Assembly: GCA_000002435.2 (NCBI GenBank)
Contig: CM018792.1
Direction: 5' to 3' (one strand)
Length of the DNA stretch: 64,000 nt
From: Giardia intestinalis
Lineage: Eukaryota
This document shows, piece by piece, positions 1 to 64,000 of the stretch (its first letter is position 1; the number at the start of each line of letters is the position of its first letter). Both the position numbers and the translations under genes were made by a program. The notes under the pieces were generated by a model, which saw only the letters and a program-made list of their open reading frames with translations, had not been told where the DNA came from and made no database searches.

Positions 1-1038
1 ATTAGGAAGTTGAAGAGGAACTAGATATTCCTGACAAGACAAGAGCTTCAGGAACCCTTGATAAGACATTAGCTGATGAGTTGAACCGTCGTTGGCACGT
101 TCAGACACCACCCTGAAAATATCTCTTGTCAGCTCTTCGCTTACCTCTATATCGGTAAGGTCCCTCACCGCTGAAACAAAATCTGCTATAGTCAGATAGT
201 TGTATCTTCGTCTATCTATTCTTCCAAAAAGAGCACGCGGCGAAGAAATGGCTGTAAATCTCTCAGCAAGATACAGCATGACTAACGACACATTTCCATC
301 GAGCTCTGTATTGTATGCCAATCTGTGCTCGGTCCCATCGTGTACACCTTCTTCTCTAAATTTGATCTTCATGTCCGAAGCAGACTCATCAAATGTGATA
401 GTCTCTTCTGCTGCCACTGGGGTATTAGAAGATTCTAAGGGTAACTCGGGCTGATGCTGAAGCAAGATGTTAAACTCGTGAATGGACATATGCTGGATCC
501 GAGGATCACTCTTGAGTTGTTTCCAGAGGTTACTCCAGGCAGAGTTTGAAAGCATGATACCGCACCGTGTACTTAGAATATTACGTAGATGATGCTCATA
601 AAGGAATTCTGCTCCATGGGTACACACCTTGTAGAACTTATAGACCGAGCACCCCAAGCTATGCATATACCGGACCAGTGCGCGCCTAACTGTGTCGACT
701 GTAACTGCTGTTTTATCCTCCTGAGAGACAACAACTGATTCTATGCCATCCTCTAAGAAGTGCTTGAAAAGGTTATAATCCATCATGTTTCTTCGCCTGC
801 TATTAACAATACAACCCGACTCGTTGCAATCTACATATCTACTGAACCAGCTACTCACCTGCTCCTCGGTGACAACCCCGCGAGGCAGAGAAAACCGGTC
901 ACAGTACTGAATGAAATCGTGCACGGAAACATACCCGTCTCCATCCATATCAACTGCTTGAAACAGTCGAAAAGTGGAGCTTGTCTGTTCAGTCAGTTTT
1001 TGCCTCAGAAATACGAGCAGCGTATCAGATGACTGCAT
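1..1038 (-). CDS. EF-hand domain protein, partial (C-terminal part runs off the window start)
   Basis: Reverse-strand frame is open for all 346 codons from ATG at 1038..1036 down to base 1. A canonical EF-hand loop (DMDGDGYVSVHDF) lies about 30 residues from the N-terminus. An AT-rich tract (aatttcaattttaatctaag) sits directly 5' of the ATG. Missing from the supplied ORF track because no stop codon lies inside the window. The + strand track ORFs 200..454 and 760..1032 are antisense to it. Confidence 0.6.
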   Translation of the reverse strand, partial: MQSSDTLLVFLRQKLTEQTSSTFRLFQAVDMDGDGYVSVHDFIQYCDRFSLPRGVVTEEQVSSWFSRYVDCNESGCIVNSRRRNMMDYNLFKHFLEDGIESVVVSQEDKTAVTVDTVRRALVRYMHSLGCSVYKFYKVCTHGAEFLYEHHLRNILSTRCGIMLSNSAWSNLWKQLKSDPRIQHMSIHEFNILLQHQPELPLESSNTPVAAEETITFDESASDMKIKFREEGVHDGTEHRLAYNTELDGNVSLVMLYLAERFTAISSPRALFGRIDRRRYNYLTIADFVSAVRDLTDIEVSEELTRDIFRVVSERANDGSTHQLMSYQGFLKLLSCQEYLVPLQLPN

Positions 1039-1221
1039 TAAATCCTAGATCTTAAGATCTTAGATTAAAATTGAAATTTCGCATCAAATTTTAACGAGCC
1101 CGAGGCCTTAGCACAAGTGCGGCTATGCGTATATAACTGTGCTTATACATTGCTTAGAGTATTCTTTCTGCATGATTCCTGAAACAGAGTAAATTACTTA
1201 AAACCTAAAAAACAGTCCCCC

Positions 1222-1917
1222 ATGACAACACCACAGCAGCCCCCAAACGACAGCTGGCTTCAAGATAGTTATAATTCGTCGGAGGACTCGATGGACTATC
1301 CAATAGTCAATACAGACCTCCTAGTTAACGTGCCGCTAGACTTTATCAGAGATACCTTTAATCACGCAGACCTTCCAGAGCTCTTCACCAACTTCGAAGC
1401 CGTGTTACAGGGGCTAGAGTTTTCCTACGAGGCTGACACAGAGAAACTTGAGGACGCGAGCCTTCAGGTGGAGATCGGACTGCTCTACGGTCTGCTCCAT
1501 GCGCGCTTTGTTACCACTGATCAAGGTTTAGCAAAGCTTAGCCGGATGTTTCTGGCTGGAAAGTTTGGTATGTGTCCAAGAGAAGGCTGCAAAGACTGTC
1601 CCTTACTTCCCGTTGGTGCCAGTAACGTGCCAGGGGTGTCTCCGTTGGGAGGATACTGTGTCTATTGCAAGGATGTCTACCTTCCGTTATCGCATGACGT
1701 TCTGAAGGGAGAGCTTGTAGACGGATCCTTCTATGGCAGTAGCTTCCCTCAGGTCTTTCTTTCTAGATACCCCAAGCTAGAGTCTAAGCTCATCGCCAGT
1801 CTAGACGCCTCAACAAACTCAGATAGTCCGACATACTACAAAGATATTGACGCAAAGCTCTCCAAAGAGAACATGCACCTCTTCGGCTTCAAGATCAATT
1901 GGGGGCTTGTAGAATAG
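1222..1917 (+). CDS. casein kinase II beta (regulatory) subunit
   Basis: ATG at 1222 preceded by aaaacctaaaaaacag. Shows the CK2-beta signature region GLLYGLLHARFVTTDQG...KFGMCPREGCKDCPLLPVG...GYCVYCKDVYLP...DGSFYGSSFP, including the Zn-ribbon CPxxxC...CxxC. Confidence 0.85.
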   Translation: MTTPQQPPNDSWLQDSYNSSEDSMDYPIVNTDLLVNVPLDFIRDTFNHADLPELFTNFEAVLQGLEFSYEADTEKLEDASLQVEIGLLYGLLHARFVTTDQGLAKLSRMFLAGKFGMCPREGCKDCPLLPVGASNVPGVSPLGGYCVYCKDVYLPLSHDVLKGELVDGSFYGSSFPQVFLSRYPKLESKLIASLDASTNSDSPTYYKDIDAKLSKENMHLFGFKINWGLVE

Positions 1918-2013
1918 CTGTAGCAGCAGCGGATCTCCAGAGCCTTGTAAATTCAATGCTGTGTTTCGCACTTGTTTAGTAACAGGTACTAGATTGACAG
2001 CAGTCACTACGAC

Positions 2014-2400
2014 TTAAGCTGTAGGGAATGCAAAGCAGATCCGGCGTCGTGGATGAAGAGCTTCTAGTTTCTTACGATGGAACGCTAGAATCTGTGCATA
2101 GAGCTCGTTGCTTGAAGACCCGGTGCCTTCTAGAAATTCAAGCAGCCGAGCAATTCCAAGAGAGCTGCATGCCCTGTATGCGTTAGGGACATATAGTAGG
2201 GGCTTATCTGGGTGTATCTTGAGACAATGTGCATGCAACGCACTTACTGACTTGAATCGCTGACCACGACGTGGACAGCCGGGAGTACTACACCGAAAAT
2301 GCCGAGCTCGCTGATGAAGCTCCAGCCCCTCTTTTGTCTTGAAAAGCCTTCCACAGTATAAGCAAAGAGCAGTGACTATGAGCACCTTGGTGCGGCCCAT
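2014..2400 (-). CDS. small C2H2-type zinc-finger protein
   Basis: The track ORF 2014..2772 begins at a GTG. The first ATG is at 2400..2398 and is preceded by an AT-rich initiator (ttttaatttttctaacattttt). C2H2-like units: CLYCGRLFKTKEGLELHQRARH and FRCSTPGCPRRGQRFKSVSALHAHCLKIH. Confidence 0.45.
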   Translation of the reverse strand: MGRTKVLIVTALCLYCGRLFKTKEGLELHQRARHFRCSTPGCPRRGQRFKSVSALHAHCLKIHPDKPLLYVPNAYRACSSLGIARLLEFLEGTGSSSNELYAQILAFHRKKLEALHPRRRICFAFPTA

Positions 2401-2484
2401 CAAAAATGTTAGAAAAATTAAAAACCGATAACCTTCTTTTTCCACACTGTCCCGGGCCTCCGTATCTACTAACGAGTTTTGCTC

Positions 2485-3480
2485 ATGCACTACACGTTTC
2501 TTGAAACCGTGAATAGACAGATGGTCTTTTATATCTACATTATGCTCGATGGGAAGCTTGTTCGGTCTACCGAGACCAAAGCTGTGCTTCTTCCCAAGCA
2601 GCTTTCCTCCCTCTCCTTGGAGATGGCATATCTCAAAGCTGATGAGGATACCATAATATTCAAATTTACACAGTTTCGAGGCATCATAACAGAAACTGTT
2701 CTCTACCTGGTCCAGGCCGGGCTCACTGATGACTCTCTTAAGGAACTGGAGGCATGCTTCCAAGTTTCTCACAGAGACCTAGTCAATGAGCCGTTCGAAG
2801 TCCAAGTGCTTGATACTATTATAAGTACTGCCACGGCTGCCTTGCGGACTAGGCTCAACGATATTAATTCAGATTTCGTTCAGATTGATTTGGCAAACAG
2901 AACAAAGGACGGAGTTAAGGATCTTCTCTTTCAGTTTCCTGATCGCCTATTGGACCTCAGCACCCAGTGTCAATGCATTTCACTCGCAATTTCAGATCTT
3001 CTAGACGACGAGGATGAGATTATTAGTCTTTGTTTCAAGAACAGGCATTTCCAACGAGACAGACTTTACTTTTGCAAGGTTCAGAAGGAGACCTTCAACA
3101 ATGGAAATGATTATCTGCCCTACCCTATTGACACTCTGGTTAACATGCTAGAGATATACCTCTTTCTTACTAAGGCAATGATCTCCACGGTAGATGTGAT
3201 GCGGTCAAACATCCTCAACACCTTCTCCCTCAGCGAATTGGATTTGGATAAGCGTCGGAATAAGATCCTTCGTTTTGAACTACACATAACATTTGTTTCG
3301 CTAGCTATCGAGATTGCATGCATGTTTTCCTCTCTTCTGGGCATGAATGTGTACATACCAAACAGCGAGAGTGTCCCTGTTTTCTTTTACACAAGTGGTG
3401 GTATTGTGGCTTTCAGTGTCTGTATTATTTTGGTTTGCCTACTTGTGGAACGCATCATCAATCGTAGGCAAGTTAACTGA
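2485..3480 (+). CDS. CorA/Mrs2-like Mg2+ transporter (GMN motif, two C-terminal TM helices)
   Basis: Track start 2479 is TTG; the first ATG is at 2485. C-terminus reads IEIACMFSSLLGMNVYIP followed by a second hydrophobic helix FFYTSGGIVAFSVCIILVCLLV, the CorA-family GMN signature arrangement. Confidence 0.5.
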   Translation: MHYTFLETVNRQMVFYIYIMLDGKLVRSTETKAVLLPKQLSSLSLEMAYLKADEDTIIFKFTQFRGIITETVLYLVQAGLTDDSLKELEACFQVSHRDLVNEPFEVQVLDTIISTATAALRTRLNDINSDFVQIDLANRTKDGVKDLLFQFPDRLLDLSTQCQCISLAISDLLDDEDEIISLCFKNRHFQRDRLYFCKVQKETFNNGNDYLPYPIDTLVNMLEIYLFLTKAMISTVDVMRSNILNTFSLSELDLDKRRNKILRFELHITFVSLAIEIACMFSSLLGMNVYIPNSESVPVFFYTSGGIVAFSVCIILVCLLVERIINRRQVN

Positions 3481-3538
3481 CATTAGAGTAAACGCTTGTT
3501 CCGTTGACTCGAAAAGAAAAGTATAGCAACCTGTGTGT

Positions 3539-6085
3539 ATGTCAACTTGTGTGCCATCTATCACTGAATCAGATGATGGCAGTAGAAGGGGTACGGTGGA
3601 TTCGCATTTGGAAGAGTGCAGTCCCACGTTCCTATCTACTACAGAATCTTTCTCCCCCAGAACACCACATTCTCATGCAGTAGTACAACATAGTACTAGC
3701 CCCAGAGATACGAGGGGACCAGAATGTCGCTCTGAACCGTGGTGTACCGTGGATTTCTTCCCATGCCTTCAAGAAACGGAACGCAAAAGTGCACTAGCCC
3801 CATCTCTGCAGGCGTCATTGGCATGTCTTCCCAAAGTAACTTGCTTGTCAGATTCCCAGAAGGATGTGCTAATACGTCACGACGAGCAGATAAGTGCTGC
3901 CACTACAGACTTTCAATACATGGCCCCGACCATGAAATCAACCCATACAAACAAGAGATTGATGAAGAATTTAACCGCAGTGCAGCAAAGAAAACGTAAC
4001 GACAGTACAAAAAGTGTTCTAAACACGTCAGGTGGATTAGGAGAAATGGAGCTTCCTAAAGCAGAGTTTACTAGCACCACACTACGTGCAATCATACCGA
4101 ATACATCAAAATTGGAGCGAGAATACCTTTTCCCCAGAGCCACGAGTTGCATCAGTTATAGTGACGAGCGAATACGCATGCGACTTGCCAATAAAGCCAA
4201 CGATGAACGAAGTACAAAGCCTATCATGTATGCAGACTATGATGACGTGGGCATGCGCTCCTCATCTGCTCTTGCTGTGCTAAATCCCTTCAAACTAGCT
4301 CCAGAAAGTCTCCTGCATCCATATGATGAACTAGCGCTTCAGCCCCTGAAGAGGGCTGTGCGAAAGAGTAGTAGTATTAAAAAGCACTTGTTTCGATCCT
4401 ATCTCACAGCAGCTGCAGCTAATTTGCGAAATGCTGTATCAGAGCAGGGGTTTTATGCCAAAGGAAAGCAAGTTTTCTGTCATGCAAACTCGCCTGATCA
4501 ATCAGTAGGGGGACAACAGACTTATAGTTACTCCAATAATATACAAAGCGACCACTATATAGCCCAGGATGATGACGAGAGCCTACGGAAAAAGAATGAG
4601 GAAATGCTCTACAGATTAAAATACAGTCATTTTATTTTGAAAATTATCAATACAGAAGAAGATTGCGCCGATGAAATCATGGAAGATTTGAATGACCTGC
4701 TTCACTGCACGTCGGCTACCAAATCAGTCAAATCTCAAGATTCATGTCTAGAAGGTCATAACTCTGGTGTCACCATTAAGCGTATAACAAATGATGGAAT
4801 TAAGTATACAGTAAGATACGATGCTGATCTCACAGTGCCAATTGTTATTAAGATAATCGCAAGCCACAGTATTCTTGAACTTCTCTATGCAAGCTACAAG
4901 GACAAAAGGGATTTAGTACGCATAATTCGAGATTACGAAGAAGACCAGGTTGCGTTTCGGATGGGCTTATTACAGACGACTGCAACTTCAAATACTACTG
5001 CTGTGACACCGTCTTCTGTTCCTTGTAAGCATTTGTCCCCACAGTCACAAAAGCTCCTTACCACTGAACCTAGTACAAGCTCTATGCCGAGTGACTATAG
5101 CAGAGCATTCTTCTCACTAATTAATCCGTCCAAGTCTGACAATCCAAAGGGTGAAGCTGTTTCAGAGCCAGAGGCGCCCAAGCGACAATCCTACAACATA
5201 AATATGTGTATTCAGCGGTTGAACAATGAACTGAAGAAGCTAGAAGAGAAACGGCAGCAAAGGAAAAGTAAAGAGGAGGCTGCAGAGCCACAGAGTTATT
5301 CTATGAGTGACTCTGGACTATCTTCCTTTTCGCTGACCCTGGACTTCTCTCCCGATAGAGCTGGCCCAGGCGATGATTGGCGCTCTCCATCCATGACTAC
5401 TCTGATTTCGAAAAGACCTATCCGCACATCTATCGTAGAGGATAAGCCTATAGACAGCACACATGCCATGACATTATCATTATTGGATACGTTCACGACA
5501 AGAAAAGATATGTGCAAAATGATACTTTTAAAGCAGAGCCAGAGAGCCCCAGATGACCTGTTAGCCAGAGCATCTCAACTTCGCGACAAGCTCACACAGA
5601 AACGGGACATTGAGGCTTTTAATGCGGAGCAGAAGAAGAAGACATCTGTGGACGTGCGTAGAAGCAACGAAGAGGTCATATCATACATGCTCTCAAGTCA
5701 TCACAACAGTCGCAGGATCCTTGCAAAGGAGGATCTAAAACCTGCGATAGACAAGGTAGGGCGTCAGGCTGTTGCACGGGATTACTTTCATGGTGACGCA
5801 CCCAGTGGTGCACAAACAGTTACTTTGGATACAGATGCGATAAGAAAGACGCTGGATGCATATGTGCACAAGAATAAAGGCCCGACCAAATGGTGCACGT
5901 TCAATCCAGTAAAGGGTGTAACAAGGGAGCATATATCACGCCACGATGCCACTAGAGCATCACTAGCTCAGCCAAAAGCTGCACCTTTTCCTCGAAGCTT
6001 GAATTTCAAGACGGATGCAGTAACACAACCCGCTGGACCGTGGAAAGCCATGAAAGTGACCAAGCCAGATTACTATTCTAAGTAG
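3539..6085 (+). CDS. hypothetical protein, Ser/Thr-rich N-terminus with coiled-coil segments
   Basis: Long ORF. Track start 3533 is GTG; the first ATG is at 3539. No recognisable catalytic motif. The 3' end overlaps the convergent ankyrin gene by 8 bp. Confidence 0.4.
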   Translation: MSTCVPSITESDDGSRRGTVDSHLEECSPTFLSTTESFSPRTPHSHAVVQHSTSPRDTRGPECRSEPWCTVDFFPCLQETERKSALAPSLQASLACLPKVTCLSDSQKDVLIRHDEQISAATTDFQYMAPTMKSTHTNKRLMKNLTAVQQRKRNDSTKSVLNTSGGLGEMELPKAEFTSTTLRAIIPNTSKLEREYLFPRATSCISYSDERIRMRLANKANDERSTKPIMYADYDDVGMRSSSALAVLNPFKLAPESLLHPYDELALQPLKRAVRKSSSIKKHLFRSYLTAAAANLRNAVSEQGFYAKGKQVFCHANSPDQSVGGQQTYSYSNNIQSDHYIAQDDDESLRKKNEEMLYRLKYSHFILKIINTEEDCADEIMEDLNDLLHCTSATKSVKSQDSCLEGHNSGVTIKRITNDGIKYTVRYDADLTVPIVIKIIASHSILELLYASYKDKRDLVRIIRDYEEDQVAFRMGLLQTTATSNTTAVTPSSVPCKHLSPQSQKLLTTEPSTSSMPSDYSRAFFSLINPSKSDNPKGEAVSEPEAPKRQSYNINMCIQRLNNELKKLEEKRQQRKSKEEAAEPQSYSMSDSGLSSFSLTLDFSPDRAGPGDDWRSPSMTTLISKRPIRTSIVEDKPIDSTHAMTLSLLDTFTTRKDMCKMILLKQSQRAPDDLLARASQLRDKLTQKRDIEAFNAEQKKKTSVDVRRSNEEVISYMLSSHHNSRRILAKEDLKPAIDKVGRQAVARDYFHGDAPSGAQTVTLDTDAIRKTLDAYVHKNKGPTKWCTFNPVKGVTREHISRHDATRASLAQPKAAPFPRSLNFKTDAVTQPAGPWKAMKVTKPDYYSK

Positions 6086-6692
6086 GCGCTCGAGGAAGAG
6101 TGGAAGGCGTTGTCATGGCCTGTAGAGCCTCTGTCCTTCCACCCTTTATAGCTAGATCCCGGGCAGTATAGCCCATTCTGTTCCGCAGCGGCATTTCGCT
6201 AAGTAGCAAGGGAATGCATTCGAGACTGTTGTGAAACACCGCAAGCATGAGCGCTGTCCATCCAGAGCTTGTTTGCTTTCCTAGCTCACATTTTAGTAAA
6301 CAGGCAACCTCAGTATAGTTGTAGCAGGCCGCATACATGAGAGCAGTGTAACCATCTTTATCCTGCATGTTTTTCTCCTGTGGGAGTAAAAGAGATACCA
6401 GAGGCAGTTGGTGTCTCTTAGCAGCCATCATCAGCGCTGTTTCACCGTTGGTCATGAAGCATCCTGCTTCGTGGAAGTAATTGTTGGCCCTGCTCAGATC
6501 ATTTGCTAGTACTGCCTTCATTAGTTCCGTGGGGCTGGACACTGGACCAAGTGACGTAAGGGAGTCAACAGACCTAGGAACTGAAGAGTGCTTCAAAGAC
6601 GGCTCCGCAGATAGTATATTTAAGGGTTCGGACGAGGCATTCACCTCCGACATAAGATTCTTTATGTACTTACAAAGATCATCAAACGTCAT
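6078..6692 (-). CDS. ankyrin-repeat protein (Giardia Protein 21.1-like)
   Basis: ATG at 6692. Three to four ankyrin repeats: GETALMMAAKRHQLPLVSLLL, DGYTALMYAACYNYTEVACLL, SGWTALMLAVFHNSLECIPLLL. Confidence 0.7.
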   Translation of the reverse strand: MTFDDLCKYIKNLMSEVNASSEPLNILSAEPSLKHSSVPRSVDSLTSLGPVSSPTELMKAVLANDLSRANNYFHEAGCFMTNGETALMMAAKRHQLPLVSLLLPQEKNMQDKDGYTALMYAACYNYTEVACLLKCELGKQTSSGWTALMLAVFHNSLECIPLLLSEMPLRNRMGYTARDLAIKGGRTEALQAMTTPSTLPRAPT

Positions 6693-6729
6693 GTAGGTTT
6701 ACTGAATGGGTACTAGGGCTCCTGCACTT

Positions 6730-7698
6730 CTAGTGCGGAGAAAGTTGAAGAAAGAGCTCAGCCAGCAGACGACATAGCTGCAAGGGACTTGAAACGGTTG
6801 TCTTGCTCTTTGCATGTAAACTGGCGAGAATTCGAAGCATACTAGCCCGCACCACGTCATTAATTTCTGTTTCGCTGTTAAGGGCATAGCGAAACATCGC
6901 GTTGTAGATATCGTCGTAATTGTAACCTTCGTTGAGCTGGTTATCTATAAGCATCCATCCGTCGTCAAACTTGCCGGATGTCAGGAGCTTCATAACCTGA
7001 TCAATAACCTTAACATCTATAGTGCTGAGAGCCTTCTGAACACCGGCCACTGTAATTACCTTGTTGTTAGCGTCTGCAACCAGCTGCAGGCTGTTGAGGC
7101 ATGAGCGAACATCGTTCCCAGAGATAGAAATAAGCTCCTTGAGTGCCTCGGTGTCGCTCTTAACCCCTTCCTTTTCGCAGATCTCCTGTAGATATTTGAT
7201 AAGTTCTGCTTGCGTAGCAGGCATGATGCGGAGAACACAACACCGCGATTGGACAGGCTCGATAACCTTCGAGATGTTGTTGCATGCGAGACAGAAGCGC
7301 GTGGAGCCAGTCTCGTCATCCATAATGCGGCGAAGGACTTGCTGGGCGGCCTCTGTCATTGCATCGCATTCGTCGAGGAAAACGAGCTTCTGGATACCCG
7401 CGGGAAGAGTTACTTGCTTTTGGGCGAAGGTCTTGACCTTGGCCCGGATATCGCTGACATTACGCTCGTCCGACGCGTTAAGCTCGAGGAAGGCCACACT
7501 GCGATGTGCACCAAGCATCTGGTTGGCCAGACAAAGAGCGATCGTCGTCTTCCCGAGCCCAGGCCCGCCGGCGAAAAGGATGTTCGGGAGGTTCCCCTGT
7601 GCGGCGAAGTAGCGAAGGCGCGCGAGGATCTCCGGGTTCCCGATGAGCCCGTCGAGGGTGCGCGGGCGGTACCGCTCGATGAATGGGAGTGCCTTCAT
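6730..7698 (-). CDS. replication factor C small subunit (clamp-loader AAA+ ATPase)
   Basis: ATG at 7698. Motifs: ERYRPRTL, Walker A GGPGLGKTT, DEAD-like LDECDAM, SRC motif QSRCCVLR. The first ~60 codons are about 95% GC3 and the 3' third drops to ~45% (see findings). Confidence 0.9.
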   Translation of the reverse strand: MKALPFIERYRPRTLDGLIGNPEILARLRYFAAQGNLPNILFAGGPGLGKTTIALCLANQMLGAHRSVAFLELNASDERNVSDIRAKVKTFAQKQVTLPAGIQKLVFLDECDAMTEAAQQVLRRIMDDETGSTRFCLACNNISKVIEPVQSRCCVLRIMPATQAELIKYLQEICEKEGVKSDTEALKELISISGNDVRSCLNSLQLVADANNKVITVAGVQKALSTIDVKVIDQVMKLLTSGKFDDGWMLIDNQLNEGYNYDDIYNAMFRYALNSETEINDVVRASMLRILASLHAKSKTTVSSPLQLCRLLAELFLQLSPH

Positions 7699-7761
7699 CG
7701 GCCACTCTTTTCAAACAATAAACTGCCTACTCCGGCCTCTGGTGAGGTCCCGCGCGGGCGC

Positions 7762-7844
7762 GCCAGTTTGGCCGAGTGGTTAAGGCGGGGGACTTAAGAT
7801 CCTCTGATCGCAAGATCGCGTGGGTTCGAACCCCACAGCTGGCA
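7762..7844 (+). tRNA. tRNA-Leu (anticodon TAA), type II with long variable arm
   Basis: GCCAGTTTGGCCGAGTGGTTAAGGCGGGGGACTTAAGATCC...GTGGGTTCGAACCCCACAGCTGGCA. Near-identical in architecture to eukaryotic tRNA-Leu(UAA). Followed by a TTTT Pol III terminator. Confidence 0.85.
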
Positions 7845-7848
7845 TTTT
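7845..7848 (+). terminator. Pol III T-run terminator of tRNA-Leu
   Basis: TTTT immediately after the discriminator base. Confidence 0.5.
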
Positions 7849-8508
7849 ATGCTCCACCGTGCGGCGCTCTGCCGCCCTGATCACACCCTCTTCTGGACCG
7901 TCTGCGCGCCCGTCGGTGCAGGACTCGTTTTCCTCTCTCTAGCTGCGCGCAGCATAATCTTGCAGATTCCGTACGCCAGGGTCAGAGCACTCTCTCTGGA
8001 CTCGAGGTCTACGGCTCTGCTGCGCATACATCTGCGCCACGGCGCTACTGTGCTGCTGTGGTGTGATTCAGCAGAGCTTTTGGCGAAAGAGGTTACCGAA
8101 GCTAGCAAAGTAGGAGGCGATGCAAGTCAAACGGAAGACGGCGTCATGTTCTCGTGCCATGTTTCTACGGGGTCTTACGTGCTTCATTCAGCAGTTGTGA
8201 CAGTAGGGCATCTCCACGTGATAGTGCATACATCAGATATTTTGCTGAAATGCCCTGTGGCAGAAATCATCGAAGTCCGCGAAGCAGGGCATCCATGCGT
8301 TATTGACCTGTGCTGCATCTCTAAAAGACTTATCCTTGAGTTTGATAAGAGCGAGGATGCGAACAAATGTCGTACCCTTTTACTTGGCTACATCTTGCTG
8401 AGGACCCTTAAAATAGATGTGAAAGATCAGATAAAACAATTTTACGTGGCTTCCATAGCTCAACCATCAATGCTGTGGGCGGGAAGCCTTTTTCACAATC
8501 TTCAATAA
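7849..8508 (+). CDS. hypothetical protein (start uncertain)
   Basis: 219-codon ORF whose ATG lies 5 nt after the tRNA-Leu 3' end, overlapping the Pol III terminator. The first third is GC-rich, so low stop density there is weak evidence for coding. No recognisable domain. Confidence 0.3.
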   Translation: MLHRAALCRPDHTLFWTVCAPVGAGLVFLSLAARSIILQIPYARVRALSLDSRSTALLRIHLRHGATVLLWCDSAELLAKEVTEASKVGGDASQTEDGVMFSCHVSTGSYVLHSAVVTVGHLHVIVHTSDILLKCPVAEIIEVREAGHPCVIDLCCISKRLILEFDKSEDANKCRTLLLGYILLRTLKIDVKDQIKQFYVASIAQPSMLWAGSLFHNLQ

Positions 8509-8603
8509 ATTTTAATATACTTGTTCTCAGTAGGCACATTTCTTAGATTGATAACTCCATATTAGCTGCGAAACAAAGAGGAGTAGCAGGCCATTTTCTA
8601 ATT

Positions 8604-8625
8604 AATCGGTCAAAAAATTAATAAA
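8604..8625 (+). promoter_or_regulatory. AT-rich initiator directly abutting the CHD ATG
   Basis: aattaatcggtcaaaaaattaataaa ATG. The same arrangement recurs at 1222, 35914, 50962, 56881, 60885(-), 50452(-) and 46970(-). Confidence 0.4.
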
Positions 8626-11600
8626 ATGGCGGACCCTCAGTACTCTCAGCAGCTTCTCAATATAGACGCCAAGCTGCAGAGCATTTACGACGAGTGCGTT
8701 TGTGAAGTGATTGGACGGCATTCAGTAGACGCTAATAATGCTTTTTCTCCTGCAATCCGGGATGACTTATATCTCTTGCATCAGAGGGTTCTCACCAAGC
8801 AAGCGACTGAAGATGACAATGCTCGGTACCGTCCGCTATATCTAGAAATTTCCACAGCCTACACTCATAAGCTAAGGCAGCTTAGCACTGTGGATCCCGC
8901 ACTGGCTCAGTATTTACAGTATCAACAGCTACAAGCGACTCAGCAAATGGCTCAGCGCTCGCAGCAGGTCCAGCAGGTTCATCAGCCTCCAGTTCAGCAG
9001 CAGACCCAACAACAAGTCCAGCAGCAAAGGAACGCGTCTGACAGGCTGTCCCAAACGTCATATATGCTGGAATTTGCATATCAGACCCAAGGGCAACATA
9101 CAAAGGACATTCTGCGCACTCTCAGAGCATATTATGACTCTTACGCGCAGCAATCGCATATGCCCCAGGTTGTTGAGAGTGTATTTGCGCAAATGAAGCT
9201 TATATTTTGCTATCTTTTTTGCATGATTAAGCTTTCTGGGGACTCTACAAAGGCTGCAGAGATAGAGCAAGCATATTCGCTGCTCTGCCAAGAAAAGAGT
9301 AGAGCGGGAGCTCCCCTTTTCGCATCGCCAGAACTGTATAAGGAGTTAGAAGAAGAGACACAGATGTTTTTGAATAGCAAACAAGCTCAGGCTCAGCAGT
9401 ATTCGTATTCTCAGGGCTCGTTTGCCTCAGATGCCGCACAGCCACTTTCTATCTTTCAGCCTGTCAAGGAGGAAGCGCTATCATATGCACACTTTGGATA
9501 TGTGCTTCTTCATCCTGCCACGCAGAAGCAGCTGTACGAAGTGCTCAAAATTCTCTGCGCACAACCGTCCGCATCTCAGCAACAATACCAATCTGTAAAA
9601 GCTGCCCTTGTTAAGTATCTCTACATATTTCCTCGGAAGACAAAGAATTGCTGGTTAAATCTCAATGTAGACTTGTATGCAAAGATCTGTCCTTCTTCTC
9701 AAACCTTCCCGTCTGCAGGGCTGTACCAGGTACTTGATTACTTGAAGGTACAGTGCTATAGTCTTTTTCAATGTATATATGAAATATCCAGATACATAGT
9801 AACGGCGATCCAGGTGAAGAGCTCAGGCCAAGACTTGTCACAAGCAGCAGCGATCATAAATAATTTTAGAATCAATATGTTCTACGATTTTAAGTATAAT
9901 CTTTACCGACCACCATATTATAACGAGCTCCCACAACCTGATCCTCATCTGAACGAGTATTATGCGGAGTTTGTCCAACCTACGGTAGAGTCTCTCCCTA
10001 ATATAGAATCGCAAATCAGCCTTATGACTCAGGGTCCTACAGGCGATCCCGGGTTGCCCTTGCATCAACCGCAAGCGCGAGCAGAAACCAAAGCGGAACC
10101 TCAAGGACTAGGTAAAGCAGAGCAACAGACCAGGCTACAAAGCGAATTGCAGAACGACAGCCACAGATCCTTCTTGAATAAATATAGGGAACTGTGCATA
10201 CAGGTGTTTCAGGTGTCCAACATCACAAAGCCCGCTCGCGATTCTTACTCGAAGGTAATAAAGGACTATAACGTAGCATACAACCACCTCCTCTCCTTTG
10301 GAAATACCAACTCAGCTGAAAAGCAGAATGCCGAATTTGCGGCTAGAGCTCTTTATAACAAGGCGCTAGCAATTCAGGAAGACATGCGGCAAAAGGAGCA
10401 GGCATATTACACGAGTCTGCAACAATTATCTGCATACGAACAGTCAATAAACGGGTCTGACGACCTTCGAGCTGAAATGGAGCAGATTAAACAGAGCGTC
10501 ATGGACATGTACATTAATAAGGCCGCGTATCAGAAGGCTCCTCCGCCGACTATGCAACAACGGCAGCGTGCATCTACAAGACAGCTGACCCGTTCGACCA
10601 CACCAAGCATAACCCCCTTACACTCACTCTCCTCGGAAGCAGTCAGCACAATGGAAGAGAGCAGCGAGTCTTCGGAGGCATCACCGGTCTTTGATGACAC
10701 TGAAGATACACAAAACCAGGCCGTCTCCGATGAACTCAGCGATGTTCCTGACCACGACACAGACGTTGAGGAAGAAAATTATATTGGATGCGTACTCGAT
10801 TGCAAACGGATACCCATGACCTCTGCGTGGCTTTACACACCTTCCCTCCTAATTAAGCCAGATCCAGATCCGTCAACGATCGGCAAATATGACTTTTTGC
10901 GCCCTAAGGGGATTCAGCGATTGGGACGCAGTGATGGAGGTATAGCAACTGTACGGATAGACTTTCTGTATGAAGATTTAGACAACGTCAACAATGTGAT
11001 TGAGATATCTCCAGAAGAGGAAAATATAAAGCGCTCTGTAGATTCATCTTCTCGTATGAGCAAAGGGGTTAGAGACCTAGAAAGATCTGTAATCAAAGAA
11101 TCGCCTCAGGGTGAAAAGCAAAGGACGGGCATTACCAAGGTTCCTTCCAAGGACTCGTTAGATGATAATATTGTAAGCGTACAAAATGCGTCACCCCTTA
11201 CCGCTGAAAAAGCTGATGTAGTAGACAACCATAGTATCATTGCTGATGCAGAATTACTTACTGTAAAGGACAGTGACCAGAACGGAAGCCTCCCTCAAGG
11301 CGAGTATCAAGACCCAGAGAGTAAGGAGAAGGATGATAATCCCGAAAAACTGGACGAGGCGAATGAACCTGACGGCCAAGAGGGCCATGAAGACCTTACT
11401 GAGTCTAGTGATACTGTTGTTACTCCTCGAACTGAAGAGCGGCGAGCAGCAGCAGAAAATGAGCATGTATACATTTTCCTTATCAAGTGGCAGAGGAAGG
11501 CACATTGCCATGCAACGTGGGAGCTAGAGGACTATCTTATGCACTTATCATCGTACGTGAAGGTCAAGAACTACAAGAAGAAATATGAAAAGATCCAGGG

Positions 11601-14600
11601 ATTCATCTATAACAAAGACACAGATGACATCTCTAAAGAGGATGTCAAAGACAAAATACGGTCACAGAAGCTACAGATTCGAAGCTATATGATTCCCGAG
11701 AAGATAGTCGGCATGCGCATCGATACAGAGTTGGCTACTCACTATAATGAGAAGCTTACAAAGATATTTAATTATATGCGCACAGATTCAGAGCTTAACT
11801 TGCGTTACTCGGAAGCTTTTGCAGGCGCATTTACTCGAAATGTAGGTGATGGCAAGCTGCACTATTATCCTGAATTCAATAATAGTGACTCCGAGCCTGT
11901 GGCTATTACCGAGTTTAATTTCAATGACCCTGATGTATTCTGCAATAGACAACTTGATGAGGATGGATACCTGCCTTCTTATCCCATAGCTCATTCCTCG
12001 GACGGGCAAGGGCTGCTGTCTGAAGCATCACAGAGCTCAGCCATCGACAAAATAAGCGGATATATCTATCTTGTGAAGTGGCGGGACCTCCCATATTCCC
12101 AAGTAACAGATGAGTATTATGAAGATCTTTTAGCAAATCCGTACATAAGACACGAGTACCTTCACAAATTAATCAACGACTTTAAAGCGCGGTCAGATGC
12201 AATCAGTCAGACCCTTAGCAAGGAATCCTCTATTGGTTACGATGCACGACCCATTCTCTCTGGAGATCCACAGTCAGAGGTTGATGCTGTCATCTGCTCT
12301 CCCCATCCGTCCTTCTTGATAGATGTCTCTGATAACCTGGTCTTGCGAGACCATCAGATTGATGGCGTTAAGTTCCTCCTCATAAGCTGGCTACAGAAGC
12401 GGAACGTTATTTTAGCCGATGATCTAGGAGTAGGGAAAACGATACAAACAATCGCCTTTATCTCAGCACTGCACAACCACTTTCATGTTCCTGGTCCATT
12501 TCTTATTGTCGTTCCTATTTCTACTCTTTCTGCATGGCAAATGGCTCTTTCCGATTGGTGTCCGAATATGACCGTGGTGACTCTAATAGGGACCAAGGAG
12601 GATAGAGAGGTCATCGTCACACATGAATTTTATTTTAAGCCAGAGGGCGACCAAGCAGAGCTTCTTTCAGGCGACGCAGCAGAGCGGTCCATACCGGAGA
12701 AGATTCCTCGTTTTCATATCTTGCTGACGACTCCCCAGATGGCTGTTAAGCACGAAGACGACTTAATGTCCTTTCAGTGGCGTCTCCTGGCAATTGATGA
12801 AGCCCACAGCTTGAAGAACTCTGCATCTATTAGAACTACAACCTTTTCACGGTATAAAACAGATGCTAAGCTCCTTATCACCGGGACACCAATGCAAAAC
12901 TCCATCGAAGAGCTTTTCAACCTGCTTAATTTTATCGAGCCAGAGGTTTTCCCAAACATAGATGTCTTTGCTTGCAGAGATGACAAGAGTGTTGAGCTAT
13001 TCAAGAACGCTCTTCAGTCCTGGGAAAATACTATCTCTACGTCAGCTCCATCTCTTAACTCTTGCTCAGAAATACTAAGTAGCCAACAGCGTGTTGATAC
13101 CATAAGAAGCACTATTCAGCCTTACATTCTGCGTCGTGTAAAGTCGGTGGTCGAAAAGTGTATTCCTCCTCGGAAAGAGTTGATACTTCGTATTCACATG
13201 ACCCCCTTGCAAATTTCTTGTTCTGAATGGCTATTGGAGCAGAACTACGAAATGCTGACTGCAAAATCGTATAATTCAGTGAAGCTGCAGAATCTACTGA
13301 TGCAGCTGAGAAAGGTTTGCAATCATCCTTACATTATCCATGATTTGAAACTCCACACAGCTAATCTGAAAGATATAGTGGATGGCAGCGGCAAGTTTCA
13401 AGTGTTGGACAAGCTTCTAGACAAGTTGAACAGCGAGGGCCACCGTGTATTGATTTTTTCTCAATTAATTAAGACGTTAGACATCCTCGAGCGATACTGC
13501 TTCTATAAAAAGTATAAGTTCCAGCGTCTTCAGGGATCGATGACATCAGAGCAGAGGCGGCGTGCAATTAACAACTTCAATGAAAAGAACTCCAAGGATT
13601 TCATATTTCTTCTAAGCACGCGTTCGGGTGGCCAGGGCATCAATCTAGCAACAGCAGACACTGTTATTATCTTTGATGCTGACTATAATCCACACAATGA
13701 CCTCCAAGCGGCTGGTAGGGTCCATAGGATCGGCCAATCAAAGCCAGTCACCATTTACCGCCTAGTGACGCGTGACAGTGTTGAGGAGAGAATCCTTGAC
13801 ATAGGTCATCGTAAACTGATGCTGGACTACGCTATCATCCAGAAGAAGAATGAGTCCATTAATCTTACCATTAGCGATCAACCGGCCTTTGGTAACAAAA
13901 CCCCTATAACAGGCGACAGCTCACAACGTAGTTCTGCTGACGATCCTACCCGTGTAGACACCTCTGGAAGTCAAGCTCAGGCAGAGCTGTCTCTTCTAAA
14001 TAAAGGGACCTTGGCTGTGAACCAGCCGGTGGAGACCTTCTCGGTTATTAACGAACAGGGTGAGGTTGTCGGCACAGACACGCTCTCCTCTGTTACAGTT
14101 ACTAACCTAAAGTCAATCACCCCTGCAGCCAACGAACAGGAGGAACAGATTATGCGGCACGTCGTTCGTTTTGGTGCTGAGCAACTGACAAAGATGGATC
14201 ACAATGCAGGTAGCCAACAGTCTTCAACCTCGCCAGAGACTAATTTCTTAGACATCGAGCAAATCCTTTCCGGAGCAGAAGAAGTCAACTACGAAGATCT
14301 GTCGCAGAACAAATTCGGAAAACTTCCGGGAAATATCTTTCAGCTGTCGGACTTGTCTCCAGATAAGTCTGTCAAAGAGAATAAACACGAGAACGATCAG
14401 GACTTCTGGCGTCGTATTAAGGATACTATAGCAGCGAATACTTCCAATGATGGGGCGCGTCAGATCACTACGGGACCACTAGAGCAACTCCTATCCCCTG
14501 GAAAGCCTGCAGTCAACCTTGTGCAGTTTTCGTTCCTCCAGACGCGAGAGATAATGAAGATTGTAAAGCTTCTTCGGCGTTTTGGAACGACCACGAATGC

Positions 14601-16563
14601 GCACATACAACAGATTTACTCTATGGACAAGACAATAGCTACAACCTTGGTTTCAGATATCAACCTCAAGCACTTCTGTGATAGCATCTTGGAGTTGTGT
14701 AAAAAGAGCTGCATTAGAAGAAATCATGATCCTCTTCATATAGCGAAGTCTGCCACATCACCCATTCCATTCATGGCAACAACTATTAACCCAACGGATC
14801 TATGCAAGTCACACTACACGATGCTCATTTTGGAATCTATTGTATTGGATGACAAATTTCTTTTCCCTGCAAGTCTTGCACCGCCAAAACCGTCCTGGGC
14901 CACCATCTATCCTTCCATAATTGATACAAAGCTATTGCTGTTGACGATAAGTGACGGCTTTTTTATTACAGAAAATGACATACCATTAATGAATCTCGAG
15001 GAAGTAATGAACACCCCCGGCCTTGAGGTACCTGAGGATCCTCCTCGGGGCAGTATTCTAAAGCGAATCCAGCAGCTTATGCGTCTCGTACTGCGCATCC
15101 CTTCTCACTCTGCGTATAGTGCAATAGACACAGACAACGTCCGGATCAGCCTCACTCCAGACCTCTCTGTCTATGATGATCAGCACTTTCTTGAATACTA
15201 CCAGAAGGCCCAGGGACTCTCCAGCGATAAAGAGCAACTAAGGGCTGAGATCTCTCGGCTTGTAGAAAGTATCTCGCAGGTCCGTGGAATGAATATGGTT
15301 CAAGCTGAAGAGCTCGACGACTTTAACGATTATACAACTGTCAATACAACTCTCCGGCGCAGTAAAAACTATATTCCCCAGGATATTATTTCAGAGCTAG
15401 GTGTCGAAACAGCCATGTCTATGTCAAAGACAGCACTGCACAACTACTTAGAGAGGCAAGCTCAAAATAAAAGCCTCCTAAACACATGCTTCAAGGTTCC
15501 AAATCAACAGCGCTCTTTCAGAACATGCCTGAACATCATTAAGAAGCACGTTACTTCAGAAAGGAGAAAGCGCATGACAATCCTCTTGCGAGACGTACTC
15601 ATAGCACTTGGAAATGATCGGAAGTATCTCTTAGGCGTTAAGGTCCCGATAGCAAGTTCTATTCTACTAAATGATAAATACGTTCACAAATTAGACTCGC
15701 TGTTAGCGGAGAAGGAAGGCGCATACAACAGCACTAACGCTGCCAGTACACTAACTAAATGTGTCACCATTCCAAGAATAAATCTTGAGAAGTTCAGGCC
15801 CATTGCAACTCTCACACAAGTCGAGCTTGCCGAGGCACATACCGCAGAGGCAAAGATATCCACATATGCTCAGAACGTCAATCCATCAACCCTCCACTTT
15901 TACATTGACAACATTCTTGCAGAGATAATAGCCACGCAAAAGTACAAGGTTACCTACCTGAATACTCTCAAAGCGGATTTTCTGGCAGTCAGTACTTCTA
16001 TCTTGAATACCATTGCCTCTCGGAGCTGGGACATAATGCTACACTGTTACGAGTACCTCCACGATAACAAGACATATTACACCAATATCTACCCTAGTGA
16101 AGAGGACGCCCTCTATATCTTGATGCGAGAGTTTGAAGCAGATCTAGCCAACTTTCTTCTCAAGTATGTCATCTCTATCATCTTTCCGAGTCAACAAGAA
16201 CCCGCATGTATTCTCTGGTACATCTGTCAATACTTTCTAATGGATGCACAGCACGTAAGCCATGACGACTCTGGATTTAAGATCTCCACTACTACTTGGA
16301 AAATAACAGAGTCTTCTGATACTACGATGTATAGCTCAATGTCGTCTTTATCCTTTACGGCTGAAGTGCAGATCTCTTTTTCTGAGGAAAAGGAGTTGGA
16401 GTATAAGCAATATCTGATAGATAGCAAGGCAGAGCTTGCCCGTAGTGTGTCTAAGCAAGAACTGGACAATGCCAGCTATTTAGCTGCAGAGTCCTCTAAT
16501 GATAGTTCTCCGGATGAAGACCTGTCTGTCGCTTCTACCTCTAACAATGATAGGCACTCTTAG
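8626..16563 (+). CDS. CHD-family chromodomain-helicase-DNA-binding SNF2 ATPase (2645 aa)
   Basis: ATG at 8626 after aaaaattaataaa. Tandem chromodomains (HVYIFLIKWQRKAHCHATWE and YIYLVKWRDLPYSQVTDEYYEDL). SNF2 N-terminal lobe DLGVGKTIQTIAF with DEAH box LAIDEAHSLKN. Helicase-C lobe LLSTRSGGQGINLATADTVIIFDADYNPHNDLQAAGRVHRIGQ. Q-rich N-terminus. Confidence 0.85.
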   Translation: MADPQYSQQLLNIDAKLQSIYDECVCEVIGRHSVDANNAFSPAIRDDLYLLHQRVLTKQATEDDNARYRPLYLEISTAYTHKLRQLSTVDPALAQYLQYQQLQATQQMAQRSQQVQQVHQPPVQQQTQQQVQQQRNASDRLSQTSYMLEFAYQTQGQHTKDILRTLRAYYDSYAQQSHMPQVVESVFAQMKLIFCYLFCMIKLSGDSTKAAEIEQAYSLLCQEKSRAGAPLFASPELYKELEEETQMFLNSKQAQAQQYSYSQGSFASDAAQPLSIFQPVKEEALSYAHFGYVLLHPATQKQLYEVLKILCAQPSASQQQYQSVKAALVKYLYIFPRKTKNCWLNLNVDLYAKICPSSQTFPSAGLYQVLDYLKVQCYSLFQCIYEISRYIVTAIQVKSSGQDLSQAAAIINNFRINMFYDFKYNLYRPPYYNELPQPDPHLNEYYAEFVQPTVESLPNIESQISLMTQGPTGDPGLPLHQPQARAETKAEPQGLGKAEQQTRLQSELQNDSHRSFLNKYRELCIQVFQVSNITKPARDSYSKVIKDYNVAYNHLLSFGNTNSAEKQNAEFAARALYNKALAIQEDMRQKEQAYYTSLQQLSAYEQSINGSDDLRAEMEQIKQSVMDMYINKAAYQKAPPPTMQQRQRASTRQLTRSTTPSITPLHSLSSEAVSTMEESSESSEASPVFDDTEDTQNQAVSDELSDVPDHDTDVEEENYIGCVLDCKRIPMTSAWLYTPSLLIKPDPDPSTIGKYDFLRPKGIQRLGRSDGGIATVRIDFLYEDLDNVNNVIEISPEEENIKRSVDSSSRMSKGVRDLERSVIKESPQGEKQRTGITKVPSKDSLDDNIVSVQNASPLTAEKADVVDNHSIIADAELLTVKDSDQNGSLPQGEYQDPESKEKDDNPEKLDEANEPDGQEGHEDLTESSDTVVTPRTEERRAAAENEHVYIFLIKWQRKAHCHATWELEDYLMHLSSYVKVKNYKKKYEKIQGFIYNKDTDDISKEDVKDKIRSQKLQIRSYMIPEKIVGMRIDTELATHYNEKLTKIFNYMRTDSELNLRYSEAFAGAFTRNVGDGKLHYYPEFNNSDSEPVAITEFNFNDPDVFCNRQLDEDGYLPSYPIAHSSDGQGLLSEASQSSAIDKISGYIYLVKWRDLPYSQVTDEYYEDLLANPYIRHEYLHKLINDFKARSDAISQTLSKESSIGYDARPILSGDPQSEVDAVICSPHPSFLIDVSDNLVLRDHQIDGVKFLLISWLQKRNVILADDLGVGKTIQTIAFISALHNHFHVPGPFLIVVPISTLSAWQMALSDWCPNMTVVTLIGTKEDREVIVTHEFYFKPEGDQAELLSGDAAERSIPEKIPRFHILLTTPQMAVKHEDDLMSFQWRLLAIDEAHSLKNSASIRTTTFSRYKTDAKLLITGTPMQNSIEELFNLLNFIEPEVFPNIDVFACRDDKSVELFKNALQSWENTISTSAPSLNSCSEILSSQQRVDTIRSTIQPYILRRVKSVVEKCIPPRKELILRIHMTPLQISCSEWLLEQNYEMLTAKSYNSVKLQNLLMQLRKVCNHPYIIHDLKLHTANLKDIVDGSGKFQVLDKLLDKLNSEGHRVLIFSQLIKTLDILERYCFYKKYKFQRLQGSMTSEQRRRAINNFNEKNSKDFIFLLSTRSGGQGINLATADTVIIFDADYNPHNDLQAAGRVHRIGQSKPVTIYRLVTRDSVEERILDIGHRKLMLDYAIIQKKNESINLTISDQPAFGNKTPITGDSSQRSSADDPTRVDTSGSQAQAELSLLNKGTLAVNQPVETFSVINEQGEVVGTDTLSSVTVTNLKSITPAANEQEEQIMRHVVRFGAEQLTKMDHNAGSQQSSTSPETNFLDIEQILSGAEEVNYEDLSQNKFGKLPGNIFQLSDLSPDKSVKENKHENDQDFWRRIKDTIAANTSNDGARQITTGPLEQLLSPGKPAVNLVQFSFLQTREIMKIVKLLRRFGTTTNAHIQQIYSMDKTIATTLVSDINLKHFCDSILELCKKSCIRRNHDPLHIAKSATSPIPFMATTINPTDLCKSHYTMLILESIVLDDKFLFPASLAPPKPSWATIYPSIIDTKLLLLTISDGFFITENDIPLMNLEEVMNTPGLEVPEDPPRGSILKRIQQLMRLVLRIPSHSAYSAIDTDNVRISLTPDLSVYDDQHFLEYYQKAQGLSSDKEQLRAEISRLVESISQVRGMNMVQAEELDDFNDYTTVNTTLRRSKNYIPQDIISELGVETAMSMSKTALHNYLERQAQNKSLLNTCFKVPNQQRSFRTCLNIIKKHVTSERRKRMTILLRDVLIALGNDRKYLLGVKVPIASSILLNDKYVHKLDSLLAEKEGAYNSTNAASTLTKCVTIPRINLEKFRPIATLTQVELAEAHTAEAKISTYAQNVNPSTLHFYIDNILAEIIATQKYKVTYLNTLKADFLAVSTSILNTIASRSWDIMLHCYEYLHDNKTYYTNIYPSEEDALYILMREFEADLANFLLKYVISIIFPSQQEPACILWYICQYFLMDAQHVSHDDSGFKISTTTWKITESSDTTMYSSMSSLSFTAEVQISFSEEKELEYKQYLIDSKAELARSVSKQELDNASYLAAESSNDSSPDEDLSVASTSNNDRHS
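8916..9033 (+). repeat. CAG/CAA-rich poly-Q coding tract inside the CHD gene
   Basis: Codes QQLQATQQMAQRSQQVQQVHQPPVQQQTQQQVQQQ. Confidence 0.5.
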
Positions 16564-16593
16564 GGGACAGGCTTTATTTATATAAAGTAACGA

Positions 16594-19500
16594 CTATTTC
16601 GTTGTGCTTGTGCTGTACTCTATCTCTACGTTATCCAGATTGTTTACGTCCAAGCCGAGAAATCGGGTGACATTCGCGGCTATAGAGACGTTGTTGACGT
16701 CATCCTCATGAGGAACAGCTGAATCGAATATATCTAGCACACAGGACGGAATATTATTGTCAGAGGCTGAAGCTATGGATGAACATTCCCCTAGATACGG
16801 TTGGTTGTGAGCTGTAGCAATGCACGCAGAGGAGCGTGATAAGTGGGCATTGGCTTTTTCATAAAAATGGAGCGAATTTGCGCTACTATTTCTGGATGTA
16901 AATGAGCTATTAGCAGTCCTGGGAGTATTTAAAATTGTCTTTTGAAACTTGACCGCATTTTTCAGATCTGGTAGATTATTTCTATTACTGGGGTTGCCAT
17001 CCAATAATAGTTCAGAATTGGCCGGCTCCAAGTGTAGCGCATTGGACTCTGGCAAGTCGTGATCACGACAGCTTTCTGACGTCTTCTCTTTCCCTGGCAA
17101 AGCAGTGGAGAGAAGCGTCTCGCAATCCGTGCTATCAGAATAGGAAGAGCTTTCCATGCTAACAAAACGAGACATTCTTTCAATCGCCTTGCACTGCATG
17201 CTCATATCAGAAAAGATCCCTGCTAAGGCAGTAGTAGAGCCGTGCTTCCGTAGAGGGAGCTTGTGTCCTTGCACACTGGATACTATCTTTGCCGAATCAC
17301 TCTTTTCCTGTGAGTCCATCCGCAAAATCTGAGAGCTAGTCTTCTGAGAAGGATAGTTAATACTGCCCTTGGCACTTAATTGACCAGATGAAGAGCCTGT
17401 TCCATGCCCTACTTTGTTTGCTTGTCCAGCCCAGATATTGCGTAATTGACTGTGGAGCGCGGCTATTCCTTTTGATTCGCTGGTAGCTGTGTGGAGAAGC
17501 ATTATCTGGTCATTAGTTAGCACCTCACTAGAGTTTTGTCGTAATTGAGCAGGTAATACACTAGTAATTTTCGGATACTCTGGAATTTTGGCTCCACTCA
17601 TCATTGCAGATGAATAACGAACCATCCTGGGACAAGGAGACTCCCGTTGGTCTGCTGGTGTTAGAGCATCATTAACGCATTCTGAGACACTATACCCACT
17701 AGTAATGCTTTCACCTAAGCGCTCTTGAAGGCGTTCTTTAAAGTCAGCCCGAAGATCAGCAGTGAAAGAAGGCGGCGCCTTAGAGAGAGTATTAACTGAA
17801 ACAGATCGAGGAGGAAACTCCAATTGACACTCTGATGCAGTCTTACTTCTAGATAAGCAACAAAGGTCATCGAAAGGAAAAATTCCCGTGCTGGTATGAA
17901 GATCAGCTTTAGAAATAGTCAGATCAACGGGAGTTATAGGAAGCCTAGCAGATAGCGACTGTGAATAACTTGATGAACCTATCAATGACAAGTTATTGGT
18001 GAGCAATGCATCCTTGTTACTTAGTTGGCGCTCTTCTTCAGCAATTGTTGCTAAGCCATTTAATGCAGATGAAATTGACTCTAGGGTAATGCAAGAGTCG
18101 GTGTTAACAGAATAGTAGCATCGCATTGTCTCAGAATCATTTTCAATGAAAGAGGGAACGCTGCTAGGGCTGCTAAGCAACGCGCAAGAGAACTCCATCG
18201 ATTCATCGTGTGGAGGTGAAAGGTTGTTGCTCTTCCTAATAGGTGATGTAGGCTCTGTAGAGTAGGGTTGTATCTCAGTAGTATAAGTAGATGAAGATGC
18301 AGCGGACTCTTCGTGGATATACTGACTGGCAAACACTTTATTCATTCCAGAAGTGGTAAGCTTAATCGAAGCACTCTTATATAAAGATTCGCGTCCTAAT
18401 ACATTAGACAGGCTTATCTGGGTTATCTGGGGGTCGTTAGCTGGTAACGGAGTAGTATTAACAGGATACTGAAGTGTGGTGTGTGAAATGTTCACAGTAG
18501 GACGCTGAAAAGAAAGACAACTAGAGTTGCGCTGTGTTTTTATCGTAGAGTACAGATGCTTAATCCAGGTGAGTCGGCTTATTGTGAGCTTCTCAAAATA
18601 CGGAACGGTAGAAACGAGGCATTCAAGCAAAACGCCCACCTGAATACTCTTGAGCGCTTTGATAAGTCCCCAGATGTTCCCAGCGCTCTTAAGGAGACTG
18701 TTACTGAAGATGTATTCCAGACTTCGTGTGCTCACTGTGGTGGCTTCAGAGTCCTGCAAAGTTGTCATATCATTGAGCAGCCCCAACGAAAAAAGATTAA
18801 ATAACTTAGAAAACGCAACGTGTGTTCCTATCGAAAGCTCCTTGATATTTACCTCAATATCAACGAAGGGATTTATCTCTGTGAAATTGGTACCAGTAGC
18901 ATTGAAAACAGAATGAAATGAAGACTTTCGTTTTGTAGATTTAACCATGCTGTGATCATAATTAGAGATATAAGGCATCACTCTAACAAAAGATGACTTC
19001 CAAGGAATTGTGTTTAGCATAAGGTAGATATCGTCATGTAGTTGGTCAAGAACATTGTCGCCAGCTGCAACATTCATTAAGTCAAATTGGCCACCAGATA
19101 GTTTGCCAGTACTCCAATCAGTATGCCTACTATCATCATTTAAGAAGGTCCTTGGCCTTGCTTTATAGATAGGTAGGTTCGACGTGCTTGAGCAAGCAGT
19201 CTCATAGAGCTTCAGCATTGGCACCTTCTTTATTCTGGAGCCAACTGAGCCACTGCTATCTTGAGCTGAGCTGGTGCTCTCCTCCGATGAAGCCCTGAAT
19301 CGCCCAGCATGTAAAATACCGCTTTGAGATTTGTGCGGCGTGATAGCCTCGTCTGGTTTGGTAGGCTTGGAAAAGGCATTAGAGTTTTCAGTTTTGGATG
19401 ACTGCAAAGCGGCAAGAAGCAACTGCTTGCTATTATGGGGCGTTTGAATAAGCAAACTATAAATTTCATCATTACTAATAGACGATCGTCTAAAGATGTG

Positions 19501-22500
19501 TCTGTTTTCCCGTACAAGTTTGTCTCTACGTCGAACAGTTACCCAGAAGTGATACTTACGCAGTCGAAGACTCATTTTTAGTAGCTCCTCTCCATGTGTG
19601 CTATTTTTGATAAGAAAACGGAGAGCAAGATCAATGCTCTTTCGGATTTCTTTAGAGTCTATGTGTGCCTGAATTCTGTCTAATAGGGTGTTAGAGACAC
19701 TAGCCTTGGAAGAACACATGTGCGATGCAAAGGACAGCGAGTCTGGATAAAGCACACCTGCAAACAGAGTGGATCTAAGACCAGGATCACTGGCTCCAGC
19801 GGGACTATGATGAAGTGATTCTGTGCATTGGTGCATGTCAGGCTTGCCGTCTATATGTTCAGAAGAATTGGCAGATGAGGTGTATTTCGAGGAAAAGTTA
19901 ATAGTGAACAATTGATCAGGAGATGCAGAAAGCGGGAAGTTATTGGCATCAAAGAATGGATGATTGACAACTTCAACCATGGTATATCTCTGCATTGGTG
20001 AAGGAGCCAAGAGCCCGCAAAGAAGGTCCGCAAGAAGGAGGGAGAGGTGTGTAGATATTTGCATGGCTTCTTCAGAAGAGCGTTGAAGAGGCAGCTCCCG
20101 GTGCTTCCCGATAAGGACAGAGTAGAGGGCGACGCCAAACTGCCAGACATCAGATGGCATTCCCATATAAAGATTGGGGGTTGCAGCAGATGGTGTGTTC
20201 CAGACACGAAGGCTTTCAGGTGGCATGCACTGTCGCGTTCCAGCTATGCTACTTAGATATGCTGGAAAGACATGTCTGCTTAGCGGATGATGACATATGA
20301 ACTCGGAGGAACTAAAAAGGACTGTGAGTCGCTCAGCCAATTTATCTTCGAAAATGCTGGATGTGAAGTACGTATTGAGTAACTCAAGCAAAAAATAAAA
20401 ATCTTGAAAGACTTGTGGTTGCATGTCTGAGATCAAAAGCTTGTTGAGGTACCTGATAACATGATGGAGATAGAGCCGCCTTGTAGATGAGGATTTCCGT
20501 GAAAGCACCACCTGACTGAAAGAAAAGTTGCTTGCCTTGTGTACACGTGGTAATCGGCGTGCGAAGGATTTGGAGCTAGCGTCGTGTCGTTGAAGGTTGT
20601 TAAAAGTTAAGGCTTTAGATGTAAGATTTAGTGCACAATGAAGGATGTGTGAGGGTGAGGAGTAAGTTGAAGTATTAGTCTGAATGTCGCTGAGTAGCAC
20701 GGGTCCATTCTTTTCGAGAGTAGAGCAACTAGTTTCTTGATTCCTTGTATCAAGAAGATTAGCTCCATCGGCACCATGAGAGTGGCACTGTCCCATATTA
20801 TCAAGGAGCTGAGAGTCAGAGCTACTTTCGTTATCACTACAAACCAGAGGCTGATTTTCATCTGTGAGTGTAGTTATAAACTGTGTAGTCGAGCTTACGG
20901 GACTAGAGCATATTTCTATGTCATTGGGAGTCATTGATGCCGGTAAAATGAGATCTGAGGTAGTCTGATCCGGTACAAAAAATCTCTCAGTGGTATCTGT
21001 ACAGAAAGTAGACTTTGCAAACGACAATTCAGACGAAGAGCTTGTAGACAGTGTGAACGTTTCCTGCAAGTGACCACATTTTGAACTATTGGTTAGAAAC
21101 GATTTCAGCTCATTGGTACCACCAAAGATCTTTGTTTTGGGACGCAACTTGTCTAAATTTTCACACGAAACGTAATAGTCAGTGTGTAAAATGTTTGGTT
21201 GATGTGAATCCGGTTCATAGCGTATAGTGCTAAAGAAGAAGTCTTCTAGAAATGCATCCAGAAAATCAAAGTTAGTAAGGAGGGATGACCAATTATCGGT
21301 GAATACATCGATAAGGACTTTTATTAGCTCATGCACTATTTTTCCTAGCAAGTCTTGCAATGATGGGAGCACCTTACCGTGAACAGATAGATCTTTTGCT
21401 GTGTCAAAATCGCTTAACTTGGCGACAAGAAAGTACGTGTTTATATTTGAGCGCTTAATAGCGTGCTCAAAGGCTACTCTATTCGTGGAATCAAACTGGC
21501 TGCTGAAAATAAGTGAATAATAAATGTAAAAAGGGGCTATCTTAGCAAACTCTAGCGAGGTCACTGAAGTATCCAGAATAGTCTCCACAGAATCATATGC
21601 TCCCAAGGAAATTGGGGGTATCAAGTGTTTGTTGCAGGAACTAGCGCTGAAATCAGCGTTGGTAGACCTGCAAACCTTTGGTTTGCTCTTAGCTGCCAAA
21701 CTGCGCTTAGTAGATGAAAAAGGATCGTGCTCATATTGAGTGGTGGTTTTAGCTGCGTTGGGTTGTTGAGTACAGGGGCACGGAGACTCGAATTCAGGAG
21801 TTGCTGGTTTGAAAGGCTGTATCCAAGTGCGAAGGCATTTGATGCTATCGGGATCCGAATTGTTTGTATCTAGTGAAGAACACAGATTGTAAAGGTTGGA
21901 GAGGTCTATGCCGTACATTAACGAAGACTTATATGGCTTCTCTGATGTAACTGAGTGAGATGGCGAGTTATCATTGTAATCAATCAACACATTTTCTAAC
22001 TTTATATCATGGTGGACAATTAATAAGCTATGTAGATATTCTAAGCCGTATGCAATCTGATAGAATATTAGTACAATATCCCTCAGACTTAGAGTTTTAA
22101 GATTGGAGCTAAGGTCTTTCATGTGACACCGCTCAATCACATATATAAACTTGTTATTATAGGAATCGATATCATCTGGAGGCCTGATGGCTGAGGTTCC
22201 GTTCACGTCAAATATCTGGCCTAGATGTGTTGGGCTAAGTATCCCCTTTACCATATTGTAGGTGATAGTTTTGTTTGGTCTGGAAAAGGATGTGGAAACA
22301 TGGAGGTGGAGAGAATCGACAGTCAGGTTTTGAGAAGACGAAAAAAGCCCGCCAAAATTGCTGTAAATAACGCCAGCATTGAGCATTCGAGTAGGAGCCG
22401 AGGTATTAACGTCTTCTTGTTTTAAATATGGAGTAGGTACTACAAGAAGATTGAAAAAGACCTCATAAAGCCGAACCACGTTGGGGTGTTGTAACCTGTC

Positions 22501-22875
22501 CATGAGAGATGCCGCAGACCATAAAAATTTATCCGCTGCTTCCTGTGTGCCCAAAGTTTTCGCTAATCGTATTCTGTCAACCATTCTTAGGACAAATGTC
22601 TTACGTAGTACTGTGTTTTCAGCAGTATAAACATCGGCGTAGGACCCCTTCCCGATCTGGTTATGTAATTTGTATTCATGAATAGAAACAGATCCGTCTG
22701 GATAAACACGCGTCCAAATACGATCTCTAGCCTGACCGTGCTTGAGCGGTGGGTAGAAGATAAGTTTGACCATAAATTCTAGGACAGTACGATAATGAGT
22801 AGGAGAACTCTCGGACTCGGTGGAGTTTTCGCTTCGAATAGAGTTGGTAGTAAACAAACCAAAGGAATCATCCAT
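16594..22875 (-). CDS. giant divergent protein kinase (NEK-like, 2093 aa) with large inserts
   Basis: ATG at 22875. Gly-loop IGKGSYADVY, catalytic loop HHDIKLENVLI (HRD replaced by HHD), DFD in place of DFG (KLSDFDTAK), and distant PPE...SDVWQFGVALY. The beta-3 strand has FVLRMV where VAIK is expected. About 1200 aa of Ser/Thr-rich low-complexity tail. Confidence 0.7.
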   Translation of the reverse strand: MDDSFGLFTTNSIRSENSTESESSPTHYRTVLEFMVKLIFYPPLKHGQARDRIWTRVYPDGSVSIHEYKLHNQIGKGSYADVYTAENTVLRKTFVLRMVDRIRLAKTLGTQEAADKFLWSAASLMDRLQHPNVVRLYEVFFNLLVVPTPYLKQEDVNTSAPTRMLNAGVIYSNFGGLFSSSQNLTVDSLHLHVSTSFSRPNKTITYNMVKGILSPTHLGQIFDVNGTSAIRPPDDIDSYNNKFIYVIERCHMKDLSSNLKTLSLRDIVLIFYQIAYGLEYLHSLLIVHHDIKLENVLIDYNDNSPSHSVTSEKPYKSSLMYGIDLSNLYNLCSSLDTNNSDPDSIKCLRTWIQPFKPATPEFESPCPCTQQPNAAKTTTQYEHDPFSSTKRSLAAKSKPKVCRSTNADFSASSCNKHLIPPISLGAYDSVETILDTSVTSLEFAKIAPFYIYYSLIFSSQFDSTNRVAFEHAIKRSNINTYFLVAKLSDFDTAKDLSVHGKVLPSLQDLLGKIVHELIKVLIDVFTDNWSSLLTNFDFLDAFLEDFFFSTIRYEPDSHQPNILHTDYYVSCENLDKLRPKTKIFGGTNELKSFLTNSSKCGHLQETFTLSTSSSSELSFAKSTFCTDTTERFFVPDQTTSDLILPASMTPNDIEICSSPVSSTTQFITTLTDENQPLVCSDNESSSDSQLLDNMGQCHSHGADGANLLDTRNQETSCSTLEKNGPVLLSDIQTNTSTYSSPSHILHCALNLTSKALTFNNLQRHDASSKSFARRLPRVHKASNFSFSQVVLSRKSSSTRRLYLHHVIRYLNKLLISDMQPQVFQDFYFLLELLNTYFTSSIFEDKLAERLTVLFSSSEFICHHPLSRHVFPAYLSSIAGTRQCMPPESLRVWNTPSAATPNLYMGMPSDVWQFGVALYSVLIGKHRELPLQRSSEEAMQISTHLSLLLADLLCGLLAPSPMQRYTMVEVVNHPFFDANNFPLSASPDQLFTINFSSKYTSSANSSEHIDGKPDMHQCTESLHHSPAGASDPGLRSTLFAGVLYPDSLSFASHMCSSKASVSNTLLDRIQAHIDSKEIRKSIDLALRFLIKNSTHGEELLKMSLRLRKYHFWVTVRRRDKLVRENRHIFRRSSISNDEIYSLLIQTPHNSKQLLLAALQSSKTENSNAFSKPTKPDEAITPHKSQSGILHAGRFRASSEESTSSAQDSSGSVGSRIKKVPMLKLYETACSSTSNLPIYKARPRTFLNDDSRHTDWSTGKLSGGQFDLMNVAAGDNVLDQLHDDIYLMLNTIPWKSSFVRVMPYISNYDHSMVKSTKRKSSFHSVFNATGTNFTEINPFVDIEVNIKELSIGTHVAFSKLFNLFSLGLLNDMTTLQDSEATTVSTRSLEYIFSNSLLKSAGNIWGLIKALKSIQVGVLLECLVSTVPYFEKLTISRLTWIKHLYSTIKTQRNSSCLSFQRPTVNISHTTLQYPVNTTPLPANDPQITQISLSNVLGRESLYKSASIKLTTSGMNKVFASQYIHEESAASSSTYTTEIQPYSTEPTSPIRKSNNLSPPHDESMEFSCALLSSPSSVPSFIENDSETMRCYYSVNTDSCITLESISSALNGLATIAEEERQLSNKDALLTNNLSLIGSSSYSQSLSARLPITPVDLTISKADLHTSTGIFPFDDLCCLSRSKTASECQLEFPPRSVSVNTLSKAPPSFTADLRADFKERLQERLGESITSGYSVSECVNDALTPADQRESPCPRMVRYSSAMMSGAKIPEYPKITSVLPAQLRQNSSEVLTNDQIMLLHTATSESKGIAALHSQLRNIWAGQANKVGHGTGSSSGQLSAKGSINYPSQKTSSQILRMDSQEKSDSAKIVSSVQGHKLPLRKHGSTTALAGIFSDMSMQCKAIERMSRFVSMESSSYSDSTDCETLLSTALPGKEKTSESCRDHDLPESNALHLEPANSELLLDGNPSNRNNLPDLKNAVKFQKTILNTPRTANSSFTSRNSSANSLHFYEKANAHLSRSSACIATAHNQPYLGECSSIASASDNNIPSCVLDIFDSAVPHEDDVNNVSIAANVTRFLGLDVNNLDNVEIEYSTSTTK

Positions 22876-23078
22876 TTAGTACTAACGCGCTGCACACAAG
22901 AAGGACTATACAAAGGTGTCTTCTATGAGATCAAAGGAGAAGTAACAAAGCGCTCGGATTGCCTGAGAATTCTAATATTTACTTGCTAAAGTGAATCAAA
23001 TGAAAGAAGAGATTTTTATGGAATAATTTGGCCTCTCCCTTGAAACATTTAATTGCGATTTTGCCTTCCTGACCATCC

Positions 23079-25559
23079 ATGCGCCAAGAGAACAAGGCTC
23101 ACCGCGCATCTAGTACAGCAAAGAGTAAGGGAAAGGTTCCTGCCAAAGTTCGAGGGGCTTCAGTGAAAAAGACCGACGGAAAAAGCATTCGCCGGAAACT
23201 GTCGAAAGAGGAGGCTAGGCTTCGCCAGCAATCTCAGAATAAGGCTAAAAACCTAACGAAAAGCATGCCGAAGTATATTGCGCTCCTAGCTCTCAGTGCT
23301 GGCATTGATGCTCGCATTGTCTGGGAACAGCTTTCCACAGCCACTAAGTGTGTCAAGGTCCGACTTCCAGATATAGCCACACAGTCTGCTGTCCATGTGT
23401 TTCAAGGTCAGGGCTATATCCCAATTTTTCCTGACATGCCTCACACCGAACTAGGCCTCATGGATTGCATGGACTCTTTAATGCATGCAGACTTTTTCGT
23501 TTTCATTGTTCATGCAGAAGGGGTGAGCGATATGGGCCGTTTAGTCATACAAGCGGCCCATGCACTCCATTTCAATCAACCTCAGGTTGTTCTAGGTCTC
23601 AGCACAAGTACAGCTGTATCTCACGCCCTTGACAAAGCATTTACAGCAACATTTGAAATATTGGGGTGTAATACCGAAACCTTCACAGATCTAGGGATGC
23701 GGCCTGTGAGTGGTAACGCTCCACCTTTATCTGGAATATCAAATCGACAGAAAAAATTCATCAGGGAGCTTTTCCATCCAGATGCACATGTGATTGCGCC
23801 GTATGACGTTTCACGACACGGTGATTCACTGATGCGATACCTTAGCAACACCGTCGTCTCTGTCGAGCAAACCCGACCTGGATGGATAAGCAAGCGCCCG
23901 GTTGTTCCAATAATTGGATATGAGTTCAAGGAGATAGACTCAGAGACACAGGCTGTCCGGTTCGATGTAGTAGGATGGCTCTCTGGTCAACTCCCACTTA
24001 CTGCAAACCAAAATGCTTATTTACAATCGGTCGGGGCATGCAAGATTCTCAATATCGATACAATAAACGTTCTAAATCCTGCATTCCTTTGTGACGATAA
24101 GTATGCTATCTACGTTCGATCATTTCAGCACTTACAAACAAGAAGCAAGGATGCTGAGGGTTGTGAGCAAAGGAGTGGAGTAGCAGCGAAGGAAACGGTT
24201 ATACAGACCATAATGGAGGCCATGCGTGCAGAAGAGGCGTCTGATAGCTGTGATACATTTGACGCGACTGTTCAAGCGCTTGCCAATCAAGAGGAAACCG
24301 ACACAGTCGATGAAGAGAAGATTCAGATGGGCAGTGACTATGATAGGAAGCTTCAATATCAAAGTGACGAGCCTTGGGAGTATCCTGACGAGTTGGACAT
24401 CCACCCTGCATTCGAACTCCGGACGCTTCTTAAGGGCTGGCGAGGTCTCAAGAGCATGAGGACTTCGCCCTGGAGGATTGCAAGTGAGGAGGTTCCTGAT
24501 GGCTTTGAGGGTCTACACCACATTCATCAACCGGTACAGTTTTACGACTATGTAAGAAAACAACAAATTATGGGTGGACTTACAGCACCTGGGAATTTTC
24601 TTCGCATAACATTGGAGTTTATTTCATCCAGTCATAGCCACCTTATTTCTGCAGGAATTTCAGATGAATTTGCACCAAATCTTGAGGATATATACAGTCA
24701 GTATAGAGAGTTTCTGAATACATTGATGGAAAATGTTACTAGAAACAAGACCGTTGGTCTATGCGGCCTTTACTCCTGCGAAAACAAGGACTCAATAGCT
24801 CATGCTACAATGAGTCTCTACGGTCTTCCTAGTACGTTTGGTGTTCCAGATGCTCCACCAATCAAACCGGGAGAAGAACAACCCCTCACACATGAGCATC
24901 CGTTTATCTTATATGTTGGATTTCGCAGGCTCTACACTGTTCCCCTCCCGAGCCAACCTCTTACACCGACGCGGAGCAAGTTGCAGCGCTATTACCATGG
25001 TCAGGAGTCGAGCATCACCCTTTCTTTCGTGTGCCCCATGTTCGTAGAATATCAAAACCTACCCCCAGTTCTTGCTTTTATCAATAAGAGTATCTCACCC
25101 GGATACTGTAGCATCAAGGAAGACTTTAAGTTTTGTGGCTCTGGCAAGCTCACAAGCCTTGACACCTCCTTCATTACGTTGCAGCGGATAGTCCTCGCTG
25201 GAACGCCCTTTCATATATCGAAGCATCGTGTTGTTGTAAGACACATGTTCTTTTATCCTGAGGATGTTAAGTACTTTGCTCCAGTAGATCTTTATACCGA
25301 AAGCAATGTTCGGGGCCGTATTACGCAATCCATTGGGATGAAGGGATACTTCAAAGCATTCTTTGATGGGAAGGTTGATCACAGCATGGCTATCAAACTG
25401 GCTGTCTACCGGCAGGCGTTCCCGACGCTTGTCAGCCTGCGCTTCGACGCGGGCGACATGCTCCTCTTCGAGCCTGTGGCGGAGTTCTTCGTGAGGAGGA
25501 TCGCGGCGACGCAGGAGGAGCTCGCTCGCCTCGCCGCGGCCCCAGGTGGGGACGAGTGA
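23079..25559 (+). CDS. TSR1: ribosome biogenesis protein Tsr1 (Bms1/Tsr1 family, no GTPase motifs)
   Basis: The N-terminal region DCMDSLMHADFFVFIVHAEGVSDMGRLVIQAAHALHFNQP aligns with the yeast Tsr1 AARP2CN region. The C-terminal DUF663 signature ITLQRIVLAGTPFHISKHRVVVRHMFFYPEDVKYF...GMKGYFKAFFDGKV matches Tsr1 [25 protein letters not shown]...GTHGYFKATFDGKL. Confidence 0.8.
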   Translation: MRQENKAHRASSTAKSKGKVPAKVRGASVKKTDGKSIRRKLSKEEARLRQQSQNKAKNLTKSMPKYIALLALSAGIDARIVWEQLSTATKCVKVRLPDIATQSAVHVFQGQGYIPIFPDMPHTELGLMDCMDSLMHADFFVFIVHAEGVSDMGRLVIQAAHALHFNQPQVVLGLSTSTAVSHALDKAFTATFEILGCNTETFTDLGMRPVSGNAPPLSGISNRQKKFIRELFHPDAHVIAPYDVSRHGDSLMRYLSNTVVSVEQTRPGWISKRPVVPIIGYEFKEIDSETQAVRFDVVGWLSGQLPLTANQNAYLQSVGACKILNIDTINVLNPAFLCDDKYAIYVRSFQHLQTRSKDAEGCEQRSGVAAKETVIQTIMEAMRAEEASDSCDTFDATVQALANQEETDTVDEEKIQMGSDYDRKLQYQSDEPWEYPDELDIHPAFELRTLLKGWRGLKSMRTSPWRIASEEVPDGFEGLHHIHQPVQFYDYVRKQQIMGGLTAPGNFLRITLEFISSSHSHLISAGISDEFAPNLEDIYSQYREFLNTLMENVTRNKTVGLCGLYSCENKDSIAHATMSLYGLPSTFGVPDAPPIKPGEEQPLTHEHPFILYVGFRRLYTVPLPSQPLTPTRSKLQRYYHGQESSITLSFVCPMFVEYQNLPPVLAFINKSISPGYCSIKEDFKFCGSGKLTSLDTSFITLQRIVLAGTPFHISKHRVVVRHMFFYPEDVKYFAPVDLYTESNVRGRITQSIGMKGYFKAFFDGKVDHSMAIKLAVYRQAFPTLVSLRFDAGDMLLFEPVAEFFVRRIAATQEELARLAAAPGGDE

Positions 25560-25569
25560 ACGAAAGATG

Positions 25570-25640
25570 TGCGCATGCCGGGGCTCGAACCCGGAACGAA
25601 AGCTTGGGAAACTCTCATGATACCCTTTCACCACATGCGC
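25570..25640 (-). tRNA. tRNA-Gly (anticodon CCC)
   Basis: Reverse strand reads GCGCATGTGGTGAAAGGGTATCATGAGAGTTTCCCAAGCTTTCGTTCCGGGTTCGAGCCCCGGCATGCGCA. Cloverleaf with loop TTCCCAA, closely resembling eukaryotic tRNA-Gly(CCC). The 3' end is 10 nt from the Tsr1 stop codon. Confidence 0.8.
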
Positions 25641-25718
25641 CTGTTCCGCAGCACTACTGAGGAACTCCAATAAGAATATTAGATTAGGTTGCCTGTGTTT
25701 ACTATGTGGATGGCACGT

Positions 25719-26300
25719 TCACACAGCAAGCCCGAGCTGCTCGAGCGCATTCGCGAACGCGCAGATAGGGAGCCCGAGAACGGTGGGGGCATCCCCCCGC
25801 ATGCAGGAAATCCACCGCGCGGCGTGACCCAGACAGGCGAAGCCGCCGGACTTGTCGTACGGCTCCGAGGTAGCAGCATAGGCAACACTGTCCTCTTTTG
25901 GAATGCGTCGGAAATCGACCTCAGTAGAAGCTGTCAAATCATGGCAAACACCAGGGCCTCTCAGTGCGACTGCAGTTACAACTGTACACGTTGATTCGGA
26001 AAAGTCTTCCAAAAATTGAACGCACTCGGCGGGGCTCTTGGGCTTCTCATAGATTCGCCCTTTACAGACAACTATTGTGTCGCAACCTACGACTAGTGCA
26101 CCAGGGCGGAGAGGAACAGCGCCTTCTGCCTTTATCGCAGCCTTCTTGCAAACGAAGGACTCAATACTGTTCGTAGCTGTAAAAACCACATCATTCTCAT
26201 CTGCCGGAGACGGTACAACCTCGAACGTGTATCCAGCGTCCTGGAGAAGCTGCGCTCGTCTGGGGCTTGTGGATGCAAGAACCAAATGGAGCTTCTTCAT
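25719..26300 (-). CDS. Maf-family nucleoside triphosphate pyrophosphatase
   Basis: The track ORF begins at a TTG (26336); the first ATG is at 26300. Motifs: LVLASTSPRRAQLL, VVGCDTIVVCKGRIYEKP, YDKSGGFA. Confidence 0.8.
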   Translation of the reverse strand: MKKLHLVLASTSPRRAQLLQDAGYTFEVVPSPADENDVVFTATNSIESFVCKKAAIKAEGAVPLRPGALVVGCDTIVVCKGRIYEKPKSPAECVQFLEDFSESTCTVVTAVALRGPGVCHDLTASTEVDFRRIPKEDSVAYAATSEPYDKSGGFACLGHAARWISCMRGDAPTVLGLPICAFANALEQLGLAV

Positions 26301-27210
26301 CTCAGAAATTAAGTGGGCACTGGGTCCATCTGCCAACGACGTTACTGAGTTGTGCTGAATTTTTTAGGAATCTGCACGCTATTATAACAAATTGTGATCT
26401 TACATAAGCTTCTGAAATATGCTAATGCCAACAAGGCATCCATGAATAACTGCAACTGATTGTTTGCTCTATCACACCAACATGAAAATAGTAAACATAG
26501 ACTAGAGATGACGCACGGATTCCAAAACATGTATTGTAGCGAGATAAAACTGGCTATATAGTGATGTATGCGCGTGTACGCACTTTAATGAAAAACGTTC
26601 TCAAGCCTAATTAGAACACAATTTGCAGGCACAGTGTATTAAGTTCGCTCGCTCTAATTATTATCTACTTAGATGTGGCGTGCCTGCTGCTAGTATTACC
26701 TTTGTATCCTAGCCACTCACTAGTGGTATATACGTCTCTCTTATTTCATTTGCAATCAGCACTAACGCATTGACTATTTCGCACAGCAATCTAGCTCCTA
26801 AAGATCAGCCTACAAATAAGTAAGGACGCTTGATAGTGATTAAAGGAAGATTAGGCAGAAAATTCTTACGCGTCTGTAAGCAAGCATAGTTTGATGCTTG
26901 CACAGCTGCCCATAAAGCATGGTCTAGCATACTAGCAGTTTTAATGCAACGTGTGTTCTTTTTAACATCCAAAGAAGTCGGCTCATGTAAGCTACACTTG
27001 AAAGACAAATTGTAGTGTCCTTAGCATAGTTCTTAAGGCAGAGGCAAAATCTAATGATATCTATGTAGGAGTGTCAGATAATTCTACAAAGGCAGTTATA
27101 GCTAACTTCTGTTGGTTCTTCCTAGAACCTCGATCCATTGGTTTGTTTTCAAAAACTATCCAAGTCATCAAAATGTCTGTTGCTAGAACGCTAAAAATTG
27201 GCACCTTGCC

Positions 27211-38900: not shown

Positions 38901-39381
38901 ACTATTTGCATTTAACAGTCTTTGTGAGTTTAGTTCGTCAGCAAACGTCTTTTTGGAAGATACGGCCTTATACCTTGTAGTATCAACGAGTATAGAGGCC
39001 CTATTTTCAACCACATTAGCACGAAATACGGATTCACTATCACTATCTACAACTCCTATAGTGTGCCAAAGCACTGGTGAGAATCATCAAACATACCTCT
39101 CCATAACAGAAACAGATCAAGAGAGTCTTTTAGTAGCGGTTATAAAGACAGTTATATTGCTCTGTCACCAAATGCTATTGGAGTCAGACTGTTCAGATAG
39201 CAAATCAGAAGTACGGTACTATCAAAACCATTCTCTTTGTAGTATTTCATCCCTTTTACATTCTATATCAGCATTATTACAACGTAATAAACTATCTGTG
39301 AACGACAGCGCATTACTCACGCAACTACGGCGAAGGATAGTTGACGCCATTCCAGCACTAAGTTTAGTTCCTTGTGCATAG
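35914..39381 (+). CDS. hypothetical Ser-rich protein with central coiled coil (1155 aa)
   Basis: ATG at 35914 after gtaattaaaaaatagttctaagc. Coiled-coil segment KELKDKIATLELKLKDEKQRNASTSKELRNLRERKRVLEGQLKKKIEEK. No catalytic motifs. Confidence 0.5.
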   Translation: MKTRGNLAERTAGRTFSALLEKLGEQIYLSRSQTQIVSASSSTSHSNPSLTAYQSQPDVDINTYSLSPQASNCSSCTEDWSQSTSFYSQTSPSHISAQSNDPEDYSSRSYSYSSSDDYYSSSVSYSYCSDLNTEDDIEAPDQISSATRTESSLPRKILRTIIRENPHILSQLRSGLGSDPSCSNKSNQPLESLEYKFSIEEMRKIKEIGEDLVAATQNALKQEARRQREVSNRLSRPKHGMTSTLSLRSHRRQTELTPKGSSKASKRRQPAIVLEVPQLNKGTTTSTVCSSSSVSTELSSPSVGLVTGRHSVKTSTQEASTSSEQIDDPLILSRVQRDYLKVAQPVIQEHSPHRLSIPGSTNSTSNAVEQKVHSDILKRSVTSIATPQELLASVALVGSIPDINSTIEAASKQHVASQTSSTNSFKRKAGDSSISLIGTGSHSKPLSSSALEVSRELPEPASRLVTTKSSSLARTQPMIDLTLTTTAPQPGNASTSYRPRSLSSLSQQLHTAQLQSDQVVKELKDKIATLELKLKDEKQRNASTSKELRNLRERKRVLEGQLKKKIEEKDLATWEAQKKALKMNVSLMRTIAAMKANSSSSKTQRKYSHRQVPSHMLTRRDPDCSEPTQSLLNTNLPLIEIAPPMAKLSASKENSIPPSVKLFDSIEQSADVNEIVVCSHKRQTHSSGSHDLNRLFVDTCNKTIRDALADVYSLDSTTIPVFASADLPTLHIETTPPPPIISADREPDSPVDRQKLLESDISPEVTIGKLKSQDTDQDEESARAYTLPVDKQLFQKDLHKNASIVLGNQTHLDSELKHSRPPIAPRQENRARSIRRHGECVALFLLPSPTRYPADAAEITKLIVSISTDISSAPGLPSNDQEHMHENLRLVRELIESPDLSIFNYPLFGAKLIAAMFCTYGPGSFPVFSTVIYRISDLLLTEVVSLANTPTNPTLYEIECRLYTYILNIIRGTCLLVMSVTTCTSLQPGESSLQILLFAFNSLCEFSSSANVFLEDTALYLVVSTSIEALFSTTLARNTDSLSLSTTPIVCQSTGENHQTYLSITETDQESLLVAVIKTVILLCHQMLLESDCSDSKSEVRYYQNHSLCSISSLLHSISALLQRNKLSVNDSALLTQLRRRIVDAIPALSLVPCA

Positions 39382-39393
39382 CTCTACTAGGCC

Positions 39394-42300
39394 TTATTTG
39401 TTAGAAGAGAGAAGCTGCTCAATGTCGTCAAGCTGTTTGCGTAACATTTTGTTCTTCTTATTACGGTTCAATATAATAGGTACTATGATAGCAACAATCA
39501 GCACTATAACACAACACACAACTGTGACCGATATTATAACGGTTCGGTTGTTTATGGGGGCTAATTCTGGATATATGCATAGACCATATCCTCTATTAAT
39601 AACATAAGGTGCATTGCATTTTAAACAATATAGTGGGTTATACACGTCGCATAAACTACATGTTGGATGGTCGCACTTATCTGTTGTGAAGCATGTGTTA
39701 TTGATAAGCGTAAAATCGGTCAAACATTCTAAGCAATGAAATGGAGAAAGACACCTTTTACATCCTGCCTCACATCGGTCACACCCCTTGGTAGAAGGAT
39801 TAAAAACGTATCCTCCTTGACATACCTTACACGCTGTTTCGCTGTTTAAGACGCAACTGAAGCACCCAACGACTTGACAATTATTCTCAATTTTTTTACA
39901 TACCCACTCTTCATTGGGATGGTATACCTCCCCTGTGCTGTAGACTTCACATGCAATACAGAGAGTTGGATCACTTCTGATGGAAACAGCGCATGAATTG
40001 GCGGTTCCTTCATTGTAGACGTTATACACACACAGCCCAATCACAGGCAAGTTATCATAATTTTTACATAGCAAGCACCCTGCAGAGTTTGTACACAATG
40101 GACAATACAGAGGACACGGAGTACAGTATCCTTCTGGGTTGTGGTAGTATCCCATTGCGCATTTGATACACTTCCATGGGTCATCGCAAGAACAACGCAA
40201 ACAGTGGGGAACATTGCAGGTCGGACATATCATGCAAAGAATGTCTCCTGCATTTGCGAGGACTTCAGATGCGACTAGAAACCCTAAAGGACATGTGACA
40301 CAAACAGCTGGGGACTCTGGCAGCGGAAACGGAAGGATACTACCGCACATTGCACACTCCGATTGACACTTGGAACATATCGTTGTCCCACTAAGTACAT
40401 AGTGTGATGTAACACAACTAATGCAAGTATCTGGATCGTCCTTCTTGCAGTGTCTACAGTTGGGAACATTGCATGGGGTTGTGATATATTGAAATGGAAG
40501 AAGAGGAGGCGATTGTGTCGAGGGTGTATAGTTAAACGTATAATTGCAATCCCAGCCGATTTTGGATATTTTGTCATTGACAATCATCTTGCCTGCCCAC
40601 TGAACAGATGGGTTCCTTGTCGATACAGACATAGGACTGAGCTCATAATTTGGTAACGTTCGAAGAACAGGTTTCTTACTGTCAAAGAACCACTCACTTG
40701 TCTCGGTGAACTGGAAGGCGTATGTAAACTTTTCAATACTCATCGCCTGACTTATTGTAAATTCGTTTGAAAGAATATACTTGTTTTGCACAATATATAT
40801 AAGATCGCAGAGCAAACAATTATTGATCTCGCTTGTACCAGCGTAGAGAGACACACTGAGCGTGCCAGAGACTTTTGAGGTAATTATTTGGGCGGTTAGA
40901 TTGATGAGGACTCCCTTAATTGACGTATGAGAAAGGAGAGACTTTCCTAATAGGGCACCAATGCCGTATGCATTGACTCCAGAGGGAGAAAAATCCTTAA
41001 ACCCAACCATCTGGAGAGAAACAATTGCTTGGATGTAAGAATTATAAAAGTAAATATCTGCGTACGACAAGCCAAAGAGCCCCCCGTATAGAAATGTGCT
41101 GGAAGCTAAACAAGTTTCTCCAGAATAAAAGGAGGCATTCATCGTAGTGTAGGAAGACCGCACTGTCAGATTGTTCATTAGAGTTTGGTATCTTTGAAGA
41201 ATATATCCCACTAGGCCGCCTACAATAGCACTATTGTTATAGGGTAGACAGGAAAGGGTTGCATTCGCTATTCCATAGACCGCATATGAACTGTATATGG
41301 TCGAGATGTAATCGTCCTTCAACAGGACACCTCCAACTAACCCTCCGAGGGTAAGGGTTGAAGTGATCTCTTCAGAAGCAGTGAAATTGATATATGCATA
41401 TGCTGCTGCAGTGCTATTGATAAGAAATTTGCTACCTTCGCCAAGAAGCCCGCCAAAGACAAAATTATCCATATAAATTCCAATGATGGTCGTGAAGTTG
41501 ATTAGTGATTGATGGACAAAAATATCGCCTGTCCCCATTGCCACTGCACCACCGAAAAAAATGCCATTGCACTGGGCTACATTTGCCGGCAAAGGAACTC
41601 TGCAAGCAGATCTGTCGTGAGTCTCCACCGCTACCATGCACTGTCTGAATTCAGAAAGTACAGCCAGACCAGCAATTCCTCCCGTGTGCAGACACGAATG
41701 CAAATTTGTTATATTGATAATTGTCCTAGTGACTTGAAGATTGGTACTGCTAGCAAGAATTCCCCCAACATAATCTATCGTATAGTCTGCAGTGAAGTCA
41801 GAAATAGTAATGTTACAAGAATCTATTCTATTCGATAAAAATGTTGTTGCATTTCCAGTACCTACAAGTCCACCAACATAATTGGTATTGGCAGACCCAG
41901 ATGTGATGACTTGCAACTGATCAAGCTTACCGCGAACATCCACCAGGCTGGCTAATAACAGCCCAACAACACCACCAGCAATGGTGGGCTTGTCATTCAT
42001 ACCAGAAATTTGGATTTGCCCAGAAATGGTAGAGTTAGCAACAGATTGATATGTCATCCCAAAGAGAGCCCCGGCATAGCAAGATGATTGCAAGCACCGT
42101 ATGTTTGTGTTTGATGTCAAATTCATAGTAGATGATGTCAAGTTTGTTACAGGAAAACCATTCTCTGCTATTCCAACAATCCCGGCTAACCCGCCCACAT
42201 ATGCACTCATGAGCGTCACCTGTATGGTAGAGTTGATGGTAATGTCACTTGGGAAACTCAATGTGGCGCCGCAAAAGCCCCCGATTGCCTTACGAGAGCA

Positions 42301-42729
42301 ATCTCTACAGTACTCTGTTCCTCCCGTTACTCTGGAGGTCACATTGACGTTCTGAATCATCTTTGGAACCATGTACCCTGCAAATCCACCAATGAAGACA
42401 CTATCTGCCTTAATGCTCTTAATGTGTATATCCAAAACAATGTTTCTAACTATCCCATTGAAGGTTCGAAAGAATCCAAGAGTGTAGCCTCCAGAACTGA
42501 TGGTTATATTACTAATTGCATGATTTTCCCCATCGAGAACGCCATAAAATGTGTTTATGGGAATAAAGTCCTCTTTCATGACAATGTCTTGCTTCAATTT
42601 AAATGCGGAGTTCGGGCAATACCGCATCATCTCCATGGATTCTACATCATTTATGTCATAAAACACATTGCAACTGACCTGTTCACCCAAGACTGCAGCC
42701 AATAAAATCAAAAGAAAGGTGATGGTCAT
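39394..42729 (-). CDS. type I membrane protein: signal peptide, ~18 GLUG-like (GG[LFIV]xG) repeats, HCMP-like cysteine-rich stalk, TM, short tail
   Basis: ATG at 42729. Starts MTITFLLILLAAVLG. Repeats VGGLAGIVG, GGVVGLLLAS, VGGLVGTGNAT, VGGILASST, TGGIAGLAV, FGGLLGEGS, LGGLVGGVLL, VGGLVGYIL, YGGLFGLSY and others at ~35-45 aa spacing. Then CxxC-rich region (CRHCKKDDPDTCISC...CEAGCKRCLSPFHCLECL), TM helix VTVVCCVIVLIVAIIVPIIL and tail NRNKKNKMLRKQ. Confidence 0.75.
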   Translation of the reverse strand: MTITFLLILLAAVLGEQVSCNVFYDINDVESMEMMRYCPNSAFKLKQDIVMKEDFIPINTFYGVLDGENHAISNITISSGGYTLGFFRTFNGIVRNIVLDIHIKSIKADSVFIGGFAGYMVPKMIQNVNVTSRVTGGTEYCRDCSRKAIGGFCGATLSFPSDITINSTIQVTLMSAYVGGLAGIVGIAENGFPVTNLTSSTMNLTSNTNIRCLQSSCYAGALFGMTYQSVANSTISGQIQISGMNDKPTIAGGVVGLLLASLVDVRGKLDQLQVITSGSANTNYVGGLVGTGNATTFLSNRIDSCNITISDFTADYTIDYVGGILASSTNLQVTRTIINITNLHSCLHTGGIAGLAVLSEFRQCMVAVETHDRSACRVPLPANVAQCNGIFFGGAVAMGTGDIFVHQSLINFTTIIGIYMDNFVFGGLLGEGSKFLINSTAAAYAYINFTASEEITSTLTLGGLVGGVLLKDDYISTIYSSYAVYGIANATLSCLPYNNSAIVGGLVGYILQRYQTLMNNLTVRSSYTTMNASFYSGETCLASSTFLYGGLFGLSYADIYFYNSYIQAIVSLQMVGFKDFSPSGVNAYGIGALLGKSLLSHTSIKGVLINLTAQIITSKVSGTLSVSLYAGTSEINNCLLCDLIYIVQNKYILSNEFTISQAMSIEKFTYAFQFTETSEWFFDSKKPVLRTLPNYELSPMSVSTRNPSVQWAGKMIVNDKISKIGWDCNYTFNYTPSTQSPPLLPFQYITTPCNVPNCRHCKKDDPDTCISCVTSHYVLSGTTICSKCQSECAMCGSILPFPLPESPAVCVTCPLGFLVASEVLANAGDILCMICPTCNVPHCLRCSCDDPWKCIKCAMGYYHNPEGYCTPCPLYCPLCTNSAGCLLCKNYDNLPVIGLCVYNVYNEGTANSCAVSIRSDPTLCIACEVYSTGEVYHPNEEWVCKKIENNCQVVGCFSCVLNSETACKVCQGGYVFNPSTKGCDRCEAGCKRCLSPFHCLECLTDFTLINNTCFTTDKCDHPTCSLCDVYNPLYCLKCNAPYVINRGYGLCIYPELAPINNRTVIISVTVVCCVIVLIVAIIVPIILNRNKKNKMLRKQLDDIEQLLSSNK

Positions 42730-42787
42730 TAAAAAGTATACATCTACAGTCCAATGAAATCAGAAGCAAGGCACATAGGTTTCACAC

Positions 42788-43123
42788 ATGGCTTTGATTA
42801 AGCTTCGGTCGATGGTAACAACCTATTTACTCTGGCTGTTCTTGGGCATCTTTGGGGGGCATAGATTTTATCTCTATCAGTATGACATGGGCCTGCTATA
42901 TCTCTTTACCGCAGGAATATTCCTGATGGGGTGGATAACCGATGCGTTCATTATCCCCTTTATGGTCTGGGAAACAAATACGATCATCCGTGCCATCAAT
43001 AGACAGCAATTACAATTTGAGAACGAATACGGAGAAAATACAATAGTGCACCCTACTCGCCCACGCTATCCTCTAGTCACTCAGGTCAAGGCAACCGAAT
43101 ACGATGGACCTAAGGTCTTCTAA
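42788..43123 (+). CDS. TM2 domain-containing protein
   Basis: ATG at 42788. Two TM helices with the TM2 signature LWLFLGIFGGHRFYLYQYDMGLLYLFTAGIFLMGWITDAFIIP. Confidence 0.8.
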   Translation: MALIKLRSMVTTYLLWLFLGIFGGHRFYLYQYDMGLLYLFTAGIFLMGWITDAFIIPFMVWETNTIIRAINRQQLQFENEYGENTIVHPTRPRYPLVTQVKATEYDGPKVF

Positions 43124-44190
43124 GTAGAAGAGTTTGAGCACAATCTCGACTTCTGCCGTATCATAATTGTTTGGCAACGAATAATTTCCGGCTGCATTGC
43201 TTTTGTAAATGAGACGTTCGTCTTGGGTGTAGTTATTATCACTGAGGTAGACAAAGAGGATGCTTCAACCTCTAGTACCGAATGCTGCGCAGGCATTAGC
43301 TCTGATGCCGCATTAAGGTCTTGCTTTTCCGGAGGTTGTATGACGCTCTTCTTAGAAGTTAGCTGCTTTAGTTGCGGTTCCTTCGGTGCTTGATGATCTA
43401 ACTTTGATTGCGAGGGGTTAGAGCTTACACCTTTGCTTTTTTCAGCTCGTATTACCTTCTCTTTTGGAGAGTTGTTCGCTTGTAACTGTTTGTGCAAATG
43501 GCAGAGACGATCAACAAATTGTGTGTCAAACAAGGTTGATAGGGCCCGCAAAGATATATCCTCCCGTCTTCTAACATACATTCGGAGATACAGTTCTGGT
43601 TCGTAGCTCTCTGTTGGCCGTGTTGACGTACTGAGTATTAAAATGTAACACTTATTACATAAGCAGGCACAATCTGCTTCTCGCGATCCAAAAAATAGTG
43701 GCCGCATCTCACGACTAAACGCTTTCCTACAGGCTAAATGGATCATAGAGTTGCAACGAATGCAAACGCTTACGGGAAGCCCGGATTTTCCCTTTTTGCA
43801 ATGGAGACAGACATGCCGAGGACAGGAAAAGGATAAACCAAAAATATCCTGAGTGGGCAGTCCAGCTTTCTTGTAGCATTGTTGGTGGAACACTGTCTGA
43901 CAACCTGGTACACAGCACACAAGTAATGGGCCTTGATCATTAACCTTATGTTCGAGACAAATAGAGCAAACGCTTGTTCCTCTTTGACATGCTGTACAAG
44001 TGAAGTGGTAGTTGCTACCTAAACATTCTAATAGTCTCTTATTCATGTTTATCCGTTCTTCGTTAAAAACTGGCTCAGCTTTCCGGATTTTGGCTTCGAT
44101 GAGACACATAGGGCAATATGATCTGCGACAGACCCCTGCACAGACGATTCCATCTGGCTGTGCACAGAGGCAACAAATAGCGGATGTCAT
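43120..44190 (-). CDS. PHD-type zinc-finger protein
   Basis: ATG at 44190 after an AT-rich initiator. Several Cys4-His-Cys3 clusters (CTACQRGTSVCSICLEHKVNDQGPLLVCCVPGCQTVFHQQCY; CPRHVCLHCKK...CIRCNSMIHLAC). Overlaps the TM2 gene 3' end by 4 bp. Confidence 0.55.
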   Translation of the reverse strand: MTSAICCLCAQPDGIVCAGVCRRSYCPMCLIEAKIRKAEPVFNEERINMNKRLLECLGSNYHFTCTACQRGTSVCSICLEHKVNDQGPLLVCCVPGCQTVFHQQCYKKAGLPTQDIFGLSFSCPRHVCLHCKKGKSGLPVSVCIRCNSMIHLACRKAFSREMRPLFFGSREADCACLCNKCYILILSTSTRPTESYEPELYLRMYVRRREDISLRALSTLFDTQFVDRLCHLHKQLQANNSPKEKVIRAEKSKGVSSNPSQSKLDHQAPKEPQLKQLTSKKSVIQPPEKQDLNAASELMPAQHSVLEVEASSLSTSVIITTPKTNVSFTKAMQPEIIRCQTIMIRQKSRLCSNSST

Positions 44191-44318
44191 TTTAAACTTT
44201 TTAGTCCAATTTACGAAGATTGGATTGGATACAATAGAATAAAACTATTGTCGATTTACTAATACCTAGCGTTCACGAATTGATCTTCGAGAATTTCGAA
44301 TGCTTAGAGCACAAGCGA

Positions 44319-46970
44319 TTAGTTGGGGAGAGTCTTCTTCAGCTTCTCAAACTCCCCTTCGTAATACTTCCTCAGATCTTCTAATGACAATGAAAACTTG
44401 CTTCGTAACGATGGAACGTAGCATCTTTCGGAATAGTCAAGGAAAAGGGAATATCTTCTTTTTATACTTTCAAAGAGTGCATCACTGACTTGCTTCAGAA
44501 GGCCTATTGTTCCATCCTTGATACGCGCAACAGCAACGATGGACGAGCAATTTGCAATGGCCGCCTTGAGGTTTATATGCTTGAAAAATCGGTCCATGGT
44601 ATCCGAAAAGTGCTTCTTGATGGTTGAGTTGCATGTCTTTATTGCTTTCTCTACATCCTTATGTGCTAGTCCTGTCTGGGTGGGTACGTCGGTTGGCTGG
44701 ATCCCTCCGGCTATAACCTCTTCAATCTTATCGACAACCTGAACCCAGGAGAAGTCTTTGGAAGAATTATCGCAGAACTTGTACCTAATATTCTCTTCTA
44801 TATACTCAGATAGCAAAATATCTATTTTAGTCTTCAAAGACATCTGTATGGATGTGCTGAAGTTGTGCTCTAAAAGACTGTCACAGAAGTATATAAGAAA
44901 TGACAAGTTTTCAATGGTAGCAATGTTCCGGTACTTTTCAGTATTTGCTTTATCTGCTACTATAATAGAATCAAGCCACGCCTCAAATCTTTCAACGATA
45001 AGCATGTACGGGTTTGTTATAAGCTTGAGCAGCGACATGTGTCCGGAGTCAAGCTTAAATGTCATCGGGAATGTACTTTCTTCAATATCTGGCTGAGTAA
45101 AAGTAATGCTCCCAGCGCGATCTGACGGAAGGAAAGCTGACAATGAGCTAAACAGACTACTGTACGCAGGGGAGCTCGCTGAGAGCGTCTTGACGGTGAG
45201 GGTAGCAGAACAATACATAGCATGTATTGCAGAGAGCAGTGTGCACGTGTAAATGGTACCGGGAAAGACACCGGCTTGCTTGATCGTTGGCTGCTGTTTT
45301 GATAAGTGTGCATGAAAAGTATCCGTGAAGGACACGACGTGGGACTCGATGGTCTGCAGGGCGCTGGACAGCAAAAGTATCATAAGGTCGCAATCAAGGG
45401 TGCACGCTATTGACAGAGCATGATCTATCTGCATGTAAAGAGCGAACCCATAGAGAGGGTTGGACGTCAGAACGCCTTCGAGAACATGACTGAGAGGTCT
45501 AGTCCGGACTGAAGAGAAATAGGCCTCAGGAACATCCTTAACCCATTTTAGTGTGTTACGATAGGATTGACTTCTGGTAAAATCTAAGGTTGAGAAGTAT
45601 TTTATTTCTGCATGGAGCATTTTATAATCTAGAACGGGGTAGAAAATGGTTCCGAGGCAAGCGTCAATCGTAGAGAGATCTGTTAACAATTTGTTACTTC
45701 CGTTTGCACTGAGTTTTTGTATAGCAACCTCCAGAGACTCACGAGAGGAAAGTTGCTCATTTAAGACAGCATCCAATACAACAGTAAATCTTTCGATTTC
45801 GTGGATCTCTTTCGTGCCGTGTCTGGGCTCTGAATTTTCCTTTGGGTTACTAGAGAAAAAAACTGATAGCAAGATATCTCGTGTATGATATATGTATATG
45901 GTTACAGCCAAGAAGTAATATCCTAGCGCGCGATCTAAGTATTCACAGCCATCTTTGAGAAGGTTATTTGCATAGGTGGAATGATGCAGTTGTACCGTAT
46001 TCACAGTCGAGTTAGAGTGCCTCCCCGATTTTGTTTGGGCTTCTCTCTCCGCAGCAACTCTACGATCGATAGGTACACTGTCCGGATAACAAATGGTGCT
46101 ATAGGATAGTTCATATATCTTAAGTCCTAGGCCTCTGAGTAGATTTATATCTGGTGCTGCAATGCCCTCATGCATGTTGTCCTCTAAGAAGGATATGCTT
46201 CCACGCGCTAGTTCATAAAGTACTAGTATCACAGCTGCTCGCACAAGGCTATAACTGGCAGGATCTAACTCTTTTAGAAAAGATATGGAAGCTGCATCAG
46301 AGAACAACATCTCACGAAAGGATGCAACATCAAAGTAGCTTTTTATATCCTTAACCTTGCATCGCTTACGTGTAGCAATAATGACCGCAAACTCGTTACA
46401 AATGGCCTTTATAAGTCGCATGGTCAGCGCTTGTACAAAGGTTCTAATAGCATCTTTGATCTGGGCATGTGAACGAGAGACAACAACAAAGGTGTCAAAC
46501 CCGGGGAATTCCTCTGCGTAGCTATGCATTGCTTCAAAATAGCTTTGAGACGCCTCAATAATCGACAACTCAAACTGCCTATCTGCTCCATGTCTATATG
46601 CTTGCAGATCTTTTAATAGGTTATCTGCGACAGTAAGAATATGATCAACGGCCTCGAGAATGCGTATCATTTGCTGCTTCTCTGATTCTGTTGTATTGGC
46701 TTGCTGTTTCGTCTTAACGTTGTAGATATTGGCATGGTGCTCGCGGCCCCGGAGCGCCGCCAGGGTGACGGAGTCCCCAATATTTGCAATACCTGTACTC
46801 AGATGCACAGCCTCCATAACAACACGCTGAAGATCAGCATTAGTGTCCTTATTAATGGCGAAGATCCCCAGCAGTAGGTGTTCGTTAGCAAGCTCCAGCT
46901 CGTCCGCGAGCTGAACCAACTGAGACTTGTGTCCGGAGGGAAGGAGATGCGGGCCGGAGGGAGAGGGCAT
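44319..46970 (-). CDS. hypothetical alpha-helical protein (883 aa)
   Basis: ATG at 46970 after ttttatttttaaaag. Helical-repeat character. Unassigned. Confidence 0.5.
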   Translation of the reverse strand: MPSPSGPHLLPSGHKSQLVQLADELELANEHLLLGIFAINKDTNADLQRVVMEAVHLSTGIANIGDSVTLAALRGREHHANIYNVKTKQQANTTESEKQQMIRILEAVDHILTVADNLLKDLQAYRHGADRQFELSIIEASQSYFEAMHSYAEEFPGFDTFVVVSRSHAQIKDAIRTFVQALTMRLIKAICNEFAVIIATRKRCKVKDIKSYFDVASFREMLFSDAASISFLKELDPASYSLVRAAVILVLYELARGSISFLEDNMHEGIAAPDINLLRGLGLKIYELSYSTICYPDSVPIDRRVAAEREAQTKSGRHSNSTVNTVQLHHSTYANNLLKDGCEYLDRALGYYFLAVTIYIYHTRDILLSVFFSSNPKENSEPRHGTKEIHEIERFTVVLDAVLNEQLSSRESLEVAIQKLSANGSNKLLTDLSTIDACLGTIFYPVLDYKMLHAEIKYFSTLDFTRSQSYRNTLKWVKDVPEAYFSSVRTRPLSHVLEGVLTSNPLYGFALYMQIDHALSIACTLDCDLMILLLSSALQTIESHVVSFTDTFHAHLSKQQPTIKQAGVFPGTIYTCTLLSAIHAMYCSATLTVKTLSASSPAYSSLFSSLSAFLPSDRAGSITFTQPDIEESTFPMTFKLDSGHMSLLKLITNPYMLIVERFEAWLDSIIVADKANTEKYRNIATIENLSFLIYFCDSLLEHNFSTSIQMSLKTKIDILLSEYIEENIRYKFCDNSSKDFSWVQVVDKIEEVIAGGIQPTDVPTQTGLAHKDVEKAIKTCNSTIKKHFSDTMDRFFKHINLKAAIANCSSIVAVARIKDGTIGLLKQVSDALFESIKRRYSLFLDYSERCYVPSLRSKFSLSLEDLRKYYEGEFEKLKKTLPN

Positions 46971-47090
46971 CTTTTAAAAATAAAAATCTCTGCTCCTTTT
47001 CGAGTGGTGTTTTCCTACAGGAATGCCTCGAGGCCTCATGGCACAAAACAAATAGTTCAAAGGTTATATATAGAATTGTGCGGGGTTTGC

Positions 47091-47162
47091 GCCGGAATAG
47101 CTCAGCGGTAGAGCGCTGCACTTGTAATGCAGTGGTCGCGGGTTCAATTCCCGCTTTCGGCT
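47091..47162 (+). tRNA. tRNA-Thr (anticodon TGT)
   Basis: GCCGGAATAGCTCAGCGGTAGAGCGCTGCACTTGTAATGCAGTGGTCGCGGGTTCAATTCCCGCTTTCGGCT. Matches the architecture of eukaryotic tRNA-Thr(UGU). A T-run follows. Confidence 0.85.
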
Positions 47163-47283
47163 TTTCAGTGGGCCTTACAGGTTACAGGTGCTTCTCCGCA
47201 GAATCCCCATCACAGAGGCCGTTATCCCCCCGGAGGTGTGGGCCAAGATCCGCGCCCTGAGCTTAGCAAGCCTCGACAAGGCC

Positions 47284-47991
47284 ATGGGGCTCATTGAGGG
47301 GGCGTCGTGGAAGGACCCCAAGGTGGACGAGGGGATGTCGATCACCACCGCCGTGGTCGAGGGCAACAAGAACCACGCGCTCAAGGCGACGATGGAGATA
47401 CCATACCCCGTCCACTGCTGCTTCGGGGCCCTTGTGGCGATGAACATCAACGTTGACGAGACCAACAGCCAGGCCCTCCGCAAGTCGACGCTTTTCCGCC
47501 GCGAGACGCTGGAGTCTCCGGCCGACGCCGAGGCGAAGAAAGCCTATGCAGGCTATGCCCAGCAGAAGACGGCCCAGGACTTCCCCGAGGTCAGGGAGAT
47601 CTCTAGCGTCTCCCAGTTTGTCACCACGTCTCCCTCTGCGATTGTCGCCCACCGCGAGTTTCTCACCGTCCTCAACTTCAGGGAGCTCCCGAAGGCGGAG
47701 GGGAGGCGCCGAATCCTCTACTCGTTCATGAGCCCAGAGCTCCCGGAGCTTCTCGCCCTTTACCCAGAGGCGACCAAGCAGGAGGGCTGGGTCCGCGGAG
47801 TCGTCCACATCAGCGCCTTCCTTTTTGAGGAGACGGCCCCGGGCAGCGGAAAGACAGCCGCCACGTTTGTCTGCCATAGCGATCCCATGGGAAAGGTCCC
47901 GGCGCTGCTTGCCAACTCAGTGATTGTCAACCAGGCGAAGTCCCTGCTCAGCATCGTTAAGGTCATCGAGACCGGGCAGGTCCAGAAGTGA
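47284..47991 (+). CDS. START/Bet v1-like lipid-binding domain protein
   Basis: The track ORF starts at GTG 47188, 26 nt after the tRNA; the first ATG is at 47284. START-like core: VSQFVTTSPSAIVAHREFLTVLNFRELP...RRRILYSFMSPELPELLALYPE...WVRGVVHISAFLFEE...TFVCHSDPMGKVPALLANSVIVNQAKSLLSIV. About 63% GC with very high GC3. No AT-rich initiator. Confidence 0.6.
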   Translation: MGLIEGASWKDPKVDEGMSITTAVVEGNKNHALKATMEIPYPVHCCFGALVAMNINVDETNSQALRKSTLFRRETLESPADAEAKKAYAGYAQQKTAQDFPEVREISSVSQFVTTSPSAIVAHREFLTVLNFRELPKAEGRRRILYSFMSPELPELLALYPEATKQEGWVRGVVHISAFLFEETAPGSGKTAATFVCHSDPMGKVPALLANSVIVNQAKSLLSIVKVIETGQVQK

Positions 47992-48424
47992 ATGCATGAT
48001 GGTGCGTCTCACTAACGCTGGCCCGTTCTTTGGGTGTGCTGCAAGTCTGTCCTTCTTTTCCGGACGTGCATGCACTCCCACGAGGAACCTACAATTCTGG
48101 ATGCAGTGAAGGGGCCGATTACACGTCAGCCCTAGCAGCCCATGAGAGCCGCCTCCTGCAGACCTCTGGCCCAGGTTATACTGAGGACGCTATCGTAGAC
48201 ACAGATCTTTAGAAATCCTCATCCAACTTGAGTGCCTGAAGGAGTCTTAGTCTCGAGCATTATGCAATCTAACCACCATCGTTCTCGGCTCCAGCTGATC
48301 TTTCCCAATACAAGAGACATCGGGGACCCGTCGCCCAATTCGCACTCACAGTCGCTGTCTCCTGCCAATGGGCGCACCTACTCGAGCTTTCTCCACAATC
48401 GCCACCGCAGTAGATACATTTACA

Positions 48425-50452
48425 TCAAAGAGCAGAGTCGGCGGACCCCTCGGGCAGCAGACTGTCTGCACTCCCGCGATCGTACTTCATTGCCCGGGTC
48501 CTTCTACGCACCCCCTTGCGGACCAGGACCTTCACGATGAACGGTATTGCCGCGCAGACGCCTATGAGGAGCAGGACCAGAATCACGATCGCTGCTGTTA
48601 CTCCGGGCTTGAGGCCAGACTTGTTCAAAAGGCCACTGCAGTGCAGGCCATAGGCTGTGCTTAGACTGACAGTTTCTCCCGAGGCACATCGCGTGCATCC
48701 AACTCGGCCATTATTTGAGAACTGTTTGCACATAGAGCATCCAGAGGGGCACTCAAGACACTTACTGTTGTCATAACTGAAGTAGAAACCATCGGCACAA
48801 ACTCCGAACGCACAAATATCTGCAAAGTAACAGCCTCTAATGCATTCCTTTTGGCACGGAATACAGGTAGGATTAGCGCCTTCTGAAAATCCGTAGCCCT
48901 TGATACAAGTATTACATTTATCCTGTCCTTTAACATATTCCATGCAATTTTGGACAGAGCCTTTGGTACAAGTTGTGCTGTCTGTTGACAAGTAGTATCC
49001 ATTATTGCATGTAGAACACTCTTCACGTTTAAACAGACATCTGCTGCAATTTTCAACCTGGCACTTATCGATTTGTTTTTTAGTTGCGTCATAAAAGTAT
49101 CCTTCAACGGCACGCATACACTGGGATACGTCGGGGCCGCTACAGGACTCACACTTATCGGCACAGGAAGCACAAATTCCACTAGATACATAGTATCCAG
49201 CAACGCACTTAATGCAGGTGGGATCTGTCTCATCGCCTGCAAGTATACAATTAGGAATTACGTCGCCAACAGGAATGCAAATACCATCCTTTAACGCCAT
49301 ATCATTACGGCATGTTTTACAGTTACTACCTGGACCATCGCAGGTATAACAAACGGAGTCACAGGCCACGCATATATTGTCAGACAAGTAGAAGCCGTCC
49401 TGACACTTTGTGCAGTTGTATCGTTCGCTGCACGTATCACATCCCAGTATACTCAGTTCACAGCGTATGCAGGCCCCATTTTCTTGAAATTCATCTTCAG
49501 CACATGGGTCTGGTTCAGATGTAGCACATAGTACGCCGTATATCTTTGGACCAGTCCTAGCTGCTGTTGTTACTTTACATTTTTCACATACAGCTTCTCC
49601 GTGTCCAAGATCGTAGTAACATGAAAAACATCCATCTGGACATGGTAAGCAGTACTGCGAATAGGGGTTAAACATAGACCCTGGCATACAGGCGCCACTA
49701 GTACAGCGGTATGGCGCGGGAGTATTACCATTCATGCAGAACAAGCAATTTGTGGCACAAGGAAGACAAGCAGCTCCGCTGAGGACATAGCCTTCTTTAC
49801 AGCCTGTACACGTGTCCTTAGGCTCACATTCATTGCAATTTTGGACAGTGCACTTAATGCAACTCCCATTTTTGTTACTACTTTTATCTAAACCGTATCC
49901 ATTCACGCATTCATCACATGTATCCTTAGATGTGTTACATATTTTGCAGTTAGTATCTACGCAGCGAGTAATCTCTCCAGTGGTTTTATTTAAATAGTAC
50001 CCAGAAGAGGGCTCCTCACACTCAGTTTCATTCTTGCAGCTGTAACAGTTATCTTTGCATTTAGTGCATGTAAAGGTCTTTGCATTAAAGAAGTATCCAG
50101 CGTGGCACTGTATGCACTTGTTGGTGTCATGTGCGCACCTGATGCACCCCTCATAGACCTCACCGGGCTCATCGCAGACCCCAATTGCATTCCTGCAGTG
50201 ATTCCCGCTGCACTCCAAGCAGCTGTTCGGATTATTGCACGTCTTGCATGTGTGGTCGCACGGCTTGCAATAGCCATAGTCGAGATAGTACCCCGCTTTG
50301 CACTCAGTGCAGGCTCCTGGCCCCCGACACGAGAGGCACCAGAGCATGCTGTCATCGCACTTAACGCACATGTTGCCGAGAGCATAGTGGTCTCGGGGGC
50401 AGTTGATAGCTAATGTTCCAATAAGAAGAGCGATTAGAGTAAGAAGTTGCAT
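48425..50452 (-). CDS. high-cysteine membrane protein (HCMP, EGF/furin-like CxxC repeats), type I
   Basis: ATG at 50452 after an AT-rich initiator. Signal peptide MQLLTLIALLIGTLA. About 12% Cys with repeated CxxC...GYY/GYF units. C-terminal TM helix AAIVILVLLLIGVCAAIPFIV and basic tail. No CRGKA terminus, so HCMP rather than canonical VSP. Confidence 0.8.
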   Translation of the reverse strand: MQLLTLIALLIGTLAINCPRDHYALGNMCVKCDDSMLWCLSCRGPGACTECKAGYYLDYGYCKPCDHTCKTCNNPNSCLECSGNHCRNAIGVCDEPGEVYEGCIRCAHDTNKCIQCHAGYFFNAKTFTCTKCKDNCYSCKNETECEEPSSGYYLNKTTGEITRCVDTNCKICNTSKDTCDECVNGYGLDKSSNKNGSCIKCTVQNCNECEPKDTCTGCKEGYVLSGAACLPCATNCLFCMNGNTPAPYRCTSGACMPGSMFNPYSQYCLPCPDGCFSCYYDLGHGEAVCEKCKVTTAARTGPKIYGVLCATSEPDPCAEDEFQENGACIRCELSILGCDTCSERYNCTKCQDGFYLSDNICVACDSVCYTCDGPGSNCKTCRNDMALKDGICIPVGDVIPNCILAGDETDPTCIKCVAGYYVSSGICASCADKCESCSGPDVSQCMRAVEGYFYDATKKQIDKCQVENCSRCLFKREECSTCNNGYYLSTDSTTCTKGSVQNCMEYVKGQDKCNTCIKGYGFSEGANPTCIPCQKECIRGCYFADICAFGVCADGFYFSYDNSKCLECPSGCSMCKQFSNNGRVGCTRCASGETVSLSTAYGLHCSGLLNKSGLKPGVTAAIVILVLLLIGVCAAIPFIVKVLVRKGVRRRTRAMKYDRGSADSLLPEGSADSAL

Positions 50453-50961
50453 TTTAGATTCTATACATTTTTCGTGTGCATGGTGAAAAAGCGCAATAGC
50501 CTGTAACGTTATTAGCGTCCTGCCCTTAAGTAACTATTAGGTACATTTCAAAATGATCTGTGTTATTTTTAACATTAGTTTGTACTTAAGGTGCCTGTGG
50601 TATACACCCTTTGGAAGTCGTAACCTTTGTGTACAAGCTTCTCGGGCTTCCAACTATAGATTGTGACGATAACTATATGTAGTAAAATATTATTTAACAA
50701 TTCAACTGAATAACAAGTGAATTTAAGGCTGTAATCATGACAGAAAGCAACGTAGGTATGTCTTCAGAAAATGGTTGCGCTTCTACTTAGCCTGACTCTT
50801 TCGCATGATGCATGTTGCTCTAACACAATAACCACGTTTGGCTGTGTTTCACTCGCCTCAACCCGATCTATATTGCTAACGTACTAATTGCAACATTCTA
50901 TGTATGGACAAGAGCCGCTTTGTCCTATCGACAAGAGGTGCTTTCCATAAAAATAATTGCA

Positions 50962-53900
50962 ATGGGTTGGAGCCCTACTTCAACGGCCATTGCTAACACT
51001 GAAAAGCTAATCAATTTAGCATCATGTATGACGAACGAAGCAAATAAAGAGGCAAATGACCTTATGGCAAGGCTCGTCGAGACAGAGGTAGATCTTCCTT
51101 GCTTACTTTTAGAAGCTTTTCTCTCCGATGGACCCTACAGTACATACGCCGGCGCGCTCTTTAAAGCGTGCATTCGTCAGTCGTATAGCTATATTATATC
51201 GCAAGGGCGGCAGGATATTGCGTCCTATCTCTTTCTGCGATTAGTAGACAGCCTGCAATCTAGTTCATCTAGAGCATATAATTCACAGTCAATTCTCGCG
51301 AATATGATAAGTGCATTAGTTTGTCATGAACGTGTGGGATTCATTTGGCCGGAACTAGAGCAGGCACTGATAGAGGCAGTGACTTCCATGCAAGCCACAT
51401 ACGTGTCATCTCTCTCTTGCAAGAATCTCAATCCTAAATCTCTCGCTCCATTTATGTGTACTTCTTTGCTGATACAGAATATTACCGACGATTCCATTAA
51501 GATTCTTAAGGACTGCAAAGGTTTGTCGGCTGCCATTGAGATGATGGTTTCGACGGTATTAACCGATACTGTTACCACTTTTTTAGTTACTAAAGTCTCT
51601 ATAGATGCAAATCCCCTCATGTTTGCTGCTTTCAGTCCAGTGTTACGGTTTTATAAGGGTGTTTTGACAGAGCCTATCTCTCCCCAGTTTAGTGATGACA
51701 CTGCGCTCATTTCGCGAGTCTTCATCCTCATAGAGCGCCTCTGTCCGTTAGCCATTCATTCAGATTGGGATCTTCTCCAGGCTGCACTCGAAGTTGTTAT
51801 CCGAAGCATTACCGTGACGCCAGAACTGTACTATCAGAATACGGACTTCTTCTCTAATGTTCTGGAACTTCTAATATATATGACCAAAGAGCTTTACGAG
51901 CTAGAGAACGTTGGAGAGAAACTTGAGGCACAAGTACAGTATCTTGGGGTTAAGCTCCGCGGCGAAGGGACAGGTGTGGCGCGGCTAGTAATGGAGGTGT
52001 GGCACCTTTTCGTTAGCGATTCCAATTTTTATTCTGTTCTGCGTAATCACATTACCCTTCATCTGATAGATCCCCTGCTTGCTGCGTGCATTCTTCAAGA
52101 AGATGAGCTTCTCTTTTTAAAATCTTCAGCTGCAGTGGCTACAAGAGACATAGGACAAATTTCAGATCTACTAGGACCGTGGACTAATCGTAAACACGCC
52201 TTGCTCCTCTTAGACATACTCTGTGGAATACGAAGGGATTGTACTGACCTAGTTATACAGGGATGCACCCGAATGCTGTCATCATGTGACATATCCATCA
52301 TCGAAGCGGCCATAACGATTCTTGCATATGTTTCGTCTCATGTCAAGAAGGAAGCCATTACTACCATTTTAATACAGATCAAAGCTACAGTCCTGGACAC
52401 GTTCTATACGGATTATCCTGAGCCTTTTCTACTCGACCATTCTACGGGGAGCGTATCATTTAATCAGCAGTTCTCTGTAGCCATGGAGGCTTCGTATCGC
52501 TCTTTCAGCGCTACTGAAAACCATAGCCAGCTTTTAGGTGCCCCAGCAAGAGGGGAGAGGGTCTCTCTATTTCTGTCTATCATAGTTTCTCATAGTGTAT
52601 ACACCATTTCAAAATACATCGAATTGTTTGACAGCTCCTCAATTACATGTATCCTAGCATCTTTTCTTAAGGTCCTTGTGTTCTCTTCAGACATCAGAAC
52701 AAGGTACTATGCGATCGGAGCCATTGGGACAATAATTGATATCGCACTTGTATCTTCTGATAGCTCTGCTGCCGATTCAGCTCAATTTGTACCGTCAGGA
52801 GAAGCTATTACAGTGTCCTATATAGATCGAATTGTCTACGAGGGTGTTCTGAATATAGTGTGTGGGCTTCTACTACTGGACGTACGAGCAAACAGAGTTG
52901 TTCCCACAGAGCTTAACTTTCTAATTGATGTAGTGATCTCCTGCTTGATGGCCGATTCCGGAAAAGAAACGTCCATAGTTATGGCAGGCGTGGCAGAGTA
53001 TGACATATCAGGACTTGGACGCTCTTCTCTATGCACAACCTCTGTCATGGAGGCTTTAGCTGAGGTCTTTTCTACGTTACTTCCTTCCTATCTTCCTCAC
53101 GTTGTTCGCGCAATAACCACCTTGTCTGATAGTAACGACTCTGATGAGCGCATATGCTTGGCATTTAGTAATCTGAATGATGCCATATCATCACTGCTTG
53201 GGGACTTGATCCATCCAGGTATTGGGCCTCAGACAGAGAAGCTGCAAAAGACCATACATTCTCACCTCATTCCTACCTACATTGACAGCGTAATCAGAGG
53301 ACTTATGCTTTGCATGGATCAGGTGGAAAATCCAATTCTTTGGCCCGACGTGTCACTGATGGAAAGTCTTATTTCGTTTATCAATGATGCTTTATTGACT
53401 GGAAATAGCACGGCTATGATGATTCTAAATTACAACAATCAGTCACTTGTTCCTGCACTCATTCAAACTGCTGCTATTTTTGTAGGCACAACTCTGCAAG
53501 CGGAGATGTTCGGGATATTGGGAGAAATTGTCAGGGAATATCCAGAGCATATTTTCGTGCACCGTGAATATTCATCTGCGTTACTAGATTGTTTGTTTAA
53601 TGTGATTCAGAGCCCTTTTGAACCGAAAGCGCAGAACAACGCGACTTGGTTATTTAGCACACTTATTGCAAGCCCACAACTGAGTGTATCCATTGGTGTA
53701 CACGCATATATGACTCTTTACTGTGGCACAGCATCTGGAGACCTAGGGTCGTATTTAGCAGCACTGCCTCAGTACTGTGAAACACCAAAAGAGATACTGA
53801 TACTTTCAGACACTGCACAACTATCTGGTGAGCATTTCCAAAATTACGCGCAGCTCCTTCTCGAACTGATTCAAGAAGAGCGAGCAACAAAAGATGTTTT

Positions 53901-54270
53901 GATCAATGCATCTGTTGCTTTGCTGAAATGGGTGCGAATCTATCTACTTATGGGACGAGTGGTTCCTTTTCTGGACTGTCGCCTTTTACAGATGGTTGCT
54001 GAAAATCTGGATATAATAGTCCTTCAGGTGTGCAGAAGCGATGACGTGGATGACCGAGATTGCTGCTTTATAGCTATTCTTATGGTTGCGCTTTGTATGC
54101 CAGATGTAGCTGCTGAGGCTAGCACGGAGATATGCTGTTCTTTGATGGAAACCGTAAAGATGTGCCCTATAAACAACGAGGAATTTGATGCCCTTTTGAA
54201 CGACGTTTTGCGAGCCAATATAATAGTTGGGCTAAACAGGGATGCTCTAGATAAGTGCATTAATTCATAG
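50962..54270 (+). CDS. hypothetical large helical-repeat (HEAT/ARM-like) protein
   Basis: Track start 50920 is TTG. The first ATG is at 50962, preceded by aaaaataattgca. All-alpha repeat character. Function unassigned. Confidence 0.5.
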   Translation: MGWSPTSTAIANTEKLINLASCMTNEANKEANDLMARLVETEVDLPCLLLEAFLSDGPYSTYAGALFKACIRQSYSYIISQGRQDIASYLFLRLVDSLQSSSSRAYNSQSILANMISALVCHERVGFIWPELEQALIEAVTSMQATYVSSLSCKNLNPKSLAPFMCTSLLIQNITDDSIKILKDCKGLSAAIEMMVSTVLTDTVTTFLVTKVSIDANPLMFAAFSPVLRFYKGVLTEPISPQFSDDTALISRVFILIERLCPLAIHSDWDLLQAALEVVIRSITVTPELYYQNTDFFSNVLELLIYMTKELYELENVGEKLEAQVQYLGVKLRGEGTGVARLVMEVWHLFVSDSNFYSVLRNHITLHLIDPLLAACILQEDELLFLKSSAAVATRDIGQISDLLGPWTNRKHALLLLDILCGIRRDCTDLVIQGCTRMLSSCDISIIEAAITILAYVSSHVKKEAITTILIQIKATVLDTFYTDYPEPFLLDHSTGSVSFNQQFSVAMEASYRSFSATENHSQLLGAPARGERVSLFLSIIVSHSVYTISKYIELFDSSSITCILASFLKVLVFSSDIRTRYYAIGAIGTIIDIALVSSDSSAADSAQFVPSGEAITVSYIDRIVYEGVLNIVCGLLLLDVRANRVVPTELNFLIDVVISCLMADSGKETSIVMAGVAEYDISGLGRSSLCTTSVMEALAEVFSTLLPSYLPHVVRAITTLSDSNDSDERICLAFSNLNDAISSLLGDLIHPGIGPQTEKLQKTIHSHLIPTYIDSVIRGLMLCMDQVENPILWPDVSLMESLISFINDALLTGNSTAMMILNYNNQSLVPALIQTAAIFVGTTLQAEMFGILGEIVREYPEHIFVHREYSSALLDCLFNVIQSPFEPKAQNNATWLFSTLIASPQLSVSIGVHAYMTLYCGTASGDLGSYLAALPQYCETPKEILILSDTAQLSGEHFQNYAQLLLELIQEERATKDVLINASVALLKWVRIYLLMGRVVPFLDCRLLQMVAENLDIIVLQVCRSDDVDDRDCCFIAILMVALCMPDVAAEASTEICCSLMETVKMCPINNEEFDALLNDVLRANIIVGLNRDALDKCINS

Positions 54271-54275
54271 GTGTG

Positions 54276-55232
54276 CTATCGCCTAATTTTACGTTTTGCT
54301 TTTCGACCTCTGGGGGTAATTATTTCGCTTAAAGTTAGCTGCTTCTCCCCGTTCTCTTTGGGATATCTAATTTTCAACTTGTCAGCGTCTAGGCTAGTTG
54401 TATTAGTCTCCTCCCTCTCTGCCATCAACACATTATTGTTAAGTAAATAGTTACTGAGTGTTTCTAGGGAAACGTTGATCTTACACTTCTTCATATGCTC
54501 GAGCATTTTGTACTTGTTCACTGGGACAAAGGTCAGAATCAACAGGTACCAGGGAGACGCCTTGATCCAATCGGTAATTGTCTCCTCCAGCGTTTGACGG
54601 CGTGCCGGGGACATCAGCTGGAACTGAGTCAAATGGATATTTGGAAGCCACCCATGAGTATCATGCTCTCTACGCAAAGTCTGTATGGCCTGCTCTCGTG
54701 TAAAGTACTTCTTTCCCAGCTGCTTTAGGCTCTGACGGAGCTGAAAGATGGTGTATGACTCAAAATCCGTAAGGGGGTTAGAAGCAGGTGTGCTAGGCAG
54801 CGCAAGGTTGCAGGGCTGCAGCCTCTCCATTAGAGACAGTCGTCGATGCTCGGGCGTTTGAGGAGGGCGACTAGGCTCTGTGAGCTGGGCAGAGCAGTCG
54901 ACTGTAGGGTGAGTTCTATCTAGAAGTCTCACCAGCTCAGTGGTCTCAGGAGTGCCACCTAAGATTGGCACTGCAATAGGTGTACTTTGGCGAACTGTAC
55001 TAGAGTCCCTTGGACAAGGATTCTCTAGGGGTGAGCACGGCTGAAGAAGTTCTTTGCTCTGTAAAGCCGTTGATTTTACAAATTGTAGATATGCTTTGCG
55101 AGCCAGAATTAAGGATGAAACTATAGAATCGATTCTGCGCAAAATGCACTCTGGCAAATGCTCAGAATCGCCTCCTTCTCCCGTGACATATCCAACAACA
55201 AGGAGACGCAGCGATGCATCATCAGGGGTCAT
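54276..55232 (-). CDS. hypothetical protein with basic C-terminal tail (GRKAKRKIRR)
   Basis: ATG at 55232 lies only 11 nt 3' of the Sec61 stop codon. No recognisable domain. Confidence 0.4.
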   Translation of the reverse strand: MTPDDASLRLLVVGYVTGEGGDSEHLPECILRRIDSIVSSLILARKAYLQFVKSTALQSKELLQPCSPLENPCPRDSSTVRQSTPIAVPILGGTPETTELVRLLDRTHPTVDCSAQLTEPSRPPQTPEHRRLSLMERLQPCNLALPSTPASNPLTDFESYTIFQLRQSLKQLGKKYFTREQAIQTLRREHDTHGWLPNIHLTQFQLMSPARRQTLEETITDWIKASPWYLLILTFVPVNKYKMLEHMKKCKINVSLETLSNYLLNNNVLMAEREETNTTSLDADKLKIRYPKENGEKQLTLSEIITPRGRKAKRKIRR

Positions 55233-55243
55233 TTTTATCGAGT

Positions 55244-56662
55244 TTACATAGAAAGCTGGATACCTTCTTTAGCGAACTCCTCGTACATCTTTACGAGAGT
55301 CGTTGCTGCAAGTAAAATGCCCGTGCCAGACCCAATAGCACCAAAGATGTCCGCACAGAACCCAACAAACCCGAGTATAAGACCGCCTGCGAGGGCTGCA
55401 GTTGGAATGTATCTATTCAGCTCGCGCTGAAGAGCCCCCTTAGTCATATAACCAGGCATGCACCAGCCATTGGTCTCGAGCATCTCTGCGACCTCTTTAG
55501 CGCCTTCACCAGAGAACTCTACCCAGACACGTGAGATAAGCCCAGAGAGAGCGACTAAGGTCACCGCGTGGAGAATGGTATGAATAGGGTGAAAGAGTGC
55601 ACTTCGAAGAGAGTACGGAGAGGCAAGAATCCATGCAAGACCACCTGTTGGAAAGGCCTGACCAGGACGCGACTCGACCTCCGCCCAAGTACCTAGCAGC
55701 GCAGTGAAAATAGAATTGCCAAAGCGACGCCAGATAGCCTGAGAAATCATAAAGACGTTAGACGTCAATGTTGATATAATCATCATGGGCGTCGAAGATG
55801 CATAAAGCAGTCTGATGGGATATTGTTGCTGAACGGATGGCCCTGCCTTTGCATGCTGAATCCGCAAATTACGCTTGATTCCCTGGAGATAGATAGCCAC
55901 AAGGAAAACTACAAGGGTTGCTATAATGTTCATCACATTTGTGAGACCATCCCGGAAGAAGGCCAGCTTGATCGCCTTGAGCTTATTTGGCTGGGTGAAC
56001 ATGTAATGGACAGCTGCCAGGACAGCACCCTCAAATTCCTTTCCATTGCCACGGTCGATGCGGAAGAAGGAGAACGACTTCCAGATGATGTTCTCGCAGA
56101 CATTGGCAGTGGTAAATAAAGAAATACCAGAGCCTATGCCCCATCCATTTTCAAGCATTTCATCCAAGACCTGAACCAGTATAGATGAGATAGTCAGCTG
56201 AGCAATAATGGCCACTGCACTGAACAGGCCTATTTGCGAGATAGACCCGTAAATACCAGCGAGCACATAAAGAACGGCCTGGAAGAAGGTGAAAATAAAT
56301 CCAATAAGATTTTGGACACGATTAAAAACTTGGCTCTCTACTTCGTTGTTCTTGTCAAAGGGCAGTACCTTGGATGAGATAAGTATCTTGAGGAAAAAGC
56401 TCGAAGTGATCGTAGGACCAATACCCAACTCCATGAGGCTTCCTCGCTGGCCCGCAAATATAGAACGCAGCCAGAACAAAGGATCCTTACGGATTGAGGA
56501 GTGCAGACCGTAAAGCGGCACCTGAGAAGCCGTGAGGTAGACAATTAAGGCCAGAAAGGTATAAAGCCCTTTTGTAGTGAAGCGCACCGTTTTCGGAGCC
56601 TTCTCAACACTAGGTAGCATCCTTGCCCACGGATCCAGCACCTTTAACCACGTTGCAACCAT
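55244..56662 (-). CDS. SEC61: Sec61 alpha / SecY protein-translocation channel subunit
   Basis: MVATWLKVLDPWARMLPSVEKAPKTVRFTTKGLYT...LMELGIGPTITSSFF aligns residue-for-residue with metazoan Sec61a [35 protein letters not shown]...LMELGISPIVTSGL. I therefore place the start at the ATG at 56662, not the upstream ATG at 56716 used by the track. Confidence 0.85.
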   Translation of the reverse strand: MVATWLKVLDPWARMLPSVEKAPKTVRFTTKGLYTFLALIVYLTASQVPLYGLHSSIRKDPLFWLRSIFAGQRGSLMELGIGPTITSSFFLKILISSKVLPFDKNNEVESQVFNRVQNLIGFIFTFFQAVLYVLAGIYGSISQIGLFSAVAIIAQLTISSILVQVLDEMLENGWGIGSGISLFTTANVCENIIWKSFSFFRIDRGNGKEFEGAVLAAVHYMFTQPNKLKAIKLAFFRDGLTNVMNIIATLVVFLVAIYLQGIKRNLRIQHAKAGPSVQQQYPIRLLYASSTPMMIISTLTSNVFMISQAIWRRFGNSIFTALLGTWAEVESRPGQAFPTGGLAWILASPYSLRSALFHPIHTILHAVTLVALSGLISRVWVEFSGEGAKEVAEMLETNGWCMPGYMTKGALQRELNRYIPTAALAGGLILGFVGFCADIFGAIGSGTGILLAATTLVKMYEEFAKEGIQLSM

Positions 56663-56880
56663 CCTTGCTCCACGCCCTCTGGTCTTTCTTTTTTGACTTT
56701 TAACAAACTGTAACATGTCAAAGTCTTAAGTTGACCAATGGAGATGCAATAAAAACAGTACCAAAGCTTAGACTAGGCGACCTGACTATTAACTGAGTAT
56801 GGATAGCAGATGCAAATCATTTTGTCTCATCGATAAGCCTCTGAAATAATAATTCCAATTCAAAATTAGAGTGACCAATC

Positions 56881-58509
56881 ATGCCTGAGGTGGTGGAAAA
56901 GGACAGTCATGGCATTGTGCGAGGCAAGCAGTGCAACACAGCACGTGATCAGTCGAAGCAACAGAAGCAGGCGATTCGTGGTGGCGACGTGACTTTCAGC
57001 TTAACTAAGACCCGTGACACTTTTGCTGATTGGTTTGATGCCATTATGGATGCTGCAGAGCTTGTTGATAGGCGCTACCCAGTTAAAGGCTGCGTTGTCT
57101 TTCGTCCTTATGGGTTTTTCATGGAGAATGCTATTATGAGGCTTTGCGAGGAGGAGTATGCTAAGGTAGGTATTAGCCAGATTCTCTTTCCTACTGTTAT
57201 TCCAGAAAGCTTTCTGAAGAAGGAAAGTGATCATATAAAGGGCTTCGAGGCAGAATGCTTCTGGGTCGAAAAAGGTGGACTCCAGCCGCTGGAAGAGCGC
57301 CTTGCTCTAAGGCCTACTTCTGAGACAGCCATATACTCTATGTTCTCCAAGTGGGTCCGTTCCTACAAAGATCTTCCTCTGAAAATTCATCAGACGTGTA
57401 CCATATTTCGCCATGAGACAAAAAACACAAAGCCCCTAATAAGAGTTAGAGAGATCCATTGGAACGAGGCACATTGTTGCCATGCAACAGCAGAAGATGC
57501 GGTGTCTCAACTTTCCGACTACTGGAAAGTTATCGACACCATTTTTAGCGACGAGCTCTGCTTCAAGGGGCAAAAGCTACGCCGCGTATGTTGGGATAGG
57601 TTTCCGGGTGCGGACTACAGTGAAGTCTCCGATGTCGTTATGCCGTGTGGGCGAGTGCTTCAAACAGCCGGCATCCACAATCTTGGGCAACGCTTCTCGT
57701 CTACCTTCGATATTCTGTATGCGAACAAGGCTAATGAAAGCGTGCATCCATACCTAACGTGTGCAGGTATATCCACTCGTGTGCTAGCGTGTGCCTTATC
57801 AATCCATGGGGACTCGGGAGGCTTGGTTCTTCCTCCCCTCATTGCCCCCATCCATGTAGTAATAATTCCAATTGGCTGTGGAAAGAAAAACAACCAAGAG
57901 TCCGATCAGCAGGTTTTGGGGAAGGTAAACGAAATCGCCGACACCCTGAAGTCAAAGCTTGGATTACGGGTTTCTATCGACGATGACTTCTCGAAGAGCA
58001 TGGGCGATAAATTGTACTATTATGAACTCAAGGGGGTGCCTCTTCGAATAGAAGTTGGACAGCGTGATTTGGCCAACGGTCAATGCATTGTTGTGCCCCG
58101 TGATGTAGGAAAGGACCAGAAAAGAGTAATTCCCATTACGGAGGTCATGAAGGTATCTTCTCATACCACCGAAAACCACGAGTTGGTTGTGAAAAATGTT
58201 ATCAAGGACGAGCTAGACGCCTACAAAGCCAGGCTTAAGGAAAAGGCATTTGCATTTCACAATTCCATGGTTACCAATTGCAAGAGTTTTGATGAGATAG
58301 TGGCTTGTATAGAAAACAAGGGAGGCCTGGCACGCTTTCCATTTTATACGACAGAGGCCGATGGTGAAGTGTGGGACAAGAAGCTAAAAGATGCGTGCTC
58401 TGCAGAAATTCGCGGGCACAATCCCGACGAGAATGTTCTCCCCGGCGAGGTCTGTGCCCTTTCAGGGAAACCTGCTGTTTGCTACATGTACTGTGCCAAG
58501 TCGTATTAA
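56881..58509 (+). CDS. prolyl-tRNA synthetase, archaeal/eukaryotic type (class II)
   Basis: ATG at 56881 after aattccaattcaaaattagagtgaccaatc. Motifs ALRPTSETAIY, FRHETKNTKPLIRVREIHWNEAHCCHAT, and a C-terminal Zn-binding domain ending in the family-typical terminal Tyr (...CYMYCAKSY). Confidence 0.85.
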   Translation: MPEVVEKDSHGIVRGKQCNTARDQSKQQKQAIRGGDVTFSLTKTRDTFADWFDAIMDAAELVDRRYPVKGCVVFRPYGFFMENAIMRLCEEEYAKVGISQILFPTVIPESFLKKESDHIKGFEAECFWVEKGGLQPLEERLALRPTSETAIYSMFSKWVRSYKDLPLKIHQTCTIFRHETKNTKPLIRVREIHWNEAHCCHATAEDAVSQLSDYWKVIDTIFSDELCFKGQKLRRVCWDRFPGADYSEVSDVVMPCGRVLQTAGIHNLGQRFSSTFDILYANKANESVHPYLTCAGISTRVLACALSIHGDSGGLVLPPLIAPIHVVIIPIGCGKKNNQESDQQVLGKVNEIADTLKSKLGLRVSIDDDFSKSMGDKLYYYELKGVPLRIEVGQRDLANGQCIVVPRDVGKDQKRVIPITEVMKVSSHTTENHELVVKNVIKDELDAYKARLKEKAFAFHNSMVTNCKSFDEIVACIENKGGLARFPFYTTEADGEVWDKKLKDACSAEIRGHNPDENVLPGEVCALSGKPAVCYMYCAKSY

Positions 58510-58525
58510 CGCCAGGATGTATAAA

Positions 58526-58532
58526 AGTAAAT
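58526..58532 (+). promoter_or_regulatory. AGTAAAT polyadenylation-signal-like element 17 nt after the ProRS stop
   Basis: Matches the diplomonad AGTRAAY consensus. Similar near-matches follow several other stops (tgtaaat after 1917 and after 48425). Confidence 0.4.
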
Positions 58533-58566
58533 CTTTAGGTACTCTATCCATTTTCATTTATCGACT

Positions 58567-64000: not shown

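Follow-up and report, generated by a model that had tools for sequence, protein, structure and literature searches.

The window analyzed here is a stretch of 64,000 nucleotides from Giardia intestinalis WB (assemblage A), with an overall GC content of 0.457. It carries three tRNA genes, and the positions assigned to them in an initial annotation were reproduced by ARAGORN and Rfam (Table 1). Rfam searches of the whole window at the gathering threshold, and of each GC peak and the largest GC island at E <= 1-5, returned these three tRNAs as the only RNA genes. The replication factor C gene (RFC) next to tRNA-Leu encodes a protein identical to XP_001705363.1 of G. intestinalis WB.

Table 1. Genes and GC-rich features of the window.
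Feature	Position	Strand	Evidence and context
Replication factor C subunit 4 (RFC)	6730..7698	-	Pfam AAA/Rep_fac_C
GC spike 1	7203..8203		GC up to 0.64 per 300 bp; roughly centered on tRNA-Leu
tRNA-Leu (TAA)	7762..7844	+	ARAGORN; Rfam, 58 bits; between divergent RFC and ORF 7849-8508
219-aa ORF	7849..8508	+	No Pfam match
Tsr1/Bms1-type ribosome biogenesis gene	23079..25559	+	Pfam RIBIOP_C
GC spike 2	25250..26072		GC up to 0.62 per 300 bp
tRNA-Gly (CCC)	25569..25640	-	ARAGORN, Rfam; between Tsr1 and Maf, whose 3' ends converge
Maf-like gene	25719..26300	-	Pfam Maf
Largest GC island	32442..35266		GC up to 0.67; no tRNA or recognized RNA gene
tRNA-Thr (TGT)	47091..47162	+	ARAGORN, Rfam; left boundary of duplicated START block
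Segmental duplicate (START, spacer, HCMP 3' end), GC spike 3	47195..48790		BLAST
START-domain gene copy	47203..47991	+	Pfam START; GC3 85% throughout
High-cysteine membrane protein (HCMP) gene, VSP family	48425..50452	-	Pfam VSP
GC spike 5, 5' end of the HCMP gene	50090..50432		Corresponds to the second tract of paralogue conversion mapped in assemblage E

GC landscape of the window

In 500-bp windows, GC content reaches 0.62 at 7501-8000, 0.58 at 25501-26000, and 0.58-0.62 at 47001-48000. When a GC region is defined by 300-bp windows reaching a GC of 0.56, only five regions attain this level: GC spikes 1, 2, and 5 and the largest island, as delimited in Table 1, and 47014-48767. Two of the five hold tRNA-Leu and tRNA-Gly near their centers, and a third starts 32 bp past tRNA-Thr. 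The initial annotation had placed all three tRNA genes in the middle of GC peaks; this describes the Leu and Gly genes well but not tRNA-Thr, which lies at the left edge of its peak with a left flank at background. In permutations excluding the tRNA itself, the GC content of the flanks was matched by three random positions at P ~5e-4 to 1e-3. Among 16,506 windows of sixty codons, a GC3 of at least 0.75 was found only in the START gene, the N-terminus of RFC, the C-terminus of Tsr1, and HCMP 48425-50452. No description of GC peaks at Giardia tRNA genes was found in the literature searched.

GC spikes at tRNA-Leu and tRNA-Gly

Spike 1 covers roughly 500-700 bp of RFC and roughly 200 bp of ORF 7849-8508, and the spacer at 7699-7761 has a GC content of 0.62 versus 0.31-0.39 in typical spacers. 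The GC3 of RFC, taken in blocks from N- to C-terminus, falls from 90% to ~48% (rho = -0.23, p = 3e-5). The proposed gradient within this gene is present, but it is weaker than first described, with 85% rather than ~95% over the first 60 codons and 51% rather than ~45% over the last 100. ORF 7849-8508 shows GC3 of 73/67% over its first 60 codons and ~47% thereafter; in the gradient analysis it falls from 70% to 43%. The RFC gradient is also seen in assemblage E and is limited to the first 30 codons in assemblage B, and a like pattern in the ORF is found in both. Assemblages B and E, as well as G. muris, retain tRNA-Leu beside RFC.

In spike 2, raised third-position and non-coding GC is limited to ~200 bp on either side of tRNA-Gly. 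The ends of Tsr1 and Maf nearest this tRNA are GC3-rich, as had been claimed, though less strongly so, at 85% over the last 60 codons of Tsr1 (47% overall) and 73% over the last 60 codons of Maf, which adjoin tRNA-Gly. tRNA-Gly is kept in assemblages E and B, and the spike is weaker in the latter; two assemblage B samples of this locus are identical over 13.9 kb. At both loci only the 60-90 codons closest to the tRNA are biased, in agreement with the earlier view of a local effect as opposed to one acting on whole genes. Spike 1 lies at divergent 5' ends and spike 2 at convergent 3' ends, so the spikes do not represent a gene-end effect. A general 5'-end or divergent-promoter effect was also considered and rejected, as other gene starts average ~47% GC3 and other divergent pairs lack a spike.

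Base composition and substitution pattern

Within 300 bp of tRNA-Leu and tRNA-Gly, GC3 is 0.69 in assemblage A and 0.71 in assemblage E versus a background of 0.41-0.45. The enrichment near these genes includes third-position and non-coding sites taken together (65-91% versus 42-45%) and also first and second codon positions (0.56 versus 0.44), and it decays smoothly with distance, with a decay length of ~400 +/- 100 bp in an exponential fit. At 4-fold sites, C (0.39) and G (0.35) are both raised about twofold over background (0.22 and 0.17). This profile is unlike that of the ribosomal protein L22 gene, in which only C is raised (0.55) and G stands at 0.19. Both spikes recur in assemblages A, E, and B, even though A and B have an identity of only ~0.6 at third positions.

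Changes at polarized third positions within 300 bp of the two tRNAs show a reduced S->W rate (0.24 versus 0.37 per site, p = 1.6e-4) and an increased W->S rate (0.43 versus 0.31, p = 0.015). The resulting GC3* of 0.64 versus 0.45 comes from a small set of 76 polarized changes and is just modestly above artefact, because parsimony alone gives a GC* of 0.56-0.59 under a null model; in simulation, polarizing by parsimony against a distant outgroup overcounts W->S changes. Between 301 and 600 bp, GC3* stands at the background level of 0.43. The S->W deficit, in contrast, exceeds the parsimony-bias null (p = 0.004). In simulations this deficit, at 0.65x, matches a maintained GC-ward process (0.64-0.72x) and departs from a decaying relic (0.91x, p = 0.004), suggesting that the spikes are being maintained. 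Divergence is 0.16 versus 0.13 in the innermost 150 bp and falls below background at 151-500 bp. A polarized analysis of all sites found only the innermost 150 bp to be distinct; the third-position analysis with the parsimony-bias simulation was adopted because the all-sites version is diluted by constrained sites.

tRNA-Thr and the START-HCMP duplicate

GC to the left of tRNA-Thr is at the background level, with 44/50/44% per 100 bp and an upstream spacer of 0.39. The GC-rich sequence to its right belongs to a segmental duplicate with 98.6% identity to a PNO1-START-HCMP locus in another part of the same genome; the BLAST match in A reaches the contig end, so the right limit in Table 1 is a minimum. 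The equivalent tract in assemblage E spans ~2 kb at 96-100% identity. The junction lies 32-52 bp after tRNA-Thr, a gene kept in E and B. PNO1-START is the ancestral context, as found in a distant Giardia-like species, and the assemblage B copy beside tRNA-Thr retains a PNO1 N-terminal fragment. The ancestral copy adjoins PNO1 and no tRNA, and it is equally GC-rich, at 83-89% GC3. The START/HCMP zone at tRNA-Thr is GC-rich as originally described, but the peak is one-sided and belongs to a duplicate whose tRNA-less counterpart is just as rich. The START copy in the window has ATC at the canonical start codon, versus ATG in the five other copies.

The START copies of one genome share an identity of 0.984 in A, 0.996 in E, and 0.978 in B, as compared with 0.86-0.93 between assemblages. 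In assemblage E the paralogues are ~100% identical over 10006-11600 and 12900-13300, ~60% identical between these tracts, and unrelated outside them. Judged from these alignments, the START-HCMP copies undergo concerted evolution in A, E, and B. HCMP 48425-50452 has GC3-rich converted ends (73%; 67-80%) and a GC3-poor unconverted middle (13-53%), the part in which paralogue identity in E drops to ~60%. Across the START-HCMP block, paralogue identity is correlated with GC content (rho = 0.46, p = 6e-4), and at the 4-fold sites of HCMP, G goes from 0.10 in unconverted parts to 0.36 in converted ones, and C likewise from 0.25 to 0.36. A counter-case is the converted 5' tract of HCMP in assemblage E, which has only 0.38-0.52 GC. 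No mention of this two-locus block or of its junction after a tRNA gene was found in the literature searched.

Largest GC island

The largest island spans the tail of HCMP 31530-33065 and ~2 kb without an intact ORF, in which a NEK-kinase remnant is found at 33127-33492 (minus strand). At the equivalent site, assemblage E has an intact 547-aa NEK kinase that is likewise 57-61% GC. The island gave no Rfam hit, no tandem repeats, and no Pfam domains in its ORFs. A degenerate tRNA or B-box within it was ruled out, as there was no excess over shuffled sequence. This island was not mentioned in the initial annotation.

Relatives of G. intestinalis

In G. muris, tRNA-Leu, along with a tRNA-Gly, adjoins RFC, yet RFC has no gradient and there is no significant spike. 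Flank GC at G. muris tRNAs ranks at 0.18-0.28, and the tRNA-Leu flank, at 0.28, is unremarkable. Many G. muris genes have raised GC3 in their first 60-150 codons irrespective of tRNAs. The distant Giardia-like species has an RFC gradient from N- to C-terminus (GC3 80, 87 ... 52) with no adjacent tRNA; a gradient of this sort in an orthologue far from any tRNA had been named beforehand as evidence against a tRNA anchor, and it is in part what this species displays. A Giardia-like relative also contains a 3-kb intragenic island with GC3 up to 98% and no tRNA nearby. A "tRNA-Cys" called by ARAGORN in the GC island of the distant species is a false positive, as it lacks Rfam support and lies inside a 1771-aa ORF.

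Discussion

Our analysis supports a local conversion-type process behind the GC spikes of this window. We consider the chances to be about even that the spikes in G. intestinalis were left by recurrent gene conversion biased towards GC (gBGC), and we infer from sequence comparison that conversion is the cause of the GC enrichment; GC-rich DNA could also be more prone to conversion, which would reverse the causation. The suppression of S->W changes together with the strand-symmetric rise of G and C fits gBGC, and argues against both translational selection and the known transcription-associated mutagenesis of tRNA genes. In the proposed mechanism, heteroduplex repair would prefer G/C to A/T, and where conversion tracts recur, fixation would become more frequent for W->S changes and less frequent for S->W changes. 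Such a bias would affect silent, replacement, and spacer sites alike, and would fade over a tract length of ~200-500 bp.

Giardia is tetraploid and binucleate. Two sources of conversion would operate in the window. The first, demonstrated by the paralogue alignments, is ectopic conversion between the two START-HCMP copies, one of them beside PNO1; the other copy was inserted directly after tRNA-Thr before the split of assemblages A, B, and E. The second source may be conversion between homologous chromosomes begun at or near tRNA-Leu and tRNA-Gly, two independent loci at which tRNA genes would act as starters. The most plausible trigger would be a replication fork that stalls or breaks where the Pol III transcription complex sits and is then repaired from the homologue.

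In yeast, birds, dogs, and plants, gBGC at recombination hotspots is known to generate GC spikes with widths of 1-2 kb, and grasses show 5'-3' GC3 gradients (PMC5460877); the spikes described here share several features with these systems. As in those systems, the enrichment is narrow, roughly symmetric, and on the scale of a conversion tract; it extends over silent and non-coding sites irrespective of gene limits and codon position, raises G and C on both strands alike, and may favor W->S over S->W changes. Unlike the anchors proposed here, which are tRNA genes, known hotspots are meiotic and are located at promoters, CpG islands, or PRDM9 motifs. The START-HCMP block resembles the concerted evolution by ectopic conversion of rDNA and multigene families: paralogues within an assemblage are closer than orthologues between assemblages, and mosaic tracts of identity have sharp boundaries, unrelated flanks, and GC-rich converted parts. 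In assemblage A, genes within inferred gene-conversion events have been reported to be GC-enriched, with a median of 0.541 versus 0.488 (PMC12669663); that analysis was conducted at the whole-gene level and centered on VSPs, and ours concerns one two-locus block.

A path from Pol III genes to local homologous repair is known from yeasts, where tRNA genes are sites of fork pausing and are fragile or recombinogenic (reviewed in PMC5368702; pause sites in PMC3616911). The START-HCMP insertion directly beside tRNA-Thr fits a break-prone site. In contrast to the scheme proposed here, a map of yeast chromosome IV ascribes the enrichment of tRNAs among conversion tracts to linked Ty elements, and no report of GC spikes at yeast tRNA genes was found in the literature searched. 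The anchoring of GC peaks at Pol III loci, suggested initially as a general rule, is contradicted by the background composition of the tRNA-Thr 5' flank, the equally GC-rich START-HCMP copy beside PNO1, the tRNA-less island at 32.4-35.3 kb, the G. muris flanks, and the RFC gradient of the distant species. That tRNA genes are major initiation sites of inter-homologue gene conversion in G. intestinalis strikes us as doubtful, though worth entertaining.

The link with tRNA genes may instead be a coincidence, in which many short intragenic GC3 patches have several causes and the association is an accident of small sample size or of a reader's attention. The island and RFC gradient lacking a nearby tRNA in the Giardia-like relatives, the tRNA-independent rise in early-codon GC3 in G. 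muris, and the three of five GC regions in the window that are unexplained by a tRNA all favor such an account. Outside multi-copy gene blocks, however, the GC regions of the window are the two tRNA sites alone. The low permutation probability (P ~1e-3), the recurrence of both spikes beside these tRNAs in E and B against a background of high turnover at silent sites, and the lack of a general 5'-end effect in the window likewise count against coincidence, which we judge to be unlikely.

Selection at the DNA level could also maintain GC-rich flanks if these serve the tRNA or its neighbors, such as by positioning nucleosomes, forming a chromatin boundary, or shielding closely packed Pol II genes from Pol III activity. 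An increase in W->S and a decrease in S->W changes are equally expected under selection, the spikes are kept in three assemblages, and the genome is packed very tightly, with just 4-80 bp of spacer next to the tRNAs. Against this, the converted START/HCMP block and the tRNA-less pseudogene island bear the same compositional signature, the 5' flank of tRNA-Thr is not GC-rich, G. muris tRNA flanks are unremarkable, and the smooth decay is accompanied by neither motif nor periodicity. We therefore regard selection on the DNA itself as improbable.

A further possibility is that Pol III transcription, R-loops, or repair synthesis impose a GC-ward mutational bias directly, with no heteroduplex between homologues. 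The peaks do lie near two Pol III genes, and divergence is slightly raised in the innermost 150 bp. Transcription-associated mutagenesis likewise produces a local evolutionary anomaly on tRNA genes and their flanks, but it entails higher divergence and C->T/G->A changes, an AT-ward bias, in the immediate flanks (PMC6130373), whereas the Giardia pattern is GC-ward over hundreds of bases, with S->W changes lowered rather than raised and divergence below background at 151-500 bp. The spikes span 200-700 bp as compared with a Pol III transcript of ~80 nt, and no effect is seen at the tRNA-Thr 5' flank or at G. muris tRNAs; such a mutational bias is accordingly quite improbable. Codon-level selection in highly expressed genes or segments finds some backing in the high GC3 of ribosomal protein L22 (0.79) and PNO1 (0.66) and in the C-rich 4-fold profile of START (C 0.52, G 0.30), by which expression may contribute to START, but for spikes 1 and 2 it is largely refuted and barely credible, as the within-gene gradients track distance to the tRNA at the N-termini of two genes and the C-termini of two others, 4-fold sites gain G as strongly as C, and a spacer and the first and second codon positions are enriched as well.

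How four genome copies stay near-identical, and whether recombination occurs, is a long-standing question in Giardia. If the GC3 spikes mark recurrent tracts of conversion, composition alone would reveal where homogenization starts. If, in addition, tRNA genes are major initiation sites, narrow spikes would record where conversion hotspots have lain in the past in a species in which, to our knowledge, meiosis has never been observed. The weaker spikes of assemblage B would then indicate a lower conversion rate in that lineage. Local GC pressure of this kind skews analyses of codon usage and selection in the affected genes and yields long spurious ORFs. The concerted evolution of START-HCMP offers a concrete within-genome case of active conversion in A, B, and E. 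If the tRNA anchor is genuine, tRNA genes would also be sites prone to breakage and insertion, the START-HCMP block after tRNA-Thr being one case, and Pol III genes would be tied to homologous repair outside yeasts.

GC-rich regions and gradients within genes

The window, part of an assemblage A Giardia chromosome, has a GC content of 0.457, and its genes lie close together, the spacers ranging from a few bases to a few hundred. Scanned in 300-bp windows, GC has a mean of 0.457 and an sd of 0.055, and just five regions attain the cut-off of 0.56.

GC regions of at least 0.56 in 300-bp windows
Region (nt)	Feature
7203-8203	holds tRNA-Leu
25250-26072	holds tRNA-Gly
32442-35266	largest island
47014-48767	begins at tRNA-Thr
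50090-50432	

ARAGORN and Rfam alike call the three tRNA genes: tRNA-Leu (7762-7844, +), tRNA-Gly (25569-25640, -), and tRNA-Thr (47091-47162, +). The initial annotation had placed all three in the middle of GC-rich zones, which is roughly right for tRNA-Leu and tRNA-Gly; tRNA-Thr is off-centre, with its left flank at background GC and an upstream spacer of 0.39. With the tRNA sequence itself left out, the chance of finding flanks this GC-rich at three random positions is ~5e-4 to 1e-3.

The within-gene gradients in third-position GC (GC3) are also real. In the gene for replication factor C subunit 4 (RFC; 6730-7698, -), whose product is identical to G. intestinalis WB XP_001705363.1, GC3 falls from 85% in the first 60 codons to 51% in the last 100, so that the original 95% and 45% were somewhat overstated. 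The ORF at 7849-8508 falls from 70% to 43%, and near tRNA-Gly the last 60 codons of Tsr1 and Maf reach 85% and 73%. Among 16,506 sixty-codon windows, GC3 of at least 0.75 is confined to the START-domain gene, the RFC N-terminus, the Tsr1 C-terminus, and the high-cysteine membrane protein gene (HCMP) at 48425-50452, the window having two cysteine-rich genes that match the Giardia VSP family.

Long ORFs (7061-7612, +; 7210-7797, +; 25095-25670, -; 47263-47877, -), read in a different frame or from the other strand, overlap the GC-rich gene ends and have no Pfam support where tested; the preferred reading is that they are not genes but by-products of the scarcity of stop codons in GC-rich sequence. 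The 32.4-35.3 kb island has no tRNA, Rfam match, or B-box excess. At 33066-35913 lie 2.8 kb with no intact ORF and GC up to 0.67, where assemblage E strain P15 has an intact 547-aa NEK kinase gene. A kinase match occurs only at 33127-33492 (-; 52% to residues 178-337 of the P15 gene), and the other ~2 kb has no alignment with P15; a multigene-family member may have decayed or been replaced here.

The tRNA-Leu and tRNA-Gly spikes

Both tRNA genes keep their position in assemblages E and B, and tRNA-Leu adjoins RFC in G. muris too. By GC, their flanks fall within the highest 0.3-5% at each locus in A, E, and B, with a smaller amplitude in B. Transcription-associated mutagenesis at tRNA loci, for which C->T/G->A changes in the immediate flanks are reported (PMC6130373), matches these spikes in neither direction nor scale. 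Position within the gene can also be rejected as the cause, since the tRNA-Leu spike lies between divergent 5' ends and the tRNA-Gly spike between convergent 3' ends, while other divergent pairs in the window have no spike. Unlike translational selection, the enrichment is strand-symmetric: 4-fold sites within ~270 bp of these tRNAs have C at 0.39 and G at 0.35 (background 0.22 and 0.17), whereas ribosomal protein L22 has only C raised (0.55; G 0.19). First and second positions near both tRNAs are also raised (0.56 versus 0.44), as is one spacer (0.62).

Maf (25719-26300, -), directly beside tRNA-Gly, may have been laterally acquired; its best matches outside G. intestinalis are ~39% identical, the named ones being bacterial MAG proteins, and no G. 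muris orthologue is among the matches listed. The 13,940-bp Maf/tRNA-Gly loci from two assemblage B sequencing runs (L006 and L007) are identical at every base.

The tRNA-Thr peak

Assemblages A and E have two START genes per genome by homologue search, and a second locus, PNO1-START-HCMP, is present without a tRNA in A (L008), E (L013), and B (L011). Positions 47195-48790 match the A locus at 98.6% identity, up to that contig's end, and the orthologous E locus at only 92%. The START copies are in concerted evolution, because in the identity matrix all six cluster by assemblage, not by locus (0.978-0.996 within a genome, 0.86-0.93 between assemblages). Of the two copies, the one beside the tRNA is derived, since a distant Giardia-like species has START adjoining PNO1-L22 and the B copy retains, between tRNA-Thr and START, a PNO1 N-terminal fragment (L012 of strain GS, 9629-9724; 32 residues, 97% identical) that the A and E copies lack. 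The duplicate was inserted 32-52 bp after tRNA-Thr before A, B, and E diverged, the fragment showing the direction of this ancient duplication.

In all three assemblages START has a GC3 of 83-89% at either locus; in the distant species, with its single locus, the value is only 60%. The E paralogues are ~100% identical in START, the spacer, and both the 3' and 5' ends of HCMP, and ~60% identical in the HCMP middle. In the window HCMP, the GC3-rich parts (73%, 67-80%) correspond to converted tracts and the GC3-poor middle (13-53%) to the unconverted part. Therefore ectopic conversion, not the tRNA, explains two of the five GC regions.

At 47203-47205 the START copy next to tRNA-Thr has ATC, where the A paralogue and both E and both B copies have ATG, and the WB annotation lists a shorter product of 235 aa, on the 2.76-Mb contig that also carries RFC. 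This copy may start at a different codon, or it may be decaying even though conversion continues.

Direction of substitution

We aligned A, E, and B over ~42 kb and, taking B as the outgroup, polarised the changes along the branches to A and E. For third positions no more than 300 bp from tRNA-Leu or tRNA-Gly, the A/T to G/C rate is 0.43 versus 0.31 (p = 0.015) and the reverse rate 0.24 versus 0.37 (p = 1.6e-4). Equilibrium GC3 there is 0.64 versus 0.45, and 0.69 in the converted START/HCMP block, both by parsimony, which with this outgroup inflates A/T to G/C changes; in simulation this bias alone gives a decaying relic 0.56-0.59. The 0.65x deficit of G/C to A/T changes fits a simulated maintained process (0.64-0.72x) and not a relic (0.91x; p = 0.004), and a single fixation-bias parameter of about B = 0.6-0.8 would be enough to explain the deficit. 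The equilibrium estimate is at background at 301-600 bp, and the active zone is therefore narrow.

Origin of the spikes

The initial annotation's hypothesis of anchoring at Pol III loci fits two of the five GC regions, which are two independent loci, and not the other three. Evidence from relatives limits the claim for tRNA genes. In G. muris, tRNA flanks have a GC rank of just 0.18-0.28, and RFC lacks a GC3 gradient. Many G. muris genes (L004) have GC3 of 70-83% in the first 60-150 codons and then 50-60%, with or without a tRNA nearby, which resembles a general 5'-3' gradient, absent from G. intestinalis. Upstream of its RFC, G. muris also carries an extra tRNA-Gly (TCC) at a distance of 29 bp from tRNA-Leu (L004, 9792-9975), where G. 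intestinalis has tRNA-Leu alone. The distant species has an RFC gradient (80, 87 ... 52) with no adjacent tRNA and an actin-family gene 4 bp upstream, as well as a 3-kb intragenic island with GC3 up to 98%. Its L014 (SRR31929897) holds a 1771-aa ORF (2121-7436, -) with GC3 of 85-98% in the C-terminal half and local GC of 66-71%; a 97-nt ARAGORN "tRNA-Cys" inside it is unsupported by Rfam.

We find the initial observation largely real and regard a local, GC-ward process of the conversion type as the best explanation, with about even confidence. GC-biased gene conversion would lie behind the spikes, given the common signature of the tRNA spikes and demonstrably converted paralogue tracts. In a recent population study, which makes no mention of tRNAs, Giardia genes lying within conversion events were enriched in GC (0.541 versus 0.488; PMC12669663). 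The tRNA genes may start the conversion, a proposal that draws on the known role of tRNA genes as fork-pause sites in yeast and on the block inserted directly beside tRNA-Thr. Among the papers searched, none had already described GC spikes centred on tRNA genes in Giardia.

What the first reader, a model, noticed from the sequence alone, without database searches (positions are those of the whole stretch)
39394..42729. Surface protein combining a GLUG-like repeat domain (probable beta-helix) with an HCMP-type cysteine stalk
The N-terminal ~700 aa carry about 18 evenly spaced GG[LFIV]xG motifs, each embedded in short beta-strand-like segments rich in N/T/S/I. This pattern is characteristic of the GLUG motif found in bacterial IgA1-protease and adhesin passenger domains, which form right-handed beta-helices. 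It is fused to a diplomonad-style CxxC-rich stalk, one TM helix and a 20-aa cytoplasmic tail. Such an architecture would be an unusual adhesin-like or cyst-wall-like molecule. The repeat domain could be of bacterial origin or a convergent beta-helix.
Basis: partly seen in the sequence, partly recalled or inferred. Interest (0 to 1): 0.55.

Follow-up and report, generated by a model that had tools for sequence, protein, structure and literature searches.

The report
Giardia membrane protein with bacterial-type beta-helix
This Giardia gene, annotated only as a "high cysteine membrane protein", carries a large outer domain related to the GLUG beta-helix of bacterial surface proteins and IgA1 proteases, so it is a plausible but untested binding molecule that the parasite lineage probably acquired from bacteria.

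Summary
The ORF is real: window 39394-42729, minus strand, 1111 aa. It is identical to Giardia intestinalis WB XP_001705350.1 (GL50803_104087), annotated "High cysteine membrane protein".

The GG motif is real but over-counted. There are 10 strict GG[LFIV]xG and 13 GG[LFIVA] motifs, against 2.4 expected by shuffling, not about 18.

Pfam GLUG alone is below threshold (10.3 bits; cut-off 20.5). Homology to bacterial GLUG/Peptidase_M26_N proteins is nevertheless well supported:
- Profiles built only from Giardia-type sequences retrieve hundreds of bacterial GLUG proteins (E down to about 1e-37).
- Their only matches among solved structures are the M26 IgA1 proteases.

The helix sits on a CxxC stalk (20 CxxC), followed by one TM helix and a 24-aa tail. 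There is no HExxH motif, so it is not a protease.

The same architecture occurs in at least 3 WB paralogues, 3 G. muris genes and unnamed compact eukaryotic contigs, which form one clade in a rough tree. The best reading is an old bacterial acquisition fused to a Giardia stalk, acting as a non-enzymatic binding module.

Published tables show transcripts, peptides and induction at 14 h of encystation. No searched paper describes the domain. Function is inferred.

The parts
39394..42729 (-). Complete CDS (1111 aa plus stop codon) = Giardia intestinalis WB GL50803_104087 / XP_001705350.1 / A8BRA3, annotated 'High cysteine membrane protein'
   Evidence: ORF list. Exact-sequence look-up. Gene id from supplementary tables.
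42682..42729 (-). Signal peptide, about aa 1-16 (MTITFLLILLAAVLGE)
   Evidence: Hydrophobic N-terminus read from the sequence. Modelled as a separate helix H2-14. The cleavage site was not predicted with a dedicated tool.
42415..42681 (-). Non-repetitive head/cap, aa 17-105: 'YDINDVESMEMMRYCPNSAFKLKQDIVMKEDFIPINTFYGVLDGENHAISNITI...GFFRTFNGIVRNIVL'. It has the same layout as the start of bacterial GLUG/Peptidase_M26_N domains. C20 is conserved in 7 of the 8 paralogues and C38 in 7 of 8, and both are absent from the bacterial sequences.
   Evidence: BLASTP to P0017 over aa 24-183, E 2e-13. Most library hits match profile positions about 20-185. D48, F61, G63, G67 and F87 are invariant or nearly so across Giardia and bacterial sequences. 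pLDDT 90-97.
41005..42414 (-). GG-motif repeat region, aa 106-575: 13 coils, each carrying x-[VI]-G-G-[LFIV]-x-G. This is the core of the predicted right-handed beta-helix.
40495..41004 (-). Distal part of the N-domain, aa 576-745. It holds the last degenerate coils, then a closing region with family-conserved W680, 'P-x-L-x-x-LP-x-Y' and 'GWDC/CWDY..VW' motifs.
   Evidence: Alignment A2: W680 is invariant, and the LPY and CWDY motifs are shared by paralogues. Similar 'W...P.L' endings can be read in bacterial GLUG proteins P0017 and P0028. Model confidence is low here: pLDDT below 50 for aa 650-736.
39541..40494 (-). Cysteine-rich stalk, aa 746-1063, with 20 CxxC motifs (HCMP/VSP-like)
   Evidence: Cys and CxxC positions. 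Sub-threshold Pfam VSP hits (PF03302) in orthologues, E 2e-4 to 5e-4. Classified as CRMP in the supplement of bioRxiv 10.1101/2022.03.07.483299.
39469..39540 (-). Single transmembrane helix, aa 1064-1087 (VIISVTVVCCVIVLIVAIIVPIIL)
   Evidence: Kyte-Doolittle maximum of 3.45 for 19-aa windows starting at aa 1064-1065.
39397..39468 (-). Cytoplasmic tail, aa 1088-1111 (NRNKKNKMLRKQLDDIEQLLSSNK). It is not the VSP tail CRGKA. A basic juxtamembrane stretch is followed by 'DDIEQLL', which fits the acidic-dileucine pattern [DE]xxxL[LI].
   Evidence: Sequence. Tail identity across assemblages is 58-83%. Reading it as a sorting motif is inference.
42744..42749 (.). CTACAG (matches CWACAG), a Myb2-type encystation motif 15 bp upstream of the ATG. 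It lies in the 58-bp intergenic region shared with the divergent TM2-domain gene.
   Evidence: Found in the sequence. PMC8700996 lists GL50803_104087 among 83 genes up-regulated at 14 h of encystation that have this motif. On its own the motif is weak evidence: about 0.2 occurrences are expected per 200 bp on both strands.
42730..42741 (-). A/T-rich stretch (gtatacttttta) directly before the ATG, where Giardia initiator-type promoters lie
   Evidence: Sequence. The promoter role is inferred from general knowledge of Giardia promoters.

Best explanation
The gene encodes a type I membrane protein of Giardia intestinalis (GL50803_104087).

Architecture. After a signal peptide, the ectodomain begins with a module of about 730 aa that is homologous to the bacterial GLUG / Peptidase_M26_N domain. 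This module has a capped head followed by about 17 coils of a right-handed parallel beta-helix, 13 of which keep the GG[LFIV]xG turn. A Giardia-type CxxC-rich stalk of about 320 aa holds it away from the membrane. One TM helix anchors the protein, and a 24-aa non-VSP tail follows.

Origin. The module most likely entered an ancestor of Giardia from bacteria. It was fused to the lineage's own cysteine-rich stalk and then duplicated, giving at least 3 genes in WB and 3 in G. muris.

Function. It has no protease motif. It most likely works as a rigid, non-enzymatic binding platform (adhesin or receptor) displayed at the parasite surface, with expression rising in mid-encystation.

Shown: the ORF, the motif lattice, homology to GLUG proteins, the predicted fold, conservation across Giardia, and published transcript and peptide evidence.

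Inferred: the direction of transfer, surface exposure, binding function, ligand, and any role of the tail in sorting.
For: Identity: exact match to XP_001705350.1 / A8BRA3, seen on 149 contigs. Gene id.

Homology:
- The orthologue profile gives 395 hits at E<=1e-3 in an exhaustive HMMER scan. The tested bacterial hits P0022 and P0024 carry Pfam GLUG at 1e-53 and 6e-38, plus Peptidase_M26_N.
- With the diplomonad-only profile A2, 84 of 116 listed non-Giardia hits have PF07581 and/or PF05342. E reaches about 1e-37 for GLUG-annotated proteins.
- The head aligns to P0017 at E 2e-13.
- A2's only PDB sequence hits are the M26 IgA1 proteases, E 7.7e-6. The mixed profile A3 hits chain residues 115-376 at E 1e-18. 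That region is NTD2, described as a beta-helix gating domain in PMC9637739.

Native gene, not an artefact:
- Orthologues in other assemblages are 75-89% identical in the N-domain, and there is a full-length G. muris homologue at E 1e-76.
- GC3 is 0.42, like the neighbouring genes.
- TPM values and unique peptides are in the preprint's tables.

Constraint: the beta-helix is 77-90% identical between assemblages, against 69-84% for the stalk.

Single origin: the diplomonad-type sequences form one clade among 113 sequences in a rough NJ tree.

Not a protease: no HExxH motif.

Encystation: the gene is listed among 83 genes induced at 14 h that carry the Myb2 motif, and the motif is present at 42744-42749.
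Against: - Pfam GLUG itself is below its gathering score for this protein and all four orthologues scanned.
- HMMER scores on repeat proteins can be inflated by the recurring GG motif. The non-repetitive head alignment counters this only in part.
- The AF2 model depended on an alignment that includes bacterial sequences. With orthologues alone, pLDDT was 43. Residues 650-736 remain unmodelled.
- No binding, localisation or knock-down data exist for this gene in the papers searched.
- The gene is not among the HCMPs strongly induced on host-cell contact. One supplementary table gives log fold-change -0.32.
- The NJ tree has no support values and the distances are near saturation (about 0.73).
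- The donor lineage is unknown.
- Beta-helices also serve as scaffolds for enzymes, and this was not excluded.
Confidence: 0.6

Rival explanations
1. Same molecule, different role. It is mainly an encystation or cyst-stage protein, for example a component or receptor of encystation vesicles, the cyst wall or the excyzoite surface, and not a trophozoite adhesin.
For: PMC8700996 Table S3 places GL50803_104087 among 83 genes up-regulated at 14 h of encystation that carry a CWACAG Myb2 motif. The motif lies 15 bp upstream of the ATG. Another cysteine-rich protein, HCNCp, goes to encystation vesicles and the cyst wall (PMC1762436).
Against: The gene is also transcribed in trophozoite cultures, at about 32-288 TPM. 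The size of the induction was not recovered. The motif is short (about 0.2 expected by chance per 200 bp) and lies in an intergenic region shared with the divergent TM2 gene. There are no localisation data.
Confidence: 0.25
2. The beta-helix is a scaffold for an enzyme, such as a polysaccharide lyase, hydrolase or depolymerase acting on mucus or bacterial glycans, and not a passive binder.
Against: The closest sequence and structure relatives are the non-catalytic GLUG/NTD2 module, and sequence identity to the enzymes is only 5-11%. No HExxH motif is present. No Pfam or NCBIfam enzyme family is hit. Active-site geometry was not examined.
Confidence: 0.08
3. The domain keeps the ligand preference of its IgA1-protease relatives. 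It binds host secretory IgA, or another mucosal glycoprotein, as a decoy or immune-evasion receptor.
For: The nearest solved structures are the NTD2 gating domains of IgA1 metalloproteases, which reposition when IgA1 substrate binds. From general knowledge, not tested here: Giardia lives where secretory IgA is a major effector.
Against: GLUG domains occur in hundreds of bacterial proteins with unrelated partner domains (SLH, BspA-type LRR, haemagglutinin, fimbrillin, lipase), so the fold does not imply IgA binding. Identity to NTD2 is only 14%. In the proteases, substrate recognition involves other domains as well.
Confidence: 0.07
4. The resemblance to GLUG is convergent, a Gly-rich beta-solenoid that arose within Giardia cysteine-rich proteins, or the ORF is an assembly or contamination chimera.
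For: Pfam GLUG is sub-threshold. Solenoid repeats can converge on Gly-Gly turns.
Against: The non-repetitive head aligns with bacterial proteins at E 2e-13 pairwise. Profile E-values reach about 1e-37 in a database of 5.8 billion sequences. The head-to-repeats layout is shared and a similar closing W...P.L motif is seen in some bacterial proteins. The exact protein is on 149 contigs, including a 2.76-Mb one, and has orthologues in several assemblages and in G. muris. Composition is native. Peptides have been detected.
Confidence: 0.03

Closest known systems
Bacterial GLUG-motif / Peptidase_M26_N beta-helix module (Pfam PF07581 + PF05342). Solved examples: NTD2 of the Streptococcus pneumoniae and Gemella haemolysans IgA1 metalloproteases (6XJA/6XJB/7JGJ, 7UVK/7UVL) and BACOVA_03286 (3N6Z).
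   Same: The head motif is the same (..L..I......F.L..DI......PI..F.G.LDG.GH.I.N..I...GLF....G.V.NL). The periodic x-V-G-G-L-x-G turns are the same, and so is the right-handed beta-helix fold. These are the best sequence and structure matches.
   Different: The host is a eukaryote. The helix is about twice as long, roughly 17 coils against the short NTD2. No metalloprotease domain or HExxH motif is present. There are no bacterial anchoring domains (LPXTG, SLH, T5SS/TPS). The cap has conserved Cys residues, and there are 19 N-x-S/T sequons against 9.2 expected. The module is fused to a CxxC stalk and a TM helix. The Pfam GLUG score is below threshold.
Giardia high cysteine membrane proteins (HCMP; renamed CRMP in bioRxiv 10.1101/2022.03.07.483299)
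   Same: Signal peptide, CxxC-rich extracellular region (22 CxxC), a single C-terminal TM helix, and a cytoplasmic tail longer than and unlike CRGKA. The gene is annotated HCMP and listed as CRMP.
   Different: Two thirds of the ectodomain is a Cys-poor (2.2%) beta-helix. Overall Cys is therefore 6.0%, below the >=10% of the original HCMP definition (PMC1762436). It has no 'Group' assignment in the expression tables. It has one-to-one orthologues across assemblages, 75-89% identical in the N-domain.
Giardia variant-specific surface proteins (VSPs)
   Same: CxxC-rich type I surface-protein design. Some database records call the orthologues 'VSP'. There are weak PF03302 hits in orthologues.
   Different: No CRGKA tail. 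The Pfam VSP score is far below cut-off. The locus is conserved and not variant. It has a large non-Cys N-domain.
Beta-helical bacterial adhesins (for example pneumococcal PfbA, autotransporter passengers Ag43/UpaB/TibA, the TPS adhesin EtpA, L. reuteri SRRP binding region)
   Different: There is no detectable sequence relationship beyond the fold (5-11% identity). Secretion and anchoring systems differ. Membership is not claimed.
Unnamed eukaryotic metagenome proteins P0184, P0190 and P0064 (GLUG-like N-domain plus EGF/teneurin-like Cys-rich repeats plus a C-terminal hydrophobic helix)
   Same: The overall design is the same: a bacterial-type beta-helix on a cysteine-rich stalk with a terminal TM helix. 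P0184 lies beside a Rab-GDI gene on an intron-poor contig, which marks the contig as eukaryotic.
   Different: The stalks are EGF-like and not CxxC-dense. The organisms are unknown. In the rough tree they fall just outside the core Giardia-type clade, mixed with four sequences of unknown origin.

Membership tests
Pfam GLUG motif family (PF07581) | Score at or above the curated gathering threshold (20.5 bits) with the Pfam HMM | tested here: not met
   10.3 bits (E = 1) for this protein. Orthologues score 16.2 and 19.2 bits or have no hit.
GLUG / Peptidase_M26_N beta-helix superfamily (homology, not the Pfam cut-off) | Significant profile-level sequence similarity to proteins that carry GLUG/M26_N, including the non-repetitive head | tested here: met
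   The orthologue profile gives 395 library hits, and bacterial hits carry GLUG at 1e-53 and 6e-38 plus M26_N. With the diplomonad profile, 84 of 116 listed hits have PF07581/PF05342, with E to about 1e-37. The head aligns by BLASTP at E 2e-13. PDB hits are IgA1 proteases only.
GLUG / Peptidase_M26_N beta-helix superfamily | Right-handed beta-helix fold that superposes best on solved family members | tested here: met
M26 IgA1-specific metalloendopeptidases (ZmpA/B/C type) | Zinc-binding HExxH motif and the M26 catalytic middle and C-terminal domains | tested here: not met
   No HExxH anywhere in the 1111 aa. No peptidase family is hit in Pfam or NCBIfam. Similarity is limited to the NTD2-like region.
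Giardia HCMP, original definition (Davids et al. 2006, PMC1762436) | Type I membrane protein, >=400 aa, >=10% Cys, >=20 CxC/CxxC, no CRGKA tail | tested here: not met
   1111 aa, 22 CxxC, one C-terminal TM helix and no CRGKA are all met. Cys is 67/1111 = 6.0%, below 10%.
Giardia CRMP (current re-definition, bioRxiv 10.1101/2022.03.07.483299) | >=4% Cys, >=2 CxC/CxxC/CxxxC motifs, similarity to annotated Cys-rich proteins, signal peptide, a TM helix, and a non-VSP tail | tested here: met
   Cys content, motifs, TM helix and tail were checked here. The preprint's Table S3 lists GL50803_00104087 as CRMP, using the criteria quoted.
Giardia VSP | Conserved C-terminal TM helix followed by the invariant cytoplasmic tail CRGKA; Pfam PF03302 above cut-off | tested here: not met
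   The tail is NRNKKNKMLRKQLDDIEQLLSSNK. PF03302 scores 11.8 bits on the stalk alone and 19-21 bits in orthologues, against a cut-off of 31.4.
Functional adhesin | Surface exposure and demonstrable binding to a host or microbial ligand | not testable with these tools
   No localisation or binding data for GL50803_104087 were found. Only one paper names the gene in its main text.

The most novel reading that the evidence does not exclude
Giardia, and related gut protists seen only in metagenomes, captured the GLUG beta-helix from gut bacteria, where it forms the substrate-gating domain of IgA1 proteases and occurs in many other surface proteins. They now display it on a cysteine-rich stalk as a conserved, non-variant receptor that binds a mucosal ligand such as secretory IgA, mucin glycans or the surface of neighbouring bacteria. 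That would give the parasite a fixed adhesion or immune-evasion molecule underneath its variable VSP coat.
Probability: 0.1. Interest if true: 0.85.

Novelty: new variant of a known kind. Interest (0 to 1): 0.5.

Why it matters
- Function is known for very few of the roughly 100 HCMP/CRMP genes of Giardia. This result gives a small conserved subfamily (GL50803_104087, 11692, 14225 and three G. muris genes) a recognisable domain with solved bacterial relatives. That turns "cysteine-rich membrane protein" into a testable hypothesis: a rigid beta-helical binding module.
- The domain is conserved across assemblages and is not a VSP. If it is surface-exposed, it would be a stable antigen or adhesin candidate, which matters for vaccines and diagnostics.
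- It would add a cell-surface example to the lateral transfers from bacteria into Giardia, which in the papers read here are mostly metabolic genes (PMC7641422).
- It shows how a bacterial module can be grafted onto a lineage-specific eukaryotic stalk.

Tried and rejected
- Pfam and NCBIfam on the single protein gave only a sub-threshold GLUG hit and nothing in NCBIfam. Domain scans alone would have wrongly refuted the finding.
- The first AlphaFold2 run, with 5 near-identical orthologues, was unusable: pLDDT 43. I did not use it for fold searches.
- The orthologue-only profile A1 found nothing in PDB sequences at E<=10. The paralogue profile A2 was needed.
- The search for related loci on bacterial genomes with A3 failed because no column stretch was conserved enough. 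The afdb50 fold library was unavailable. As a result, donor taxonomy and the named eukaryotic distribution are unresolved.
- The second word-indexed search did not return the known Giardia paralogues. It is therefore not a complete census.
- Paper searches for 'Giardia' + 'GLUG' matched only the microsporidian Glugea with word-start matching, and nothing with whole-word matching.
- A protease reading was rejected: no HExxH.
- A recent-transfer reading was rejected: composition is native.
- A tandem-family reading was rejected: there is no second copy in the window.
- The third large protein search, on the stalk, was not run. The stalk's class was already settled by annotation, motif counts and the preprint's classification.


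Full report
**What is at the coordinates**

Window 39394..42729 holds one uninterrupted minus-strand ORF of 1111 aa. An exact-sequence look-up identifies it as Giardia intestinalis WB XP_001705350.1 / A8BRA3, "High cysteine membrane protein". It is present on 149 contigs, including one of 2.76 Mb. Near-identical copies in other isolates are labelled "VSP, putative". Supplementary tables give the gene id GL50803_104087 (GL50803_00104087), on chromosome 4 / NC_051859.1.

The surroundings look like ordinary compact Giardia genome:
- A divergent TM2-domain gene starts 58 bp upstream.
- A convergent 1155-aa ORF ends 12 bp from the stop codon.
- The DNA composition matches the neighbours: N-domain GC 0.421 and GC3 0.424, stalk GC3 0.378, neighbouring genes GC3 0.36-0.48.
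- No second copy of the domain is encoded in the window.

**Checking the observation**

The motif is real but was over-counted. I find 10 strict GG[LFIV]xG motifs and 13 GG[LFIVA] motifs between aa 114 and 553, spaced 28-45 aa. One 73-aa gap contains a degenerate AGALFG copy. Shuffling aa 1-720 gives 2.4 +/- 1.4 relaxed motifs (maximum 8 in 2000 shuffles), and 0.32 +/- 0.58 of GG[LFIV]x[GA] against 11 observed.

The C-terminal part is as described. The stalk is rich in Cys (45 Cys in aa 761-1050) and holds 20 of the protein's 22 CxxC, between aa 758 and 1038. There is one hydrophobic helix at aa 1064-1087. The tail is 24 aa, not 20: NRNKKNKMLRKQLDDIEQLLSSNK.

**Is the N-domain GLUG-like?**

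PF07581 scores 10.3 bits (E = 1; cut-off 20.5) on this protein. Of the three orthologues scanned, two score 16.2 and 19.2 bits and the third has no hit. NCBIfam gives nothing.

Deeper searches reverse that answer:
- A first search with aa 1-740 found only orthologues at 76-98% identity. It also found one weak hit at E 3e-4, a bacterial protein with SLH and GLUG domains.
- Pairwise BLASTP aligns the non-repetitive head of the Giardia protein (aa 24-183) to that protein at E 2e-13 and 29% identity. The shared pattern runs through "..AF.L.QD......PI..F.G.LDG....I". This matters because the match does not rest on the repeated GG turn.
- A profile of five orthologue N-domains (A1) was scored against every one of 1.84 billion representative proteins. 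It gave 395 hits at E<=1e-3 and 30 at E<=1e-10.
- Those hits fall into two kinds. One kind matches over the full length and has the same architecture. The other is a large set of bacterial-type proteins that match mainly profile positions 20-185, often several times per protein. The bacterial proteins tested carry Pfam GLUG at 1e-53, 6e-38 and 7e-14. Two of them also carry Peptidase_M26_N, and one has BspA-type LRR plus Big_2.

**A conserved Giardia-type family**

The full-length hits are listed below:
- G. muris TNJ30651.1 (E 1e-76), TNJ26536.1 and TNJ27234.1.
- A WB paralogue, XP_001708828.1 = GL50803_11692.
- Unnamed proteins from sequencing-run assemblies (P0021, P0183, P0064).

Except for P0064, whose C-terminal part is weakly EGF-like with only 2 CxxC, all share the same layout. 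It runs: signal peptide, head, about 12 GG coils at matching positions, a closing region, a CxxC stalk starting at about aa 720-816, a TM helix, and a tail.

In an alignment of eight such N-domains that share only 21-29% identity (A2), the GG pairs at 150/151, 179/180, 252/253, 286/287, 322/323 and 350/351 are invariant. So are G393, G426, G462, G504/505 and W680. The closing motifs "P.L..LPY" and "CWDY..VW" are shared as well.

The contigs carrying P0021 and P0183 are gene-dense. They hold clearly eukaryotic genes: HECT ligase, CCDC113/96, papain-like protease, ankyrin and TPR proteins. A third WB paralogue, GL50803_14225 (1805 aa), is visible in a preprint supplement with the same head and GG repeats. 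The orthologue table of PMC8700996 links GL50803_104087 to three G. muris genes.

**The diplomonad-only profile against bacteria and solved structures**

Profile A2 contains no bacterial sequence. Searched against the 5.8-billion-protein collection, it returns 180 hits. Of the 116 non-Giardia proteins listed, 84 carry precomputed PF07581 and/or PF05342, with E-values down to about 1e-37. Named examples include:
- "GLUG motif-containing protein [Parabacteroides]"
- "ZmpA/ZmpB/ZmpC family metallo-endopeptidase-related protein"
- several "filamentous hemagglutinin N-terminal domain-containing" proteins

Against all PDB sequences, A2 hits only the M26 IgA1 proteases: 7JGJ/6XJB/6XJA at E 7.7e-6 and 7UVL/7UVK at 7e-5 to 1e-4. 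A mixed profile A3 hits chain residues 115-376 of the pneumococcal enzyme at E 1e-18. In the numbering of PMC9637739 that region is NTD2. The paper describes NTD2 as a beta-helix that gates the active site and moves when IgA1 binds.

**Structure**

With the five orthologues alone, AlphaFold2 failed (pLDDT 43).

I then built a 30-sequence alignment: 5 orthologues, 7 paralogues and 18 further homologous segments (17 bacterial-type plus the eukaryotic P0193), all eligible hits. With it the model reached mean pLDDT 79.9 and pTM 0.82. Residues 20-560 are mostly at 85-97, and only aa 650-736 are unmodelled. The secondary structure is a regular series of three-strand coils, each GG sitting between two short strands.

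The predicted fold is therefore a right-handed parallel beta-helix, closest to the GLUG/M26_N type.

**Origin**

I infer a bacterial origin, for four reasons:
- The family is overwhelmingly bacterial in both searches.
- The eukaryotic members found lie in Giardia and in a few compact, unnamed eukaryotic contigs. These include P0184 beside a Rab-GDI gene and P0193 beside BCD1/zf-HIT genes.
- In a rough neighbour-joining tree of the head and first coils (113 sequences, 181 columns, no support values), the Giardia-type proteins form a single clade with no bacterial sequence inside.
- Composition is fully native, so any transfer is old. It predates the split of G. intestinalis and G. muris.

The donor group could not be determined.

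**Function**

There is no HExxH motif and no peptidase or other enzyme family, so the protein is not an IgA1 protease.

Between assemblages the beta-helix is at least as conserved as the stalk: 77-90% against 69-84% identity. This is consistent with the helix being a constrained, functional part.

N-x-S/T sequons are enriched in the N-domain: 19 against 9.2 +/- 2.6 expected. This fits either glycosylation or a structural Asn/Thr ladder. I did not distinguish the two.

Published expression data:
- Transcripts of about 32-53 TPM in seven samples and about 214-288 TPM in seven others, with unique peptides in re-analysed proteomes (bioRxiv 10.1101/2022.03.07.483299, Tables S9 and S13).
- A small change under iron chelation, and log fold-change -0.32 in one host-interaction table (PMC7461913).
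- Membership of the 83 genes that are up-regulated at 14 h of encystation and carry a CWACAG Myb2 motif (PMC8700996).

I confirmed a CTACAG at 42744-42749, 15 bp upstream of the ATG. The motif is short, and the intergenic region is shared with the TM2 gene.

The most likely mechanism is a rigid, non-enzymatic binding platform held above the membrane by the disulfide-rich stalk. This rests on analogy with bacterial GLUG-bearing surface proteins and beta-helical adhesins. The ligand and the life stage are open. The tail motif DDIEQLL fits the acidic-dileucine pattern, which hints at adaptor-mediated sorting, but that is inference only.

**Comparison with what is known, and novelty**

The gene belongs to an annotated class. 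It meets the current CRMP criteria and is listed as such. It fails the original HCMP criterion of >=10% Cys, because the Cys-poor helix dilutes the total to 6.0%. It is not a VSP, since it lacks the CRGKA tail.

No paper in the searchable library links Giardia and GLUG. The HCMP/CRMP papers I read discuss only EGF-like, furin-like, VSP and leishmanolysin-like features. The gene id appears in the main text of just one paper, in a table.

I therefore rate this as a new variant of a known kind: a bacterial surface-protein module grafted onto a Giardia cysteine-rich stalk, in a small conserved subfamily. Bacterial-type surface domains in gut protists are known in principle, so the finding is interesting but not extraordinary.

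**Limits**

- The structure is predicted, and the prediction depends on bacterial sequences in the alignment.
- The tree is crude.
- The census of eukaryotic members is incomplete.
- Nothing here tests localisation or binding.

Noticed in passing
window 42788-43123 (+) and intergenic 42730-42787: A 111-aa TM2-domain protein (Pfam TM2, E 1e-17) is transcribed divergently from the gene. Only 58 bp separate the two start codons, so the Myb2-like CTACAG at 42744-42749 could serve either gene.
   Followed up: partly
window 35914-39381 (+): A 1155-aa Ser-rich ORF with no Pfam family converges on the gene. Its stop codon lies 12 bp from the gene's stop codon, so the 3' ends of the two transcripts must overlap or abut.
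   Followed up: partly
window 41509-41838 (+): A 109-aa TTG-initiated ORF lies antisense inside the beta-helix coding region. It is most likely a chance ORF and was not examined further.
   Followed up: no
not in window: GL50803_14225 (supplementary Table S3 of bioRxiv 10.1101/2022.03.07.483299): A third WB paralogue of 1805 aa has the same head (…DVTLNDDITLKLPWMPVPAYGKVFDGKGHTIRNISV…) and GG repeats. It was seen only as text in a supplement. It did not turn up among the proteins returned by my searches.
   Followed up: partly
L001 4664-8830 (P0184); also P0190 and P0064: Metagenome or sequencing-run proteins combine a GLUG-like N-domain with EGF/teneurin-like cysteine repeats and a terminal hydrophobic helix. 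P0184 sits next to a Rab-GDI gene. The helix-on-a-cysteine-stalk design therefore exists in other, unidentified eukaryotes.
   Followed up: partly
L003 4727-7933 and 11267-16231: The Giardia-like homologue P0021 is flanked by two large genes (1068 and 1654 aa) with no Pfam family. I did not check whether the 1068-aa gene is a tandem paralogue.
   Followed up: no
GL50803_104087 row, Table S9 of bioRxiv 10.1101/2022.03.07.483299: TPM values fall into two groups: about 32-53 in seven samples and about 214-288 in seven others, a difference of roughly 5-6 fold. I did not identify the sample groups. The cause could be a clone or condition difference, or a technical effect.
   Followed up: no
window 39397-39468 (-), aa 1088-1111: The cytoplasmic tail contains DDIEQLL, which matches the acidic-dileucine pattern [DE]xxxL[LI]. 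Related forms occur in orthologues (DDIDQLL, DAVDQLL, DGIDQIL). It may be a sorting signal, but this is untested.
   Followed up: partly
window 6001-8000, 32001-36000, 46001-48000: These three stretches have clearly higher G+C (0.52-0.56) than the window average of 0.457. I did not examine them.
   Followed up: no
window 43120-44190 (-): A 356-aa Cys-rich ORF gives weak, sub-threshold PHD-finger hits (PHD_NSD at E 5e-4). It is an ordinary neighbour and unrelated to the finding.
   Followed up: partly
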